Assembly (NCBI GenBank): GCA_030158725.1
Contig: JAOASJ010000008.1
Coordinates: forward strand, 15,860 to 79,859
Direction of reading: 5' to 3'
DNA: 64,000 bases
DNA from: Bacteroidia bacterium
GTDB lineage: Bacteria > Bacteroidota > Bacteroidia > NS11-12g > UBA955
The position numbers and the translations under genes were made by a program. Within the stretch, counting starts at the first letter, position 1; the number at the start of each line of letters is the position of its first letter. Positions 1-64,000 of this stretch are shown here, piece after piece. The notes beneath the pieces are model-generated. The model worked only from the letters and a program-made list of their open reading frames with translations, searched no databases and was not told the origin of the DNA.

Positions 1-1064
1 CTTAGGTTGACTATAAAGTCAGCATCGCCCATAGAGTATGTTAGTTTTCTGTATTTCAAAAGATCTAGGGTTTTGCCCATGTCTTTACAAAACTCAGACA
101 AATCAAAGGCTTCTCCACCTTCTGACAGTCGGACTTTTTTAGCCAATAAACAAGCAGAATCAGGTCGTCCAGTTAAACTCAAATATTTTGCATTTAAAAT
201 CCACACATCTGGTTGATCAGGTGCATAGGCATTCAAGGTATCAAGATCAACTTGAACATCTGTTTGTTTTAAATCCAATTTATATTTAGATCTTAAAAAT
301 ATTGAGGTGTATTTATCGTTTCCTACAATTCTAGGAATAATGGCATCCAATTTTGAAATTGCCCCAATGGTATCACCCACTCCGTATAGGCAACGGGCAT
401 AAAACAAGTTTAGGTAAACACGGTTCAAAGTGTCTTTCCAATTTTTATTGTAACTGATATCAAAACAGTTGATAGCGTCTTGGTAATATCCTCCTGCCAT
501 GGCTACCATTCCTAAATTGGCGTATCCATCTGCATTTCTGCTGGCAATTTTTATACTTTTACGACACAAAACACGCTTAAGACTATCGCTTAAAAACATA
601 TAGTTTAAATGCGTAACAGCAAATTTTGCATACACTTCAGGTTCTGAAGGATAAAACTTATACATTTTATCTAAGTTCTTCCACATGTCCTCGTAGTTGT
701 TGTTAAACATTGCAATGTTAGCTCTCAACAAATGGGCATCTCTATTCTTAGGATCTAAAGCCAATATTTGCTTAATTACTTTTTCGCACTCAGCATCTTT
801 TGAATCTCTATAATAAGCATACGCTTGCTCAGTTAATTTGATCACCTGAGGATTTGGCTTCTTAGCAACCGGTGTACCTGGTTTTGCTGTTGTGGTAGTA
901 CCTGGTTTTTTAGTCGTAGTCGTTGCTGGTTTTTTCGTTGTAGTTGTAGCAGGTTTCTTAGTTGCAGTGCTGGTAGCAGGTTTTTTAGCTGCAGGTGCTT
1001 TAGGTTTTTGCTGTGAGAAAACAAGAAATGGCGTTAGCAATAATATTATGAGGAATTGTTTCAT
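1..1064 (-). CDS. Exported TPR-repeat protein with Lys/Pro/Thr-rich N-terminal linker (partial, runs off left edge)
   Basis: Not in ORF track, consistent with no stop codon inside the window. N-terminus translated by hand from ATG at 1064: MKQFLIILLLTPFLVFSQQKPKAPAAKKPAT...EQAYAYYRDSKDAECEKVIKQILALDPKNRDAHLLRANIAM. Shows a signal peptide and TPR-type LALDPKN motif. TATATTTG promoter upstream. Confidence 0.8.
   Translation of the reverse strand, partial: MKQFLIILLLTPFLVFSQQKPKAPAAKKPATSTATKKPATTTTKKPATTTTKKPGTTTTAKPGTPVAKKPNPQVIKLTEQAYAYYRDSKDAECEKVIKQILALDPKNRDAHLLRANIAMFNNNYEDMWKNLDKMYKFYPSEPEVYAKFAVTHLNYMFLSDSLKRVLCRKSIKIASRNADGYANLGMVAMAGGYYQDAINCFDISYNKNWKDTLNRVYLNLFYARCLYGVGDTIGAISKLDAIIPRIVGNDKYTSIFLRSKYKLDLKQTDVQVDLDTLNAYAPDQPDVWILNAKYLSLTGRPDSACLLAKKVRLSEGGEAFDLSEFCKDMGKTLDLLKYRKLTYSMGDADFIVNL
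873..986 (-). repeat. Imperfect ~24-nt coding tandem repeat (KKPATTTT-like, 4-5 units)
   Basis: Encodes KKPATSTAT-KKPATTTT-KKPATTTT-KKPGTTTT-AKPGT. Confidence 0.85.
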
Positions 1065-1250
1065 GAATGTTCGTAGAAGCTTAAAAGGTTTCAAATATAC
1101 GAGGATTTGCTTTAAATGGGAAGATGAAAATTCTTGTGTTTACACAAAATTCCCACCTAAATTACGAAGGCTGAAACGCAGCAAGCCTCCAATTTATTAC
1201 AAGCGAATTTCATATTCGACCAATTAAATAAAAACACGTTGTAATTCTCT

Positions 1251-1982
1251 TTAATATTTCTCTCCCAAAATATGTCTAACGGCGACACTGGCAACGGCGC
1301 ATCCAAATACAGCAGGCATATAACTTAGGGTCCCAATTAACGAACGTTTTGGATAAGCTTTTTCGGTGGTAATGATTTTAGATTTATCAGCTTTTTCAGA
1401 ACTAAAAACGCAGGTAATTCCTTTTTTGATGCCAAACTTCGACAAATATTTTCTGACATATCTTGCCAAGTTGCAATTATAGGTTTCTGAAATATCCAAT
1501 ATTTCCAATTTGCTTGGATCCATTTTACCTCCTGCACCCATGCTGCTTACAAATGGCAGTTTCAAATCAAGGCAAGTTTTAATAAAAAACACCTTGGGAG
1601 ATAAAGTATCTATGCATTCGCATACGAAGTCAAATGGTTTACTGCTCAACAATTCCCTAGTCCTATCACCTTTCAAATATTCTGGCAAAACGTGTAATTT
1701 TAATTCAGGATTAATATCCAATAAACGTTGGGCCATAACCTCTGCTTTTAATTGATGTTCGGTACTTTTAAGCGCTGGTATTTGTCTGTTCCTATTGCTA
1801 GGATCTATTGTATCTGCATCCACTATGGTCATTTCGCCTACGCCTGAACGTGCAATCATTTCTGCACATATCCCTCCTACTCCACCGAGACCCACAACCA
1901 AGACATGGGCGTTCATTAATTTAACGACCTTTTCATCGCCTAGCATCATTTGGGTTCGCCCCATCCAATACGGAATTTCCAT
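1251..1982 (-). CDS. tcdA: tRNA threonylcarbamoyladenosine dehydratase (ThiF/MoeB family)
   Basis: VVGLGGVGG, DADTIDPSNRNRQ, SSMGAGGKMDP motifs; start moved to MEIPYW. Confidence 0.85.
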   Translation of the reverse strand: MEIPYWMGRTQMMLGDEKVVKLMNAHVLVVGLGGVGGICAEMIARSGVGEMTIVDADTIDPSNRNRQIPALKSTEHQLKAEVMAQRLLDINPELKLHVLPEYLKGDRTRELLSSKPFDFVCECIDTLSPKVFFIKTCLDLKLPFVSSMGAGGKMDPSKLEILDISETYNCNLARYVRKYLSKFGIKKGITCVFSSEKADKSKIITTEKAYPKRSLIGTLSYMPAVFGCAVASVAVRHILGEKY

Positions 1983-2132
1983 GCCGCGAAAATAAGAATG
2001 TAAAATAATTTCGTAAAACACAAAACGCGTGATTTACACATATTTTATCCTCAGTGCGGATAATTTATTTTTTGCACCTGTATCATAATGATTCATTTAA
2101 TGCGTTTAAAGCTCTATTATTGTAATGAAATT

Positions 2133-4871
2133 ATGAAAAGATTCTATCTATTCTGCTTATTTGTAATTCTGTGTGCTGTTAATTCTCAAGCGCAATCATG
2201 GCTAAGATCGTTTAAAGGCCGTGTGGTTGATTCGAGTACTTTAAAACCTTTACCCGACGCAACCATTAGCGTTTTTAGTGCAAAAGACACCATGCTTTTG
2301 AACTTTGGTTTTACCACACCGAATGGAAATTTTACCATATCGACAAAGTCTAACGACTCTGTTCTGATTATAATTAGTATAATAGGTTATAATGAACGCA
2401 CCTTCAAAGAGCCAGCATTGGGAGACCAATGGATGTTTCAAGAATATGGAGACATTAAACTAAGTACCTTGCCTGTTTCCCTCAAAGGTTTCACCGTGCG
2501 CACTTCAGCAATTCGCATGAAAGGCGATACCATAGAAATCAATGCCAGCCGTTTTAAAGTTTTGCCAGGCAGCGATGTCGCACAATTGTTTAAAAAGATT
2601 CCTGGTTTTGAAGTCAGTGTAAAAGGCGAAGTGAAAGTAAATGGCACTGCTGTAAATAAAATCATGGTGGATGGCTCGGACTTTTTCGGGAACAATCCGG
2701 GTATGGTTTCAAAAAACCTAAGTGCCGACATGATAGAGACAGTGCAAGTTTTTGAAGAGAAAAACGAAGATGGTTCACCTAAAGAGGAAGCCTCTAAAAT
2801 TATCAACCTCAAACTCAAAAAAGGCAAGCGCAATGGGACGTTTGGCGATTTCCTTGGAGGTTATGGAACAACAAACCGCTATGAAAGTGGCATTCGTTTA
2901 AATAATTTCAAAAACGACCGCAAGGTTTCATTTATCATTAACAGCAATAACATCAATGAAACAGGATTTGATTTTGGTTTTGAAAATTGGCATCAGACTT
3001 TAAACGCTGAACGCAATGGAGGAGGTAATGATGATGACTTTTACTGGTACTCGGGCAACACCAATGAAGGTAATATCAACAATAAGACCAGCATGGGATT
3101 GACCTATTTCAATGAATTTAAAAGACGTAGAAAACTATCTGTCAATTGGTTTGTCAACCGCAACGACTACAGCAGCATATCTGCATCAAATGGCATAAGT
3201 GCGCTGAATGACAGCACCCAAAGGTTTAATAAAGACTCAAGCAATACAAAAGGTTTGGTTTTGGGTAGTAAATTGGAAATTAATTTTTCAAAAGAAATTG
3301 ACAGTACAGGAGAATATGATTTTGGCGTTTCTGGCTATTTATCCCAAAACAAAAATACCATCAATGGTATAAACGAAATAAAGCTTAACAATACATTATT
3401 AAACAAAGGTGTTACTACAGTTCAGAACCAAAACAATTCAGCCAATTTCGAGGTCAATGCAAGCTACAGGCGCTATTTGCGAAAAGACAAACGCTATACT
3501 TTTTTTGTTGCTGGGAATTACAAATTAGCAGACAATAAAAACCAGTATTTTCAATTTTTACAAAACGAAAGCGATACCTTTAACAACCACAACCAAAGAA
3601 ATGTACTAAGTCAAGAGTGGTTAACAAAATTGTACATGGCTATGCCTTTGGCTAAAACAATCAATTTGAATGTTTCAGCCGATCGTTGGCAAATAAGCAA
3701 TAACAGTGAGCAAAGAACCATTGCTGCGCTCAATCAACAATCCAACAATTTCGAACAGATATACAGCAAAAAGATTGACACTTTAAGTGTACTTTTCAAA
3801 AACACCCAAGTCCAAAGCAGTGTAAAAACATTTTTATCCATGCGCAAAAAATATTTTTACAACCAAGCAGGTGTGACCTTTTTGAATTTCAACCTGCAAA
3901 ACACCAATGATGCAGGACAAATTTTACTAAACAAAACCTATCCTAAGTTTTTACCTTTTTATAGCTTGAGTTATTACCCAGGCAAATCGTATATTTCCTT
4001 TAATGCCTCGAAAACCAGCGTCTTTCCAAGTATTACCGATTTGCTTCCTGTATTAAACATTTCAAACAACTACAACCGAAGCATAGGAAATCCTAATTTA
4101 AGTCCAACCGACAATTATTCAGCAAGAACCTATGCCAGTTTTTATAAGTTGAAAGGATTTAAATATTTTTATTTGGGTGGCTCTGGGACTATTTCCAATA
4201 CAGCAAAAATTTGGGTCAGCAGACAAACGGAAGATGGAATTATCGTACGTTCACCTGAAAATGCGCGAGATTACAGAATGGTAAATGCGTGGTTGAATGC
4301 CTCACGAAAGTTGAGCAAAGTTATGAATCTCCAATTTGGTATATCTAATAACTACAGCCACAATCCAATGGTCATTAACGACCAAAAAGCATTTGGAAAC
4401 AACAGCTCGTTCTCTATTAGCCCTGGAATTAATTTTAGCAAAGCAGATAGCTTAGACTTAACCTTTGGCATGGAATGGAATTACAACACCTATACCAATA
4501 CCTTAAATGAGCGTTCAAATTACAAACAGAATATATTTTCGTATAACTTCGATATGCGAACCATTTTGAAATTTGGAACAGAAATCAATACCAGTTTAAA
4601 TATCAGCGACCAAAGAAATGTCCCAGGTATAGGAAAAGTGGTTCCTGTTTGGAATGCCTATATACAACAGCCATTGGGAAAGAAAAACAAATACTATTTA
4701 AAGTTAACAGCATATGATATTTTAAAACAGAACACGAATATTAGCCGTACAGCAATGGACAACTTTGTTTATATATCTCAAAGCAATAGATTGCAGCAAT
4801 ATTTCATGTTAACTTTGGTATACAAAATCAAAAAGATGGGTGGTGAAGAAGCCATGGATTATGTGTATTAA
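2133..4871 (+). CDS. Outer-membrane beta-barrel protein with N-terminal carboxypeptidase-regulatory-like domain and plug (TonB-receptor-like)
   Basis: Signal peptide, GRVVDSST..PLPDATI, KGDTIE..A..F, LFKKIPGFEV, terminal YFMLTLVYKI strand; start moved to MKRFYLF. Confidence 0.75.
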   Translation: MKRFYLFCLFVILCAVNSQAQSWLRSFKGRVVDSSTLKPLPDATISVFSAKDTMLLNFGFTTPNGNFTISTKSNDSVLIIISIIGYNERTFKEPALGDQWMFQEYGDIKLSTLPVSLKGFTVRTSAIRMKGDTIEINASRFKVLPGSDVAQLFKKIPGFEVSVKGEVKVNGTAVNKIMVDGSDFFGNNPGMVSKNLSADMIETVQVFEEKNEDGSPKEEASKIINLKLKKGKRNGTFGDFLGGYGTTNRYESGIRLNNFKNDRKVSFIINSNNINETGFDFGFENWHQTLNAERNGGGNDDDFYWYSGNTNEGNINNKTSMGLTYFNEFKRRRKLSVNWFVNRNDYSSISASNGISALNDSTQRFNKDSSNTKGLVLGSKLEINFSKEIDSTGEYDFGVSGYLSQNKNTINGINEIKLNNTLLNKGVTTVQNQNNSANFEVNASYRRYLRKDKRYTFFVAGNYKLADNKNQYFQFLQNESDTFNNHNQRNVLSQEWLTKLYMAMPLAKTINLNVSADRWQISNNSEQRTIAALNQQSNNFEQIYSKKIDTLSVLFKNTQVQSSVKTFLSMRKKYFYNQAGVTFLNFNLQNTNDAGQILLNKTYPKFLPFYSLSYYPGKSYISFNASKTSVFPSITDLLPVLNISNNYNRSIGNPNLSPTDNYSARTYASFYKLKGFKYFYLGGSGTISNTAKIWVSRQTEDGIIVRSPENARDYRMVNAWLNASRKLSKVMNLQFGISNNYSHNPMVINDQKAFGNNSSFSISPGINFSKADSLDLTFGMEWNYNTYTNTLNERSNYKQNIFSYNFDMRTILKFGTEINTSLNISDQRNVPGIGKVVPVWNAYIQQPLGKKNKYYLKLTAYDILKQNTNISRTAMDNFVYISQSNRLQQYFMLTLVYKIKKMGGEEAMDYVY

Positions 4872-4999
4872 GGATAGGTGTTTTTAAATTAACACCCAGA
4901 AAACGACGCCCTAGCTATACTTATTGAGTATTATTAATTTTCAATACATTTTAAACTGGTACAATTTCTTTACATAAGACTTTAAATTATGATAAATAA

Positions 5000-5044
5000 T
5001 TAAAGCCGAATTAATATAGGCTTAATATCGGTGGAGCAGTTTTG
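5000..5044 (+). promoter_or_regulatory. 11-bp-phased direct repeats (PHO-box/OmpR-type) plus degenerate -7 element
   Basis: TTAAAGC(5000), TTAATAT(5011), TTAATAT(5022), then CAGTTTTG(5037-5044). Confidence 0.6.
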
Positions 5045-5069
5045 CATCATCAAATTAATCAAAAAGAAT

Positions 5070-6509
5070 ATGAATTTAAATCTTTTAAAAATGAGTGCTT
5101 TAGCAATGCTTGCTATCACTGCATTTAGCTCTTGCAAAGACGAAGTAATTGATCCGGTAATTGAACCATCAAACAATGTTGAATTATCAGGAACTTTATC
5201 TACACAAACTTTAGACGCATCAAAAAAATACCTAATTAAAGGTATAGTTACCGTTCCAGATGGTGTAATTTTAACTATCCCTGCTGGTACAGTTTTGACA
5301 GGTCAAAAAGCATCAAAAGGTACACTATTGGTTAAGCCAGGAGGAAAATTAGTAGCTGAAGGTACTGCTGCAAAACCAATCGTTTTTACAAGTAACCAAG
5401 CTGTAGGCGAAAGAGAACAAGGTGACTGGGGTGGTGTTGTATTGTTAGGTAAAGCAAACGTTAACCAAAACAATCCAGCTATCGAAGGTATATCTCCAGC
5501 TGCTACATACGGAACTTTCAACAGCACTGCATATAACACTGACAACTCAGGTATCTTGAAATATGTACGTATTGAATACGCAGGTATCGCTTTAACGCCA
5601 AACAACGAAACCAATGCATTAACAATGGGTGCAATCGGTAGCGGAACAACAATCGACTACGTGCAAGTTACCTATGGTGGTGACGACGGATTCGAATGGT
5701 TCGGTGGTGTTGTTAATTGCTCACACTTAGTATCTCTTGCATCTTGGGATGATGATTTCGATGCAGATTTCGGTTTCAGTGGTAATGTACAATTCGCTGT
5801 ATCAGTTCGTGACCCTTTCAATGCTGACCAATCTGGTTCTAACGGTTTTGAAGTTGACAACGATGCTTCTGGTTCAACTGCAACACCAAAAACTGCTGCT
5901 GTTTTCTCTAACATCACAGTATTAGGTCCAGTTTTTGACTCAACAAAATCTTTGAGCGCCAACTACCAACATGCAATGCACTTGAGAAGAAACTGTGAGG
6001 TTTCAATTTTCAACTCTGTATTTGCTGGTTTCCCAGTTGGATTAAACATCGACGGTTCTGCTGCAGTAACTAACTTCACAACCGGTTTAGGTGTATTGGA
6101 TAAAAACATTTTAGTATCAACAGGTGCTAACAAAAAGAACCCTAACCCATTCGTGAGTGGTTCAACTGCTAGTGCTCCTGTAGCTACTTACTGGAATACA
6201 ACCAAATCAAATGCTGTATTCACTCAAACAGCTCCAATGGCTGGTACTATCCCTGCTTCTAAAGCATTAGGTGATGCTGGTATCCCTGCTGATTTGTTCA
6301 TGAACTATAACACAGTTGCTGGTGTAGCTGGAACTTACCCTAAAGATCCAAACTTCGCTACCTTCACTGGTTTAACTCAATCAGGTGCTGCTTTCTCTGA
6401 TGCTAAATTGGCTTCAGGTTTCACAGCAACTACACACAAAGGTGCTTTCGGTAGCACAGATTGGACTGACATGTGGAGTAACTTTAACCCACAAAACACA
6501 GCTTACTAA
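5070..6509 (+). CDS. Surface lipoprotein, beta-helix-type family commonly associated with TonB-dependent receptors
   Basis: Lipobox AFSSC followed by KDE; GDWGGVVLLG, GILKYVRIEYAG, DDGFEWFGG, DDDFDADFG motifs. Confidence 0.75.
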   Translation: MNLNLLKMSALAMLAITAFSSCKDEVIDPVIEPSNNVELSGTLSTQTLDASKKYLIKGIVTVPDGVILTIPAGTVLTGQKASKGTLLVKPGGKLVAEGTAAKPIVFTSNQAVGEREQGDWGGVVLLGKANVNQNNPAIEGISPAATYGTFNSTAYNTDNSGILKYVRIEYAGIALTPNNETNALTMGAIGSGTTIDYVQVTYGGDDGFEWFGGVVNCSHLVSLASWDDDFDADFGFSGNVQFAVSVRDPFNADQSGSNGFEVDNDASGSTATPKTAAVFSNITVLGPVFDSTKSLSANYQHAMHLRRNCEVSIFNSVFAGFPVGLNIDGSAAVTNFTTGLGVLDKNILVSTGANKKNPNPFVSGSTASAPVATYWNTTKSNAVFTQTAPMAGTIPASKALGDAGIPADLFMNYNTVAGVAGTYPKDPNFATFTGLTQSGAAFSDAKLASGFTATTHKGAFGSTDWTDMWSNFNPQNTAY

Positions 6510-6540
6510 TCATTCATAGTATTATTTTTTTATAACATTG

Positions 6541-6573
6541 AACCCTGCAGATTTCTGCAGGGTTTCTTTTTTT
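6541..6573 (+). terminator. Rho-independent terminator
   Basis: AACCCTGCAG-attt-CTGCAGGGTT followed by T-tract. Confidence 0.85.
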
Positions 6574-6623
6574 ATATGAATTCCAAAAACTTTATTTAAG
6601 TTTGTCTTTTCGTCAATCAAATT

Positions 6624-7895
6624 ATGAGCAATAGAAGAGATTTTATTAAAAACAGTTTACTGTTCGCTGGCGCTATAGGATTAGGAAGTAAAAGTTTAAC
6701 CGCCGCTCCCCCATTGCCCAATGACGCAACGGTTGACGAAAACTATTGGAAATTGGTAAGAGCGCAATTTCCCTTAAGCCATTCAAAAATTTTCCTAAAC
6801 AATGGCACCATGGGTCCTTCACCCTATTCTGTGCTCAACGAAGTACAACAAGAAATGTTGGAAATAGACAGCAGTGGCCGTTACGGTGGCTATGAAGACA
6901 CTGCCATCAAATCGCTGGCCTTATTCTTAAACACCAAAGATTCTGAAATCAGTTTGACCCGCAATGTAACAGAAGGCATTAATGTGGTGTGTTGGGGGCT
7001 AAACTTAAAAGCGGGCGACGAAGTCATTATGACTGGGCACGAGCATGTTGGACATGCCGCACCATGGCTCAACAGAGCTAAGCTACATGGCATATCGATA
7101 AAAATTTTAACCCTAGGAAAAACTGCGTCTGAGACTATTGAGAACTTAAATAAAGTCATAAGCAAGAAAACAAAAGTCATCAGTGTTCCACATATTCCTT
7201 GCACGATTGGTTATGTTTTGCCTGTGAAAGAAATTTGCAAAATAGCCAGAGAAAAAAACATCATTAGTTTTCTAGATGGCGCCCACCCTCCTGGCATGTT
7301 GCAATTGGATTTAAAAGACATCAACTGCGATTTGTATGCTGGCTGTTGTCACAAATGGATGCTTGGGCCTAAAGGCACTGGCTTTTTATATGTATCTGAA
7401 AACATGCGCAATCAGGTTCAGGCGTATTACGGCGGGGGTGGATTTGACACTGGCTGGGATATGTTGAGCAACCCACCAAGTTTGAAAGGCTATGCAGACA
7501 ATGGACACCGCTATTATTACGGCACACAAAACCCTGCCCTATTAAAAGGCATATCAAAAGCCATCGAGTTTCAGAATCAGATTGGACGCGACCGAATAGA
7601 AGCAAGGGTTAAATCGTTGGCCAATTATTTACAAGACCATTTGATTAATTTGAGTACGGATGTAGAAATGTTAACACCAACCGAGAGCATTTCAAAAGCC
7701 GCCCAGGTTTCATTTAAAATCAAAGACAGAGAAATGCAAAAACTGCAAACGCAATGTGGTGAGAAAAAAATCATCACACGTTATGTGGCAGAGAACAACA
7801 TCAATTGCCTGCGCGTATCAACACATATTTACAACAGCTTTGAAGAAATCGATTTGTTTCTGAAAGAAGTTGATACATTTTTATCATTAAAATGA
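6624..7895 (+). CDS. Tat-exported PLP-dependent aminotransferase class V (isopenicillin N epimerase/C-S lyase-like)
   Basis: MSNRRDFIK Tat motif; FLNNGTMG, DGAH, HKWMLGP (PLP lysine), LRVSTHIYN. Confidence 0.8.
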   Translation: MSNRRDFIKNSLLFAGAIGLGSKSLTAAPPLPNDATVDENYWKLVRAQFPLSHSKIFLNNGTMGPSPYSVLNEVQQEMLEIDSSGRYGGYEDTAIKSLALFLNTKDSEISLTRNVTEGINVVCWGLNLKAGDEVIMTGHEHVGHAAPWLNRAKLHGISIKILTLGKTASETIENLNKVISKKTKVISVPHIPCTIGYVLPVKEICKIAREKNIISFLDGAHPPGMLQLDLKDINCDLYAGCCHKWMLGPKGTGFLYVSENMRNQVQAYYGGGGFDTGWDMLSNPPSLKGYADNGHRYYYGTQNPALLKGISKAIEFQNQIGRDRIEARVKSLANYLQDHLINLSTDVEMLTPTESISKAAQVSFKIKDREMQKLQTQCGEKKIITRYVAENNINCLRVSTHIYNSFEEIDLFLKEVDTFLSLK

Positions 7896-8875
7896 GTTTA
7901 GAAGAGGCTAGTGATTTCTTGAGTGCCTGGGACAGAGGAGATACTGAATTTAAGATTCAAAGTTCCGGCAGTACTGGCGAACCGAAAACCATTTTATTGG
8001 AGAGAAAATGGATGGAATGGAGTGCAATGCAAACTGCAAAGTACATGCATCCAAAGGATAACGAAACACTATACTGTTGCTTGCCTCTTAACAAAGTTGG
8101 TGGTTTGATGGTTCTAGTGCGCGCCAAGGTTTGGGGAATTAACCTAATCGTTAAAGCAGCCCAAGGCAATCCCTTAAAAGAATATGTTGATGCAGACATC
8201 ATCTCTGTAACACCATTTCAAATGCAAAACATTTTAGCAGATCTTGACAGCCGAGAGAATTTAAAGCGTTTCAGAGAAGTGTTAATAGGAGGCGCTGAAA
8301 TTTCAGAAGGATTAGAAAAAGAACTAGAAGCGCTTAATCCCAAGTGTCAAATTAGGCAGAGTTACGGCATGAGTGAAACCTATTCACATGTTGCAATTCG
8401 GAATATCAATGGAGAGCATAAAAGCAAATGGTTTACCCCACTTGAAGGCGTTCAAATAAAACTTGACCCGGATGGCTCTGCCATAATATTTACGCCTTAT
8501 TATATGGATGGTTTGGCAACAAATGATTTAATAGAACTTGATGGATTGGGTAAATTTCAGGTATTGGGAAGAAAAGATTTTGTGGTGAATTCTGGTGGGG
8601 TTAAACTACAAATTGAGCAAATAGAAAAAGCCATACACGAGAAATATCCAAAGAACTTGAAATTTGCAATTAGTTCAATCAGGGATGAAAGATTAGGTGA
8701 AAAGCTGGTATTGGTATGCGAAAAAAAAGCTCAAATCGAAAATTACGATCTGAGCTTTTTAAAAGAGATTAACTTATTTGCTGTGCCTAAAGAAATTATC
8801 GAGATAAATTCTATTCCTTACAATGAAGGAGGAAAAATAGACAGAATGCTTATTAAGCGTTTAATTAATAATTAA
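7892..8875 (+). CDS. menE: O-succinylbenzoate-CoA ligase-like AMP-binding enzyme (short Bacteroidota form)
   Basis: SSGSTGEPK, YGMSET, GRKDFVVNSGGVK, GKIDR motifs; ATGA overlap with upstream gene. Confidence 0.7.
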   Translation: MSLEEASDFLSAWDRGDTEFKIQSSGSTGEPKTILLERKWMEWSAMQTAKYMHPKDNETLYCCLPLNKVGGLMVLVRAKVWGINLIVKAAQGNPLKEYVDADIISVTPFQMQNILADLDSRENLKRFREVLIGGAEISEGLEKELEALNPKCQIRQSYGMSETYSHVAIRNINGEHKSKWFTPLEGVQIKLDPDGSAIIFTPYYMDGLATNDLIELDGLGKFQVLGRKDFVVNSGGVKLQIEQIEKAIHEKYPKNLKFAISSIRDERLGEKLVLVCEKKAQIENYDLSFLKEINLFAVPKEIIEINSIPYNEGGKIDRMLIKRLINN

Positions 8876-9335
8876 CAGACTCAATTAATTTACCATTCTC
8901 ATCAAATGATTTCCAGTTACCAACACGCACTCCGTTGTGGTAATGCATTTCAGAGCGCAATACGCCTTGAGCATCCCAAACTTTCCAAGTACCATGTTTC
9001 AAATCATTTTTGTAAAATGCAACTGATTCTAGAATACCTTTATCGTTGTATGAGCGCCACTCACCAACTTTAAGACCATCGTTAAAAGCACCAACTTCTT
9101 TGGTTGTACCGTTGATGTTGTAAACGATCATTTGACCATCTTTAATTCCATCAGAAACTTCATAAAAAGATTCTCTTTGACCTGTAGCGTAGAAAAATTC
9201 AAGGCTTCCAGTCAAGACCTCTCCTGCTGAATTAACATATTTACCTTGCGTATTTAATTGAACATCTGAATTTTGAGCAGTCAAACTAGCTACAAAAAAC
9301 AAAGAAAGGGCGGCGGTTATTAATGTTTTTTTCAT
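8865..9335 (-). CDS. Exported MORN-variant repeat protein (YwqK-like)
   Basis: Signal peptide; repeated GxWxxYxxxG units (GEWRSYNDKG, GTWKVWDAQG, GNWKSFDENG). Confidence 0.75.
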   Translation of the reverse strand: MKKTLITAALSLFFVASLTAQNSDVQLNTQGKYVNSAGEVLTGSLEFFYATGQRESFYEVSDGIKDGQMIVYNINGTTKEVGAFNDGLKVGEWRSYNDKGILESVAFYKNDLKHGTWKVWDAQGVLRSEMHYHNGVRVGNWKSFDENGKLIESVNY

Positions 9336-9373
9336 GGCGACTTAACAATTTAATAACAAAGATACTAAAAAAA

Positions 9374-9667
9374 TTATCGAGTTTCCAAGATAATTTTAGA
9401 ATTTATTTCGTAAGTCTTGATTAAAGTAGACTTATAAGAGATGCAATCGATCTTAACAGATTGACATTGTTTGAAGATTGGCATTGGAATATAACATTCT
9501 CCTCTGCTGTTGGTATAATAAACTTTTCCAGTTCCTATTAGCTCAACTTTAGCCCCTGCAACCAATTCATTATTTTTATCTGAAACTTGTATTAGTTGAA
9601 CTGCAGATTGGTCGTATGCAAAAAGATTTGCACTCACCAAAAGAATTAACATTAATACCGCTTTCAT
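9374..9667 (-). CDS. Small exported carboxypeptidase-regulatory-like domain protein
   Basis: Signal peptide MKAVLMLILL; V.D..NE.VAGA.V, YTNSRGE, ISYK pattern. Confidence 0.65.
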   Translation of the reverse strand: MKAVLMLILLVSANLFAYDQSAVQLIQVSDKNNELVAGAKVELIGTGKVYYTNSRGECYIPMPIFKQCQSVKIDCISYKSTLIKTYEINSKIILETR

Positions 9668-9673
9668 TGGATA

Positions 9674-9729
9674 CAAAATACCTCAATGCTTATTAAGATA
9701 AACCGTGTCCAATATTATCTTATTGTTAA
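9674..9729 (-). promoter_or_regulatory. 11-bp-phased direct repeats plus degenerate -7 element
   Basis: Minus strand: TTAACAA(9729), ATAATAT(9718), TTAATAA(9696), GTATTTTG ending at 9674. Confidence 0.5.
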
Positions 9730-9826
9730 TTATTGGCGGCCGGGAAAAACAATGCTAAATTGTGTCATACAGCATTGCTGCTATTGGGCTAAACAAAAAT
9801 AAAGAAACAGTAAAGTGGGGTAAAAA

Positions 9827-9871
9827 TTCATTTTAGATTAAGATAAAATTAATATTGCATGTCGTGTTTTG
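9827..9871 (+). promoter_or_regulatory. 11-bp-phased direct repeats plus degenerate -7 element
   Basis: TTCATTT(9827), TTAAGAT(9838), TTAATAT(9849), GTGTTTTG(9864-9871). Confidence 0.6.
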
Positions 9872-9875
9872 TAGC

Positions 9876-12716
9876 ATGATTAGGACCATAAGAATTCTTA
9901 TAATTACAAGCGTATTATTAATCTCAAAACTATCTGTTTCTCAAACTTCTACCATTAAAGGTCTGCTTCAAGAAAGCATGAAAAAAGAAGCCGTTCAAGG
10001 TGCAAACGTAACCTTGATTGGTCAAAACAAAGTTGAAATATCGGGCACCAAAGGTGAATTTGCTTTCACAGGATTAACTCCCGGTGTATATTCAATCTCA
10101 ATTAAACTATATGGTTACTTAAACCGTCAAGTGGATAGCATTCGTGTTGGCTTAGACGAAACCAAAGATATCGGCATCATTTTCCTACAAGAAAAAATTG
10201 AAACCAAAAGAGGTGGTAAGGTTGTTTACCGTAAACCACAAACCACAGTTGCCGCAGGGGTTAAGGACCAACAAAAATCTGAAACCATCACAAACGTTAT
10301 AACCAGTGCTTCAATTGCAAAGAGCAATGATGGCGATGCCGCTAAAGTGGCAGCCCGTGTTCCTGGTGTAACTTTACTTGAAAATAGATTCATCATGTTG
10401 CGCGGTTTGAGCCAACGTTATAACAGTGTTCAAATAAACAACATCAATGCACCAAGTACTGAGGTAGACAAAAGAGCTTTCTCATTTGATTTGGTTCCAT
10501 CAAATATGTTGGATAAAATGTCGATTTACAAATCGCCATCATCTGACCTAGCAGGTGACTTTGCTGGTGGGGTTATCAAACTTTTAACCAAAAGCGAAAT
10601 TGAAAAAAACTTTATTTCTTATAGTTTAGGAATCGGCTTCAGAGTGAATACTACTTTTAGCAGCCACTTGAACAACAATGTAAGTGCAAGCGATTACTTC
10701 GGATTTGACAATGGAAGCAGAGCATTGCCAAGTGCTTTCCCTAGCAGCTTAGCGGCAATGTCTAGCAGTCAAAACATCGCTTATGGCAAGATGTTCAACA
10801 ACAACTATGCATTAAACAGTTTCCGCAGCCCAATCGACTTTGGTGCAGGGTTTGGATTTGGACAAAACATCAAATTCAAAAAAGAAAAATACAGCAGTAT
10901 GAGTTTGTATACTGTAAACAACTTTTCGTACTCAACCAATTTCCAGTTTTCACAAATGAAGCGCTATAGATACCAATTAGATCCTACTAATTATGTGCAA
11001 CAAATGTTTAACTATACCGACGACAACTTATCGATTGAATCTAAATTTAGCTTGTTAAGCAATTGGATATTTAGAGTAAACAGCAAAAAGACTTTTACTT
11101 TCAAAAACATCTACAATCAAATTGGAGAAAACGAAACCACCATTAGAACTGGTGTTGCGCTAACTGAGAGACCGAATGACGAATGGAAAAACTACAGCTT
11201 TCACTACACAGCAAGAAGCCTATATTTTGGACAATTTGAGGGCAACCACAAAATAGGTAAAGACGACAAATTGGTATACACCCTTGGATACAGCAATGTA
11301 AAAAGAGATGAACCTGACTTCAGACGCTTTAGAACAGTTAGAGCAATTGGGGACAACAATGTATTCACCCTTTCAGATCCTCCAAGTGCTAACTTATATG
11401 ATGCAGCAAGATTCTTCTCTAACTTGAAAGAAAACACCTTTGCTTTAAACATTAACTATGAAACAAAATTTGATTCAAAATACGATTCAGCAAACGGTAT
11501 TGCTTTAAGATTTGGTGCTTATTCAGAAGCAAAATCTAGAACCTTTGCTGCTAGATGGTTTGGTTTCGTGTACTCAGGTGATCCAACATTGAAAAACACC
11601 TTTTTGCAAACACCAATTGATCAAATCTTCAGTTCTGAAAACATCAACAGCACTTCAGGCTTAAAACCACAAGAAGGAACAAATCCAAGTGATAAATATA
11701 CGGCACAAAACAAATTAATCAGTGGCTATGTAAATTCAAGTATCCCATTCAAAAAAATGAATGTAAACGTGGGTGTAAGAACAGAATATTTCCAACAAGG
11801 ATTAAAGAGTGCAATAGGCTTAGATAAGATTAATGTCAATCTTACAAATCTTAATATTTTACCTTCATTCAACGCAGCATACTATTTTGACAAAAAGAAA
11901 AAGAATCAATTGCGTTTGGCTTATGGTAAAACAGTAAACAGACCAGAGTTCAGAGAGCTTGCTCCATTTGTATACTACGATTTCATGTATGATGTAAACG
12001 TTGTAGGTAACCCTGATTTGAAAACTTGTACCATAGACAATTTAGACTTGCGTTTCGAAAACTACCCAAGTTCTTCTGAAACATTCAACTTCGGCGTGTT
12101 TTACAAACGTTTTATCAATCCAATTGAAAACTATGTTCAACCAATCGGATTAAGTCAACAATTTCAATTAAAAAATGCAGCAAGTGCATATAATATGGGT
12201 GCAGAATTAGAATTCAGAAAATCATTTGAAAACAGCACCCAAAAGAAACATTTAAAAAGATTGTCATTCTTAATCAATGCATCTTATATAATAAGTAAAG
12301 TTGACTTAGGTAAAGACAGCACATTAAGTCAAGCGCGCACTAGACCATTACAAGGACAATCTCCATATATTTTCAATGCAGCATTACAATATAAAACAGA
12401 CAGCGGTTTGAGTATTAACATTGCTTACAATATCTATGGAAAACGTATAGTGTATGTAGGTAACAACATCTTCCCTACTGTTTATGAAATGCCTAGACAT
12501 TCATTAGATTTGACCATCACTAAAGAATTAAACAAACGTGTAAGTTTAAAATTTGGAGTTAGTGATATCCTAAACTACAAAAGTAGAATGTGGCAAGACA
12601 CCAATGGTGACAATAAAATCGACTACAAAAAAGAACGTACTGACCAAGAAATACTATCTTACAGAAGAGGACAAATGTTCAGTTTTAGTTTTTCATATAA
12701 GATCAATCAAAAATAA
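9876..12716 (+). CDS. TonB-dependent receptor (no adjacent SusD)
   Basis: N-terminal CarboxypepD-like domain; plug RVPGVT..RGLSQRYN..FDLVPSN..GDFAGG; barrel NRPEFRELAPF, GNPDLK, PLQGQSPY; C-terminal FSFSY. Confidence 0.9.
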   Translation: MIRTIRILIITSVLLISKLSVSQTSTIKGLLQESMKKEAVQGANVTLIGQNKVEISGTKGEFAFTGLTPGVYSISIKLYGYLNRQVDSIRVGLDETKDIGIIFLQEKIETKRGGKVVYRKPQTTVAAGVKDQQKSETITNVITSASIAKSNDGDAAKVAARVPGVTLLENRFIMLRGLSQRYNSVQINNINAPSTEVDKRAFSFDLVPSNMLDKMSIYKSPSSDLAGDFAGGVIKLLTKSEIEKNFISYSLGIGFRVNTTFSSHLNNNVSASDYFGFDNGSRALPSAFPSSLAAMSSSQNIAYGKMFNNNYALNSFRSPIDFGAGFGFGQNIKFKKEKYSSMSLYTVNNFSYSTNFQFSQMKRYRYQLDPTNYVQQMFNYTDDNLSIESKFSLLSNWIFRVNSKKTFTFKNIYNQIGENETTIRTGVALTERPNDEWKNYSFHYTARSLYFGQFEGNHKIGKDDKLVYTLGYSNVKRDEPDFRRFRTVRAIGDNNVFTLSDPPSANLYDAARFFSNLKENTFALNINYETKFDSKYDSANGIALRFGAYSEAKSRTFAARWFGFVYSGDPTLKNTFLQTPIDQIFSSENINSTSGLKPQEGTNPSDKYTAQNKLISGYVNSSIPFKKMNVNVGVRTEYFQQGLKSAIGLDKINVNLTNLNILPSFNAAYYFDKKKKNQLRLAYGKTVNRPEFRELAPFVYYDFMYDVNVVGNPDLKTCTIDNLDLRFENYPSSSETFNFGVFYKRFINPIENYVQPIGLSQQFQLKNAASAYNMGAELEFRKSFENSTQKKHLKRLSFLINASYIISKVDLGKDSTLSQARTRPLQGQSPYIFNAALQYKTDSGLSINIAYNIYGKRIVYVGNNIFPTVYEMPRHSLDLTITKELNKRVSLKFGVSDILNYKSRMWQDTNGDNKIDYKKERTDQEILSYRRGQMFSFSFSYKINQK

Positions 12717-12730
12717 CACTTAGATATTTT

Positions 12731-12763
12731 AAAAAAAGGTGGACCAGGTCCACCTTTTTTTTT
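12731..12763. terminator. Bidirectional Rho-independent terminator
   Basis: AAAAAAAGGTGGAC-cag-GTCCACCTTTTTTTT. Confidence 0.85.
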
Positions 12764-12807
12764 GCATTAATTTTTAAAAAGAATTTAAATCCAATGAAAT
12801 TGCAGCG

Positions 12808-12938
12808 GAACTTGTGAATACGCATGTTGACATTTAAATAAAATCATCAGAAATATTTACTTGTATTTCAATAAGATTGTGTAATTCAACTTATGTTGAT
12901 TTATTTCCCTATTTACCAAACCATTGTGTCACAAGGAA
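12808..12938 (+). ncRNA. ssrS: Candidate 6S RNA (Bacteroidota type)
   Basis: Hand-folded rod: closing stem 12811-12826/12922-12935, central bubble (TTGACATTT opposite CCCTATTTACCAAAC), inner stem 12836-12849/12894-12906, apical hairpin. Lies in a 350-bp ORF-free gap. Confidence 0.55.
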
Positions 12939-13066
12939 GAACAGACAAAACAAGACCGTTTTAAGCAGATTATACTAGCCGTCTAAAAAAAAATACTTTT
13001 TTTGAAAAAAAATTAAAAACATTAGTTCGGACAATATATTTTTGCAGTGATAAGAATTTACACTGA

Positions 13067-13390
13067 ATGGATAAAAAACGTAGAATAGTAGATTACAGCA
13101 ACGTGCCTGATGATATCTTAAATCAATTGGGAGAATTGTATCCAAATGGATACGAACGCGATGTTATTAAATTCCCAAATGCAAAAGGCGAATTGATTTC
13201 AGCTGTGAGAGTGGAGACAGAGGACACTATCTTTTTAATTAAAGTTTCTTCACAACTAAAACAAATGTTCGACGATTTAGATATCGAAGAAATGGACTTC
13301 AGCAATGAGGAAAAAGATGAGATTGATGGCGACGATGAAAGCGACGATCAATACAGCAAAGACAAACCGGTTGATGACTACGAAGATTAA
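13067..13390 (+). CDS. Hypothetical protein with highly acidic C-terminal tail
   Basis: RIVDY..YPNGY..IKF.NAKGE..AVRVET.DTIFLIKVS domain; last 39 aa contain 21 D/E; own TATTTTTG promoter. Confidence 0.75.
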   Translation: MDKKRRIVDYSNVPDDILNQLGELYPNGYERDVIKFPNAKGELISAVRVETEDTIFLIKVSSQLKQMFDDLDIEEMDFSNEEKDEIDGDDESDDQYSKDKPVDDYED

Positions 13391-14661
13391 AACAGGTCGA
13401 TTAATTCTTCCATCTTCATACCTCTTGACCCTTTAATCAACACACTTAAATTTTCTTTCACCTGATCAGACATAAATTGTCTGGCTTGTGCTTTTGTTTG
13501 AAACAAATGTATGTTGCTTGATTTTGTCTCGGTTTTGAAAAAAGCTTCCCCAATTAAAATGACAAGATTAAAATTCATTTCAGAACAAAGGTCTGAAATT
13601 GCTTGATGTTCTTGTGCCTCATGGGCGCCCAATTCAAACATATCTCCCAACATAACCATTTTATCCCCTTGCATTACATTGAAGGTTTTAAGCGCCATTT
13701 CCACACTGCTTGGATTGGCATTGTAGGCATCTAACAAAATCTTGTTGTTGTTCTTGCCTTGAACCCATTGAGAACGGTTATTTTGCGGTGCATAACGCTC
13801 TATACCTTGTTTAATTTGTTCAGGACTTAAATGAAAAAACTCTGCAACCGCTATACATGCCAATATGTTCTGGACATTATGCAAACCCATTAATGGCGAA
13901 TGGATATTTTGTTCCTTATATTGAAATCTAATGTCTGGTACGATATCTAAATTTAACAACTGAGAATTCAGCATTCCATATTCAACTTTGTTGCTCAACT
14001 TAGACCCCATTTCCTTTAGAAACACATCATCTGCATTCACAAAAGCAAAACCATCGTTTGCTAAAATATAATCAAAAAGTTCACCTTCCGCTTTTGCTAC
14101 ACCTTGGATATCACCAAATCCTAGCAAATGCTCTTTTCCAATATTGGTAATTAAAGCCAATTCAGGTTCTGCTATGTCGCATAACTCTTGTATATCTCCA
14201 GCTTTATTCGCGCCCATCTCTATAACAGCTATTTGATGTTCATCGCGCAGTTGTAACAAGGTTAATGGCAAACCAATGTGGTTGTTTAAATTTCCATGTG
14301 TATAATGCACATTGTATTCGGTTGACAATACCGATACCACCAATTCTTTGGTGCTGGTTTTTCCATTGCTCCCTCCTATTCCCAATACCCTTGTTTTAAG
14401 CGTTTGTCTGTGAAACCTAGCCAATTCTTGTAGGCACTTAAGCACATCATCCACTTTAATGATTTTGGTGTTATCAAACTCTCCCTCATCTACCACAGCA
14501 TAGGCCGCACCTTTTTCCAAGGCCTGCTCTGCAAATAAATTTCCATTAAAATTATCTCCCTTCAAAGCGAAAAACATTTCACCATTGCCAAGTTTACGGG
14601 TATCGGTTGATACATTTAAGCCGCACTGAAGGTAGATTTGATAGATGTCTGAAATTTGCAT
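13387..14661 (-). CDS. murF: UDP-N-acetylmuramoyl-tripeptide--D-Ala-D-Ala ligase
   Basis: STDTR, GSNGKTSTKE, GNLNNHIGLP, DAYNANP, LGDMFELG, KGSRGM. Confidence 0.95.
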   Translation of the reverse strand: MQISDIYQIYLQCGLNVSTDTRKLGNGEMFFALKGDNFNGNLFAEQALEKGAAYAVVDEGEFDNTKIIKVDDVLKCLQELARFHRQTLKTRVLGIGGSNGKTSTKELVVSVLSTEYNVHYTHGNLNNHIGLPLTLLQLRDEHQIAVIEMGANKAGDIQELCDIAEPELALITNIGKEHLLGFGDIQGVAKAEGELFDYILANDGFAFVNADDVFLKEMGSKLSNKVEYGMLNSQLLNLDIVPDIRFQYKEQNIHSPLMGLHNVQNILACIAVAEFFHLSPEQIKQGIERYAPQNNRSQWVQGKNNNKILLDAYNANPSSVEMALKTFNVMQGDKMVMLGDMFELGAHEAQEHQAISDLCSEMNFNLVILIGEAFFKTETKSSNIHLFQTKAQARQFMSDQVKENLSVLIKGSRGMKMEELIDLF

Positions 14662-14746
14662 AATGTTATTCCACAAAAATAGGTTTTTGAAAATTTAAAT
14701 GCAGCGTTTTATTCGAATTTGTGTCTTATTGATTATATTTGAATGT

Positions 14747-17089
14747 ATGAAAAGATTAAGTACTTGTTTTTTGTTTTTAATTGTCTGCGCAAGTTCAAGC
14801 TTTGCACAAACTAAAAAGTTGCAATATTATCTCTCTGATAGTTTGCAAATCGTAAACAGCGCCAATCAAGCACTTCAATATGCCCTTTCAGGAGGCTACC
14901 ACTGCCCTCAATTCAGTCCTTGCGACGTTAATGGCGATGGCAAGAAAGACATTGTTATATACGACAAATTGGATGGCAGCATTTCTACCTATGTCAATGT
15001 AGGTGGCACAGGTGAAGCAAAATATACTTTAGACAACCGCTACGCTGCTTATTTCCCTAAAATCAAAGCCTTAGGATGGATGCTTTTGCGCGACTACAAC
15101 AATGATGGATATGAAGATATTTTCACCAGTGGTCCTCAAGGTTATATGGTTTATAAAAACATTTCGTTTACTGTGAGTGGCCGTCCTGAATTTATTGAAA
15201 TACCGCCACTAAAATACCGCAACATGAGTCCTTCAGGATCTTTCATTGAATACAATGCTTTGTCTACGCCTTCAATTCACTTACCAGGCATTTATGACAT
15301 TGACTTTGATGGCGACTTAGACATCATGAGTTATTCCAATATTGGTGGTGCGATTTATTTGTATATGAATTATCAAGTGGAGGACAATTTACCTCCCGAT
15401 TCTATGCGTTTTTACCACACTGACTTATGTTGGGGCTATTTCAACGACAACAATTGCAACAATTACATTTTAAATACTTGCTCTAAAAACAGCGACTATA
15501 GATTATATGGCAAACGCCACACCAATGGTTCTTCAATTACCTTATTTGACGCCAATGATGACAATGACATCGATTTATTAATTGGCAATGAAGGTTGCAC
15601 ACACATGACCATGTTGTACAATGCCAAACCAGCCAACCTTAACCAATACGATTCGTTTTTCATGTATGACACCAATTATGTCGCTGCAAATAACCGTGCA
15701 GATGTATCAATATATCCAGCCGCTTATTTCATGGATGTAAACAACGATGGTAAACGCGATTTAATTTACGCACCCAACTCTGTTAGCACCCAGTATATCA
15801 TTGAGGAAACCAAACAAATCCGTTGGTATAAAAACACCAATACAGACAAATCACCAACTTGGGCACAACAAGAACCTTTGTTTACCGATGATATTTTGGA
15901 CAATGGAAACAAAAGCAATTGGGCATGTGCAGATTGGGATAAAGATGGAGATTTGGATTGTATATCAGCCACCAATGCTGATGCATACCGCAGCAAGGAC
16001 ACAGCGGACAGAATTTATTTATACGAAAACGTTGGCACAGCAAAACAAGCCAAATTCAAATTGACCAACATCAATTTTGGGAACATCTTTAAAGACAAAA
16101 TCAACAAAATTGCCCCAGCCATTGCTGATATGGACAATGATGGAAAATTGGATTTGGTTTTAGGCAATGACAAGGGTGAAATTTTATTTTACAAAAACAC
16201 GTCTTCAAGCGCCAATACACTTAACCCTACTTTTACCTTTTCGAATTCAAGCTACCCTGGATTCACCATAGATGTTGGAGGATTCAGTGCTCCAGCAGTG
16301 GCTGACATCGACCGCGATGGTTTAAAAGATTTGGTTATCGGGCGTAGCGACAGTATGCTTTCATATTACAGAAATTCTGGTACCCTTACCCAACCTAGTT
16401 TTTCAGTTGTTACCAATAAATTCGGAAACATGAAACCTATTGATTCTATAGGTTTTCAATACATCTATGACGACACATTTGCCATCATTGGTTATTATCC
16501 TGTTTATGAGAAAAACGTTTATTCAAAACCCGTTATAATGGATTTGGATGGCAATGACACTTTGGATATTATTGTCGGTAATTCACTTGGAACATTAAGA
16601 ATGTATGCCATTGACGGCAGCAAACCCACATCAACCTTCAAACAAACAGATTCTTTTTATTACCAAAAAGCATTTCAAGGCACCAAGTTCTTCAAAACAG
16701 ATTTGGGCAATTTTATTTCTCCTTGCCTAGGTGATTTTAATGGCGACAGTGTCCCTGAATTAATTGTATCAACCAATAGAGGTGGGATTTTCTATTTGAA
16801 AAACAATTTTGCTTACAGACATAAAACTTCACTTAATAGGTACAATGTTAAAAACATAAATGCATATCCTAATCCTGCGTCTTCTCAAATTGAATTTGAC
16901 TTGGCTATAGAAGATATTTATGTGGTGAAATTATACAACAGCTTGGGACAAGAAATCAATTGTGAGCTGAATGCAAACGGTAAGATATCTGTTCTAAATG
17001 TGAACAGCTTGGATTCTGGATTTTATATTATCAGTTTTCAATTAAACGACCAAAGCAGTTACACGTCTAAATTCCAAGTTATCCATTAA
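14747..17089 (+). CDS. FG-GAP/VCBS-repeat protein with T9SS type A C-terminal sorting domain
   Basis: Repeated DxNxDGxxD motifs; C-terminal YPNPA...YNSLGQ...LDSGFYII...KFQV. Confidence 0.85.
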   Translation: MKRLSTCFLFLIVCASSSFAQTKKLQYYLSDSLQIVNSANQALQYALSGGYHCPQFSPCDVNGDGKKDIVIYDKLDGSISTYVNVGGTGEAKYTLDNRYAAYFPKIKALGWMLLRDYNNDGYEDIFTSGPQGYMVYKNISFTVSGRPEFIEIPPLKYRNMSPSGSFIEYNALSTPSIHLPGIYDIDFDGDLDIMSYSNIGGAIYLYMNYQVEDNLPPDSMRFYHTDLCWGYFNDNNCNNYILNTCSKNSDYRLYGKRHTNGSSITLFDANDDNDIDLLIGNEGCTHMTMLYNAKPANLNQYDSFFMYDTNYVAANNRADVSIYPAAYFMDVNNDGKRDLIYAPNSVSTQYIIEETKQIRWYKNTNTDKSPTWAQQEPLFTDDILDNGNKSNWACADWDKDGDLDCISATNADAYRSKDTADRIYLYENVGTAKQAKFKLTNINFGNIFKDKINKIAPAIADMDNDGKLDLVLGNDKGEILFYKNTSSSANTLNPTFTFSNSSYPGFTIDVGGFSAPAVADIDRDGLKDLVIGRSDSMLSYYRNSGTLTQPSFSVVTNKFGNMKPIDSIGFQYIYDDTFAIIGYYPVYEKNVYSKPVIMDLDGNDTLDIIVGNSLGTLRMYAIDGSKPTSTFKQTDSFYYQKAFQGTKFFKTDLGNFISPCLGDFNGDSVPELIVSTNRGGIFYLKNNFAYRHKTSLNRYNVKNINAYPNPASSQIEFDLAIEDIYVVKLYNSLGQEINCELNANGKISVLNVNSLDSGFYIISFQLNDQSSYTSKFQVIH

Positions 17090-17100
17090 GATTAGTTATC

Positions 17101-17469
17101 ATGGGCAAGAAGGACCCGCGTATAGACGAATATATAGCTAAGGCTGAATTATTCGCTCAAGAGCCTTTAAATCATCTGAGACAGCTCATACATTCGACTT
17201 GTCCAGACATTGAAGAAACCATCAAATGGAATATGCCATTTTTTATGAGCAATGGGAAAATACTTTGCCACATTGCTGCTTTTAAAAAACACATGGTAAT
17301 GGGATTTTGGAAAGCAAAAGAGCTTAAGGACCCTGAAGGTATTTTACAAAAAGACAATAAAACCGCAATGGGACATATCGGTAAGATTGCTTCTATGCAA
17401 GATCTTCCAAAAGACTCAAGCATTAAAGCCTTGCTTAAGTCTGCGTATAAATTAAATCAAGAAGCTTAG
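17101..17469 (+). CDS. DUF1801/YdhG-YdeI family protein
   Basis: IDEYI, EETIKWNMPFF, AAFKKH..GFW. Confidence 0.75.
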   Translation: MGKKDPRIDEYIAKAELFAQEPLNHLRQLIHSTCPDIEETIKWNMPFFMSNGKILCHIAAFKKHMVMGFWKAKELKDPEGILQKDNKTAMGHIGKIASMQDLPKDSSIKALLKSAYKLNQEA

Positions 17470-18557
17470 GCCGCAGACAAATTATTGGTTTTACCCAATT
17501 CATTCATCATTTTGAAATGCGATTTAAGTGCAATCCAGAATGAAGGAAATTCATTGTGTTGAATGCCGTATTTGTTTGCCAATTCAACCACTATTTTTCT
17601 AATTGCAGGATAATGAACATGGCTCACTTTAGGAAACAAATGGTGTTCCACTTGAAAGTTAAGTCCACCCAATGACCAAGTTAAAAATTTATTATCAGGG
17701 CAAAAGTCGAAAGTAGTTTTCATTTGAAAAATAGCCCAATCTTCGTCAATCGCAAGTATGCCAGTTTCTTGTGCATCAGCAAATTCAGCACCTTCCACTA
17801 CGTGAGCCAATTGGAATACAACCGACATAACGATACCCATAACAAAATTAAAGAAGAAGAAACCGAAGATAAATTTACTAAAACCTAAAAACACAATAGG
17901 TGTAACAATATAAAACCCAATGTAAAACAGTTTGGTTGCCCAAAAGCTTACATGGTCTGCTAATTTCTTTTTAGGCAAGTCGGTTGTATGAACCTTGTCT
18001 GTGAAATACTTTACAGAGTCCATCCAAAATACCCAGAACATGGTAGAAATACCATACAAGAACAACATATACCAGCTTTGGTATTTGTGCAAAGGCAAGT
18101 AGGGTTGATTCGGCGACATGCGCAAGAAAGGTGGTTTGAAAATATCATCATCTACCCCATCAACATTGGTGTAGGTATGGTGAAGCACATTGTGTTTTAC
18201 TTTCCAAAAACGGCATTCAGCACCTAAGAAATTCATACTATATCCAAAGACATCATTGACATTGCTGTTGTTTGAGAATGCACCGTGACAAGAATCGTGC
18301 ATGACGTTAAATCCTATAAATGCTAAGAAGGTTCCGAATACAGTCAGCAATGCAATATTCAACAAGACAGAACTCGGCTGAACGAAAACCAACACAGCAT
18401 AACAAGAAAGCACAACGGCATACATGAAGAAAGCTTTGAAAAACAATTTGGCATTGCCTCTTTGGCTCATGTTCTTTTCTTTGAAATACTGCTTAACACG
18501 CTCGTTAAGCTCCATGTGAAATTGTCTGTTGTTGCTAGCAAATGATATTTGTGGCAT
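17466..18557 (-). CDS. Fatty acid (acyl-CoA) desaturase
   Basis: Three His boxes HDSCH, HNVLHH, QVEHH; transmembrane segments. Confidence 0.9.
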   Translation of the reverse strand: MPQISFASNNRQFHMELNERVKQYFKEKNMSQRGNAKLFFKAFFMYAVVLSCYAVLVFVQPSSVLLNIALLTVFGTFLAFIGFNVMHDSCHGAFSNNSNVNDVFGYSMNFLGAECRFWKVKHNVLHHTYTNVDGVDDDIFKPPFLRMSPNQPYLPLHKYQSWYMLFLYGISTMFWVFWMDSVKYFTDKVHTTDLPKKKLADHVSFWATKLFYIGFYIVTPIVFLGFSKFIFGFFFFNFVMGIVMSVVFQLAHVVEGAEFADAQETGILAIDEDWAIFQMKTTFDFCPDNKFLTWSLGGLNFQVEHHLFPKVSHVHYPAIRKIVVELANKYGIQHNEFPSFWIALKSHFKMMNELGKTNNLSAA

Positions 18558-18701
18558 AATTTAATTGGCGCAAAATTACACAAAGTATCTTGTATTTTTT
18601 AAGAACTGAGTAAAATCAACATATCGAATCTGTTGATAATTCGAATCCCATTAATTTCCAATTAAATAGATTTTTTAATTAAAAAAAATAACCTTTGCAT
18701 C

Positions 18702-19343
18702 ATGTTACAAGTCATGTCTTTTACCTTCGGACCATTCAGTGAGAATACCTATGTTTTGTCAAATGAAAACGGAGAATGCATCATTTTTGACCCTGGAATG
18801 TATCAATCGTCAGAAGAGCAAGAATTGGAGCGTTACTTAACGGCGTCTAAACTAAAACCAGTCTTATTAATCAACACCCATTGCCACATCGACCACATTA
18901 TGGGCAATACCTATTGTGCAGAGAAATACGGATTAAGTCTACAAGCCCATGCTTTAGAAAAACAAGTATTAGACATGGGAATTACATCTGCCAATCTATA
19001 TGGCTTGCATTACAACCCTTCTGTGCCTATCACAAATTTCTTAACAGAAAATGATACCATTGTTTTGGGCGAAGACAAACTTACAATATTATTTACACCA
19101 GGACATTCACCTGGAAGTTTGAGTTTCTACAATGCCAAGCAAAATTTTGTTATTGCAGGTGATGTATTGTTTAGAAACAGTATAGGAAGAACTGATTTAC
19201 CGGGAGGCGATTACGACACCTTGATAAATTCAATAAAAACAAAGCTCTTGACATTACCAGGAAATACCACTGTATACAGCGGTCACGGCCCTAGCACGAC
19301 GATAGAATTTGAAGCAGATTCAAATCCTTTTTTAAACAATTAA
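18702..19343 (+). CDS. MBL-fold metallo-hydrolase (glyoxalase II-like)
   Basis: THCHIDH, PGHSPG, GDVLF, GRTDLPGG, GHGP. Confidence 0.9.
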   Translation: MLQVMSFTFGPFSENTYVLSNENGECIIFDPGMYQSSEEQELERYLTASKLKPVLLINTHCHIDHIMGNTYCAEKYGLSLQAHALEKQVLDMGITSANLYGLHYNPSVPITNFLTENDTIVLGEDKLTILFTPGHSPGSLSFYNAKQNFVIAGDVLFRNSIGRTDLPGGDYDTLINSIKTKLLTLPGNTTVYSGHGPSTTIEFEADSNPFLNN

Positions 19344-19346
19344 AGA

Positions 19347-20609
19347 TTATTTATTTTCTTCAAGCGCTGCATCTAAATCAAAGATCAGCGTGAAACGCAA
19401 TTGGTTTTGCAAAGGATGTCTTTGAACAAATGGCACTAGGTAAGCAGCATCTAATCCAAAAACCTTGTAGCGAATTCCAAAACCGAAGGTTGCATATTTT
19501 CTATTTCCTTTTGTTTTGGCTTCGTTGAAGTAACCAGCTCTAAGGAAAAACTGTTTGGCATAAATGTATTCTAAACCTAAAGAGATGTTGTATTCTTTTA
19601 ACTCTTCTCTTAATCCACCTGGAGCATCAGCAAAAGATTTCAATGCTGCAGAAATAACTGGATCATCGCTACGTGTTCTTTCATAAACCTTTACGGTTGT
19701 ACCATTGTCATCTATCAAAGAGTCGTTCAAACCTGTATAGTCTTTCAAAACATTAACACCAGGAGTTGGCACCATTAGTTTATTAAAATCTAACATACCA
19801 GTGATTGAATTGTATTGGTCGATGTCGTAAGACCAAGCAGTTCCAATTTTCAAGTTAGCTGGAATGTATTCTTTATTTGTTTTATCAGAATAAGTGATTT
19901 TCGCACCTAAGTTTTGCAAGTTGATACCAACTGTGTAACGCAAATCTTTCTTTTCACCTTTGATTTTAGCTTTCAATGAACCTTTATACAAAGCTGAAAT
20001 ATCACCAGCACCACTTCTTCCTACTTTTGGGGTAATACCGTTTAGAGGACGGGTACCAGCCAAATTAGAATTGACAAATTTCAATGTTGTACCAATAGCC
20101 CAATGTTTACTTAATTGGGTAGCGTAACAAATATCAACTGCATATTCAGATGGCTTGAAAGTTCCTAGAGGATTTCCAACATCATCTGTAAAGTTAATTT
20201 CACCAAAAGTAAAGAAACGGAAAGAACCACCGATAACAGAACGTTGGTTGCTTCTGATTTTGGTATAACCTGCTAAGTAGTTGTATGAGATTCCAGGAAC
20301 CAAGGCACGTAACCATGGTGCGTATGATGTAGCAATACCTGCTTTTTTATCGGCGAAAGCCAAAGAAGCAGCATTCCAAAACACTGAATTTGCATCAGCA
20401 GAACTGGCAACACCTGCATCACCCATACCAGCACGGCGGCTATCTGGTGTAATCGTTAAGAAAGGAACAGCAGTGGTAATAACGTTTTGCTGACCAGCAA
20501 GCATGCTTCTGCTTATAGATTGCGTTTGTGCATCTGCTTGAGATACACTAAGAATAAAAGAAAGCGAACTGGCTACGAAACCAATTTTTCGGATGTTTAA
20601 AATAGACAT
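19347..20609 (-). CDS. porV: T9SS outer-membrane shuttle PorV
   Basis: ITTAVPFLTITPD, GMGDAGVA, SYAPWL, SFADAPGG..EE, KGNRKY; adjacent to porU. Confidence 0.9.
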   Translation of the reverse strand: MSILNIRKIGFVASSLSFILSVSQADAQTQSISRSMLAGQQNVITTAVPFLTITPDSRRAGMGDAGVASSADANSVFWNAASLAFADKKAGIATSYAPWLRALVPGISYNYLAGYTKIRSNQRSVIGGSFRFFTFGEINFTDDVGNPLGTFKPSEYAVDICYATQLSKHWAIGTTLKFVNSNLAGTRPLNGITPKVGRSGAGDISALYKGSLKAKIKGEKKDLRYTVGINLQNLGAKITYSDKTNKEYIPANLKIGTAWSYDIDQYNSITGMLDFNKLMVPTPGVNVLKDYTGLNDSLIDDNGTTVKVYERTRSDDPVISAALKSFADAPGGLREELKEYNISLGLEYIYAKQFFLRAGYFNEAKTKGNRKYATFGFGIRYKVFGLDAAYLVPFVQRHPLQNQLRFTLIFDLDAALEENK

Positions 20610-20678
20610 TAACAATTAAAATTATTTGCGTAATTTTCTAATCAATAGTGGGCAAATATATCATTCTTTCGAATATTT

Positions 20679-23600
20679 TTAGTTTAAAATAACTAATTTT
20701 TCTACTTTTTCAGCTTTTTGTCCATCTTCTGTTGTTACCACAATGCGGTAAATATAGACGCCTTTGGCTGGTTTATCATCGTAATCATCACGGCCATTCC
20801 ACTGAATACCGCTGATATGTGCCTCGGCATTACTGAAATTTTCATCAATGGTCTTAATCACTTTTCCGCTTATGGTCATAACTGTAATCACCACATGAAG
20901 ATTGTCTCCTGAACGGTTGTGGTCGAACAAGAAACTGGTGTTGTTGTTGAATGGATTTGGATAATTATAAACGTGTTGAATGGTAAATTGAGCATTGTTT
21001 TTAATCACAAATTCAATAGTGGCTTCATTAGAATTGTTGTAAACATCCCATACCTTTAGGGTATAAGTGTGCTTACCATCTGCAATACCTTCCAATTGGT
21101 AACGTATATCACCTGTGGTGTATGAATTCAATTTGGCTGAGTAAAAGCTATTTAATACAAAACGTTTTTCTTGTGCAGTACCTTTGTCAATAATGGCTAT
21201 GATATCACGGCCAATACCGATGCCTGAAGTATTTATTCCATTCTCATCGTAAACACGTGCAAGCAATAAAGGACTGTTGTCTGTTAATCCACCACTTACG
21301 AAAGAATAATCGTCAACAAACAATTCGATTTCTGGGCCTTTTACATCTTGGGTGGTAGAATTGGAGGTGCCACCAACCATGAAGTCGAGGTAGTGACCAG
21401 TTGCATCGGTCACCTGATTTTCGGCGTATAAACTTATTTTACCATATCCATAATTGTAGTTGATGTCTTTAGGAACGACAAATGAAAAGCGGTAATCACC
21501 ATTTACAACTGAGTTTTCACCCTTGTACAAAACACTGCTGTATAGTTTAAACGGAATTTCTTGGCTAGGCAAGTCATTACTTAAAGTATTGAATGTAGAT
21601 TGCTTATCATAAACAATTGGGAAAATAGTTCCATTAAAACCAGTCTGTTTGGCTCCAAATACATCTTCAATATGGCCCACAAAGGTTACCTTGCTTAGAG
21701 CTTTTAGAGTATCTGACTTTGATGAAACACCTGAGCTGTTGATGCTGTCAATTTTAACAATATGTTCAGGATAATTCATAACCAAAGCAGGATCAGCAAA
21801 TAAGGTAAATCGTCTATCATTAGAATTTTGACCTCCCCCGTTTTTCAATTTTTTATATACTTCGCCCAAAGTTGGCCATTTGCCATTTTGTTTGACATAG
21901 GCACAGTTAGACCAAAAATATCTTGTTATATCGGCGTTGGCCCCTGCATACACAATACGAACAGTGGTAAACATTGCAATCGCCCCTCCGTTGGGCTGTG
22001 TAATAACATATTCACCCGCACTTTTTTGCATGGCATCGTCATATCGACTGAAAGAACATGTTGCAGTAAAAAACACAGGTAAGTTGTTCGAGTTTTTCAA
22101 AGAAGTTACCAAAGGAATATCAATTACTTTTTCCGATGCTAAATATTCCTCACCTCCATGACCAACATAATTGAAGATTAAAGTTCCTTGCTCAAACTCC
22201 TTTTTAATAGCAGCTTGGGCTTCTGGATAACGTTGAGATCCACTTAAATTCTCTTGTTTGAAGGCGTCAAAATAAACTTTTCTAACGTTTAGATTCTTGA
22301 AAGTTGTATCAATGTTTCGAGACATCGTTTCAAAGTCAAAAACAAAATCTTTTTCCCAATCTAAATCGGCATCGTCTGCAGCTAAGGTAACCACATTACG
22401 CCAAGCCCCCAAGGATTCTTTGTCTTTATAGTGCTTGATTTTTTCAACCATGTTGTTGGCTTCTGCAACGCTTGCAACAGGCAAACGGGTAACTGCAATT
22501 TCTAATTTTTGCTCATCTTCCCACTTTCCATCTAAAGGATCTAAATATCCAAAAAAGTCATCAGAACAATAATAGTTTTCATACAATGGAATATTCATTT
22601 TTTCATCCGATTCATACACAGGAATGAAACTACTTTTAAACCCTAATTTGTTTTTATAGTCGTAACTCGCATCGCCCATAAACATGGCATAGCGGAGTTG
22701 GTTAAGCGGATTGGTGTTTTTGTAGTAAAACAATGAAAAGAAATCGCGGATAGCGGAAATATCTTGTGAGCCACTTGAGAACTCGTTGTAAATTTGTTGA
22801 GGAGTAACCACCAAAACTTCAAGATTATCGCGGGTTCTATGCCATGCAGCTAAATCGTTGGCTGCATCTATAAATTCAGGTGCGGAAACGATGATAAACT
22901 GAAAATTACCTAGGCCATGCAAATCTTGGTTGCCCACCTGCTCTTCAAAAACAGGACTTAAATAATTGCCATCGGTAAGGGCAAATTCTTTTATTTTTCC
23001 TTGAGGCTGATCGCGGAAAACCATTTCACTATTTAAAGAAAAAACATTTTGCAACTGAGGATTTAAAGGATCAGACACATCAAATATTTGAGCTGAATTG
23101 GGTAAATTATTTAAACGGTATTCAGAAACGGTACTTGTTCTAGAATTTATATTTCTAAAACCCATAAACGATTCGCTGTAGCTCAGATTTCTAGAGCAAT
23201 GTATTTCATAATAGTCAAGCCAAGCTTTAGAACTTGAAATGGGTTTATTGTATGAAAACTGCAACTGCAAGTTTGAAGAAGCAGGCACTTGCAAAGTCTT
23301 AATTCCCGATTCGACAAAGCAGGCATCAGGATTAAAAAGAGCGGACAAACTTGTAACGTCGGTGGTATTTGTGTTTGCTTTTAATATAACGTTACTAGAA
23401 ACAGCAGAAACAGCCCCAACTTGATATTTAACAAGTAAGGGTAAATTGCCAGAGATATTCGGTAAGTTATGGTTAAAAGAATAGCTTAAAGTTTGGTCAA
23501 ATTTTTCACCCAATAAAGTGCGGCCTTGGTGGCAAATATTTTCTTTTTCATCCTCATGAAATTCGAAATAGTTGAACCAATTAAAACTAGAATCGGCAAC

Positions 23601-24497
23601 TAAATTATTACCATCTGCTTTATTTGAAATTCTTTTACCTGGCGCGCCATTGGCGGTGATAAAGAAAAAGGTTTTATCAGAATAAATATTGGTTTGGTGT
23701 GCGTATGTAGAATTGGCAGAATTATACTTCCATTTATGGGGTGCTTGGGCATAAAAAAGAATATAATCGCTTGCATTAAAAATACCATCATTCTCCCCTA
23801 CCACTATGATAGAATTTTCAGGCAAATCGTCGTGGCGAAAAGCACTATTATCTTCAGGCAACATACCACCTTGGTGGCTGTATACTTTAAGGTTTTTAGG
23901 ATTGACAGTGTTGAGGTCTAATCCAGCATTTTGGAGAGTGGCACCATCTATTTTATAAAAACCATCTTTTGTTACGCTAAATTTAAACCATTTACCAGAA
24001 GCTAAAGCAGAATTGCTTACTGCTCTTTTTTTAGAATTTATGTTTGACAAAGGAACAACTGGTCCTGCTTGCATTGAATATTTAAAATCTACTAGTTTAT
24101 AGTAACGTCCAGCTTCTTCTTTGAAAGGACAGATATAAAAACCAGAGTACAATTGACTGCCTTCGTATGAGTACCAAATTACAGGTTCAGGACTTCCTTT
24201 TAAATTTTTAAGGAAGTTGGTTTTAAAATCTTCAAAACCGTCCAATAATTCATATTTAAGATCGGTAAAAACAAACGTTGCACGCGAGTTAGATTTGAAA
24301 TTTTGTGCAATGGCTGGCAATTTAACCCCATTGAATTGGTGGGAAGAAAGTGAAAAATTATAGGATAAGGGACGTGAATTGGCTGTTGATTTTACCCAAT
24401 CTATATGAATTACAGATTCTGAGGCAACGTTTTGAGAAAAAACATTGTTTAGTAACAACAAGCTTAACAACAAGAATATATTCGATAATTTTAACAT
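20679..24497 (-). CDS. porU: T9SS sortase PorU (gingipain-like C25)
   Basis: IYNEFSSG..DI, MGDASYDYK, NYVGHGG, TATC, NYPNPF CTD. Confidence 0.9.
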   Translation of the reverse strand: MLKLSNIFLLLSLLLLNNVFSQNVASESVIHIDWVKSTANSRPLSYNFSLSSHQFNGVKLPAIAQNFKSNSRATFVFTDLKYELLDGFEDFKTNFLKNLKGSPEPVIWYSYEGSQLYSGFYICPFKEEAGRYYKLVDFKYSMQAGPVVPLSNINSKKRAVSNSALASGKWFKFSVTKDGFYKIDGATLQNAGLDLNTVNPKNLKVYSHQGGMLPEDNSAFRHDDLPENSIIVVGENDGIFNASDYILFYAQAPHKWKYNSANSTYAHQTNIYSDKTFFFITANGAPGKRISNKADGNNLVADSSFNWFNYFEFHEDEKENICHQGRTLLGEKFDQTLSYSFNHNLPNISGNLPLLVKYQVGAVSAVSSNVILKANTNTTDVTSLSALFNPDACFVESGIKTLQVPASSNLQLQFSYNKPISSSKAWLDYYEIHCSRNLSYSESFMGFRNINSRTSTVSEYRLNNLPNSAQIFDVSDPLNPQLQNVFSLNSEMVFRDQPQGKIKEFALTDGNYLSPVFEEQVGNQDLHGLGNFQFIIVSAPEFIDAANDLAAWHRTRDNLEVLVVTPQQIYNEFSSGSQDISAIRDFFSLFYYKNTNPLNQLRYAMFMGDASYDYKNKLGFKSSFIPVYESDEKMNIPLYENYYCSDDFFGYLDPLDGKWEDEQKLEIAVTRLPVASVAEANNMVEKIKHYKDKESLGAWRNVVTLAADDADLDWEKDFVFDFETMSRNIDTTFKNLNVRKVYFDAFKQENLSGSQRYPEAQAAIKKEFEQGTLIFNYVGHGGEEYLASEKVIDIPLVTSLKNSNNLPVFFTATCSFSRYDDAMQKSAGEYVITQPNGGAIAMFTTVRIVYAGANADITRYFWSNCAYVKQNGKWPTLGEVYKKLKNGGGQNSNDRRFTLFADPALVMNYPEHIVKIDSINSSGVSSKSDTLKALSKVTFVGHIEDVFGAKQTGFNGTIFPIVYDKQSTFNTLSNDLPSQEIPFKLYSSVLYKGENSVVNGDYRFSFVVPKDINYNYGYGKISLYAENQVTDATGHYLDFMVGGTSNSTTQDVKGPEIELFVDDYSFVSGGLTDNSPLLLARVYDENGINTSGIGIGRDIIAIIDKGTAQEKRFVLNSFYSAKLNSYTTGDIRYQLEGIADGKHTYTLKVWDVYNNSNEATIEFVIKNNAQFTIQHVYNYPNPFNNNTSFLFDHNRSGDNLHVVITVMTISGKVIKTIDENFSNAEAHISGIQWNGRDDYDDKPAKGVYIYRIVVTTEDGQKAEKVEKLVILN

Positions 24498-24626
24498 TTT
24501 ACGAAACAAAATTAAGATTTAATTAGCACTTGAACGAAGCCCTTTAAAAAAAATTGCAGAAAAAATATGAAATTACCAAAAAATGACAATATCTTTGCTT
24601 CAAATCCGTTTTACGACAAAATGCAT

Positions 24627-25616
24627 ATGAAAAAAATCTACGGTTTAATCATAGGTCTTGCTTGCGCATCACAAGCATACGCACAAGACCCGGAATTCAC
24701 GCAGTTCTATGCTGCCCCAGTCTATACCAACCCAGCAATGGCAGGTACAGCCTTTTGTGGCAGACAATCTGCGGGAAGAATGTCCATCAATTACAGAAAC
24801 CAATGGCCTAGTTTGCCAGGAACTTTCCGTTCATTCAACGCAAGTTATGACCAACACTATGACAAAATTGGTGGTGGTATTGGCTTAATGGCAACTTATG
24901 ACAGAGCAGGTGCTGGTTTATTAACCACAACATCTTTAAGTGGTGTTTACTCATATGTATTGCCAATTAACAAATACTTCTTCTTAAGAGGTGGTTTACA
25001 AGCTTCATTTGTAAACAAATCAATTGACCACAGCAAATTGAGATTCGGTGACCAAATCCATCCAACACAAGGATTCGTATTGCCTACTCAAGAGCCTACT
25101 GCTGACGCATCAGTAGTTTATCCAAACTTCGCTGCTGGTTTATTGGCATACTCAGAAAGATTTTATGCTGGTTTTGCGATGCACAACATCACCCAACCAG
25201 TTCAATCGTTTTATAGCAACAACGACGGTATCGTTCCAAGAAGATATACTGTTCACGCTGGTGTTGTAATTCCATTGGATAGAAAAAAATTCTCACAAGC
25301 AACGTTCTCTCCAAATGCATTGTTCATGATGCAACAAAACTTTACCCAAATCAACTTTGGTTTTTATGTAAATAAAGGACCAATCGTAACTGGTTTATGG
25401 TACAGACAAACCTTAGGAACCTATGGCAACTCTGATGCGTTAATGGTTTTGCTTGGATTTAGAAAAGACAGATTCAAATTTGGTTACAGCTATGATATCA
25501 CAGTATCATCAGCGCGTTCAGCAGCTCCAGGTAGTCACGAAATCAGTGCTACTGTTGACTGGTGTTTAAGAGACAGACCTTTAAGATTTAAACCTTTAAG
25601 ATGTCCTGACTTTTGA
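24627..25616 (+). CDS. PorP/SprF family T9SS membrane protein
   Basis: QDPEFTQFY..P...NPAMAG, NYRNQW, GYSYD, GSHEIS. Confidence 0.9.
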   Translation: MKKIYGLIIGLACASQAYAQDPEFTQFYAAPVYTNPAMAGTAFCGRQSAGRMSINYRNQWPSLPGTFRSFNASYDQHYDKIGGGIGLMATYDRAGAGLLTTTSLSGVYSYVLPINKYFFLRGGLQASFVNKSIDHSKLRFGDQIHPTQGFVLPTQEPTADASVVYPNFAAGLLAYSERFYAGFAMHNITQPVQSFYSNNDGIVPRRYTVHAGVVIPLDRKKFSQATFSPNALFMMQQNFTQINFGFYVNKGPIVTGLWYRQTLGTYGNSDALMVLLGFRKDRFKFGYSYDITVSSARSAAPGSHEISATVDWCLRDRPLRFKPLRCPDF

Positions 25617-25687
25617 TAAAATTTGGTAATCAAACAATAAAATAACATATTTGCAGTTAATATAGTATCCAACACACAATAGATCAA

Positions 25688-27205
25688 ATGAAAATAAGAA
25701 AGAATTTATTTGCCTTATCAACTGTTCTAGCAGCAACTTTGATTCTTGCTCCATCATGTGGAAAGAAGAATAACGGTTCACAAACCACAGGGTTTGGCTA
25801 CAACAGCAAAAAATGGGGCGGATTTGAGAACCACAAATACAAAGGCCAAGAAACTGGTCCTGGATTAGTCCTTGTACCTTCTGGTGCATTTGTTATGGGT
25901 TCTTCAGAACAAGATGTATTATATGAATACAACAGTGTAGAAAGAAAAGTAACCGTTAACTCATTCTATATGGATGAAGCTGAAATCAGCAACTTACAAT
26001 ATGGTGAGTATGTATACTGGTTACAAAAAGTTTTCATTACTTACCCAGAAGTATACAAACAAGCGCTTCCAGATACTTTATGCTGGAGAAACAGATTGGC
26101 ATTTAACGAGCCATATGTAGAATATTATTTCCGTCACCCTGCTTACAAAGACTATCCTGTAGTTGGTGTTAGCTGGTTACAAGCAACTGCTTTCGCAGAT
26201 TGGAGAACTGACCGTGTAAACGAGATGATTCTTGACAGAGAAAAAATCCACCCTTACGTAGACAAACGTGTTGTTGACCAAGACAACTTCAACACCAAAT
26301 CATATTTGGCTAACCAATACGATCCTGCTACCCGTAAAAAAGGTAAAGGCATGATGAGAGATTACAGAACCAAAAAAGGCAAAAGAGACGTAGCTGTTAA
26401 AGACGGTATCTTATTACCAGAATACAGACTACCAACTGAAGCTGAATGGGAATATGCAGCTCAAGGTGCTATCGGTAACTCTCAATTTGAGAACACCGAC
26501 GAAAAAAGAATCTACGCTTGGAATGACCTAACCGTTAGAATGACGCATGGTAAAGAAAAAGATAGAGGTAAAATTATGGCTAACTTTAAAAGAGACAAAG
26601 GGGACCAAGGTGGTATCGCTTCTCAGTTAAACGATGCTGGTTTCATTACCACTCCTGTTTTCTCATACTGGCCTAACGACTACGGTTTATACAACATGGC
26701 TGGCAACGTTAGCGAATGGGTAAAAGACGTATACCGTCCTCTATCTTTAGAAGATATGGATGACTTCAATACCTTCCGTGGTAACGTGTTCACTCAAGTT
26801 CAATTAGATGAGTATGGTGAAATTTCTGAGAAAGATTCATTAGGTCGTTTAGTTTTCGAACCAGTTAAAGAGTCTCAAAACATCAACAGAAGAAACTACA
26901 AAGTGTCTGATAACATCGGTTACAAAGATGCTTCTACTTATAACAACGAAGAGCAACAATATGAATATGGTGTAACTACCTTAATCAATGATAAAGCCCG
27001 CGTTTACAAAGGTGGTTCATGGAACGATAGAGCATACTGGATGAGTCCAGGTACACGCAGATGGTTAGATGAAAACTTATCTACCTCTACTATCGGTTTC
27101 CGTTGCGCTATGATCAGAATTGGTTCTCCAATTGGTAACAGCAGCAAACGCAACAAAGTACTACCTTCTAGTGGTATCGGTAAGAAAAACAAAAAAATGA
27201 GATAA
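25688..27205 (+). CDS. gldJ: Gliding motility lipoprotein GldJ (FGE/SUMF1 domain)
   Basis: Lipobox; ALPDTLCWR, RHPAYKDYPVVGV, WRTDRVNE, RLPTEAEWEYAA; divergent from porU. Confidence 0.85.
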   Translation: MKIRKNLFALSTVLAATLILAPSCGKKNNGSQTTGFGYNSKKWGGFENHKYKGQETGPGLVLVPSGAFVMGSSEQDVLYEYNSVERKVTVNSFYMDEAEISNLQYGEYVYWLQKVFITYPEVYKQALPDTLCWRNRLAFNEPYVEYYFRHPAYKDYPVVGVSWLQATAFADWRTDRVNEMILDREKIHPYVDKRVVDQDNFNTKSYLANQYDPATRKKGKGMMRDYRTKKGKRDVAVKDGILLPEYRLPTEAEWEYAAQGAIGNSQFENTDEKRIYAWNDLTVRMTHGKEKDRGKIMANFKRDKGDQGGIASQLNDAGFITTPVFSYWPNDYGLYNMAGNVSEWVKDVYRPLSLEDMDDFNTFRGNVFTQVQLDEYGEISEKDSLGRLVFEPVKESQNINRRNYKVSDNIGYKDASTYNNEEQQYEYGVTTLINDKARVYKGGSWNDRAYWMSPGTRRWLDENLSTSTIGFRCAMIRIGSPIGNSSKRNKVLPSSGIGKKNKKMR

Positions 27206-27221
27206 TCTCAAAACAATATTT

Positions 27222-27252
27222 AAAAATCCCGAAGCAATTCGGGATTTTTTTT
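27222..27252 (+). terminator. Rho-independent terminator
   Basis: AAAAATCCCGAA-gcaa-TTCGGGATTTTTTT. Confidence 0.85.
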
Positions 27253-27341
27253 GCTTTATACTTTCCTACCCTCTCTTAAAAGGAAAACTAAAACTTTAGA
27301 ATCTATTGAGTACTTTTGCAAAGCGATAAGCAGCAGCAAGC

Positions 27342-28607
27342 ATGAGATTTGAACAATACGATTTCCTTCCCTTAATTAAAGAAAATTTGGCCACCCTTGG
27401 TTTTAAAAAACCAACAGATATCCAATACAAAGCCATTAGTCCCATAATGAAAGGAGAAGATGTACTTGCCATTGCTCAAACAGGTACAGGTAAAACAGCC
27501 GCATTTGCTATCCCTTTATTAGACTTTATTGCCAAACAAAAAAAGGTTGTTAAATACAATGGCATTAAATGTTTGGTTATGGTGCCTACCCGCGAATTGG
27601 CCATACAAATTGCTGAAGCATTCGATGCAATTGGAAAAGGCACCGGCGTTCATGTATTAAGTTTGTATGGAGGCGTTGACCAAGACAATCAAATCTTTAA
27701 ACTCAAACATGGTGTCGATATCTTAATTAGCACACCAGGCAGAATGTTTGATTTGATTAACCAAGGTTTTGTGGATTTGAAAAATTTAGAAACTTTGGTG
27801 GTTGATGAAGCCGACCATATGCTCGATTTGGGCTTCTTAAAAGACATTACAGACATTATGCGCCATATCCCAAGGGAAAGACAAACCTTGTTCTTTTCGG
27901 CGACTATAAATGAGCGTATTAAAAAATTGGCCTATAGCATTGTTAGAAATGCTATACGTATCCAAATTTCACCAGACAATCCGGTTAACAAAAACATTGA
28001 ACACGCCGTGGCTTTCATTGAAATGGACGACAAACGTTTTTTCATGGAACGCTTGGTCAATGAATTCCCGGAAAGCAAGATTATAATATTTGTTAGAACC
28101 AAAGTAAGAGCAGAAAGGGTTTGCAAGGCCCTAGAACGCGCTGGCATACATTCTGAGACCATTCACGGCGACAAGGAGCAATCTGACCGTATGTCGGTGT
28201 TAAACGACTTTAAATTGGGCAAAAACAATATTCTTATCGCAACCGATGTGAGTTCTCGTGGTATCGATATTCCCAATGTAGATTATGTGGTCAACTACGA
28301 TTTACCCGAAGTCCCTGAAAACTATGTACACAGAGTTGGCCGTACCGGTAGAGGTGTACAAAAAGGTCAAGCCGTTTCATTTTGCAGCAAGGAAGAAAAG
28401 ACTTTGTTGAATGACATTGAAGAATACATAGGCAGTCCCGTTGAAGTGATGAAAATCGACAAAGGCTTGTATGAGGAAACCATCAGTTTTACCAACGACG
28501 AAACCCAAAACGATTGGCGTTCACTGTTAAAAGAGGACGAAGAAAATTCTAAAAAGACTTATGTTGCGCCAGTAAAAGGCAGACCTAAGAAAAAAAACAA
28601 GAAATAG
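27342..28607 (+). CDS. DEAD-box RNA helicase
   Basis: AQTGTGKT, PTRELA, TPGR, DEAD, SAT, HRVGRTGR. Confidence 0.95.
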   Translation: MRFEQYDFLPLIKENLATLGFKKPTDIQYKAISPIMKGEDVLAIAQTGTGKTAAFAIPLLDFIAKQKKVVKYNGIKCLVMVPTRELAIQIAEAFDAIGKGTGVHVLSLYGGVDQDNQIFKLKHGVDILISTPGRMFDLINQGFVDLKNLETLVVDEADHMLDLGFLKDITDIMRHIPRERQTLFFSATINERIKKLAYSIVRNAIRIQISPDNPVNKNIEHAVAFIEMDDKRFFMERLVNEFPESKIIIFVRTKVRAERVCKALERAGIHSETIHGDKEQSDRMSVLNDFKLGKNNILIATDVSSRGIDIPNVDYVVNYDLPEVPENYVHRVGRTGRGVQKGQAVSFCSKEEKTLLNDIEEYIGSPVEVMKIDKGLYEETISFTNDETQNDWRSLLKEDEENSKKTYVAPVKGRPKKKNKK

Positions 28608-29855
28608 CTAGTCTTTGTTGAAGACGCTTAACATTCTGCTGCCTTTAATCATGCATTCTTCATATTCTTGTTCAGGACAAGAATCGTAGGTTATTGCGCT
28701 TCCTACTTTATACGAAATTTCGTTGCTTTCAGACGTGTGGATTAAGGTCCTAATGCAGACATTGAAATCGAAATTGCCATTGGGTTCAAGATATCCAATA
28801 CAACCACTGTAAAACCCACGTGCCTGACTTTCATATTCTAAAATATGTTTCATTACTTCCAACTTAGGTGCACCAGTCATGCTGCCCATGGGAAACAAGG
28901 CTTCAAAAGCATTTAAAGATGAAATGCTTTCGTTTAATTCAGATTCTATGGTAGACACCAAATGGTTAACCGATTTGTAAGCATATGCCCCGCAAAGCTC
29001 TTTAACCTTTACCGTGCCCGGTTTTGATATCTTAGCCATGTCGTTTCTCACCAAATCTACGATCATGACATTCTCGGCTCTCTCTTTTACAGAGCTACTC
29101 AATGCATTTAATTGTTGCGTATTTTCATCGCCAATTAGTCGCTTGTTTGTTCCCTTAATTGGCTGCGACAATAAATGCTGCCCTTCCCTTTTGATAAAAC
29201 GCTCAGGTGAACTGCATAGCATGGTCATCTTAGGATGTTTTACATAAGCCGCAAAAGGCGCTTGGGTCAAATGGTTCAGTTCCATAAAGCAAGGCAATAA
29301 ATTATCCGCTTTTAGCTCTGCTTTGAATTCTATGCAATAATTCATTTCATAAAATACCCCATTGTATATATCAGTTCTTATTTGCTCAATCTGCTTGACG
29401 TATTGGTCTTTTGAGGTTTTGGTTTGGAACTCGGCAGTCAAATTAAGTACAATCTGTTCATACGAATACGTTTCGAAACCACTTACCCAATTATTAAAGT
29501 CTTGTTCATTAACACCATTGTTTATTATACTTAATGTTTTGCTGTTTTTCAAAATTGAAAACACCATCAAGGGTTCAAACACCAGAGCATTGTCAATGTC
29601 TTCAACTTGGGCGTAAGGAATGGCTAAAAATTTCCAGAAACTTGATTGTTCAGCCTCTATTAATTGTTGGCTTAAACTTCCATTGTATTTTCTTTTTGAA
29701 CCAAGGCCAATTAAAAATTCATAGACATCATCGGCACATGCAGATTCATTTTGATTGCTGTCATAGATATGGCAAACCTCGAATTGATTTGCAAAGTGGT
29801 AAAGCCTTGTTTTTAGTGCTTCTAATTCTTCTAAATTAAAATCAATTGTCTTCAT
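28608..29855 (-). CDS. pabB: Aminodeoxychorismate synthase/anthranilate synthase component I family
   Basis: SSPERF, PIKGT, KERAENVMIVDLVRND, FPMGSMTGAPK. Confidence 0.8.
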   Translation of the reverse strand: MKTIDFNLEELEALKTRLYHFANQFEVCHIYDSNQNESACADDVYEFLIGLGSKRKYNGSLSQQLIEAEQSSFWKFLAIPYAQVEDIDNALVFEPLMVFSILKNSKTLSIINNGVNEQDFNNWVSGFETYSYEQIVLNLTAEFQTKTSKDQYVKQIEQIRTDIYNGVFYEMNYCIEFKAELKADNLLPCFMELNHLTQAPFAAYVKHPKMTMLCSSPERFIKREGQHLLSQPIKGTNKRLIGDENTQQLNALSSSVKERAENVMIVDLVRNDMAKISKPGTVKVKELCGAYAYKSVNHLVSTIESELNESISSLNAFEALFPMGSMTGAPKLEVMKHILEYESQARGFYSGCIGYLEPNGNFDFNVCIRTLIHTSESNEISYKVGSAITYDSCPEQEYEECMIKGSRMLSVFNKD

Positions 29856-31641
29856 TGAAATGCAGGTAAACAGATTTTGCCAATTTAGCGCCTATAATTT
29901 TAGTCAAGTCCTCTTCTGTAGCCTCTTTAATTTTTTTCACCGATTTAAAAGCAGACAAAAGCAATTGGCTGGTTTTCTCCCCTACGCCATCTATTTCGGT
30001 CAGACTGGTAATGGTAAAACCTTTGCTTCTTCTATTTCTATGGTGGGTGATACCAAAACGGTGGGCTTCATCACGCATTTGTTGAATGACTTTAAGTGTC
30101 TCCGATTTTTTATCCAAATACAAAGGCAAAGAATCGTTGGGATAATACAGTTCCTCCAATCTTTTAGCGATGCCTATTACAGGAACTTTCCCATATATAC
30201 CCATAGCCCTAAAGGCTTCGACGGCTGAACTTAATTGACCTTTACCGCCATCGACAACCACCAAATCAGGCAAGGGTGAATTTTCTTGAAGCAAACGGGT
30301 ATAACGGCGGGTAAGCACCTCAATCATGCTCGCAAAGTCATTAGGCCCCTCAACTGTTTTAATGTTAAAATGTCTGTAGTCGCTTTTACTCGGTCTTCCG
30401 TTTTTAAAGACCACACAAGCAGACACCGGATTGGTTCCTTGAATATTTGAGTTATCAAAACATTCGATATGGCGTGGTAAAGTAGTAAGCCTTAAATCTT
30501 TTTGCATTTGGGTTAGCAAACGGTCAACTTTAAGGGTTGGATCTAATTTATCGGCGGCCAACTGACGTTCTTGTTTCAAATAAAACGCGTTCTTCATACT
30601 CAGGTCGAGCAACTTTTTCTTATCGCCTGAACTTGGCACCGTCATTGGTATTTTGGAATCAATTTCCAATTGTATTGGAACAATAAACTCTTTGCTTTCC
30701 CATTGGTTGGAGTTTTTAAATTGTGCAATGGCATTCAATAAAATCTCCTCATCGCTTTCATCAATTTTCTTTTTGATTTCAAGGTTTTGAGATTGTATAA
30801 TCATACCATCAACGACCCTTAAATAATTGATAAAAGCAGAGCTACTTGAACTCACTATACCAAATACATCGACATTGTTTATGCTGTTGTTAACGACGGT
30901 CGATTTGGATTGATACGATTCAAGTGACAGAAGTTTTTCTTTATACTCTTGCGCCTCTTCGAAGGCCAAACGGGAAACAGCATCTTCAATTTGTGTTTTT
31001 ATGTGTCGCTTAACTTCGGCCAAATTTCCACGTAAAATATGCTTGATATTTGAAATGGTTTGCTTGTAAGACTCTTCTGTTTGGAAGCCTTGACAAGGGC
31101 CTTTGCAATTTCCAATTTGGTATTCAAGACAAACTTTAAAATTCCCATTTGCAATATTCTTAGCATTCAAATTCAAGTTGCAATTCCTTGTTGGATAAAG
31201 CTTTTGCGTTAACTCAAGTATGGTATGCATCATCTTTCCGCTGGCATAGGGACCGAAATATTCACTACCATCTTTTACAGGATTTCTAACAGGATATACT
31301 TTGGGAAAGGCTTCTTTGGTAATTTTAATTAATGGGTAAGACTTATCATCTTTTAAATTGATGTTATACCTTGGTTGAAGCTCTTTGATTAAAGTATTCT
31401 CAAGCAACAAAGCATCAAATTCCGTGTCAACAATGGTGTACTGAATGTTGCGGATTTTAGAAACCAGAACATTGGTTTTGTTGTTGTCGTGCTTTTTTAC
31501 AAAGTAAGAATTAACACGCTTCTTTAGGTTTTTAGCTTTTCCAACATAAATGATCTCCTCTTTTTCATCAAAATACTTATAAACCCCCGGTTGTTCAGGC
31601 AGGTTTGAAATAATTTGCTTGATGTTAATTTGATCGCCCAT
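29842..31641 (-). CDS. uvrC: Excinuclease ABC subunit C
   Basis: PGVY..YVGKAKNL GIY-YIG, ECFDNSN, DGGKGQ, RDEAHRF, HhH. Confidence 0.97.
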   Translation of the reverse strand: MGDQINIKQIISNLPEQPGVYKYFDEKEEIIYVGKAKNLKKRVNSYFVKKHDNNKTNVLVSKIRNIQYTIVDTEFDALLLENTLIKELQPRYNINLKDDKSYPLIKITKEAFPKVYPVRNPVKDGSEYFGPYASGKMMHTILELTQKLYPTRNCNLNLNAKNIANGNFKVCLEYQIGNCKGPCQGFQTEESYKQTISNIKHILRGNLAEVKRHIKTQIEDAVSRLAFEEAQEYKEKLLSLESYQSKSTVVNNSINNVDVFGIVSSSSSAFINYLRVVDGMIIQSQNLEIKKKIDESDEEILLNAIAQFKNSNQWESKEFIVPIQLEIDSKIPMTVPSSGDKKKLLDLSMKNAFYLKQERQLAADKLDPTLKVDRLLTQMQKDLRLTTLPRHIECFDNSNIQGTNPVSACVVFKNGRPSKSDYRHFNIKTVEGPNDFASMIEVLTRRYTRLLQENSPLPDLVVVDGGKGQLSSAVEAFRAMGIYGKVPVIGIAKRLEELYYPNDSLPLYLDKKSETLKVIQQMRDEAHRFGITHHRNRRSKGFTITSLTEIDGVGEKTSQLLLSAFKSVKKIKEATEEDLTKIIGAKLAKSVYLHFNEDN

Positions 31642-31688
31642 TGAAGGCTCAAAGATATAGATAAGAAATGAAAAGGAAATTCAGAATC

Positions 31689-32660
31689 TTAAGGATTCAC
31701 TGCCTTTTTCTTCTCTTGTTTTTTGAAATACTTTTTAAGCAAGAAACTAGACTTTAAGGCATCCAAATTTTCGTTCAAACCTTTGCTGCTATGCCTTACA
31801 TTAATCATTGATTGTTTTAAATCTGCGGCAAACAAAGTATCCATAAACAATGCTCCGATTGACCCTTCCCCTTTTCGAACATGGCTTGTAATGAATTTTA
31901 AGTCACCCGAAATCTGCGCCATAGTATCGGAGATGTAATGAATTTTCACAATAGTCTGTTTTAGTTGATTGGACATCACCGTATCTGTAATTAGAGCGCC
32001 TAAAGTGCCTTTACCATTTTTAATCGAAGCTATAATTTCACTCAAGTCGCCTGTTATAATGGCTGATTTTTCGCCAGTCTTGCGAATGCTCACAATAGCC
32101 GATTTTAAATTATCACTGATGCTCGGATCCATTAACAAGGTCCATAGTGTATTAGAATTATTAATTCTTTCAGTAATAATCCTCAAATTCCTAGCAATGG
32201 TAGACACATCGTCATTGGTTTGCCCAAGCGTCCTCATCATTCCTTCGGTTTCAATTGGCTGTATGGACACCAAAACGTCTCCATCTTCAATACATGCTGA
32301 CTTCAAGTGGGCCGAATTGATATTGACCAATTTATTTCCCATTAAGCCATCAGAACCTATGCTAGCAATGGCATTTTTGTAAATGTAATTAACAGAACCT
32401 TCTTCAATCAACATGGTTACCAAAACTGAAGAATCTGATTGTATCTCAACCTTCTCAACGGTACCAACATCAATGCCCGCAAAACGCACATTGTTGCCTG
32501 GCATAAGGCCGTCTACCGTATGAAAAACGGCGTTAACCTTAATGGTTGAAGAAAAAAGACTTTGCTTGGCGCCTATGAAATACATGGCCACGATTAAAAA
32601 AATGGTGCCAACCAATACAAAAATGCCGAGTCTAATATTTTTACTGTTATCGTTTCCCAT
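31689..32660 (-). CDS. mlaD: MCE/MlaD family substrate-binding protein
   Basis: N-terminal TM, GLMPGNNVRFAGIDVG, GLMGNKLV. Confidence 0.85.
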   Translation of the reverse strand: MGNDNSKNIRLGIFVLVGTIFLIVAMYFIGAKQSLFSSTIKVNAVFHTVDGLMPGNNVRFAGIDVGTVEKVEIQSDSSVLVTMLIEEGSVNYIYKNAIASIGSDGLMGNKLVNINSAHLKSACIEDGDVLVSIQPIETEGMMRTLGQTNDDVSTIARNLRIITERINNSNTLWTLLMDPSISDNLKSAIVSIRKTGEKSAIITGDLSEIIASIKNGKGTLGALITDTVMSNQLKQTIVKIHYISDTMAQISGDLKFITSHVRKGEGSIGALFMDTLFAADLKQSMINVRHSSKGLNENLDALKSSFLLKKYFKKQEKKKAVNP

Positions 32661-32662
32661 AA

Positions 32663-33415
32663 TTATTCAAAAAAATCAAGAACCTTTTGGTCGCCACAAG
32701 TGGACAAACTGCTGTAATCGCCTTCCATATAAGCCCTGCCATCTATCAACATCACGATTCTATTGGCTACAGCTTTTACACAATGCATGTCGTGAGAAAT
32801 TATAATAGACGATGTTTTATAATCCCTTTGGATTTTGACAATCAAATCGTCTATTTCCCGTCCAGTAATTGGGTCCAAACCAGTAGTAGGCTCGTCGTAC
32901 AAAATAATTTCAGGTTTCAGAATCAAAGTACGCGCAATGGCTATTCTCTTCTTCATCCCACCAGACAATTCAGAAGGCATCATTTTCTCAGTATGAGGCA
33001 GACCAACACTTTCTAAAGCCTCTTTAACTGCAGCATCAACTTCTTTGTTGCTCATATCTTTCCCATGCCTCCTAAGCGGAAATTCTAAATTTTCACGCAC
33101 GGTCATTGAATCGTATAAGGCATTGCTTTGAAACAGAAATCCCATGCGCATACGCAAGGCATCTAGGGCATCTGAATTCAAATCGGAGATATTATAATCT
33201 AATACATTAATCTTTCCTGAATCGGCTGCTAGAAGCCCGATGATACATTTTATAAACACTGACTTCCCTGAACCTGACTTACCCAGGACTACTGCGTTCT
33301 CGCCACGCTTTAGCTTGAAATTAAAATGATTTAAAACCGTATTCGTCCCAAACGATTTGCACAAATCATTGACTTCAATAACATTTTCAATATTTAGTTT
33401 TTGATTAATCTCCAT
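32663..33415 (-). CDS. mlaF: ABC transporter ATP-binding protein (MlaF type)
   Basis: GKSGSGKS, LSGGMKKR, YDEPTTGLDP. Confidence 0.9.
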   Translation of the reverse strand: MEINQKLNIENVIEVNDLCKSFGTNTVLNHFNFKLKRGENAVVLGKSGSGKSVFIKCIIGLLAADSGKINVLDYNISDLNSDALDALRMRMGFLFQSNALYDSMTVRENLEFPLRRHGKDMSNKEVDAAVKEALESVGLPHTEKMMPSELSGGMKKRIAIARTLILKPEIILYDEPTTGLDPITGREIDDLIVKIQRDYKTSSIIISHDMHCVKAVANRIVMLIDGRAYMEGDYSSLSTCGDQKVLDFFE

Positions 33416-34182
33416 TAGGTTAATCCCATTAAATCGGCCAATTGAACCGCAATTAAATCAATTACAAAAACCATTAAAGAAGAGAGCACAACCGCTGAGT
33501 TTGCCGATTGTCCAACACCTTCCGTTCCCTTGCTAGAATTAAATCCTTTGTAACACCCAATAATTCCAATGGCAAAACCAAAGAAGTACGTCTTTACAAA
33601 AGCAGGCATAGCATCACTATAGGTTAAAGCATCGAACACTTGGGTCCAATACAATTGCCAACTAACAACGCCTTTAATGTTGGTACCCAAATAAGCGCCA
33701 TACAAAGAAATCGCTGCCGCAATAACGGCCAACACCGGTATCATTAAACTAGTAGCCAGAACGCGGGTAACCACTAAATATTTGAAAGGATTGGTTCCTG
33801 ATACTTCCATGGCATCAATCTGCTCAGTTACCTTCATTGATCCAAGTTCTGCCCCTATACTTGAGCCAATTTTTCCAGCACAAATAAGGGCTGTAATTAC
33901 TGGAACAATTTCGCGAATCAAGGACACGGAAACCATTTTTGGCAACCATGCTTCTGCACCAAATTCGACCAAGGTTGGACGCGATTGTATGGTGAGTACA
34001 AGTCCCATAATAAAAGCGGTTAGACCGACAAGACCTAATGATTTGTAACCAATAAAATAGGATTGTCGCAACAATTCCTTCCATTCTTGTTTAGGCTTAA
34101 ACAAAGCACTAAAAAAGCGTGAAGCAAAACGGACGATTTCGCCAGCTTCTATCAAAAAAGCTTTTACTGATAGATTTGCCAT
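33415..34182 (-). CDS. mlaE: ABC transporter permease (MlaE type)
   Basis: REIVPV, AELGSMKVTEQIDAM, GTEGVG. Confidence 0.9.
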   Translation of the reverse strand: MANLSVKAFLIEAGEIVRFASRFFSALFKPKQEWKELLRQSYFIGYKSLGLVGLTAFIMGLVLTIQSRPTLVEFGAEAWLPKMVSVSLIREIVPVITALICAGKIGSSIGAELGSMKVTEQIDAMEVSGTNPFKYLVVTRVLATSLMIPVLAVIAAAISLYGAYLGTNIKGVVSWQLYWTQVFDALTYSDAMPAFVKTYFFGFAIGIIGCYKGFNSSKGTEGVGQSANSAVVLSSLMVFVIDLIAVQLADLMGLT

Positions 34183-34280
34183 TACAGGCGAATTTAGTGC
34201 TTATTATTGAAATTCAATCCTATAAGTTTACGAAATAAACATGATTCATCTCAATATTACCTTGAGGTGGTGTTTTTTGG

Positions 34281-34424
34281 CCGCCTTAACTTGCTTTCCG
34301 CTATAGGCCCTGTCTTTGTGGCCTTATTTCGCTAGGCGTATATTGGCTTGCTACCGGTCGCCCCTATACACCTGCAAAATCTTAGCCCACAAATACAGTG
34401 CGCTGCCGCTGCAATCAAGGGCGG
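34281..34424 (+). ncRNA. Flavo-1-like structured RNA / repeat element
   Basis: GC-rich island. Terminal IR CCGCCTT/AAGGGCGG, internal-loop motifs GCTTTCCGCTATAGG and GCGCTGCCGCTGCAATC, long stem CTGTCTTTGTGG/CCACAAATACAG. Family match is from memory only. Confidence 0.55.
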
Positions 34425-34484
34425 AGTTCCGTAAAGCTAGATCGACACGCAATCTAGAAAACTAAAACATGAAACTATTAAAGA

Positions 34485-36014
34485 TTAGTGTTTAAAATGG
34501 CGAATGCCAGTCAATACCATGGCTTGGCCATTTTTATTGGCTGCATCAATACTCTCTTGGTCTTTAATGCTACCGCCTGGTTGAGCGATTGCAATAACAC
34601 CAGCTTGATGAGAAATATCTACGCAATCAGGGAAAGGGAAAAATGCTTCTGAAGCCATCACAGCACCTTTGGTATCAAAACCAAAAGCAATTGATTTTTT
34701 CACCGCCGATTCTAATGCATCAATTCTAGAAGTTTGACCACAACCCATACCGATTAACTGCTTGTTTTTTACCAAGGCAATACCATTCGATTTAAGGTGT
34801 TTTACTGCTTTAATAGCAAATTCCAAATCGCTTAACTGCTCTGCAGTCATTTGCTTTTCAGTAACCACTTTGAAATCATTGGCTGATTCTGAACTCCAAT
34901 CAACTTGTTGTTCAAGTACACCATTCAACAAACTCTTAAACATGGTTTTATTGTTCACTGCCTTTTTAAGACGGATAATAATTCTATTTTTCTTTTGTTT
35001 AAGCACAGCCAAAGCTTCTTCAGTGTATGAAGGCGCACTTAGGACTTCGAAAAACAAATTGTTGATTTCATTTGCTGTTTCTAAATCTACTTCACGGTTA
35101 CAAGCCAAAACACCACCAAATGCAGATGTTGTATCACAAGCATAAGCTGCTTTGTACGCTTCTAAAAGAGTGGCTCTACTTGCTAAACCGCAAGAATTGG
35201 TGTGCTTTATAATTGCAAAACTAGGTTCTGAAAATTCAGCGATTAAATTTAATGAAGCCTCAACATCCACTAGATTGTTGTAAGACAATTCTCTTCCATT
35301 AAGAATTTCAAAAACTTCGTTTAAATCGCCATGAAAAGTACCAGATTGGTGAGGGTTTTCACCATAACGCAAGGCTTTAGAATCCATTACACTGTGTTTA
35401 AATGCAGGCAATGCTAAGTCTTGGTTGAAGTAATTAAATATAGCAGTATCGTAATGAGAAGAATTCATAAATGCTTTAGCTGCAAAAAGTTTACGGTCGC
35501 TAAGTTCTGTTGAACCACTTTTTTCTACTAAAAGATTTAACAAATCTTGGTATTGATTTCTATTAGAAACGATTAAGGTATCATTGAAATTTTTTGCCGC
35601 AGCGCGTATCAATGAAATACCGCCAATGTCTATCTTCTCTATAATTTCAGCTTCATCGTTGCTGTTTTTAACCGTATCTTCAAATGGATACAAATCAACT
35701 ATGACTAAATCGATTAAACTAATGCCATGTTGGCTTAGTTCCTGCATGTCCTTTGAGTTGTCTCTGCGGGCTAAAATACCACCAAAAATACTTGGGTGAA
35801 GTGTTTTCACACGGCCATCTAAAATTTCTGGGAAACCGGTGTATGCTTCAACTGCATTAACGGGCAAACCTAAATCTTGGATAAAACTTAAGGTACCTCC
35901 TGTTGAATAAATATGAACGCCCAATTGGCATAATTGTCTTACAATTGGTTCTAAATTGTCTTTATGGTAGACAGAAATTAAAGCAGATTTGATTGTTTTT
36001 GATTGGCTTTGCAT
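34485..36014 (-). CDS. purH: Bifunctional AICAR formyltransferase/IMP cyclohydrolase
   Basis: ALISV, STGGT, GRVKTLHP, IDIGG, LRYGENPHQ, QPGGS, RHFKH. Confidence 0.97.
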   Translation of the reverse strand: MQSQSKTIKSALISVYHKDNLEPIVRQLCQLGVHIYSTGGTLSFIQDLGLPVNAVEAYTGFPEILDGRVKTLHPSIFGGILARRDNSKDMQELSQHGISLIDLVIVDLYPFEDTVKNSNDEAEIIEKIDIGGISLIRAAAKNFNDTLIVSNRNQYQDLLNLLVEKSGSTELSDRKLFAAKAFMNSSHYDTAIFNYFNQDLALPAFKHSVMDSKALRYGENPHQSGTFHGDLNEVFEILNGRELSYNNLVDVEASLNLIAEFSEPSFAIIKHTNSCGLASRATLLEAYKAAYACDTTSAFGGVLACNREVDLETANEINNLFFEVLSAPSYTEEALAVLKQKKNRIIIRLKKAVNNKTMFKSLLNGVLEQQVDWSSESANDFKVVTEKQMTAEQLSDLEFAIKAVKHLKSNGIALVKNKQLIGMGCGQTSRIDALESAVKKSIAFGFDTKGAVMASEAFFPFPDCVDISHQAGVIAIAQPGGSIKDQESIDAANKNGQAMVLTGIRHFKH

Positions 36015-36044
36015 TGCGCCGCAAAGGTACGATTTTTATCCTCT

Positions 36045-36081
36045 TTTATTGTCTACCAATTTTACACAAATAGACAATAAA
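36045..36081. repeat. Perfect 11-bp inverted repeat (operator or terminator-like)
   Basis: TTTATTGTCTA-N15-TAGACAATAAA between the Omp28 gene stop and the purH promoter. Confidence 0.5.
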
Positions 36082-36088
36082 TTAAATC

Positions 36089-38278
36089 CTATTGCAAGAC
36101 AAGCGATTTTACTATGACTTTGTCATTTAAAACCAGTTTAACCGTATACAAACCCGTTGCATAAGCGTGGGTGTTTAGTATAATATTATTTTGACCAGCA
36201 GAACAATCTTGGGTCAAGGTTTGCATCAACTGACCATTAACAGAATACAGTTCTATTTTTACAGCCGTTGCTGATTTTAAATTCACTTGAACCGTGCATT
36301 GATCCTTGGCTGGATTTGGGTAAAGTGACAAAGCATCACCAAGAGCATTTACTTGCTTAACGGATACCAAATCCCATAAAGGCACACTGGCTGCATTGAC
36401 AATTGGTCGATTAAAAACATCGTTGTCGTCATACTCTTCTACAAACCCAATTAGATTGATGTTTGCAGGAATATGTATGCCTTCATTTTGTCCTATGGCG
36501 TCAATTGTACTGCAGAATTCTGAGTTATAATCGCTGTTATAAGACACAAAAGAAGCAGGTGGCAAGGTATAAGTGAAGTCGGCAAAATATTCTGAATTGG
36601 GCGATACAAGTTGAGGGATCAAATTTGGAACACCCCAAAGACCTGAAGGATTTGCTTTTTGAACATGTTCGTGCCAATACCCATCAATTACAACGCTTTC
36701 ATTATACATTGGGTGAGAAGTACCACCAGCAGCACCGCCTGGATTGTCTTTGCTGTAGTAATTGTTTTGACTCCAAATAAAAGGATTGGCCATTCCACGA
36801 ACTTTATCTTCAGTTACAGCACTGCCTATGCGCATAACGCCATACCAATAATCAACAAACTTAACGCGCACACGGTAAGAGATTACTCTGGTTTGGGGAT
36901 TATAGACTTTGTTTTGAACATAAACTTCAACCGGCGCTTTCACATTCATTCTTGACATTATTTCATCCTTCCAAGTGCTGTTGCTGCCCAACAATACTTT
37001 ACGGTCAATTATAGCATCAGGATAACTGTTTATATATTGACTAAGGAATAAATTGCCGTCATCGTTACTCATGCTGTCATCAAAATGGTAAGAAATTGGA
37101 ATCACCCTTCTTCCATATTGTTTGTAAGCTGAGTTTATGATCAAGTTTGCATCTGGGCAATAGCCACACCAAGCTCCAGTGCCTTCTTCAAGAAGAATAT
37201 TTCTGTCTGCAAGATTGGTGTTAAAGTTTCTTAAAACTGTTTTGGTGTAATGGCTATTAGCGGCCACACCATCGGTATCGTTGTCAGGATTTGACAACCA
37301 AATATTGACATCGTTTAAACTCCCCACTGCCCCACTCAACCAAGAAATTGGATGGTTGAAGGCCATACCACCTTCACCATTGGGCAAAAGATTTTGCTGG
37401 TCAATTAAATATGAAACGGTATCGCCTGCATTAATAGAATAGTTGACAGTATAAGAACGCACAGTGTTTTTCCCCCAGTTGGCCATTTTACCTTTAAAGT
37501 TCACAACAGAATTAAAAGGATATACTTTTTCTACTTTAATGTCTTTAAAGGCTAGGTCGTATTTCGATTGTGTACCATAATGAAATTGGTAAACAATAAA
37601 ATCATTTATATTAAACGAGAATTGGTAAGGCAAAAAAACCAAAGAATCTTTGAATAAAGTCTTAGAGGTATTTCCCGCAGATGCACAACCAATACTACCT
37701 TTAGACAGTTTGTTTCCATAAGGAGAATATACCACATCGAAGCGACCTTCAGGGCCTTCATGCAAAATGATGGCAAAGGCAAAGATTGAAGAATTATTTA
37801 TTGGTGGAATAAGGGGATCGTTGGCCAAACTTGCTCCATAGAATTGAATAATATGGCTTCTGTTAGGTGCTTTACCAACAGTATAAGAATACACTTGGGT
37901 TCCAACGCCCTCATTAGGTGCAGGCAATTTTTGCAATTTCAAATCTTTACCGAAAGCCACTATGCTGTTTTCCGGCAAACTGGTATCAGGTATTTCAGAA
38001 GTAGTGGCATTGGTATTAAACGTAATATAACCGTTATCAGAAGCTAAATATTTGGTGTATGGTGTGTTATAAAAGTAAAAGTTAAAAGGAATTTGATCTT
38101 CGACCGAAAGCACTTGGTTTGAAGGCTGGTTAAGCAAAATGGTTTTATCGAAATCATACACTTTATCTAAGTAATAGCCTTGAGGAATTGCCCCATCGTT
38201 TCTTATAGCGAAATAAGACTGTCCATAGCCCGTAACAGCACATATCAATGCAAGAAAGTTTAAACTTAAATTCCTCAT
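36089..38278 (-). CDS. Omp28-related thioredoxin-like (CGYC) protein with T9SS type A CTD
   Basis: LLEEGTGAWCGYCPD, SYP..IDR, H.H motif, LYPNPA CTD; start moved to MRNLSL. Confidence 0.8.
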   Translation of the reverse strand: MRNLSLNFLALICAVTGYGQSYFAIRNDGAIPQGYYLDKVYDFDKTILLNQPSNQVLSVEDQIPFNFYFYNTPYTKYLASDNGYITFNTNATTSEIPDTSLPENSIVAFGKDLKLQKLPAPNEGVGTQVYSYTVGKAPNRSHIIQFYGASLANDPLIPPINNSSIFAFAIILHEGPEGRFDVVYSPYGNKLSKGSIGCASAGNTSKTLFKDSLVFLPYQFSFNINDFIVYQFHYGTQSKYDLAFKDIKVEKVYPFNSVVNFKGKMANWGKNTVRSYTVNYSINAGDTVSYLIDQQNLLPNGEGGMAFNHPISWLSGAVGSLNDVNIWLSNPDNDTDGVAANSHYTKTVLRNFNTNLADRNILLEEGTGAWCGYCPDANLIINSAYKQYGRRVIPISYHFDDSMSNDDGNLFLSQYINSYPDAIIDRKVLLGSNSTWKDEIMSRMNVKAPVEVYVQNKVYNPQTRVISYRVRVKFVDYWYGVMRIGSAVTEDKVRGMANPFIWSQNNYYSKDNPGGAAGGTSHPMYNESVVIDGYWHEHVQKANPSGLWGVPNLIPQLVSPNSEYFADFTYTLPPASFVSYNSDYNSEFCSTIDAIGQNEGIHIPANINLIGFVEEYDDNDVFNRPIVNAASVPLWDLVSVKQVNALGDALSLYPNPAKDQCTVQVNLKSATAVKIELYSVNGQLMQTLTQDCSAGQNNIILNTHAYATGLYTVKLVLNDKVIVKSLVLQ

Positions 38279-38306
38279 TTGAAAACAATAATAACAATAA
38301 AATAGC

Positions 38307-38341
38307 AAAAAAAAAAGTCCTGAATAAATTCAGGACTTTTT
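38307..38341 (-). terminator. Rho-independent terminator
   Basis: A10-GTCCTGAA-taaa-TTCAGGAC-TTTTT. Confidence 0.85.
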
Positions 38342-38360
38342 AAAGTTCTTAAACTTTTAA

Positions 38361-39167
38361 TTAGTTTTTATGTAAGTGAGCATTTACGAAATCCCATTGT
38401 GTACCGTTCTTTTTCCAAAGTAAAGTAGCGAATTCAACGTTAGCCATGTTCCAAGCAGCATCTTTAGTGATGGTGATGGTTTGGTCAAATTGAGTACCAG
38501 CAGAAATAGAACCGTTTGTAACTAGAGTACCCCAGTCACCGTTAGCTGAACGCAATACTTTATGGTGAGAAGCGTTAGCTCCACCGTTAGGACCTGATTG
38601 GTTAGCGATAACTTTATCTTCTAATACGATTACAGAGATATTGTATTCACCTGAAGCAGCTTGGAAGAATTTAGTTCTAGTTTTGAAAACGATGTTGTTT
38701 CCTTCAACTGTGTATGTCAAACCACTGTTAGCAACAACCGCAGCAGCTTTGTGCTCATTGATTTTTGTTTCGATATTGTTGGTCATCGCTTGCAATGTGG
38801 TTGCGTTGGTCCAAGCATCGAAGAAATTAGCTGAGAAAGTTGGGTAACCAGCTTTAACTGGTAAACGTTTGTCCATTGCAGTTGCAGTAGAGTTAATCAA
38901 CAATTGAGCGAATGAGTTTTGGCTGTATGAACCGATACAAACTGCATCAACACCGTGGTGGGCATCAATTAAGCCTGTGAACATTGGCCAACCCCAGTCA
39001 CCGCAATAGTAACAGTTGGTACCAGTGAATTTATTGATAATTGATGTGTTTTTTTCTTCTACAACGATTCCTTGATCAGCTGCAGGCGCGTCAGTAGTCT
39101 TTTTGCAAGACACAAATACAACTGATGCAAAAGCAAAAGCTGTAAATAAGATGGCTAATTTTTTCAT
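38361..39167 (-). CDS. Omp28-family lipoprotein (CYYC)
   Basis: Lipobox FVSC; FTGTNCYYCG, GYPT, LEDKVIANQ, HHKVLR. Confidence 0.8.
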   Translation of the reverse strand: MKKLAILFTAFAFASVVFVSCKKTTDAPAADQGIVVEEKNTSIINKFTGTNCYYCGDWGWPMFTGLIDAHHGVDAVCIGSYSQNSFAQLLINSTATAMDKRLPVKAGYPTFSANFFDAWTNATTLQAMTNNIETKINEHKAAAVVANSGLTYTVEGNNIVFKTRTKFFQAASGEYNISVIVLEDKVIANQSGPNGGANASHHKVLRSANGDWGTLVTNGSISAGTQFDQTITITKDAAWNMANVEFATLLWKKNGTQWDFVNAHLHKN

Positions 39168-39214
39168 TTTATATTTCTTAATTGAAGCAAATGTATGAAA
39201 TAATTATTAAAAAC

Positions 39215-39246
39215 AAAAAAGTCCCGAATATAAATTCGGGACTTTT
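39215..39246 (-). terminator. Rho-independent terminator
   Basis: AAAAAAGTCCCGAAT-ataa-ATTCGGGACTTTT. Confidence 0.85.
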
Positions 39247-39274
39247 ACAATATTTTTACAATTCAAATTATAAG

Positions 39275-40153
39275 TTATTGAACGTCAACTTCAATTGCAT
39301 TCAATACATTGGTTTGACCTTGTGCAACGAATGCCACAACTTTTAAATTATCGATAACAACAGCTCCACCACCTTCAACAGTTGTTCCATGGTAATCAGC
39401 TGGAACTGTATATTTAAATGTCTTACTTACTTTTGTTCCTACAGCTTTAGATCCTGCAATTACTTCACCCCATTGTCCAGTGATAAAATCTCTTACAACG
39501 TGGTTTTGTTCGTAGTTGTTAGCATCTGGAGTACCTCCAATTTGTTTTGAGAATAGGTGGTCTTGCAACAAAACAACGTTTAAATTATTTTGAGCAGTTT
39601 CTTCAGAAGTGTAGTATAAATCAACATTTACAGTTAAAACTCTACTACTTGGATCAAAGGTTGCTTTTGCACCTAAGTTAACTGGAGCTGACATCGCAAT
39701 AACTTTACTTGCTGCTGTTGCCCATGAACCTCTGCTCATTGCATAGCCGCCAGTAATTTGAGGTGTTACTGCAAGATCAGAACACAACATTCTGCTCATA
39801 GTTCCTGCTGGAAAGCCAGCAACTTTTGCTTGGGTTACCAAAGCACTTCCAAAAGCTGTTGTGAAATTAGCCCAACCTGTAGCTGGTGTAGCATAAGAAC
39901 CGGCATGAACTGCCATGATGATAAACTTACCTGGATTTGCATCTAATACCGCTTTTGCTCTTACGTGACCATCTGGGCAATAAGTACATCTAACACCAGT
40001 AAAGTCTTCAAGAACTGCAACTCTGTTTTGAGGTGTTGTAGGAGCTAAAAATTCAACAGTAGTATCTCCTGTTTTTGTTTCTTCTTTTTTGCAGGCAGTG
40101 AATAACATTGAAAATGCTAAAAACCCCGACAATAAATACGTTATTTTTTTCAT
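39275..40153 (-). CDS. Omp28-family lipoprotein (CTYC)
   Basis: Lipobox FTAC; VLEDFTGVRCTYCPDGH, GFPAG, NHVVR..ITGQWGE; start moved to MKKITY. Confidence 0.85.
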   Translation of the reverse strand: MKKITYLLSGFLAFSMLFTACKKEETKTGDTTVEFLAPTTPQNRVAVLEDFTGVRCTYCPDGHVRAKAVLDANPGKFIIMAVHAGSYATPATGWANFTTAFGSALVTQAKVAGFPAGTMSRMLCSDLAVTPQITGGYAMSRGSWATAASKVIAMSAPVNLGAKATFDPSSRVLTVNVDLYYTSEETAQNNLNVVLLQDHLFSKQIGGTPDANNYEQNHVVRDFITGQWGEVIAGSKAVGTKVSKTFKYTVPADYHGTTVEGGGAVVIDNLKVVAFVAQGQTNVLNAIEVDVQ

Positions 40154-40196
40154 AATGATTAATTGATAGATTGAGCAAATATAAGAAAATTGAAAT

Positions 40197-40229
40197 AAAA
40201 AAAAAGCCCGAAATAAATTTCGGGCTTTT
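40197..40229 (-). terminator. Rho-independent terminator
   Basis: A9-GCCCGAAA-taaa-TTTCGGGC-TTTT. Confidence 0.85.
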
Positions 40230-40246
40230 AAGAATATCAAATAGGA

Positions 40247-42346
40247 TTATTGGATGATGAATTTCTCCATTGAAGAGAAACCATTACCTTCAATTTTCAC
40301 GGTGTAAACACCTTTAGCAAAAGACTCAGTGTTTAAAGTGATGCTGTTAGCACCTTGTACTAAATCGTTAGCATCAATGCTTAATACCACTTGACCTAAA
40401 GTATTGTAAACATTTACTTTTACTTGCTCAGTGCTGTTTAAGTTGAAGCTTAAGTTGGTAGAACCAGCAACACTTGGGTTAGGATATACTTTGATACCAG
40501 AAGTTTCGTTGTTTACATCGTCAACTGACAAAACAGTTCCAACAGAATTGGTAGCTTGGAATACTTCTTTGGTGCTTAAGTCTTGGATAAATACAACAAC
40601 TTCACAGTCTTGTAATTCTTCAATGCTATTTTCAGTTGCAAGGTTAATGATGTTGGCAGTTTGACCATCTAGCGGCAATCTTACAACACCTGGAACAGTC
40701 CAAGTCATTGTAGGGAATACTTTAGCATTTCCTTTTGTTACAGCACCTAAAGCAGTACCACTAGCATCTGGAAGCATTTTTTTCAATACGTGGTGGAATT
40801 CAGTTTCACCGTTTGATTTAACGTTTTTAACTGTTTTCTTTTCAAGAATAGCAACAAACACCTTCATGTTAGGGTTGTTAAAATCTGACAATGGAGTTAC
40901 TTTAACGTCAACTACAACTTTCTTGAAGTTGATGGTATGGGTAGCTTCAATTTTAATGTAAGCAGGTTTGTTAGTGAATTGATCAAACAAAGCAGTTGTG
41001 TAAGAAGATGCGTTGCTGTTCCAACCGCCATCTACTTGCATATTTGGAATTGAATTAACGGCATATAAAGTTCTTCTAACATTTCCTTCTGCAGTGGTGT
41101 AAGGATCACCAGTTCCAGGCCAGCTCATTTGGTATTTGATAACCGCATATTGGCTAGGATCGTATTTAGGGAAAATGTTTTCGTCTGTATTTCTGTTACC
41201 AGCAACACAAGGACCGCAAGTTGAAGAAGTGAATACTTCGTGTAAAGCGACTCTTTGTACAAAATCAGCCAAAACAGTTACTGTTTTTGTTACACTGTCG
41301 TTGAATCCTTCACCATCTGCATTGCCATTGATATTGCTTAACCAAGCGGTTACTTTATAAACACCCACAGCAGATGGAGTCCAATTGCTGGTGGTAGCAA
41401 CAGTTGCATTAGCGTTTTGAGCGATGTTTACTGTAACTGGAGTTGAAACTGCAGGACCGTTGTTAATTGAGTAGTTGAAATTACAAGTGGTAATTGCAGA
41501 AGTTCCAATGTTTCTAAATACGCCTTTAATTGCGAAAGGTGCTTGGGTTAAAGCTAAGAAATCTGGCACTGAAGTACTCCAACCTTCTGCATTGTATGCT
41601 GGTTGAGAACCTTGAGCAAAAGAATAAAAAGAGTTGTCTGTAGAATTGAATAAGTTTTCAGTGATGCTTTGAGCACCTAAAGATGGTGAACCAGCAATTG
41701 TATAAGCAGTTGCAGCATCTATTTGGATACCTGCAGACATTTTAACATTAGAAGTGCACAACTGACCTGCAGAAGTAACACATAAAGTTTTCATGTCTAC
41801 AATGTGAATTTTGTTGCTTCCTTCTTCAAGAACGATAGACCAGTATGTCCAACCGCTTTGGATATTTGCTTCAGAGAAGAAGTTAAATTGTATCCAATAT
41901 TGTCTGTGTGGAGCTGTTCCAAAAGTTTTGGTAACAATGTTTGAAGGGTAAGTCGTGTTTGTATTTGGTTTCATTCCCAATACGCAAACTGAATTGTCAG
42001 GAATTGAAGCACTTGGCAAACTTAGGTTTGAAAAAGAACTTGGTAAAGTAGTTGATGCCACATCAAATGTGATAAAACCAGCATTACAAGCTTTCAAAGA
42101 AGTAACTGCATTGCCATTGAAATTAAATGCAAATGGAATGGTTTGGGTTGCACTGTATGCTACAGCAGAAGATGAAGGGCCAGTCCAGATAGATGACCAT
42201 CCGGTCAATAATGAAGCTGGGTTTTCGCCATCGGTGTTTACACCGCCTGGGTTCTTTCCTGCTTTCGTGTAAGGCACATAATAGTACTGCGCTGACACAG
42301 CACTTAAAACAAGAAATGAGACTAAAGTAAGTATGAGTTTCTTCAT
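40247..42346 (-). CDS. Omp28-related thioredoxin-like (CGPC) protein with T9SS type A CTD
   Basis: EVFTSSTCGPC, WPGTGDPY, HHVLKKMLP..G, VFIQD..KEVFQ, VYPNP CTD; start moved to MKKLIL. Confidence 0.85.
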   Translation of the reverse strand: MKKLILTLVSFLVLSAVSAQYYYVPYTKAGKNPGGVNTDGENPASLLTGWSSIWTGPSSSAVAYSATQTIPFAFNFNGNAVTSLKACNAGFITFDVASTTLPSSFSNLSLPSASIPDNSVCVLGMKPNTNTTYPSNIVTKTFGTAPHRQYWIQFNFFSEANIQSGWTYWSIVLEEGSNKIHIVDMKTLCVTSAGQLCTSNVKMSAGIQIDAATAYTIAGSPSLGAQSITENLFNSTDNSFYSFAQGSQPAYNAEGWSTSVPDFLALTQAPFAIKGVFRNIGTSAITTCNFNYSINNGPAVSTPVTVNIAQNANATVATTSNWTPSAVGVYKVTAWLSNINGNADGEGFNDSVTKTVTVLADFVQRVALHEVFTSSTCGPCVAGNRNTDENIFPKYDPSQYAVIKYQMSWPGTGDPYTTAEGNVRRTLYAVNSIPNMQVDGGWNSNASSYTTALFDQFTNKPAYIKIEATHTINFKKVVVDVKVTPLSDFNNPNMKVFVAILEKKTVKNVKSNGETEFHHVLKKMLPDASGTALGAVTKGNAKVFPTMTWTVPGVVRLPLDGQTANIINLATENSIEELQDCEVVVFIQDLSTKEVFQATNSVGTVLSVDDVNNETSGIKVYPNPSVAGSTNLSFNLNSTEQVKVNVYNTLGQVVLSIDANDLVQGANSITLNTESFAKGVYTVKIEGNGFSSMEKFIIQ

Positions 42347-42406
42347 AAAATAATTATTTTGATTGGTCAAATGTAAAGAATATCAGGAATTGAATTAATA
42401 AAAAGT

Positions 42407-43123
42407 TTACATTTTTTTCATCTCAGTATCCACAATTCCTACAACTGTCTGAAAAATAGATTTTTGCAAGCAATACACCATGTCTTCATCGTGGTGTAAA
42501 TGGGACAACCTTTTATAATGTGAAGATTTAGTTAAATAATCCATCAGATTTTCTTTAGCCATATTGTATAAATCAATAGACATTAATGCGGCATCGCAAT
42601 CTATCAAACAATTTGTTTTGTCTGACAAAGTTTTTGCCATAGCCCCAGCATATAAAGTATCTTCAAGGTTAAAACTGTCTTTCCAACCTGCGCAAAACAA
42701 TACCACATCACGACCATCCTTAAGCAACCATTCTGCCGTGGCTTCCAAATTTAAGAAACTTCCACTTAACACATTTGCTGCTCCATCATTTGCTGCGGCT
42801 TCAATACATTTTGTTCCATTGGTGGTTGTGAGTGCTATTTTACGTCCCTTAACCGCTCCATTCATGCACTCAAATGGAGAATTCCCCATATCAAATCCAT
42901 CTAGTTTTTGTCCATTTCTCTCGGCAGCTGTTAAATAGCCCTTTGAGCCTAAGCCTTTTGCTTGCTCAATGTCTTTTACCGCTTTAACCGCTTCAGCTCC
43001 TTCGTGAATTGCAGTGCAGATAGTAGAAGTTGCGCGCAAAATATCAATTACCACAACATTCTTATCTTTAATATCTGACAAGTGCAACAACGCTGGACTT
43101 AACACCACTTCTATATTCATCAT
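42407..43123 (-). CDS. comB: 2-phosphosulfolactate phosphatase family
   Basis: VVIDILRATSTI, GNSP, TTTNGT, CAGW..LED. Confidence 0.85.
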   Translation of the reverse strand: MMNIEVVLSPALLHLSDIKDKNVVVIDILRATSTICTAIHEGAEAVKAVKDIEQAKGLGSKGYLTAAERNGQKLDGFDMGNSPFECMNGAVKGRKIALTTTNGTKCIEAAANDGAANVLSGSFLNLEATAEWLLKDGRDVVLFCAGWKDSFNLEDTLYAGAMAKTLSDKTNCLIDCDAALMSIDLYNMAKENLMDYLTKSSHYKRLSHLHHDEDMVYCLQKSIFQTVVGIVDTEMKKM

Positions 43124-43183
43124 TCCACAATAGTAGATATCTATTTTTAAATTTCAAATTATTATGCTTTATTTTTGTCTATT

Positions 43184-44206
43184 ATGCGCTTCAAACTCCT
43201 TGTTTTAGTAATATCCTTCTGCATTTTAGGCCCCGTTTCTGCCTCAGGCAAACTTGATTCATGTATGTCCAAAGGCATTGCATTATCGCAACAAAAGAAC
43301 TATAAAAATGCCATCTTGGAGTTTGACAATTGTATTTCACAAAAATCAAATTACGCTGAAGCCTATTTCCAAAGGGGAACTTGCTACTTATTACTCAATA
43401 AACACAATATTGCTTTGGTCGACTTTAACCAAGCATTGAGACTCGACTCTAGTTTATACGAAGCATACTACAACCGCGCCTTGGCTGAACATGCCATTAA
43501 AAACTACACCTTTTCTGAAGCTGACTTTCTTTTATACAAAAGCCGTGTGCCCAGCGACCATAGGGTCTTGAGCAGTTTAGCCCTACTTATGGAAGACATG
43601 CAAGAATATCCTTCGGCTCTTAAGTATTACACTGAATACCTGAAATTTCATCCCAACGATTTCGAAACCTTAAAATCGCGTGCCATGGTGTATGCGGAAA
43701 TGAATTCGATTGAATTGGCCATTGCAGACCTAGATATTTGCCTTCGTCCCGATGCCAACGACACTGCAATTTGGATGAGTAAAGGCAATATATATTACGA
43801 TGCTCAAAGGTTTTCAGAAGCCATTGACGCCTACAATGTGATTTTACTTTTATACCCAGACAACAAAGCAGCCTTGTATAACCGAGCTGATGCTTATACG
43901 TCTTTAAAACGCTATGATGAGGCTATTAGAGATTACCAATACCTAAGTTCTAAAGACAAATACAATTCAGAATACTACTTTAATATAGGATTTTGCTATT
44001 TGCAGCAAGCTAAAAACCAAGAAGCGATTTTAAGTTTTGGAAAAGCTTTAGATACAGATTACACCAATCTTGGACTATTACTTATGCTTAGAGGTGTGGC
44101 GTATAACAATTTGAAACTGCAAGCAGAAGCTTGTTCAGATTGGCAAAAAGCGGTAGAGCTTGGCTACAAAGAAGCCCAAAAATACCGCAGCGATTTTTGT
44201 AAGTAA
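43184..44206 (+). CDS. Exported tetratricopeptide repeat protein
   Basis: Signal peptide; multiple AYxNRG/A TPR units; ACSDWQKAVELG end. Confidence 0.85.
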   Translation: MRFKLLVLVISFCILGPVSASGKLDSCMSKGIALSQQKNYKNAILEFDNCISQKSNYAEAYFQRGTCYLLLNKHNIALVDFNQALRLDSSLYEAYYNRALAEHAIKNYTFSEADFLLYKSRVPSDHRVLSSLALLMEDMQEYPSALKYYTEYLKFHPNDFETLKSRAMVYAEMNSIELAIADLDICLRPDANDTAIWMSKGNIYYDAQRFSEAIDAYNVILLLYPDNKAALYNRADAYTSLKRYDEAIRDYQYLSSKDKYNSEYYFNIGFCYLQQAKNQEAILSFGKALDTDYTNLGLLLMLRGVAYNNLKLQAEACSDWQKAVELGYKEAQKYRSDFCK

Positions 44207-44207
44207 A

Positions 44208-44951
44208 TTAGGCTTTAAATATCTTACTCTTTGCAATACCCCATTTATTAAGGCGGTATAGCATAGAAACTTTCAAAACACCTAATCCGTAAATACTACT
44301 TCTTTTGAAGTTAATGCTGCTCGCTTCATCAAAATACTTGGTTGGGCAAGTCAACTCACCAATTTCAAAACCGGCATAAAAAATCTGAGCAATCATTTCA
44401 TTGTCAAAAATGAAATCGTCTGAATTGGCTTCAATATTTATTTTCTCAAAAATTGATTTATCAAAAGCCCTGTATCCAGTGTGGTACTCAGACAATTTTT
44501 GACCCATCATAATATTTTGAAACAAGGTTAATAGTCTATTCGCTATGTATTTATACATTGGCATTCCACCTTTTAAGGCCCCTTTTCCAAGTATTCTACT
44601 TCCAAAAGCAACAGGGTAAACCTCATTTGCAATCATGTAGGACATACTTTCAATTAACTTAGGTGTGTATTGGTAATCAGGGTGCAACATCACAATAATG
44701 TCAGCGCCTATGCTCAAAGCTTTGGTGTAACATGATTTTTGATTTCCACCATAACCTCTGTTTACTTCATGTTTAATGATATGTTTAATTCCAAGCTCTT
44801 TGGCTTTAGCTATAGTCTCGTCGCGGCTATTGTCGTCAACCAATACCACTTCATCAACGATTTCAAATGGAATTTCGTTATATGTTTTCTCTAAGGTTGC
44901 CGCTGCATTATACGCAGGTAATACAACTGCAATTTTTTTCCCTTTAATCAT
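44208..44951 (-). CDS. Glycosyltransferase family 2 (DPM1-like)
   Basis: VVLPAYN, VDDNSRD, NRGYGGNQK, HPDYQY, HTGYRAF. Confidence 0.9.
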   Translation of the reverse strand: MIKGKKIAVVLPAYNAAATLEKTYNEIPFEIVDEVVLVDDNSRDETIAKAKELGIKHIIKHEVNRGYGGNQKSCYTKALSIGADIIVMLHPDYQYTPKLIESMSYMIANEVYPVAFGSRILGKGALKGGMPMYKYIANRLLTLFQNIMMGQKLSEYHTGYRAFDKSIFEKINIEANSDDFIFDNEMIAQIFYAGFEIGELTCPTKYFDEASSINFKRSSIYGLGVLKVSMLYRLNKWGIAKSKIFKA

Positions 44952-45033
44952 AAAGGACGCAAAAATAATCGATTATTTATTAAATTAATATTAAATACTT
45001 GATTAAACACAAAACATAAGCTAAACTTGAAGC

Positions 45034-45963
45034 ATGAAATACTATTTAGCACAATTCAGAGATCAAGTCTTCAATGGCTCTCTGTCTCTTTACAAACGCG
45101 TTTTTATTCAGTTTTTAATCCTAAATATCGTCATTGGACTTATTTCATTGGTGGTATACACCCCTTTGGTACTAAAACTTTTCAATTGGAATTTTTCTGA
45201 CCTGGTAGAATTTCAAACCAAAATGGAAGAAATGGGCGAATTGATGAAAAATGGCGGCGACCCCTCTTCTGCATTCGAAGGAATTTTCGGAACACCAAAC
45301 TATATTTACATATTACCGCTATTGCTTTTTGGAATGTTTATCGGTATTTGGTCTATGAATTTATACTACCAACTTAACGATGCAGAAGTCAGGAACAGCG
45401 ACAGAAGTATATTAACAGCGCTTAAGAATTCATTTTCACCACAGCTGTTTACTATTCTAGGATTTATGATTTTATACTATCTATTAAGTATAGCTTCATT
45501 TATAATATTCATGACTGTTGTGGTAATGATTATGCAAATAACCAAAGTACTTGGAATAATCATTGGATTCATAGGCTTCTTCTTCTTATTGTTTTTCTTA
45601 CTCCGTTTTTCACTTGGATTTGCAGCCATCGTACACGGAAAAATGAGCATTGGTGAAGCTTTCGGCTTTAGCTTTACCCATTTAACATTTAAAAGAGCGG
45701 CCATGCTTTTATTAATGGGCATAGTAACTTTAGTCGTTATGGGCATAGCCTCTGGTTTAGGCGGCATGCTGGTACATTTAATAGTCAACCGCGAGCACAG
45801 CGACCCTATGACCTATTATGTGGTAAGCCAAATATTTGGAACAATAATGGGCGTAATTGTTAGTACCTTTATCTTTACTGGAAGCAGTGCTTTATATTTC
45901 CGCTACAGCAATGATGAAGACCAATATGAAACTGAATTAAGCGAGCACTTAATCAACAACTAA
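45034..45963 (+). CDS. Integral membrane hypothetical protein
   Basis: About six hydrophobic segments, acidic C-terminus. Confidence 0.7.
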   Translation: MKYYLAQFRDQVFNGSLSLYKRVFIQFLILNIVIGLISLVVYTPLVLKLFNWNFSDLVEFQTKMEEMGELMKNGGDPSSAFEGIFGTPNYIYILPLLLFGMFIGIWSMNLYYQLNDAEVRNSDRSILTALKNSFSPQLFTILGFMILYYLLSIASFIIFMTVVVMIMQITKVLGIIIGFIGFFFLLFFLLRFSLGFAAIVHGKMSIGEAFGFSFTHLTFKRAAMLLLMGIVTLVVMGIASGLGGMLVHLIVNREHSDPMTYYVVSQIFGTIMGVIVSTFIFTGSSALYFRYSNDEDQYETELSEHLINN

Positions 45964-47486
45964 AACAAAGGAATACCATCCATTTCGGCTGGTATTTGAA
46001 TGTCCATCATTTTTAGAATACTTGGCGCAACATCGGCCAATTTACCTTTATGGTTTAGGGCTTTGCATTTATCACTGATAATAAAGCAAGGCACTGGATT
46101 CATGCTATGGGCTGTATTTGGTGAACCATCAGGATTGCGGGCTTCATCAGAATTCCCGTGGTCTGCAATGATAAACATTTGATATCCCTTCGACACAGCC
46201 AACTCAACCAATCTTTTCACGCACCCATCTACAGTTTCTGCAGCCTTTATAATTGCTTCCCAAACACCGGTATGTCCTACCATATCTGTATTTGCGAAGT
46301 TCAAACAAATAAAATCAAATTGTTCTGAAGCCACTGCTGCTTCAATTTTATCGGTCAAAAGCAAAGCACTCATTTCCGGTTGTAAATCGTAAGTCGCAAC
46401 TTTAGGAGAAGGTTCCATAATTCTAGATTCTCCTTCAAAAGGCTCTTCTCTTCCACCTGAGAAGAAGAATGTAACATGGGGATACTTTTCTGTTTCAGCA
46501 CTTCTCAATTGGGTTTTGCCCTGAGAACTTATGACTTCACCAAGCGTGTTGTTGACATTGCTAGAATGAAATACAACGTGAACGCCTTCGTAAGTAGCAT
46601 CATATTCCGTCATGGTGGCATAAAACAACTTTAGTTTTTTCATTCCAAAATCAGGAAAATCAGTTTGTGTAAGCGCTTGAGTAATTTGTCTACCTCTATC
46701 GGTTCTGAAATTAAAACACAATACCGCATCATCATCTTTAATAGTGGCCAAAGCATTGTTTTCAGCATCGACAATTACAGAAGCTTGGATAAACTCATCC
46801 GTAATATTTCCATCATACGCCGCTTGAATGGCATCTGTAGCTGAATGGAAACTTTTGCCATTGCCATTAACCATTAAATCGTATGCCAAGTGAATTCTTT
46901 CCCAACGCTTATCTCTATCCATAGCATAGTAGCGCCCTATTATGGATGCTATTTTTGCATTGGTGTTTTCGATCTTAGATTCTAAATATTGAACAAATGC
47001 TTTTCCACTGTTTGGATCGGTGTCACGTCCATCCGTAAATGCATGGATAAAAATATGCTGAACACCTTTTTCTGTGAATATTTTACACAGTGAAATCAAA
47101 TGCTCCATGCTGCTGTGCACGCCACCATCGCTTACCAATCCAGTTAAATGCAAAGGTTTCTTGTTTTGAATGCAATAGTTGGCCAAATCAGCAATTACCT
47201 TTTCATCGGCAGCAGAGCCATCTTCAAATTTCTTATTGATTAAAGCCAATTGTTGCCACACTACCCTACCTGCACCAATATTCATGTGACCAACTTCACT
47301 GTTACCCATCTGACCTTCTGGCAAACCAACAGCATTTCCAAAAGTAGTCAAAGTGGTATTGGGAACTGTATCAAACAATGAATCAACAAAAGGAGTTTTT
47401 GCATTGTAAATACCATCGGTAAAATCGTGTTTACCTATTCCCCAACCATCCAATATCATTAAGAAAACTTTGTTTTGATTTTGCAT
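45960..47486 (-). CDS. gpmI: 2,3-bisphosphoglycerate-independent phosphoglycerate mutase
   Basis: ILDGWG, GQMGNSEVGH, GRYYAMDRD, AETEKYPHVT, DMVGH, ADHGN; start moved to MQNQ. Confidence 0.97.
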   Translation of the reverse strand: MQNQNKVFLMILDGWGIGKHDFTDGIYNAKTPFVDSLFDTVPNTTLTTFGNAVGLPEGQMGNSEVGHMNIGAGRVVWQQLALINKKFEDGSAADEKVIADLANYCIQNKKPLHLTGLVSDGGVHSSMEHLISLCKIFTEKGVQHIFIHAFTDGRDTDPNSGKAFVQYLESKIENTNAKIASIIGRYYAMDRDKRWERIHLAYDLMVNGNGKSFHSATDAIQAAYDGNITDEFIQASVIVDAENNALATIKDDDAVLCFNFRTDRGRQITQALTQTDFPDFGMKKLKLFYATMTEYDATYEGVHVVFHSSNVNNTLGEVISSQGKTQLRSAETEKYPHVTFFFSGGREEPFEGESRIMEPSPKVATYDLQPEMSALLLTDKIEAAVASEQFDFICLNFANTDMVGHTGVWEAIIKAAETVDGCVKRLVELAVSKGYQMFIIADHGNSDEARNPDGSPNTAHSMNPVPCFIISDKCKALNHKGKLADVAPSILKMMDIQIPAEMDGIPLF

Positions 47487-47582
47487 GCGGCAAAGGTAAA
47501 TAAAATGCTTGAATCTGAGCAATGCTTGGGATCATGTAAATTCAAGTCAAAGTTCAATGGATAGAATATCTATATTTGCAAG

Positions 47583-48371
47583 ATGGAACTACAACATATC
47601 AGTGCTTCGCTTAATTCAATTGTTACGGAAACGGCTCATTTCATTGCAGAGCAAAGAAAAAACTTTACCCTCGATGCAGTGAGTGACAAAGGCTTGAATC
47701 AATTGGTTAGCTATGTTGATGTAGAGGCTGAAAAATTATTGGTCAACGCCCTGAGCCGTTTGGTTCCTGAAGCTGGATTTATAACTGAAGAAAACACCAG
47801 TGATGTAGGACGTAAAACCTTAAATTGGATTATCGACCCTTTGGATGGAACCACCAACTTTATACATGGATTGCCTGTGTATTCGGTAAGTGTGGCCTTG
47901 GCTGAGGGGCAGGAAATACTGGTTGGAGCGGTATATGAAATTGGCCGTAAAGAATTGTTTAGTGCCTGGAAAAACGGAGGTGCTTGGTGCAATGGGCAAG
48001 CCATTCATGTATCTAAAGAAACAGAATTAAAAAACAGCCTAATGGCAACTGGCTTCCCATATTATGACTTTGAACAAATGGATGCATACATCCACACATT
48101 AAAAGACTTGATGCAAAGCACACATGGCTTAAGAAGAATGGGCTCAGCGGCAGTCGATTTGGCTTATGTAGCTTGTGGTCGATTTGAAGGGTTTTTCGAA
48201 TACGGTTTACATGCTTGGGATGTTGCAGCTGGTTGCTTATTGGTGAAAGAAGCAGGTGGCAGTTTATGCGACTTTGATGGCAAAGACGATTTCCTTTTCG
48301 GCAGTTCAATAGTTGCCGACAACACAGGCATTCACTCAGCCTTGATGCAAATTATAGAAAATAGATTTTAA
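47583..48371 (+). CDS. suhB: Inositol monophosphatase family protein
   Basis: WIIDPLDGTTNF, RRMGSAA, WDVAAG. Confidence 0.9.
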   Translation: MELQHISASLNSIVTETAHFIAEQRKNFTLDAVSDKGLNQLVSYVDVEAEKLLVNALSRLVPEAGFITEENTSDVGRKTLNWIIDPLDGTTNFIHGLPVYSVSVALAEGQEILVGAVYEIGRKELFSAWKNGGAWCNGQAIHVSKETELKNSLMATGFPYYDFEQMDAYIHTLKDLMQSTHGLRRMGSAAVDLAYVACGRFEGFFEYGLHAWDVAAGCLLVKEAGGSLCDFDGKDDFLFGSSIVADNTGIHSALMQIIENRF

Positions 48372-48375
48372 GAAA

Positions 48376-48882
48376 TTAGTTCAATATTAATTTCAAATCA
48401 GCTTCATTGCTGTTGTCGAAATTAAGATGTTCTTGTAGGGTTGTTGCCATGCTTATACCAACAAAATCGGCACGTATAGGGTACATTCTATGGCTTCTTG
48501 AGGCCAAGACTGCCACTTGAATTTTACGCACCTTTTTCGAAACCAAAGGCATCATAGCCATCATTAAAGTTTTGCCAGTATTTAAAACATCGTCAACCAA
48601 AATAATGGTTTCGTTGTTTAGGTTATCCATAGAATCTGAAGAATGGTAGCTTGGTTCAAGAGAACTTGGGTCCAATTCAATTTGCATGATCTGGATTTTT
48701 TGTTCACTAATTTTAGCCAACTCATTGGCAATTCTATTGGCAATATACATTCCCCTTTGGTCGATGCCCGCTATCCAAATAACGGCTTCATCCATATTGT
48801 TCTCATATACCTGCCAAGCCAATCTGGTCAACTTGTGACTGATTTGCTTATGGTTTAATATAATGTCAGAAGATTGGCTCAT
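48376..48882 (-). CDS. PyrR-like phosphoribosyltransferase
   Basis: RLAWQVYE, ILVDDVLNTGKT, R.HR.YPI.ADFVG. Confidence 0.8.
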   Translation of the reverse strand: MSQSSDIILNHKQISHKLTRLAWQVYENNMDEAVIWIAGIDQRGMYIANRIANELAKISEQKIQIMQIELDPSSLEPSYHSSDSMDNLNNETIILVDDVLNTGKTLMMAMMPLVSKKVRKIQVAVLASRSHRMYPIRADFVGISMATTLQEHLNFDNSNEADLKLILN

Positions 48883-48919
48883 ATATGGTTTCAAACCTAC
48901 AAGAAATTCAAATAATAAA

Positions 48920-50110
48920 CTAATCCAAAATTGCTTTTACACCTGGAAGTTCTTTGCCTTCGAAATATTCTAACAAGGCACCACCACCAGTTGAAACATA
49001 AGACACTTGATCCGCCAAATGGAATTTGTGAATTGCCGCTGCACTGTCGCCACCACCAATTAAACTGAAACCACCATTTTTGGTTTGTTCAGCTACTGCT
49101 AGCGCTACTGCTTTGGTACCAGCTTCAAAACTGCTCATTTCAAACACACCCATTGGGCCATTCCACAATACTGTTTTTGAATTGGAAATGACTTCACAAA
49201 ACAATTTGCTTGCTACTGGTCCAATATCCAATCCCATGTAATCATCTGCAATATTGTTGTTGTCAGACACATTGGTATTCGCATCGTTGGCAAAATTATC
49301 AGCCACTACACTGTCAACAGGCAAGTATAAATTCACACCTTTTGATTTTGCTTTTTCAATTAATTCAAGAGCCAATGGCATGCGGTCGTCTTCGCACAAA
49401 GACTTTCCGATTTTTCCACCTTGTGCTTTTGCAAAAGTATAAGCCATTCCGCCACCAATAATAATATTGTCAGCAATGTCCATTAGGTTTTCGATGATTA
49501 ACAATTTATCAGAAACTTTAGCCCCACCAACAATTGCGGTGAATGGTCTTTCAGGATGTTTAACTACTTTTTCAGCATTGGCAATTTCATTGGCCATTAC
49601 ATAACCGAAACATTTTTTACCCGTAAAGAATTGAGCGATTACAGCGGTTGAAGCATGTGCTCTATGAGCGGTACCGAAAGCATCATTCACATAGAAGCTA
49701 CCGTATTTTGATAATTTCTCAGCAAATTCAACATCACCTTTTTCTTCGTTTTTGTAGAAACGTAAGTTTTCAAGCAATAAAATTTCACCCGCTTTTAAGT
49801 TAGATGACAATTCAGTTGCAGAAGCACCAATACAATCGTCAGCAAACAAAACTTTAGCTCCACTTAATTGTTCAATTCTAGAGACAATGTGTTTTAAAGA
49901 GTATTTTTCAGTTGGTCCTTCTTTTGGTCTGCCTAAATGGCTCATTAAAATACATGAACCACCGTCATTCAATATTTTTTTGATGGTAGGAATGGCTGCA
50001 GCAATCCTAGAATCGTCGGTAATATTAAAATCAGAATCCAAAGGAACATTGAAGTCTACACGGATAAGAACTTTTTCGTCTTTAAAATTGAAATTGTCTA
50101 CAGTTAACAT
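48920..50110 (-). CDS. pgk: Phosphoglycerate kinase
   Basis: [37 protein letters not shown]. Confidence 0.98.
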
Positions 50111-50188
50111 TTTATTAAATTAAATTTTGAGACTGCAAAAATAAGTCAAAATATTATTCTTTAATTTGCAAATATTTATTTCCATTCA

Positions 50189-51163
50189 TTGGGCGCATCC
50201 ATAGACCATATAAAACTACCGATTAACAAGGAACTAGAAGCTTTTGAAAAGACTTTTAGCAGCAGCATGAAAACGAATGTTCCCTTGTTAAACACGATTA
50301 TGACCTATATCGTGAAGCGCAAAGGCAAGCAAATTCGCCCCATGTTTGTTTTATTTTGCTCAAAACTGCATGGTGAAATAAATGAAAGAACTTATAGAGG
50401 AGCAAGTTTAATAGAACTTCTACACACCGCTACCCTAGTCCACGATGATGTGGTTGATGGCAGCGATATGCGCAGAGGGTTTTTCAGCATCAATGCACTA
50501 TGGAAAAACAAAATTGCCGTATTGGTTGGCGATTTTTTATTGGCTAAAGGTTTATTGCTTTCTATAGACAACGACGATTTTGACATGTTGAAAATCGTTA
50601 GCGAAAGTGTCAAAAAAATGAGTGAAGGCGAGCTTCTTCAACTTGAAAAAGCCCGACGCTTAGACATTACTGAGGAAGTTTACTACGACATCATCACTAA
50701 AAAAACCGCTTCATTAATTGCCAGTTGTTGCGCACTTGGCGCCGCCGCAGCGCACAGCAGCAAAGAAGTAATAGAGCAAATGCGTTTATTCGGAGAATAC
50801 ACCGGAATAGCCTTTCAGATTAAAGACGACTTGTTCGATTATGGCGATAACAATGTTGGAAAACCAACGGGCTTGGACATAAAAGAAAAGAAAATGACTT
50901 TGCCTTTGATTTATTCTTTGAACAATTCGAGCAATAAAGAAAAGCAACACATTATCAATTTAATCAAAAACAAAAGCGATAAGAAAAAGTCGGTTCAAGA
51001 AGTCATAGACTTTGTGATGTCGAAAGGTGGATTTGAATATGCACAAAAATGCATGAAAGAATACCAACAAAAAGCTTCTGAGATTTTGTTAACCATGCCT
51101 GATAATACTTCAAGACAAAGCTTGCTTGAATTATTGGATTTTGTCATAGAACGCAAAAAATAA
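50189..51163 (+). CDS. ispB: Polyprenyl diphosphate synthase (TTG start)
   Basis: GKQIRP, LVHDDVVD..RRG, KTA, FQIKDD. Confidence 0.85.
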   Translation: MGASIDHIKLPINKELEAFEKTFSSSMKTNVPLLNTIMTYIVKRKGKQIRPMFVLFCSKLHGEINERTYRGASLIELLHTATLVHDDVVDGSDMRRGFFSINALWKNKIAVLVGDFLLAKGLLLSIDNDDFDMLKIVSESVKKMSEGELLQLEKARRLDITEEVYYDIITKKTASLIASCCALGAAAAHSSKEVIEQMRLFGEYTGIAFQIKDDLFDYGDNNVGKPTGLDIKEKKMTLPLIYSLNNSSNKEKQHIINLIKNKSDKKKSVQEVIDFVMSKGGFEYAQKCMKEYQQKASEILLTMPDNTSRQSLLELLDFVIERKK

Positions 51164-51302
51164 AGCCTGAAGATTTTCAGACTAAATTTCATTCAACTAT
51201 CTAACAATCAAGCCAAAACGCAAATTTTTGTTTTTTGAAATAATTTGATTTACCTATTCTAGAATAAAGTAAAAATGAGTAACTTTGCAGAAAAATTGAA
51301 GT

Positions 51303-54011
51303 ATGCTCTCAAACTCGTATCTTAGCAATGCCGATGTCAACTATATTGACGATTTATACAAGCAATACCAAAGCGATAATCAATCGGTTGATTTCGGATG
51401 GCAAAAATTCTTTGAAGGATTTGATTTAGGTACAGGGAAAAACATCCCTGGTTCTGCCGCTATCAGTGAAGATGCGATTAAGGAAATCAATGTATTAAAT
51501 TTAATCAATGCCTACAGAACACGTGGTCATTTATTTACAAAGACCAACCCTGTTAGAGAGCGTCGCAAATATGTTCCGACCCTTGATCTTGCTAACTTCG
51601 GTTTGTCAGACAAAGATTTAGAAACCACATTTAATGCTGGTCATGAATTGGGAATTGGTTCTGCAAAACTAAAAGACATTGTTTCTCATTTACAAAGTAC
51701 GTATTGCGAAAGCATTGGTGCTGAATATTTGCATATTGGTGATCCGGTTAAAATTGAATGGTTGAGAAAGTTAATGGAAACCACCAAAAACCAACCAAAC
51801 TTAAGCATAGACGAGAAAAAACAATGCTTAAACAAATTGAACCAAGCAACTGCATTTGAAAACTTTTTACACACCAAATTCATTGGTCAAAAACGTTTTT
51901 CATTAGAAGGTTTGGAATGCCTTATCCCTGCCCTAGACAGTGTGATTCACTATGGTGCAGAGTTGGGTGTAAACGAATTTGTAATGGGTATGGCTCACAG
52001 AGGACGTTTGAATGTTCTGGCAAATATCTTTAACAAAACTTACTCAGATATATTCAGTGAATTTGAAGGAAAGGTTTTCCAAGACGATCAATTTGAAGGT
52101 GACGTAAAATACCACTTAGGTTATACAACCATAGTGAATACGCCAAATGGCAAAGAGGTGAAATTAAAACTATCTCCTAACCCATCCCACCTTGAAGCGG
52201 TTAATCCAGTCGTTAAAGGTATGGTGCGTGCGAAACTTGACCATGTTTACAACAACGACATCAATAAAGTTTGCCCAATCCTAATCCACGGAGATGCGGC
52301 TATATCTGGCCAAGGTATCGTATATGAAGTGATACAAATGAGCAATTTGGAAGCCAATAGAATTGGTGGAACCATGCACATTGTAACCAACAACCAAATT
52401 GGGTTTACCACCAATTACACCGACAGCAGAACCAGTATCTATTGCACCGATGTGGCTAAAACAACGAATTGCCCAGTATTCCATGTAAACGGCGACGATG
52501 TTGAAGCAGTGGTTCATACCATCAAAATGGCAATGGCATACCGCAATGAATTCAATTGCGATGTGTTTATCGATTTATTAGGTTATAGAAAATATGGACA
52601 CAACGAAGGTGATGAGCCTCGTTTCACCCAACCATTGTTATACAAAATCATTTCTTCTCACCCTAACCCTAGAGAAATTTACAAAGAGAAATTAATTTCT
52701 AGAGGTGAAATCGACGCAGAAATTGCGCGTGAGATGGAAGAAAAATTCAAACAATTGTTGCAGGTAACCCTTGACGATGTTAAGCAAAACAAGGCACCTG
52801 AGTCAAAATTAAAAATCGATGATCTTTGGAAAGATTACCACTTCCCAGTAAAAGAAGATTTCGAAAAAACAGCAAACACTGTGTTTGATGCAAAACGCTG
52901 GGCTGAATTGGCAAACAAAATCAACCAATTGCCAGCAGACAATTTGCCAATTAAAAAGGTTCAACAATTGTATGAAGGCAGAATCAAAATGATAGCCGAC
53001 GACAAATTTGATTGGGCTATGGGTGAATTAATGGCCTATGCAACCTTATTGGATGAAGGTCATTCGGTAAGATTGGCTGGACAAGATTGTGAACGCGGAA
53101 CCTTCAGTCACCGTCACGCCTTGGTTAAAAAAGAAGATTCAGAAGCAGAGTATACGCCACTTCAACATATAAGCGACAAACAAGGTCAGTTTTACATTTA
53201 CAACTCTTTATTGAGTGAGTATGCAGAACTGGGATTTGAATATGGCTATAGCACCACCACGCCAAACCATTTAACCATATGGGAAGCACAGTTTGGTGAC
53301 TTCGCTAATGGTGCTCAAATTATGATTGACCAATTTATTGCCAGTGCAGGCACCAAATGGGGTCAATACAGTGGATTGGTTTTATTGTTACCTCACGGTT
53401 ATGAAGGCCAAGGACCAGAACACTCATCTGCACGTTTAGAGCGTTTCTTACAATTAAGCGCTAACAACAACATGCAAGTGGTTTATTGTTCTACACCAGC
53501 CAATTTGTACCACGCTTTCCGCAGACAATTGAAACGCGACTTTAGAGTTCCTTTGGTGGTAATGACTCCTAAGAGTTTATTGCGTCACCCACTTTGCGTA
53601 AGCAATGCTGCAGATTTTACCAATGGTCAATTCCAAGAATTAATCAATGATAAAAATGCAGATCCTAAAAAAGTAAAACGTGTTTTATTCTGCACAGGTA
53701 AGATTTACTACGAATTGTTGGCAAAACAAGAAGCAGAAAAAAGATCTGATATTGCAATCGTAAGGGTTGAACAATTATATCCATTGCCAGAAACACAAAT
53801 GAAAGCTGTATTTGAACAATACAAAAACGCTGAATTTGCATGGGTACAAGAAGAGCCAAGAAACATGGGAACATGGATGCACTTAGGCCGTTACGATTTC
53901 CCAGTAGCCTTAAAATATATTGGAAGAAAAAGTTCAGCCAGTCCAGCCACAGGATTTAAAAAGACCCACGACAAAGAACAAGAAGCCATTTTAAACGAAG
54001 CGTTTGCTTAA
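51303..54011 (+). CDS. sucA: 2-oxoglutarate dehydrogenase E1
   Basis: KRFSLEG, GMAHRGRLN, HGDAA, GHNEGDEP, RGTFSHRH, WEAQFGDF, LPHGYEGQGPEHSS. Confidence 0.97.
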   Translation: MLSNSYLSNADVNYIDDLYKQYQSDNQSVDFGWQKFFEGFDLGTGKNIPGSAAISEDAIKEINVLNLINAYRTRGHLFTKTNPVRERRKYVPTLDLANFGLSDKDLETTFNAGHELGIGSAKLKDIVSHLQSTYCESIGAEYLHIGDPVKIEWLRKLMETTKNQPNLSIDEKKQCLNKLNQATAFENFLHTKFIGQKRFSLEGLECLIPALDSVIHYGAELGVNEFVMGMAHRGRLNVLANIFNKTYSDIFSEFEGKVFQDDQFEGDVKYHLGYTTIVNTPNGKEVKLKLSPNPSHLEAVNPVVKGMVRAKLDHVYNNDINKVCPILIHGDAAISGQGIVYEVIQMSNLEANRIGGTMHIVTNNQIGFTTNYTDSRTSIYCTDVAKTTNCPVFHVNGDDVEAVVHTIKMAMAYRNEFNCDVFIDLLGYRKYGHNEGDEPRFTQPLLYKIISSHPNPREIYKEKLISRGEIDAEIAREMEEKFKQLLQVTLDDVKQNKAPESKLKIDDLWKDYHFPVKEDFEKTANTVFDAKRWAELANKINQLPADNLPIKKVQQLYEGRIKMIADDKFDWAMGELMAYATLLDEGHSVRLAGQDCERGTFSHRHALVKKEDSEAEYTPLQHISDKQGQFYIYNSLLSEYAELGFEYGYSTTTPNHLTIWEAQFGDFANGAQIMIDQFIASAGTKWGQYSGLVLLLPHGYEGQGPEHSSARLERFLQLSANNNMQVVYCSTPANLYHAFRRQLKRDFRVPLVVMTPKSLLRHPLCVSNAADFTNGQFQELINDKNADPKKVKRVLFCTGKIYYELLAKQEAEKRSDIAIVRVEQLYPLPETQMKAVFEQYKNAEFAWVQEEPRNMGTWMHLGRYDFPVALKYIGRKSSASPATGFKKTHDKEQEAILNEAFA

Positions 54012-54018
54012 TTAAGGT

Positions 54019-54783
54019 TTGAAATTATTTTACAAACAATATGGCGGAACTGGAGAACCAATTTTTATTCTCCATGGAATATTCGGCATGTTGGACAATT
54101 GGCACAATATTGCAAGGCAATTAAGCGAGCAATTCCAAGTCTTTACCATCGACGCCCGCAACCACGGACAGTCGCCCCACAGCCCTGAAATGAATTATAC
54201 ATTGATGGCTGAGGACGTTTTCGAATTGGCAGATGACTTAGGATTTGAAACATTTAATTTAATGGGACATAGCATGGGTGGGAAAACCGCTATGCTGTGC
54301 GCATTGATGCACCCTGAGAGAATCAAACGACTAATGGTGGTAGACATAGCTCCTAAGGGGTATAAACCTGGTCACGAAGCTTATTTCAACGCTTTCCAAG
54401 ACATCAATTGGTCTGTTTTACAAAACCGTAAAGAAATTGACGAAGCATTAATGGAATATGAAGCCGATGCAGGTGTTCGTTTATTCTTAGCCAAAAATAT
54501 AGAGCGCAGAGATGAAGGCGGCTTTGCTGTTAAAAGCAATATCCATGCGATCAAAAATGCCTATCAAGGTATTATAGGCGATTTTCCAATATCAGGAAAA
54601 TATTCAGGACCAAGTATTTTTATTCTGGGGGCCAATTCTAAATATTTGAACGAGGATGATAAAGTAAAGGTTCAAGCACATTTTCCAAATGCAGAATACA
54701 GCAGCATTCCTAACGCAGGACATTGGGTACATGCCGATAACCCAAAAGCATTTATGGAAACTTTGAATTTATTTTTGAATTAA
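54019..54783 (+). CDS. Alpha/beta hydrolase (YbfF-like esterase)
   Basis: LHGIFG..NW, DARNHG, GHSMGG, AGHWVHA. Confidence 0.85.
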   Translation: MKLFYKQYGGTGEPIFILHGIFGMLDNWHNIARQLSEQFQVFTIDARNHGQSPHSPEMNYTLMAEDVFELADDLGFETFNLMGHSMGGKTAMLCALMHPERIKRLMVVDIAPKGYKPGHEAYFNAFQDINWSVLQNRKEIDEALMEYEADAGVRLFLAKNIERRDEGGFAVKSNIHAIKNAYQGIIGDFPISGKYSGPSIFILGANSKYLNEDDKVKVQAHFPNAEYSSIPNAGHWVHADNPKAFMETLNLFLN

Positions 54784-55959
54784 AAAAGCGTCAAGAAAGC
54801 GCTTGGAAACATTTTCAATATTGATTGAGTTTTCAATAATCGAAAGCGACTTTTGGCCCAATTTTTCTCTATCCGCATTAAACATTTTTTCTATTGCCAA
54901 ACATAGAGATTCTAAATCAGCGTCCTTGAAATAAAAGCCATTTTCACCCTCAAACACCAAGTGCTTTTCTGTGCCATCAGCAACAGAACAGATAATAGGT
55001 AAACTGTGGGCCATGGCTTCGTTAATAGACAAACCGCCCATTCCGGCAAGGACGTAGACGGACGACTTCAGAAATTCTACACTTTGGGCCTCCCCTTCAT
55101 AGATTGCACCCAGGAATTTTACATGATCATCCAATTGCATATCGGCACTCAATTTCTTTAAAGAAGCTTCCTCTTCCCCATTTCCAAGAATAGCCAATTC
55201 CAAATCAGGGTATTTATCTTTTAAAACATAAATAGCGCGAATAAGCAGATCAACATTTTTCCATTTCACAAGGCGACCAACATGAATTAATCTATGAGGA
55301 TTTGATTTTAAATCTGGGTATTTTGATTTCACCAATTCAATTGAACGGGCTAAATTTTCTGTATCAGGAGAATTATAGGTTACCGTAATTTTTGATTTTG
55401 ATAAGCCATAAGAACTTAGAATATCAATTCCCTTTTCTGTGTAGGTTAAGGCATAATCAAAAACAAAGGTGTACAAGCATTTTCTCAAGTATTTATGAAA
55501 ACGAAACAGCCAAACGTTGGAGAACATTTTTTCAGTCTTTTGGCTATCGACACAACGATCTGAGAAATCTTTTAAAGACTCATTGAAATAAGGAACGGTA
55601 AAAGGAATTTCACGGCCGTAGAGTTTAACCCCTGAGCTTTTCAATTTAATGGTAAGCAAAGGCATGAAAACAAAAGCGATGAAATAGGGCCAGCCCGTAA
55701 CAATGATATCCGGTTTTTCGTTTATTACCGCTTGGTGAAATCCTTTGAAAAACGGTTTGCCATACCAGGTTTTGTATTCTTCAAGTCGCAGCACCTTAAA
55801 TTCAATACCTTCATCGGTTTGGTGAACCCCGCTTCCAATGGTAGCGCCTTTGCTGCTTGGGGCAATAACGCAGACTTCAATATTGGGATTGGCATTAATT
55901 TTATTTAACACCTTATTGAAATAATGCGGCAGACCACCGAAGACAAAGAGTACCTTCAT
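54769..55959 (-). CDS. Glycosyltransferase family 4
   Basis: HVGRLVKWK, GLSINEAMA GT-B motif; start moved to MKVLF. Confidence 0.85.
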   Translation of the reverse strand: MKVLFVFGGLPHYFNKVLNKINANPNIEVCVIAPSSKGATIGSGVHQTDEGIEFKVLRLEEYKTWYGKPFFKGFHQAVINEKPDIIVTGWPYFIAFVFMPLLTIKLKSSGVKLYGREIPFTVPYFNESLKDFSDRCVDSQKTEKMFSNVWLFRFHKYLRKCLYTFVFDYALTYTEKGIDILSSYGLSKSKITVTYNSPDTENLARSIELVKSKYPDLKSNPHRLIHVGRLVKWKNVDLLIRAIYVLKDKYPDLELAILGNGEEEASLKKLSADMQLDDHVKFLGAIYEGEAQSVEFLKSSVYVLAGMGGLSINEAMAHSLPIICSVADGTEKHLVFEGENGFYFKDADLESLCLAIEKMFNADREKLGQKSLSIIENSINIENVSKRFLDAFLIQK

Positions 55960-56073
55960 TGAGGCAAAGGTAAGGAAATTGGGAAATAGTAAAAGATTCA
56001 CATAAGATAATCCGAATAAATATTAAATGGATTGGGGGCATTGGACTATATTTGCAATTCTACATTTATTACG

Positions 56074-56769
56074 ATGGGATACTGGAAAGACAAACTACCA
56101 ACTTGGCTATTTGATTTTATTGAAACAAAGAGGAAAAACTGGATTGGGAAACCTCAATTAACATACTCTGGCGAGGCTGAAGATTTAATTATTGAGAAAT
56201 TCACCAAGCATATTAAGAACGGCTGTTATGTCGATGTAGGGTGTTACCATCCAAAGGTTGGTTCTAATACGTATAAATTATTCAAGAAAGGTTGGTCAGG
56301 CATTAACATAGATCCTAACCCTGAAACCATACGCCTATTTAACCAATACCGCCCAAAGGACATCAATTTAAACATTGGTATTTCAGAGGTTGGAAGCAAT
56401 TTGACTTATTATGAATTTAAGGAAAGTGCAGTAAGTACTTTTTCTGAAGAGTTTTATAAAATGCGCTTGAATCAAGGGGCTAAATATGTTGGTTCAAAGA
56501 ACATCCCAACAAAAACTTTGGCTGAGGTTTTTGACGAAAAATTAAACGGAAGAAATATTGATGTATTGGATATAGACACAGAGGGCATTGACATTCAAGT
56601 TTTAAAATCAAACAACTGGGAAAAGTACAAACCAAGTGTCATATTGGTTGAAGACCAAGATGAAGAAGTTGAAAATTTAGAAAATTTAGAAACTTATAAA
56701 TTTTTAAAACCTTTGGGCTACAGACTAATTGCCAAAACCATTTCAACTGCCATTTACACCAAGTCATAG
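56074..56769 (+). CDS. FkbM family methyltransferase
   Basis: YVDVGCYHP..SNT, GWSGINIDP, IDTEG. Confidence 0.85.
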   Translation: MGYWKDKLPTWLFDFIETKRKNWIGKPQLTYSGEAEDLIIEKFTKHIKNGCYVDVGCYHPKVGSNTYKLFKKGWSGINIDPNPETIRLFNQYRPKDINLNIGISEVGSNLTYYEFKESAVSTFSEEFYKMRLNQGAKYVGSKNIPTKTLAEVFDEKLNGRNIDVLDIDTEGIDIQVLKSNNWEKYKPSVILVEDQDEEVENLENLETYKFLKPLGYRLIAKTISTAIYTKS

Positions 56770-56772
56770 TAT

Positions 56773-57639
56773 ATGATTATTTCCAAACTCAAAGCAATAA
56801 AACAGAATCTGGAAATCAATTTATTTCCATTGTCATATAAGAAGAAATATTTCGAACGTATTGATTCTTTAAATTGGAGTAACATTAAAAATAGAAATAT
56901 TGAAAACGAATTGTTGTTGATTCAATATTTTTTAGATTCAAACTCAACATTTATTGATGTTGGAGCAAACTTAGGCCAATATGTTTTCAAAGCAGAGGGC
57001 ATCATTCCAAGAAACAATATTTATGCTTTTGAGCCACATCCAGCGCTCAATAAGAGACTTTCTAAATTGTTCACTGGCATACATTTGTCTCAAGATGCCT
57101 TATCAGATGCTGAGGGAAATACACAATTTAAAATCCCCTATTTTAACAATAGAGAAATCCATACAAGAGGGACATTAAAAACAGAACATGTTGAAGTTGA
57201 TGAAACCAATTCTGTGTTAATTGATGTTCATATTTCTACTTTAGATAAATTTTCAGAAGTAAATAAAATTGAGAAAGTGTCTTTGGTTAAAATTGATGTT
57301 GAAGGCGCTGAATTTGATGTTATCAATGGTGCGGGCGAAATGATAAAAAAGTTTCAGCCTATATTTATTATAGAAATCGAGCAAAGGCATCATAAAACAC
57401 CAATTCTTGATTTTATAATGAACTTGGAAAAAACTGGCCAATACACCTGTTGTTATTTTGACACCATGGATCAGCAATTAAAGACTGATATTAAAGACAA
57501 AAAGATAGAAGACATTCAATCTTTGGACAACCATGGCAAGAACCGTTTATTTATCAATAACTTTATTTTCATTCCAGCCATGAATGCTGAGAATAAAATA
57601 GAAGAAATAAACACCAAGATAAGAAAAGCGGTAAGCTAA
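56773..57639 (+). CDS. FkbM family methyltransferase
   Basis: FIDVGANLG, AFEP, KIDVEGAE. Confidence 0.88.
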   Translation: MIISKLKAIKQNLEINLFPLSYKKKYFERIDSLNWSNIKNRNIENELLLIQYFLDSNSTFIDVGANLGQYVFKAEGIIPRNNIYAFEPHPALNKRLSKLFTGIHLSQDALSDAEGNTQFKIPYFNNREIHTRGTLKTEHVEVDETNSVLIDVHISTLDKFSEVNKIEKVSLVKIDVEGAEFDVINGAGEMIKKFQPIFIIEIEQRHHKTPILDFIMNLEKTGQYTCCYFDTMDQQLKTDIKDKKIEDIQSLDNHGKNRLFINNFIFIPAMNAENKIEEINTKIRKAVS

Positions 57640-58581
57640 TCAGCGCATTAGTTCATTCCCTACCAGCACTTCAACCATTTGTTTGAAGCTTAAAGAAGCT
57701 TCCCAATTGGTCAATTGTTTTAATTTAGAATTATCCCCTTGCAAAACAGTTACAGATTTCTTCAAAATAATATTTGAGTTAACCTTTACATAGTCTTTCC
57801 AATTGAGATTTAATTGCTCAAATGCAATGCTGACAAAATCCTCGATAGTGTGTAAACTTCCACTAGAAATAACAAAGACACCTGATTCTTCGACCTGCAA
57901 AATTGCGTGTGCCGCTTTTACATAATCGGGCGCAAAGCCCCAATCAATTTTGGCAGACAAATCGCCCAAAACCAATTCTGAAGCCTCCCCTTTAGAAATT
58001 TTAACAGCGGTTTCAATTATCTTTTTAGAAACAAATTTGGAACTTCTTTTAGGCGACTCGTGGTTATAAAAAACACCCACTGAGCAGAACACACCTTTTT
58101 GACGGTATAACTCGCAATACTGCATGCCTAAGACCTTGCTAACACCGTAAATAGAAACAGGGCAAAAAGGCGTTTCCTCATTTTGTATTAATGACTTGGT
58201 GCCACCAAAGATATGAGAAGAAGAAGCATAAAATAGTTTGCATTCCAATTTGTATTTGACAATGCATTCTAAAAAGTTTAAAAGACCATTTGCGTTAACA
58301 TCAATGGTATCTTTATAGAATTTCAAATCATCGTAAGACTGTTCTATAGACGATTGGTGCAAGGCCGCCAAATAATACAATTCATCAGGTTGTATTTGAC
58401 TAAAAAGGCTTTCGCAAAAAGCAAAATCTGTAATAAGACCATCTTTTATATCGAGGTGGTCTAAATTTAATCTAGACGAATTAGAGACACCAAACACTTC
58501 ATAGTTTTGGGCTTCTAGTGTCTGCGTTAAATAGAAACCATCTTGTCCAGAATGGCCAATAATGAGCGCTCGTTTTTTCAA
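57640..58581 (-). CDS. GDP-mannose 4,6-dehydratase-like SDR (catalytic Glu replaced by His)
   Basis: GHSGQDG, YGVSK, NHESPKR, DWGFA; ASSSH where GMD has ASTSE. Confidence 0.75.
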   Translation of the reverse strand: MKKRALIIGHSGQDGFYLTQTLEAQNYEVFGVSNSSRLNLDHLDIKDGLITDFAFCESLFSQIQPDELYYLAALHQSSIEQSYDDLKFYKDTIDVNANGLLNFLECIVKYKLECKLFYASSSHIFGGTKSLIQNEETPFCPVSIYGVSKVLGMQYCELYRQKGVFCSVGVFYNHESPKRSSKFVSKKIIETAVKISKGEASELVLGDLSAKIDWGFAPDYVKAAHAILQVEESGVFVISSGSLHTIEDFVSIAFEQLNLNWKDYVKVNSNIILKKSVTVLQGDNSKLKQLTNWEASLSFKQMVEVLVGNELMR

Positions 58582-58583
58582 GT

Positions 58584-59840
58584 TTACAGACTGTAAATTT
58601 CTATTTTCGGTAGAGGGAAAATCAATTTTCCACCATTTTGAAGAAACTCATTTTCTCTAACAATAATACCATCTCTAAAATGCCAAGGCAACACCAATAA
58701 ATAATCAGGGTTTTGAGCTTTAGCATCTTTCTCTGAAATAATTGGGATTAAAGTATTCGGAGTGAATGAACCAAATTTATCTGGGTTAACTTCTGCAATG
58801 CAATGAATATCGGCCTCAGTAATGCCGCAATATTGCAACAACACATTGCCTTTAGTAGAAGCACCATAACCGAAAATCTTTTTACCTTGAGATTTTAAAT
58901 CATTCAGTAAATCCATCAATTCAGTTCTATGCTTGCTTACATTTTCAGAAAAAGTTTTATATATTTCTAAACCTTGGTAACCGGCATTATTTTCTGCTTC
59001 AATTGCTTTGTTTAATTTCTCAGTTTGTATTGGAAGCGTTGAAATACTTTTAACTGCAGTAATTCTAAAACTACCACCATTGATGTTATTAAACTCAATA
59101 TCGGCAATTTTAAAACCTATTTTATCAAATATCCATTTAATTTGTTGGATAGCGTAGTATTCAAGATGCTCATGACAGATGGTATCATAAGACGTCGTAT
59201 CTATCATAGCTGGAAGATAACTTTGTTCAAACACCCAAACGCCATTGTCGTCTAAAACATCGTAGATGTCTTGAACAAATTTCAAAGGCGCCTCTAGGTC
59301 ATAAAACATAGCAATAGAGGTAATAACCTTAGCCTTTTTATTAAAAAGTTTATTGTAAGTATCAGCGCTAAAGAAATCGGCTGTGTTGTTAATATGACTT
59401 GGGTAATATTGTTTAAACTTGTTAGAGGTTGGGTCGATTACCATCAAATTCAAACCTTTATCCGATGGATAAGCTTGTAATAAAGTTGAGTCATTCCCTC
59501 CAATATCGATAATTACATCATCTGCATTTAATTCAACCAATTTGCAAATTTCAGCCACAACACTTTGCAGGTGTCTAACCATAGATTGGTTAAGACCTGA
59601 ACGGTAACCGTAATTTTCGCCATACATTTCGTTGCTGTCGTATGAATGGTGTAATTGAACCAAACCACAAACATCTTCACCATTTTGACTAAAACATTTA
59701 ACCAATTCTAATGGACCGCTGGTAATTTCGGTACTTTTGTTTTTCGGGAATACACCTGTCAACGTTTGTTCACCAAGGTGTAACAATGAAACTAAGTTTG
59801 AATTTCCACATATTCTACAGCAGTTGATTTTCTTATACAT
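58584..59840 (-). CDS. NDP-hexose C-methyltransferase (class I SAM, zinc-binding N-terminus)
   Basis: CRICG...C..CGLVQL, YGYRSG, DIGGND, HEH, GYGASTKG, LPWHF. Confidence 0.85.
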   Translation of the reverse strand: MYKKINCCRICGNSNLVSLLHLGEQTLTGVFPKNKSTEITSGPLELVKCFSQNGEDVCGLVQLHHSYDSNEMYGENYGYRSGLNQSMVRHLQSVVAEICKLVELNADDVIIDIGGNDSTLLQAYPSDKGLNLMVIDPTSNKFKQYYPSHINNTADFFSADTYNKLFNKKAKVITSIAMFYDLEAPLKFVQDIYDVLDDNGVWVFEQSYLPAMIDTTSYDTICHEHLEYYAIQQIKWIFDKIGFKIADIEFNNINGGSFRITAVKSISTLPIQTEKLNKAIEAENNAGYQGLEIYKTFSENVSKHRTELMDLLNDLKSQGKKIFGYGASTKGNVLLQYCGITEADIHCIAEVNPDKFGSFTPNTLIPIISEKDAKAQNPDYLLVLPWHFRDGIIVRENEFLQNGGKLIFPLPKIEIYSL

Positions 59841-59901
59841 TTCTTCTAGTCGATATTAATTCAGCAAATATAAGAAAATTCAACAAATTTCAGACTCGAT
59901 A

Positions 59902-61071
59902 TCAGATTAGTCTTTTGATTAATTCAGATGGTGAATATTGCAAGGAAATCTTCATTGCATTGGCTTTTAATTCACCAATAATTTCGGGCTTGTTTAACAA
60001 CTCTAAAAACAAATTATGCAAGTCGGAATACGCTTTAAATTTAACAACGGAATCTTTGAAATCTTTATCTAACACAAAGCTTTCAGGGAATATCCCTGGT
60101 TTAGCGCCTCTTATCATATGGAAAACAGCGGCGGTTTCTTTATTTTGAAGACTCAATGTATCATCTAACAAAATATTGCTCAAAATAATATCTGATTTAT
60201 ACAATTCTAAATCAAATTGTTTCACATCAATAAAGTAATTGTAAGAAAGAATATTCAGGCCCTTTTCTTCCATGACTTTAATTCTTTCAATTAATACGGT
60301 TTCACTCGGTGGAATAAATCCAAGTAGGTCAAAAATATAATTGGATTTGTAAAAATCTAAATTGGATTCAAGTACATCAAACAACTTGTTGTATTCTCTT
60401 CTAATTTGGGTCACTGAACCAGGAATACAAACTCTAATTTTAGAATTGCCTACTGATAAATCCTTATAAAAGTCGGGTTCAAAAATCAAGGTTGGAAACA
60501 CAATGGCCTTATCTGCATTCAAATAATTCTGTAAATGAAAACGCTGTGCTTCACTAAGAATGACAATATTCGTCCCATCCTTTGCAATCTTTCGAATGAA
60601 TTTTTTTCTATAGAAATCCCATACCACATCTTTCACAGAATATTTAATTTGTCTCATGAAATCAACTTTGTTCTTATCTTTAAAAAAGACATTATACAAA
60701 CGTTTCATTTGAATAATTAAAGCTGAATTATACCATAAATCGATGTTGTGAAAATGGAAAAAAACTTTACAATTTACATTTGGCTTGAAAAAGTAAAAGG
60801 CCTTGAAATATTTGGTTACGGTGGTGTAGTGTATTCTGTCTAAAGGATATTGCTTTATTAATTTAAAAAAATCATTCACATTGCTGTTCGGATCAAATAG
60901 CACATACTCTATTTGAGGCCCATCATTGTCTTGGGCCATGATTAAATCTTTTGCACCTTGGGTGGTAAAAACATAAATTTTATTCGCAGGATCACTTGCG
61001 TATGTTTTCAACACTGCATTCACCACCATGTAATGCTCTTTAACACATATTTCTAAAATTCCAATATTCAA
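59902..61071 (-). CDS. Putative divergent GT-B glycosyltransferase
   Basis: Location in glycan cluster, IPGSV...RREY motif; no clear family. Confidence 0.5.
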   Translation of the reverse strand: MNIGILEICVKEHYMVVNAVLKTYASDPANKIYVFTTQGAKDLIMAQDNDGPQIEYVLFDPNSNVNDFFKLIKQYPLDRIHYTTVTKYFKAFYFFKPNVNCKVFFHFHNIDLWYNSALIIQMKRLYNVFFKDKNKVDFMRQIKYSVKDVVWDFYRKKFIRKIAKDGTNIVILSEAQRFHLQNYLNADKAIVFPTLIFEPDFYKDLSVGNSKIRVCIPGSVTQIRREYNKLFDVLESNLDFYKSNYIFDLLGFIPPSETVLIERIKVMEEKGLNILSYNYFIDVKQFDLELYKSDIILSNILLDDTLSLQNKETAAVFHMIRGAKPGIFPESFVLDKDFKDSVVKFKAYSDLHNLFLELLNKPEIIGELKANAMKISLQYSPSELIKRLI

Positions 61072-61182
61072 ATTCTTTGTTCTTTAGTAAGCGCAAATAT
61101 ATAAAACGAGTACTAAAAACTACACGCTTGTCGAAATAACTTAATGAATCAATTATAATTAAGTTTAAATTTGCCGAACTAC

Positions 61183-62682
61183 ATGGGCGTTATTATAAGA
61201 CAAGGATTTAAAGCAGCTTTATCTAATTACATTGGAATGGGGCTAGGGTTTTTAAGTTTGTTTATACTTCTCCCCTTGTTTTATACCCCAGAAAAGTTGG
61301 GTGCGGTGCGTTTGTTTATTGAATTGGGGACCGTCTTATCTTCTTTTGCCTTAATTGGAACACATTATAGCATCAATCGTTTTTTCCCATTTTTCAAAAC
61401 AGCAGATGAAAAGCACCATGGTTTTTTCTTTTGGGTTTTAATATTTCCTTTAATTGGATTTTGTCTTTTGCTTATTGTATTGCTAATTGGCGGAGATTCA
61501 ATTTTTCTATTTATTAACGCCAATGCCTTAAAATACAAAGAGCTTTTCCCAATGCTGATTTTATTGGTATTTATAATATTATACCAAGTTGTTTCAGAGG
61601 TGAGTTGCGCCAACCATGGCCGCATTGCAGTCCCAAATTTCATGCGTGAAATTGTAATGCGTTCTTTAATTATTGTCGCTGGTTTGCTTTATTATTTCAA
61701 TGTTGTCAGCTTTACCCAATCTGTTTGGTTAATTGTACTTGCCTATGGAATTGCATTGCTTGGAAACCTTTGGTTCTTAGGGAAATTAACCAAAATAAAC
61801 TTAAGACCAAATTTTGATTTTATTCGTAAAAATCCACAGATTAAAAAAGACAGTTTAAGATTTACTATGCTGTTGTTCTTCTCTGGAATTGCCTCTTTAC
61901 TTTATACCAAAATGGATTTCTTCATGATATCTGCTCTACAAAAAGATTTATCAGAAGTAGCCATTTATAGCATAGGGTTTTATTTGGCTACATTTATTGA
62001 AATACCTAAACGCACTATCTTGCAAGTTGCAACACCTGTGTTTTCTAATTTAATGAAAGAATCAAAATTCAAGGAGGTTGAATCGTTGAATAAAAAAAAT
62101 GGCAGTAATCAATTGCTGGTTTCTGGAATTTTGTTTTTTATGATTTGGCTGAACATTGACAATCTTTATGAATTGATGCCAAGGGGAGACTTTTATCAAA
62201 GGGGAAAATGGGTTGTTTTCTTTATCGGAATAAGCAAATTAATTGATGCAGTCGTTTGTGGAAATGGGCCAATAATTGTGAATTCAAAATTCTATGGGCT
62301 ATCAACTTTTAGTATCGTTGTCGCAGTTATTTCATCCTTTATTTACAACTACATTTTCATTACAAAATTTGGTATAATTGGTGGTGCAATAAGTACAATA
62401 TTGGTTATGATTTCCGTTAACCTTTGCAATTTATTAGTACTTCAATACAAATTAAAGATTAACCCTTTCCACAAGGATCAAATTAAAATTAGTTTACTAC
62501 TAATTTTGTTTTTTGCATTTACTTTTATTGGAGATTGGTTCAGCAATCCTATACTAGATTCAATTATTAAATCTTCTATTTTGGGTTCTGCATTAATCTT
62601 TACTGTTTTCAAACTAAAGCTTTCTCAAGACTTTAACAGTTTATTGACCTCTAAGCTTCCTTTTATGAAAAAGCTATCTTAA
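61183..62682 (+). CDS. Polysaccharide/oligosaccharide flippase (Wzx/MOP family)
   Basis: MGVIIRQ start, many TM segments, YSIGFYLATFIEIP, GIIGGAIST. Confidence 0.85.
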   Translation: MGVIIRQGFKAALSNYIGMGLGFLSLFILLPLFYTPEKLGAVRLFIELGTVLSSFALIGTHYSINRFFPFFKTADEKHHGFFFWVLIFPLIGFCLLLIVLLIGGDSIFLFINANALKYKELFPMLILLVFIILYQVVSEVSCANHGRIAVPNFMREIVMRSLIIVAGLLYYFNVVSFTQSVWLIVLAYGIALLGNLWFLGKLTKINLRPNFDFIRKNPQIKKDSLRFTMLLFFSGIASLLYTKMDFFMISALQKDLSEVAIYSIGFYLATFIEIPKRTILQVATPVFSNLMKESKFKEVESLNKKNGSNQLLVSGILFFMIWLNIDNLYELMPRGDFYQRGKWVVFFIGISKLIDAVVCGNGPIIVNSKFYGLSTFSIVVAVISSFIYNYIFITKFGIIGGAISTILVMISVNLCNLLVLQYKLKINPFHKDQIKISLLLILFFAFTFIGDWFSNPILDSIIKSSILGSALIFTVFKLKLSQDFNSLLTSKLPFMKKLS

Positions 62683-64000
62683 GAGGGTGAAAGTACCTTT
62701 AAGGTAAACATATCTACCAAAGCAATTCTTATAGGTTATGATATATAAATAAACATCTTGCTCAACAATACTGCCTTTGTAAGAACCATCCCATCCTACC
62801 CTTGTACCTTCCTCATCGTATAACTTTTCGCCCCAACGGTTATAAATCTGTAGACTTATGATTGTATCTAAATAATGCTCTGGGAAGTATTCATTTATAG
62901 CATTCGCATCCGGTGAAAACGCATTCGGCATAAACAACTCACAGAAACAAACTTTAGATTTTACATTAAAGGTATCAGTGAACACCCCACAGATATTTGA
63001 TTTCACAACCGTATATCGTCCAGGTTTAGAGAAAGACTTCAAAGGCCCAAACCCACCGTCATTCCACGTATAGGTAATGCCTTGAATGCTAGGTCCTGCA
63101 GATATCTTTAAAACGCTGCCATCACATAAACTAGTATCTATGCTACCACTTGCTATTTGATTAATTAAAACGATATTTATAGAATCAAAATTCTCGCATT
63201 GTGTTATTAAATCTACCACCCTTAATTTATACTTTTGAGAACCGTTAATTTGAGCAAACGGATTAGAGATGTCAGATTTATTTAGGCCAGTAGAAGGCGA
63301 CCAGTAATAGCGGTGTTGTTCTGCAGCAGAATCACCAATTTGCATCAGAGCTGTTTTGCATAATATAGAATCACGGCCCGCATTTGCTATAGGTAAAGGA
63401 TTAACAAAAACCTCAATTTTTGATTCCGAACGTTTACAAGAACCTGTTATAACAAGTACAAACGTGTATTTGCCAATACTTGTAGGTTTATAATTATTTA
63501 AGTTCAAGGAAATCAAAGAATCTTTGATGACGTCATTTACATAGATCAACCATTTATTCTGACTATTGGTGTAAGGATTTACATTCAATACATTTAAAGT
63601 ATCGCCAAGACACATGTTTTCTTTAAACGCTTTAACTTTACTTGTATATACACAACAAGAAGTGTTTACATTGATGAAAATTGAATCAGAACTCAGACTG
63701 TTATTGGCATCTTTAAGCACATATTTCACCCACATAGAATTAGGAATTCTCAATGACGGATTCATTGAATTCGCGTTGCTGAAATATTGTGAAGGTGACC
63801 ATTGAATGGTGTAAGGCAATTTGGCACAAATATTTTTAATTCCTAATTGTACGGAATCGCCTATACAAATTGAATTTGAGCTGTACACGATTTTACTCTT
63901 TATGGAATTTGTTATTGAAACCATTAGAGTAAACGTATCGCTACAAATGCTTGGGGTATCTGCAAAAACAATTAAAGAGACCTTATAGTTACCAACGGAA
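62674..64000 (-). CDS. Secreted Ig/PKD-repeat protein with gliding-motility-associated (T9SS type B) CTD (partial, runs off right edge)
   Basis: PNAFSP....NE.F, IYNRWGE, GWDG, GTFTLLR; frame is open from 63924 to the window edge (SVGNYKVSL...). Confidence 0.85.
   Translation of the reverse strand, partial: SVGNYKVSLIVFADTPSICSDTFTLMVSITNSIKSKIVYSSNSICIGDSVQLGIKNICAKLPYTIQWSPSQYFSNANSMNPSLRIPNSMWVKYVLKDANNSLSSDSIFINVNTSCCVYTSKVKAFKENMCLGDTLNVLNVNPYTNSQNKWLIYVNDVIKDSLISLNLNNYKPTSIGKYTFVLVITGSCKRSESKIEVFVNPLPIANAGRDSILCKTALMQIGDSAAEQHRYYWSPSTGLNKSDISNPFAQINGSQKYKLRVVDLITQCENFDSINIVLINQIASGSIDTSLCDGSVLKISAGPSIQGITYTWNDGGFGPLKSFSKPGRYTVVKSNICGVFTDTFNVKSKVCFCELFMPNAFSPDANAINEYFPEHYLDTIISLQIYNRWGEKLYDEEGTRVGWDGSYKGSIVEQDVYLYIITYKNCFGRYVYLKGTFTLLR

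Follow-up and report, generated by a model that had tools for sequence, protein, structure and literature searches.

A row of TTAA-type repeats spaced 11 bp apart looks like the Pho box of the phylum Bacteroidota. The repeats were studied in a 64,000-nt stretch of Bacteroidia DNA (the window, from contig JAOASJ010000008.1), in the rest of its genome, and in related genomes, and sequence comparison suggests that they probably form Bacteroidota-type Pho-box promoters, in which phased hexamers are bound by a PhoB-like regulator under phosphate limitation. When phosphate (Pi) becomes limiting, the phosphorylated PhoB-like regulator encoded on contig C126 would bind the repeats head-to-tail and recruit RNA polymerase to core promoters that would be weak on their own, having no TA in the -7 box and no TTTG at -33. 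The regulon would comprise a TonB-dependent receptor (9876-12716), a surface β-helix lipoprotein (5070-6509), a divergent small secreted protein (perhaps with the MORN protein encoded after it), an inner-membrane Pi transporter of PitA type (C101), an autoregulated phoBR-like operon, and possibly a PlcP-like metallophosphoesterase (C55). If this reading is true, a receptor, its lipoprotein partner, and a phosphate transporter are switched on together at phosphate shortage. The gene module is already known; the geometry of its operator appears to be undescribed so far.

Promoter architecture in the window and the genome

The architecture consists of kTAAnA hexamers in 11-bp phase, the proximal one lying 13 nt before the TTTG of a -7 box. 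The hexamer consensus is kTAAyA/TTAAnA, and a promoter carries two to four direct repeats of 11-bp period; single slots can be skipped with the phase kept. Because the proximal hexamer is always 13 nt upstream of TTTG, the repeats cover the place of an ordinary promoter's -33 element.

The lipoprotein promoter (5000..5044, plus strand) contains the hexamers TTAAAG (5000-5005), TTAATA (5011-5016), and TTAATA (5022-5027), with TTAATAT heptamers at 5011 and 5022. Between the proximal hexamer and TTTG in the -7 box, CAGTTTTG (5037-5044), there are the usual 13 nt, and the ATG at 5070 lies 25 nt past this box. In the receptor promoter (9827..9871, plus strand), the hexamers TTCATT (9827-9832), TTAAGA (9838-9843), and TTAATA (9849-9854), with heptamers TTAAGAT at 9838 and TTAATAT at 9849, are again followed after 13 nt by TTTG, which belongs to the -7 box GTGTTTTG (9864-9871). 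Since the receptor ATG (9876) comes only 4 nt past the -7 box, its mRNA is probably leaderless; orthologues in the genus have their ATG 3-5 nt past TTTG. The small-gene promoter (9674..9729, minus strand) fills slots -33, -22, and 0 with TTAACA (9729..9724), ATAATA (9718..9713), and TTAATA (9696..9691), followed by 13 nt and TTTG; its -7 box, GTATTTTG, occupies 9681..9674, and the ATG at 9667 is 6 nt past it.

A first-pass annotation of the window had proposed that all three promoters have 22 nt from the start of the proximal heptamer to the final G of the -7 box, and this spacing is exact (5022/5044; 9849/9871; 9696/9674). Its further claim, that heptamers stand in 11-bp phase at all three, holds for the lipoprotein and receptor genes. 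At the small gene, however, only TTAATAA (9696..9690) fits: nothing fills the slot 11 bp upstream (CACGGTT), and the partners 22 and 33 bp upstream (ATAATA and TTAACA) deviate from the heptamer pattern. Canonical TAnnTTTG boxes do occur at many other window genes, as had been stated, being found within 100 nt upstream of 22 of the 40 genes with an upstream gap of at least 50 nt.

The receptor (946 aa; 9876..12716, plus strand) contains CarboxypepD_reg, Plug, and OMP_b-brl_3 domains (Pfam matches PF14905, 100.8 bits; PF07715, 43.7; PF13620, 35.9). Its sole NCBIfam match, TIGR01782, falls under that family's cut-off; with no SusC-type NCBIfam match and no adjoining SusD gene, the receptor is, by these searches, not of the SusC type. 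The lipoprotein (479 aa; 5070..6509, plus strand) has a signal peptide and a ...FSSC lipobox-like cysteine. It matches nothing in Pfam or NCBIfam profile searches; every one of its Atlas look-alikes has PF28492 Beta_helix_4 (score 0.99), its AF2 model (pLDDT 68.7) has short repeated strands, and the best Foldseek rows are β-helix enzymes throughout, none of them significant. With an operator copy to itself, the lipoprotein gene could move 4.8 kb away and stay under control.

The small secreted protein (97 aa; 9374..9667, minus strand) resembles the receptor's N-terminal CarboxypepD_reg-like domain, scoring 18.3 bits against PF13715, under the cut-off of 32.2, and E 6e-4 by BLASTP against receptor residues 38-61. 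Downstream of its gene lies that of a MORN_2-repeat protein (156 aa; 8865..9335, minus strand; PF07661, 58.8 bits). Both had been suggested as accessories of the module. In support of this, the two genes are kept in divergent orientation next to the receptor gene in the 7 genus loci that were inspected past it; the MORN gene, however, has its own canonical -7 box, TATCTTTG, 21 nt before its ATG, and its product is a possible accessory. A MORN gene follows the lipoprotein gene in 5 of 78 loci, these five being labelled Paludibacter, Porphyromonadaceae, or Parabacteroides.

The host is a freshwater Bacteroidota of 36% GC in which TTAA-rich words are common. Both strands of its 2.67-Mb genome hold 4094 heptamers, 48 of them with TTTG at +19..22. 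The composite pattern, a pair of heptamers at 11-bp distance with TTTG at +22, is found only twice, at the lipoprotein and receptor promoters, against ~0.06 expected; background frequency, which the annotation had named as the outcome that would count against a motif, thus does not describe the composite. It does describe looser patterns: TTAA-N7-TTAA-N15-TTTG is found 10 times genome-wide versus 5-11 for four other spacings, and heptamer pairs 11 bp apart (5) are not enriched relative to other distances (0-9). In a genome scan with a 51-nt position weight matrix (PWM), the lipoprotein promoter, on whose site it was trained, scores 51.7 bits and the receptor promoter 49.8, followed by 19.6 and 16.9, with maxima of 11.1-14.2 on three simulated genomes. 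A phased model ranks the small-gene promoter highest (20.3), though it was outside the training set, then pit (20.2), lipoprotein (20.1), receptor (18.7), and a next site at 14.7; no score exceeds 17 at any of 12 shifted registers. Both models were trained on the sites that they rank highest, and independent cases are limited to the small-gene promoter and the loci beyond the genus. Of the kinds of phosphate gene that the annotation had proposed to look for in such a scan, the PitA-type transporter gene was matched, but none of this genome's phosphatase genes was.

Conservation within the genus and the wider phylum

Conservation is, among the sequence comparisons, the decisive evidence for the motif. 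At least two phased slots with TAA cores are present in 20/20 lipoprotein, 20/20 receptor, and 13/18 small-gene promoters of the genus, versus 0, 0-7, and 0-2, respectively, at 8 shifted registers. The same is seen for 19/25 pit and 18/21 phoB promoters (shifted registers give 0-7 across the footprint sets), and in another family the phoB promoter keeps the phased slots in 4 of 8 cases. Hexamers and register are gapless in all 20 lipoprotein and all 20 receptor orthologues, while the spacers diverge. These orthologues are kin rather than independent samples, and the control is therefore the set of shifted registers on the same sequences. In five larger genomes of the genus, a strict pattern has 11 matches versus 4 for the reversed pattern, with 10 of its matches in promoters of receptor, lipoprotein, or pit genes.

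Outside the genus, a phased score of at least 12 is reached before the receptor gene in 28 of 52 loci, versus 0-1 of 52 when the register is shifted (10 shifts) and none in shuffled sequences; before the lipoprotein gene it is reached in 17 of 72 loci, versus 0-1 at shifted registers. The 11-bp phase and the 13-nt distance are conserved in genus and phylum, as expected of the OmpR/PhoB-type direct repeats that the annotation had proposed. The receptor and lipoprotein genes are adjacent (18-449 nt apart) in 60 of 65 Bacteroidota loci, a synteny that supports the suggestion that the lipoprotein is the receptor's partner; in Flavobacterium they lie beside phoBR-like genes. By comparison, it is probably an FII/ElpS-like partner of the TonB-dependent receptor; we infer contact between the two proteins and a phosphorus-containing substrate. 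A kinase and regulator are divergent to the receptor and lipoprotein genes in three Flavobacterium and two Chryseobacterium loci, and in a further locus (G031) a regulator 62% identical to the PhoB-like one on C126 is encoded directly upstream of the receptor.

The phosphate signal and competing readings

The annotation's phosphate-regulon reading is supported by comparison. In this genome the same phased architecture precedes the PitA-type Pi transporter gene (369 bits against NF033774 PitA, under the cut-off of 800) and a PhoB/PhoR-like two-component operon, consisting of a response regulator (C126:13680-14363, minus strand) with a kinase just downstream; the proximal hexamer of this phoB promoter (TTCAGT) is weak, and the promoter was missed by the genome scans and found by eye. 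The best NCBIfam matches of the regulator are to PhoB (TIGR02154, 235.7 bits, cut-off 296.2; Bacteroides PhoB NF053854, 215.4 bits, cut-off 270) and those of the kinase to PnpS and PhoR, all under the curated PhoB/PhoR cut-offs. Elsewhere the motif lies 26-37 nt before two of three PhoX genes, the remaining one having no motif, and a pattern scan of five named Bacteroidota genomes gives 11 matches versus 4 for the control, with Porin_O_P, metallophosphoesterase, PhoU_div, and four TBDT-like genes downstream. In F. johnsoniae, the phoBR cluster includes Fjoh_0545, with the same three Pfam domains as the receptor, and Fjoh_0546 (lipoprotein FII, pectin-lyase fold), and this homologous pair is strongly induced by Pi depletion (log2 8.0 and 9.9, respectively; Table 1), as are PhoB (3.06) and PlcP (pf12850; 8.59), whereas N and Fe limitation repress the pair (PMC8115612). 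That paper's text reports no phoB mutant, the word "mutant" appearing in it 0 times.

From these likenesses we infer which protein binds, that it activates rather than represses, and that phosphate is the signal in this organism. A real shared operator could instead belong to a different direct-repeat-binding regulator, either one of the genome's two other OmpR-type regulators or an unrelated factor, that answers a signal such as substrate, iron, or envelope stress, a reading that we consider unlikely. TonB receptors are often under substrate or metal control, the genome has three OmpR-family regulators, the PhoB assignment lies under curated cut-offs, and the motif is absent from most pst loci tested: none was seen by eye in the 200 nt upstream of this genome's PstS-like gene, and only 2 of 30 pstC loci from the phylum, mostly of other classes (same-class 0/3), have it within 1.5 kb. 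However, such a regulator would have to account for the motif before the Pi transporter, the PhoB/PhoR-like operon, PhoX, the phosphate porin, and PhoU_div; the PhoB-like pair is the one that adjoins the receptor in other taxa, and one alternative regulator follows a kinase, an order that reads as Kdp-like without a family search. The response of the F. johnsoniae homologues to Pi depletion, with their repression when N or Fe runs short, also argues for phosphate (PMC8115612).

The repeats might also serve as the operator of a repressor, or belong to an alternative-sigma promoter, rather than being an activator site, and this is quite improbable. The proximal hexamers do lie between -33 and -7, where a repressor too would block polymerase, and the -7 boxes depart from TAnnTTTG; yet two to four repeats with skippable slots and a fixed phase fit oligomerising winged-helix regulators but no sigma -35 element, the unvarying TTTG belongs to the housekeeping promoter of Bacteroidota, and a missing -33 element with a weak -7 box fits activator dependence. 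A sigma-54 reading (GG/GC, inspected by eye in a few orthologues) was rejected, neither spacing nor sequence being conserved. Chance likeness among AT-rich promoters, which could draw on the common TTAA-rich words, the unenriched 11-bp pairs, and the background count of the loose pattern, deserves hardly any credence: gapless hexamers amid diverging spacers, and shifted-register and shuffle controls near zero in genus and phylum, refute it.

Relation to known systems

The Pho-box reading places the module beside several described systems. SusC/SusD (PusC/PusD) pairs likewise combine a TonB-dependent barrel bearing an N-terminal CarboxypepD_reg-like domain with an adjoining surface lipoprotein gene; here, in contrast, the partner is a β-helix protein, and both a SusD-family partner and a SusC-type NCBIfam match are lacking. 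ElpS of Caulobacter crescentus is also a surface lipoprotein made under phosphate starvation, but it is released with the aid of a type II secretion system and has been connected to alkaline phosphatase activity, and the abstract describes no receptor partner (PMC2996285). Identity between ElpS and the FI-FIII lipoproteins of Flavobacterium amounts to 31-36% (PMC8115612).

The PUSIV cluster of F. johnsoniae, phoR-phoB-TBDT (Fjoh_0545)-lipoprotein FII (Fjoh_0546), described by Lidbury et al. 2020, is alike in its receptor, as judged by the domain set printed in Table 1 (PMC8115612), and in its β-helix lipoprotein partner, which here has no Pfam match. The order receptor-lipoprotein beside phoBR-like genes recurs in Flavobacterium loci L121, L123, and L125, whose lipoproteins are 46-48% identical to the one here. 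Unlike in PUSIV, 3.4 kb of unrelated genes separate the pair here, phoBR lies far away, each of the two genes carries an operator of its own, and the small CarboxypepD_reg-like and MORN proteins are attached.

The B. subtilis PhoP half-site is TT(A/T/C)ACA. The PHO box consists of two 11-nt direct repeats, and the Pho boxes of PhoB/PhoP/SphR (E. coli, B. subtilis, Streptomyces, and cyanobacteria) resemble the present sites in having at least two direct repeats of 11-bp period, in lying directly upstream of the -10-equivalent, where they replace the upstream promoter element, and in standing before phosphate genes and the operon of the regulator itself (PMC4415409). The nTTAAyn core comes close to the SphR box of cyanobacteria, where CTTAACCT recurs after a 3-bp linker (PMC1906773). 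The present sites differ from these boxes in that slots can be skipped (pattern 0, 11, 33), the ATG lies 4-7 nt past the -7 box at three of five promoters, and the repeats of this putative PhoB site are tied, at a fixed 13 nt, to the Bacteroidota -7 TTTG.

A putative phased operator at three promoters

Three promoters in the window carry kTAAnA-type hexamers that are repeated in 11-bp phase and set at a fixed distance from the TTTG of the -7 box. Upstream of the lipoprotein gene (5070-6509, plus strand), TTAATAT is present at 5011 and 5022, the -7 box CAGTTTTG occupies positions 5037-5044, and the ATG lies at 5070. Upstream of the gene for the TonB-dependent receptor (TBDT; 9876-12716, plus strand), TTAAGAT at 9838 and TTAATAT at 9849 precede the -7 box GTGTTTTG (9864-9871) and the ATG at 9876. 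The small gene on the minus strand (9374-9667) is preceded by TTAATAA at 9696..9690 and by the -7 box GTATTTTG at 9681..9674, with its ATG at 9667. The phased hexamers begin at 5000/5011/5022 (lipoprotein, plus), 9827/9838/9849 (receptor, plus) and 9729/9718/9696 (small gene, minus); the farthest of these at the first two promoters, TTAAAG at 5000 and TTCATT at 9827, are weaker repeats that keep the phase. Before the small gene no hexamer fills the slot at 11 bp, and the phased partners ATAATA (9718..9713) and TTAACA (9729..9724) are found 22 and 33 bp upstream. Thus each promoter has at least two direct repeats with an 11-bp period, in a conserved register.

The first-pass annotation had assigned phased heptamers to all three promoters; this is correct for the lipoprotein and the receptor, while the small gene has a single heptamer fitting its pattern. 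The spacing of 22 nt that it gave from the start of the proximal heptamer to the final G of the -7 box is exact in every case, and its description of the three -7 boxes as degenerate beside canonical ones elsewhere is borne out by the TAnnTTTG found at 22 of 40 other genes in the window. The promoters that it observed are real. At all sites 13 nt separate the end of the proximal hexamer from TTTG, and the score collapses at shifted registers.

Housekeeping promoters of Bacteroidota reportedly have the consensus -33 TTTG / -7 TAnnTTTG. The canonical combination of TTTG at -33 with a -7 box whose positions 1-2 read TA is not what the three promoters have, and no TTTG was seen at the -33 place on reading the promoter sequences of the window. 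Instead, the repeats are found directly upstream of this -10 equivalent, in the place of the upstream promoter element. Nor is a short distance from the -7 box to the ATG peculiar to the regulon: in ten genes of the window (for example 45960-47486(-), 47583-48371(+), 54769-55959(-) and 43184-44206(+)) a canonical TAnnTTTG ends 4-9 nt ahead of the start codon, so that mRNAs with little or no leader would seem to be common in the source organism. A canonical TATCTTTG lies 21 nt before the MORN ATG, within the 38 nt (9336-9373, minus strand) that separate the small gene from MORN (8865-9335). This suggests a promoter that would not depend on the shared operator, and MORN may consequently be expressed independently.

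Frequency in the genome and conservation in the genus

The source genome (2.67 Mb, 35.8% GC, 131 contigs) contains 4094 heptamers on both strands, of which 48 have TTTG at +19..22. Genome-wide, five pairs lie 11 bp apart and other distances give 0-9 pairs, i.e. no excess; looser patterns are also at background (10 matches versus 5-11 at other spacings). Word counts alone are therefore insufficient for the case. The composite motif, the definition of which was made after the fact, has two matches in the genome, exactly the lipoprotein and receptor promoters, with about 0.06 expected by our own arithmetic. A 51-nt PWM built from 40 aligned lipoprotein and receptor sites gave 51.7 and 49.8 bits for its two training sites in this genome, followed by 19.6 and 16.9 bits; maxima in three simulated genomes were 11.1-14.2 bits. 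Since the -11 slot is empty there, this PWM missed the small-gene promoter and was replaced by a phased model, consisting of an octamer at fixed distance plus any positive phased slots. The small-gene promoter, which lay outside the training set, ranked highest with this model (20.3), ahead of a PitA-type phosphate transporter gene, pit (20.2), the lipoprotein (20.1) and the receptor (18.7); the next scores were 14.7 and 14.6, the rest were at most 11.6, and none exceeded 17 at 12 shifted registers. Matches on contigs C34 and C121 had phased scores of 14.6-14.8.

Lipoprotein orthologues (63-91% identity) are present in 23 of the 24 genus genomes searched, and receptor orthologues in all 24. 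When the upstream regions of 20 orthologues each of lipoprotein and receptor are aligned, hexamers and TTTG show no gaps and the intervening spacers vary freely; in every aligned receptor orthologue (n=20) the ATG follows TTTG by 3-5 nt. The small-gene promoter has the conserved form kTAACA-N5-ATAATA-N16-TTAAnn-N13-TTTG-N4..6-ATG. When TAA cores were counted in four phased slots and a sequence was scored if at least two were occupied, the true register gave 20/20 for the lipoprotein, 20/20 for the receptor and 13/18 for the small gene, against 0, 0-7 and 0-2, respectively, in eight shifted registers; these sequences come from kin that are not independent, and the shifted registers serve as a control on the same sequences. 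A strict pattern applied to five larger genus genomes matched 11 times, and 10 of these matches are receptor, lipoprotein or pit promoters; thus, the genus regulon seems small. The G003:C18 match, which has no downstream gene, was attributed to chance. A sigma-54 reading of the promoters was suggested by GG/GC elements that a few orthologues show on visual inspection, and was rejected because their spacing is not conserved.

In other genus members the gene order is MORN(-) small(-) | receptor(+) lipoprotein(+). In the source genome and its nearest kin, two unrelated genes, for a class-V aminotransferase and an AMP-dependent ligase, separate the lipoprotein, with its own promoter, from the receptor, and in some genomes the lipoprotein gene is on a different contig. 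Separate operators may allow partner genes to drift apart in the genome while co-regulation is kept. Three relatives differ in these genes (G007:C42:19167-23929; G012:C10:46564-48987; G001): in one the lipoprotein gene is present as three tandem copies, another has a receptor match that is only 46% identical and interrupted by 33 stop codons while its lipoprotein is intact, and in the third, which is 99% complete, the receptor is present and the lipoprotein was not found with this query. DNA nearly identical to positions 4900-12800 (share of words 0.74-0.94) is present in freshwater, wastewater, aquatic and groundwater metagenomes from eight studies; among named relatives, MAGs of uncultured 'Bacteroidia bacterium' are the closest. 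RNA-library contigs from three studies cover the lipoprotein (5074-6486) and receptor (9891-12345) genes, one run covers the small gene, one covers MORN, and a fourth covers only the intervening genes and MORN; such contigs are blind to starts, levels and co-induction, may derive from DNA in the RNA libraries, and are uninformative where they do not cover.

Phosphate genes and the wider phylum

The 16.9-bit PWM site lies directly before pit (PitA/PHO4-type, contig C101) as cTTAACAttgtgGTAACA-N13-TTTG-N7-ATG. The pit gene scores 369 bits against NF033774, under the cut-off of 800, and the architecture before it is kept in 19 of 25 genus sequences. Among the three OmpR-type regulators of the source genome, one (C126:13680-14363, minus strand) scores 235.7 bits with TIGR02154 (cut-off 296.2) and 215.4 with NF053854 (cut-off 270); these two PhoB models are the best two of its 98 NCBIfam matches, and since the curated cut-offs are not reached, it is termed PhoB-like. 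The kinase encoded downstream has its best matches to PnpS and PhoR. Orthologue alignment places the true start of the regulator at codon ten of the open frame (MSSHTSYKILIV...). In front of it, TTAATC-N5-TTAACT-N5-TTCAGT-N13-TTTG was found by eye, an architecture that 18 of 21 sequences of the genus and 4 of 8 from the neighbouring family conserve; owing to its weak proximal hexamer, the genome scans had not picked it up. Sites are thus found before a phosphate-acquisition gene, pit, and before the regulator's own operon.

The first-pass annotation had named Pi transporters and phosphatases as the genes that a genome scan might hit; the transporter pit was indeed matched, and the motif scans matched no phosphatase gene of the source genome. 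The 19.6-bit PWM site (C55:7-57) is 300 nt before a metallophosphoesterase gene of family PF12850, the Pfam of PlcP in F. johnsoniae, and overlaps a hairpin and T-run. Orthologues of this gene have phased motifs, with scores of 10-20, at 4, ~85 or ~300 nt upstream. The site is ambiguous, and the gene is a candidate regulon member only. A stretch of at least 52 nt is identical at ~7.0 kb of C103 (~7000-7060) and at the start of C55 (1-57); this stretch presumably ends C103, and the two contigs probably abut. No motif was seen by eye in the 200 nt upstream of the PstS-like gene of the source genome. Among pstC loci only 2 of 30 have the motif, a poor test since most of these loci belong to other classes and the upstream DNA covered was limited to 1.5 kb.

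Across 78 Bacteroidota loci, the receptor is present in 67, and the gap between receptor and lipoprotein is 18-449 nt in 60 of 65 measured loci. With a phased score of at least 12 on a uniform background as the threshold, and ten shifted registers and shuffles as controls, the motif stands before the receptor at 28 of the 52 loci from outside the genus, versus 0-1 of 52 per shifted register and 0 in shuffles. For the lipoprotein the count is 17 of 72 versus 0-1; many lipoprotein genes lie too close behind the receptor to need their own promoter. Loci with the motif include those labelled Cyclobacteriaceae, Saprospiraceae, Hymenobacter, Runella and Lacihabitans, and a Melioribacter-labelled locus has four perfect repeats. 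The motif is also found 37 nt (Adhaeribacter) and 26 nt (Chryseobacterium) before PhoX genes, and is absent before the third PhoX gene examined. In five named genomes the strict pattern matched 11 times, versus 4 for the reversed pattern; the genes behind the matches encode a phosphate-selective porin (Porin_O_P), a calcineurin-like phosphoesterase, PhoU_div, four TBDT-like proteins and one efflux protein, and the remaining matches are before two small ORFs or, in two cases, have no downstream gene.

Of the 78 loci, 8 encode a PhoB-like regulator (at least 45% identical) and 11 a kinase. The order kinase(-) regulator(-) | receptor(+) lipoprotein(+) is seen at three Flavobacterium and two Chryseobacterium loci, and in G031, a genome of the neighbouring family, a regulator 62% identical to that of C126 is encoded directly upstream of the receptor. 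The pit gene is no more than 6 kb away in 4 of the 78 loci. MORN is found in six, after the lipoprotein in five (labelled Paludibacter, Porphyromonadaceae or Parabacteroides); the sixth is a genus locus. The phosphate-starvation reading that the first-pass annotation thought probable is supported by this independent comparative evidence.

Proposed mechanism and relation to known phosphate-starvation systems

Most likely, activation is of the class-II type. A phosphorylated PhoB-like regulator would oligomerise head-to-tail on the phased hexamers, which would take over the place of the -33 element, and would recruit the housekeeping polymerase to the weak -7 box. This mechanism is suggested by the architecture because the fixed 13-nt distance, the variable repeat number and the tolerance of a skipped slot all fit it. 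We lean slightly towards the broader proposal that kTAAyA repeats 13 nt from the -7 TTTG are a general Bacteroidota Pho box (as far as the Melioribacter-labelled locus), at which PhoB replaces -33 recognition by the unusual housekeeping sigma factor of the phylum. If so, Pho regulons could be read by geometry directly from any Bacteroidota genome or MAG, and the core phosphorus route of streamlined freshwater lineages would be a TonB receptor, a beta-helix lipoprotein and Pit, rather than Pst and phosphatases. In soil, freshwater and sea, Bacteroidota play a major part in recycling organic matter and phosphorus. A defined operator of fixed geometry would permit Pho regulon prediction in uncultured lineages, tie the beta-helix lipoprotein, the small CarboxypepD_reg-like protein and the MORN protein functionally to phosphorus acquisition, and offer a natural phosphate-responsive promoter for Bacteroidota genetics.

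The receptor contains CarboxypepD_reg, Plug and OMP_b-brl_3 domains, a Pfam set shared with F. johnsoniae Fjoh_0545 (PMC8115612), and with the lipoprotein it corresponds to the PUSIV type of that organism, a TBDT with Plug, CarbopepD_reg_2 and OMP_b-brl_3 and an adjoining beta-helix lipoprotein. A SusC/SusD pair does not describe the module: no neighbour has a SusD Pfam family and no SusC-type NCBIfam match was found. The lipoprotein has no match in local family libraries, and its look-alikes in the Atlas all have Beta_helix_4. Its AF2 model (pLDDT 68.7) resembles beta-helix enzymes only, none significantly, which is weak support for a beta-helix; Foldseek against the PDB gave no significant match (best E 2e-3, TM at most 0.35). 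In the neighbouring family (L053, G031:C2, 6716-8491, and L054, 10538-12319), the beta-helix partner has a T9SS C-terminal sorting domain and is not a plain lipoprotein. Directly upstream of the lipoprotein gene, 2088-4871(+) encodes a second large outer-membrane protein (927 aa) with OMP_b-brl_3 and a sub-threshold CarboxypepD_reg; it has no Plug match and the phased motif is absent. In the genome the receptor query matched only itself (E<=1e-50), so this protein is not a close receptor paralogue. Unrelated to the operator, 14699-17089(+), beside a Mur-ligase gene, encodes a protein with FG-GAP repeats and a T9SS sorting domain.

Phosphate-starvation proteins of Bacteroidota, including the receptor/lipoprotein pair, are known from omics. 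According to Lidbury et al. 2020 (PMC8115612), the F. johnsoniae phoBR cluster includes the TBDT Fjoh_0545 and the lipoprotein FII Fjoh_0546, which has a pectin-lyase fold; Pi depletion induces these by log2 8.0 and 9.9, respectively, PhoB by +3.06 and PlcP (pf12850) by +8.59. The legend to the PUS clusters mentions a PitA, and the identity of the Flavobacterium lipoproteins to Caulobacter ElpS is given as 31-36%; ElpS is a lipoprotein of the cell surface that is produced during phosphate starvation (PMC2996285). Neither a phoB mutant nor a promoter analysis is part of the Lidbury paper, the text of which has 0 occurrences each of 'mutant' and 'promoter'. In three other Flavobacterium genomes, the positional equivalents are 46-48% (lipoprotein) and 39% (receptor) identical. 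Binding of the operator by phosphorylated PhoB and induction of its targets under Pi limitation are predicted, with indirect support from the F. johnsoniae omics. Elsewhere, the PHO box is described as two 11-nt direct repeats (PMC4415409), and the cyanobacterial box as repeats of CTTAACCT joined by a 3-bp linker (PMC1906773). For B. fragilis, binding of PhoB to a 512-bp fragment of the pstC promoter is described in an article whose text lacks the word 'consensus' (PMC3547664). In the full-text literature, with subscription journals and regulon databases outside reach, no paper giving a Bacteroidota Pho-box consensus was found. The gene module is a member of a known Pi-starvation system; what appears to be new is the operator, with its placement relative to the -7 element of Bacteroidota and its phylum-wide conservation, together with the small and MORN proteins attached to the module.
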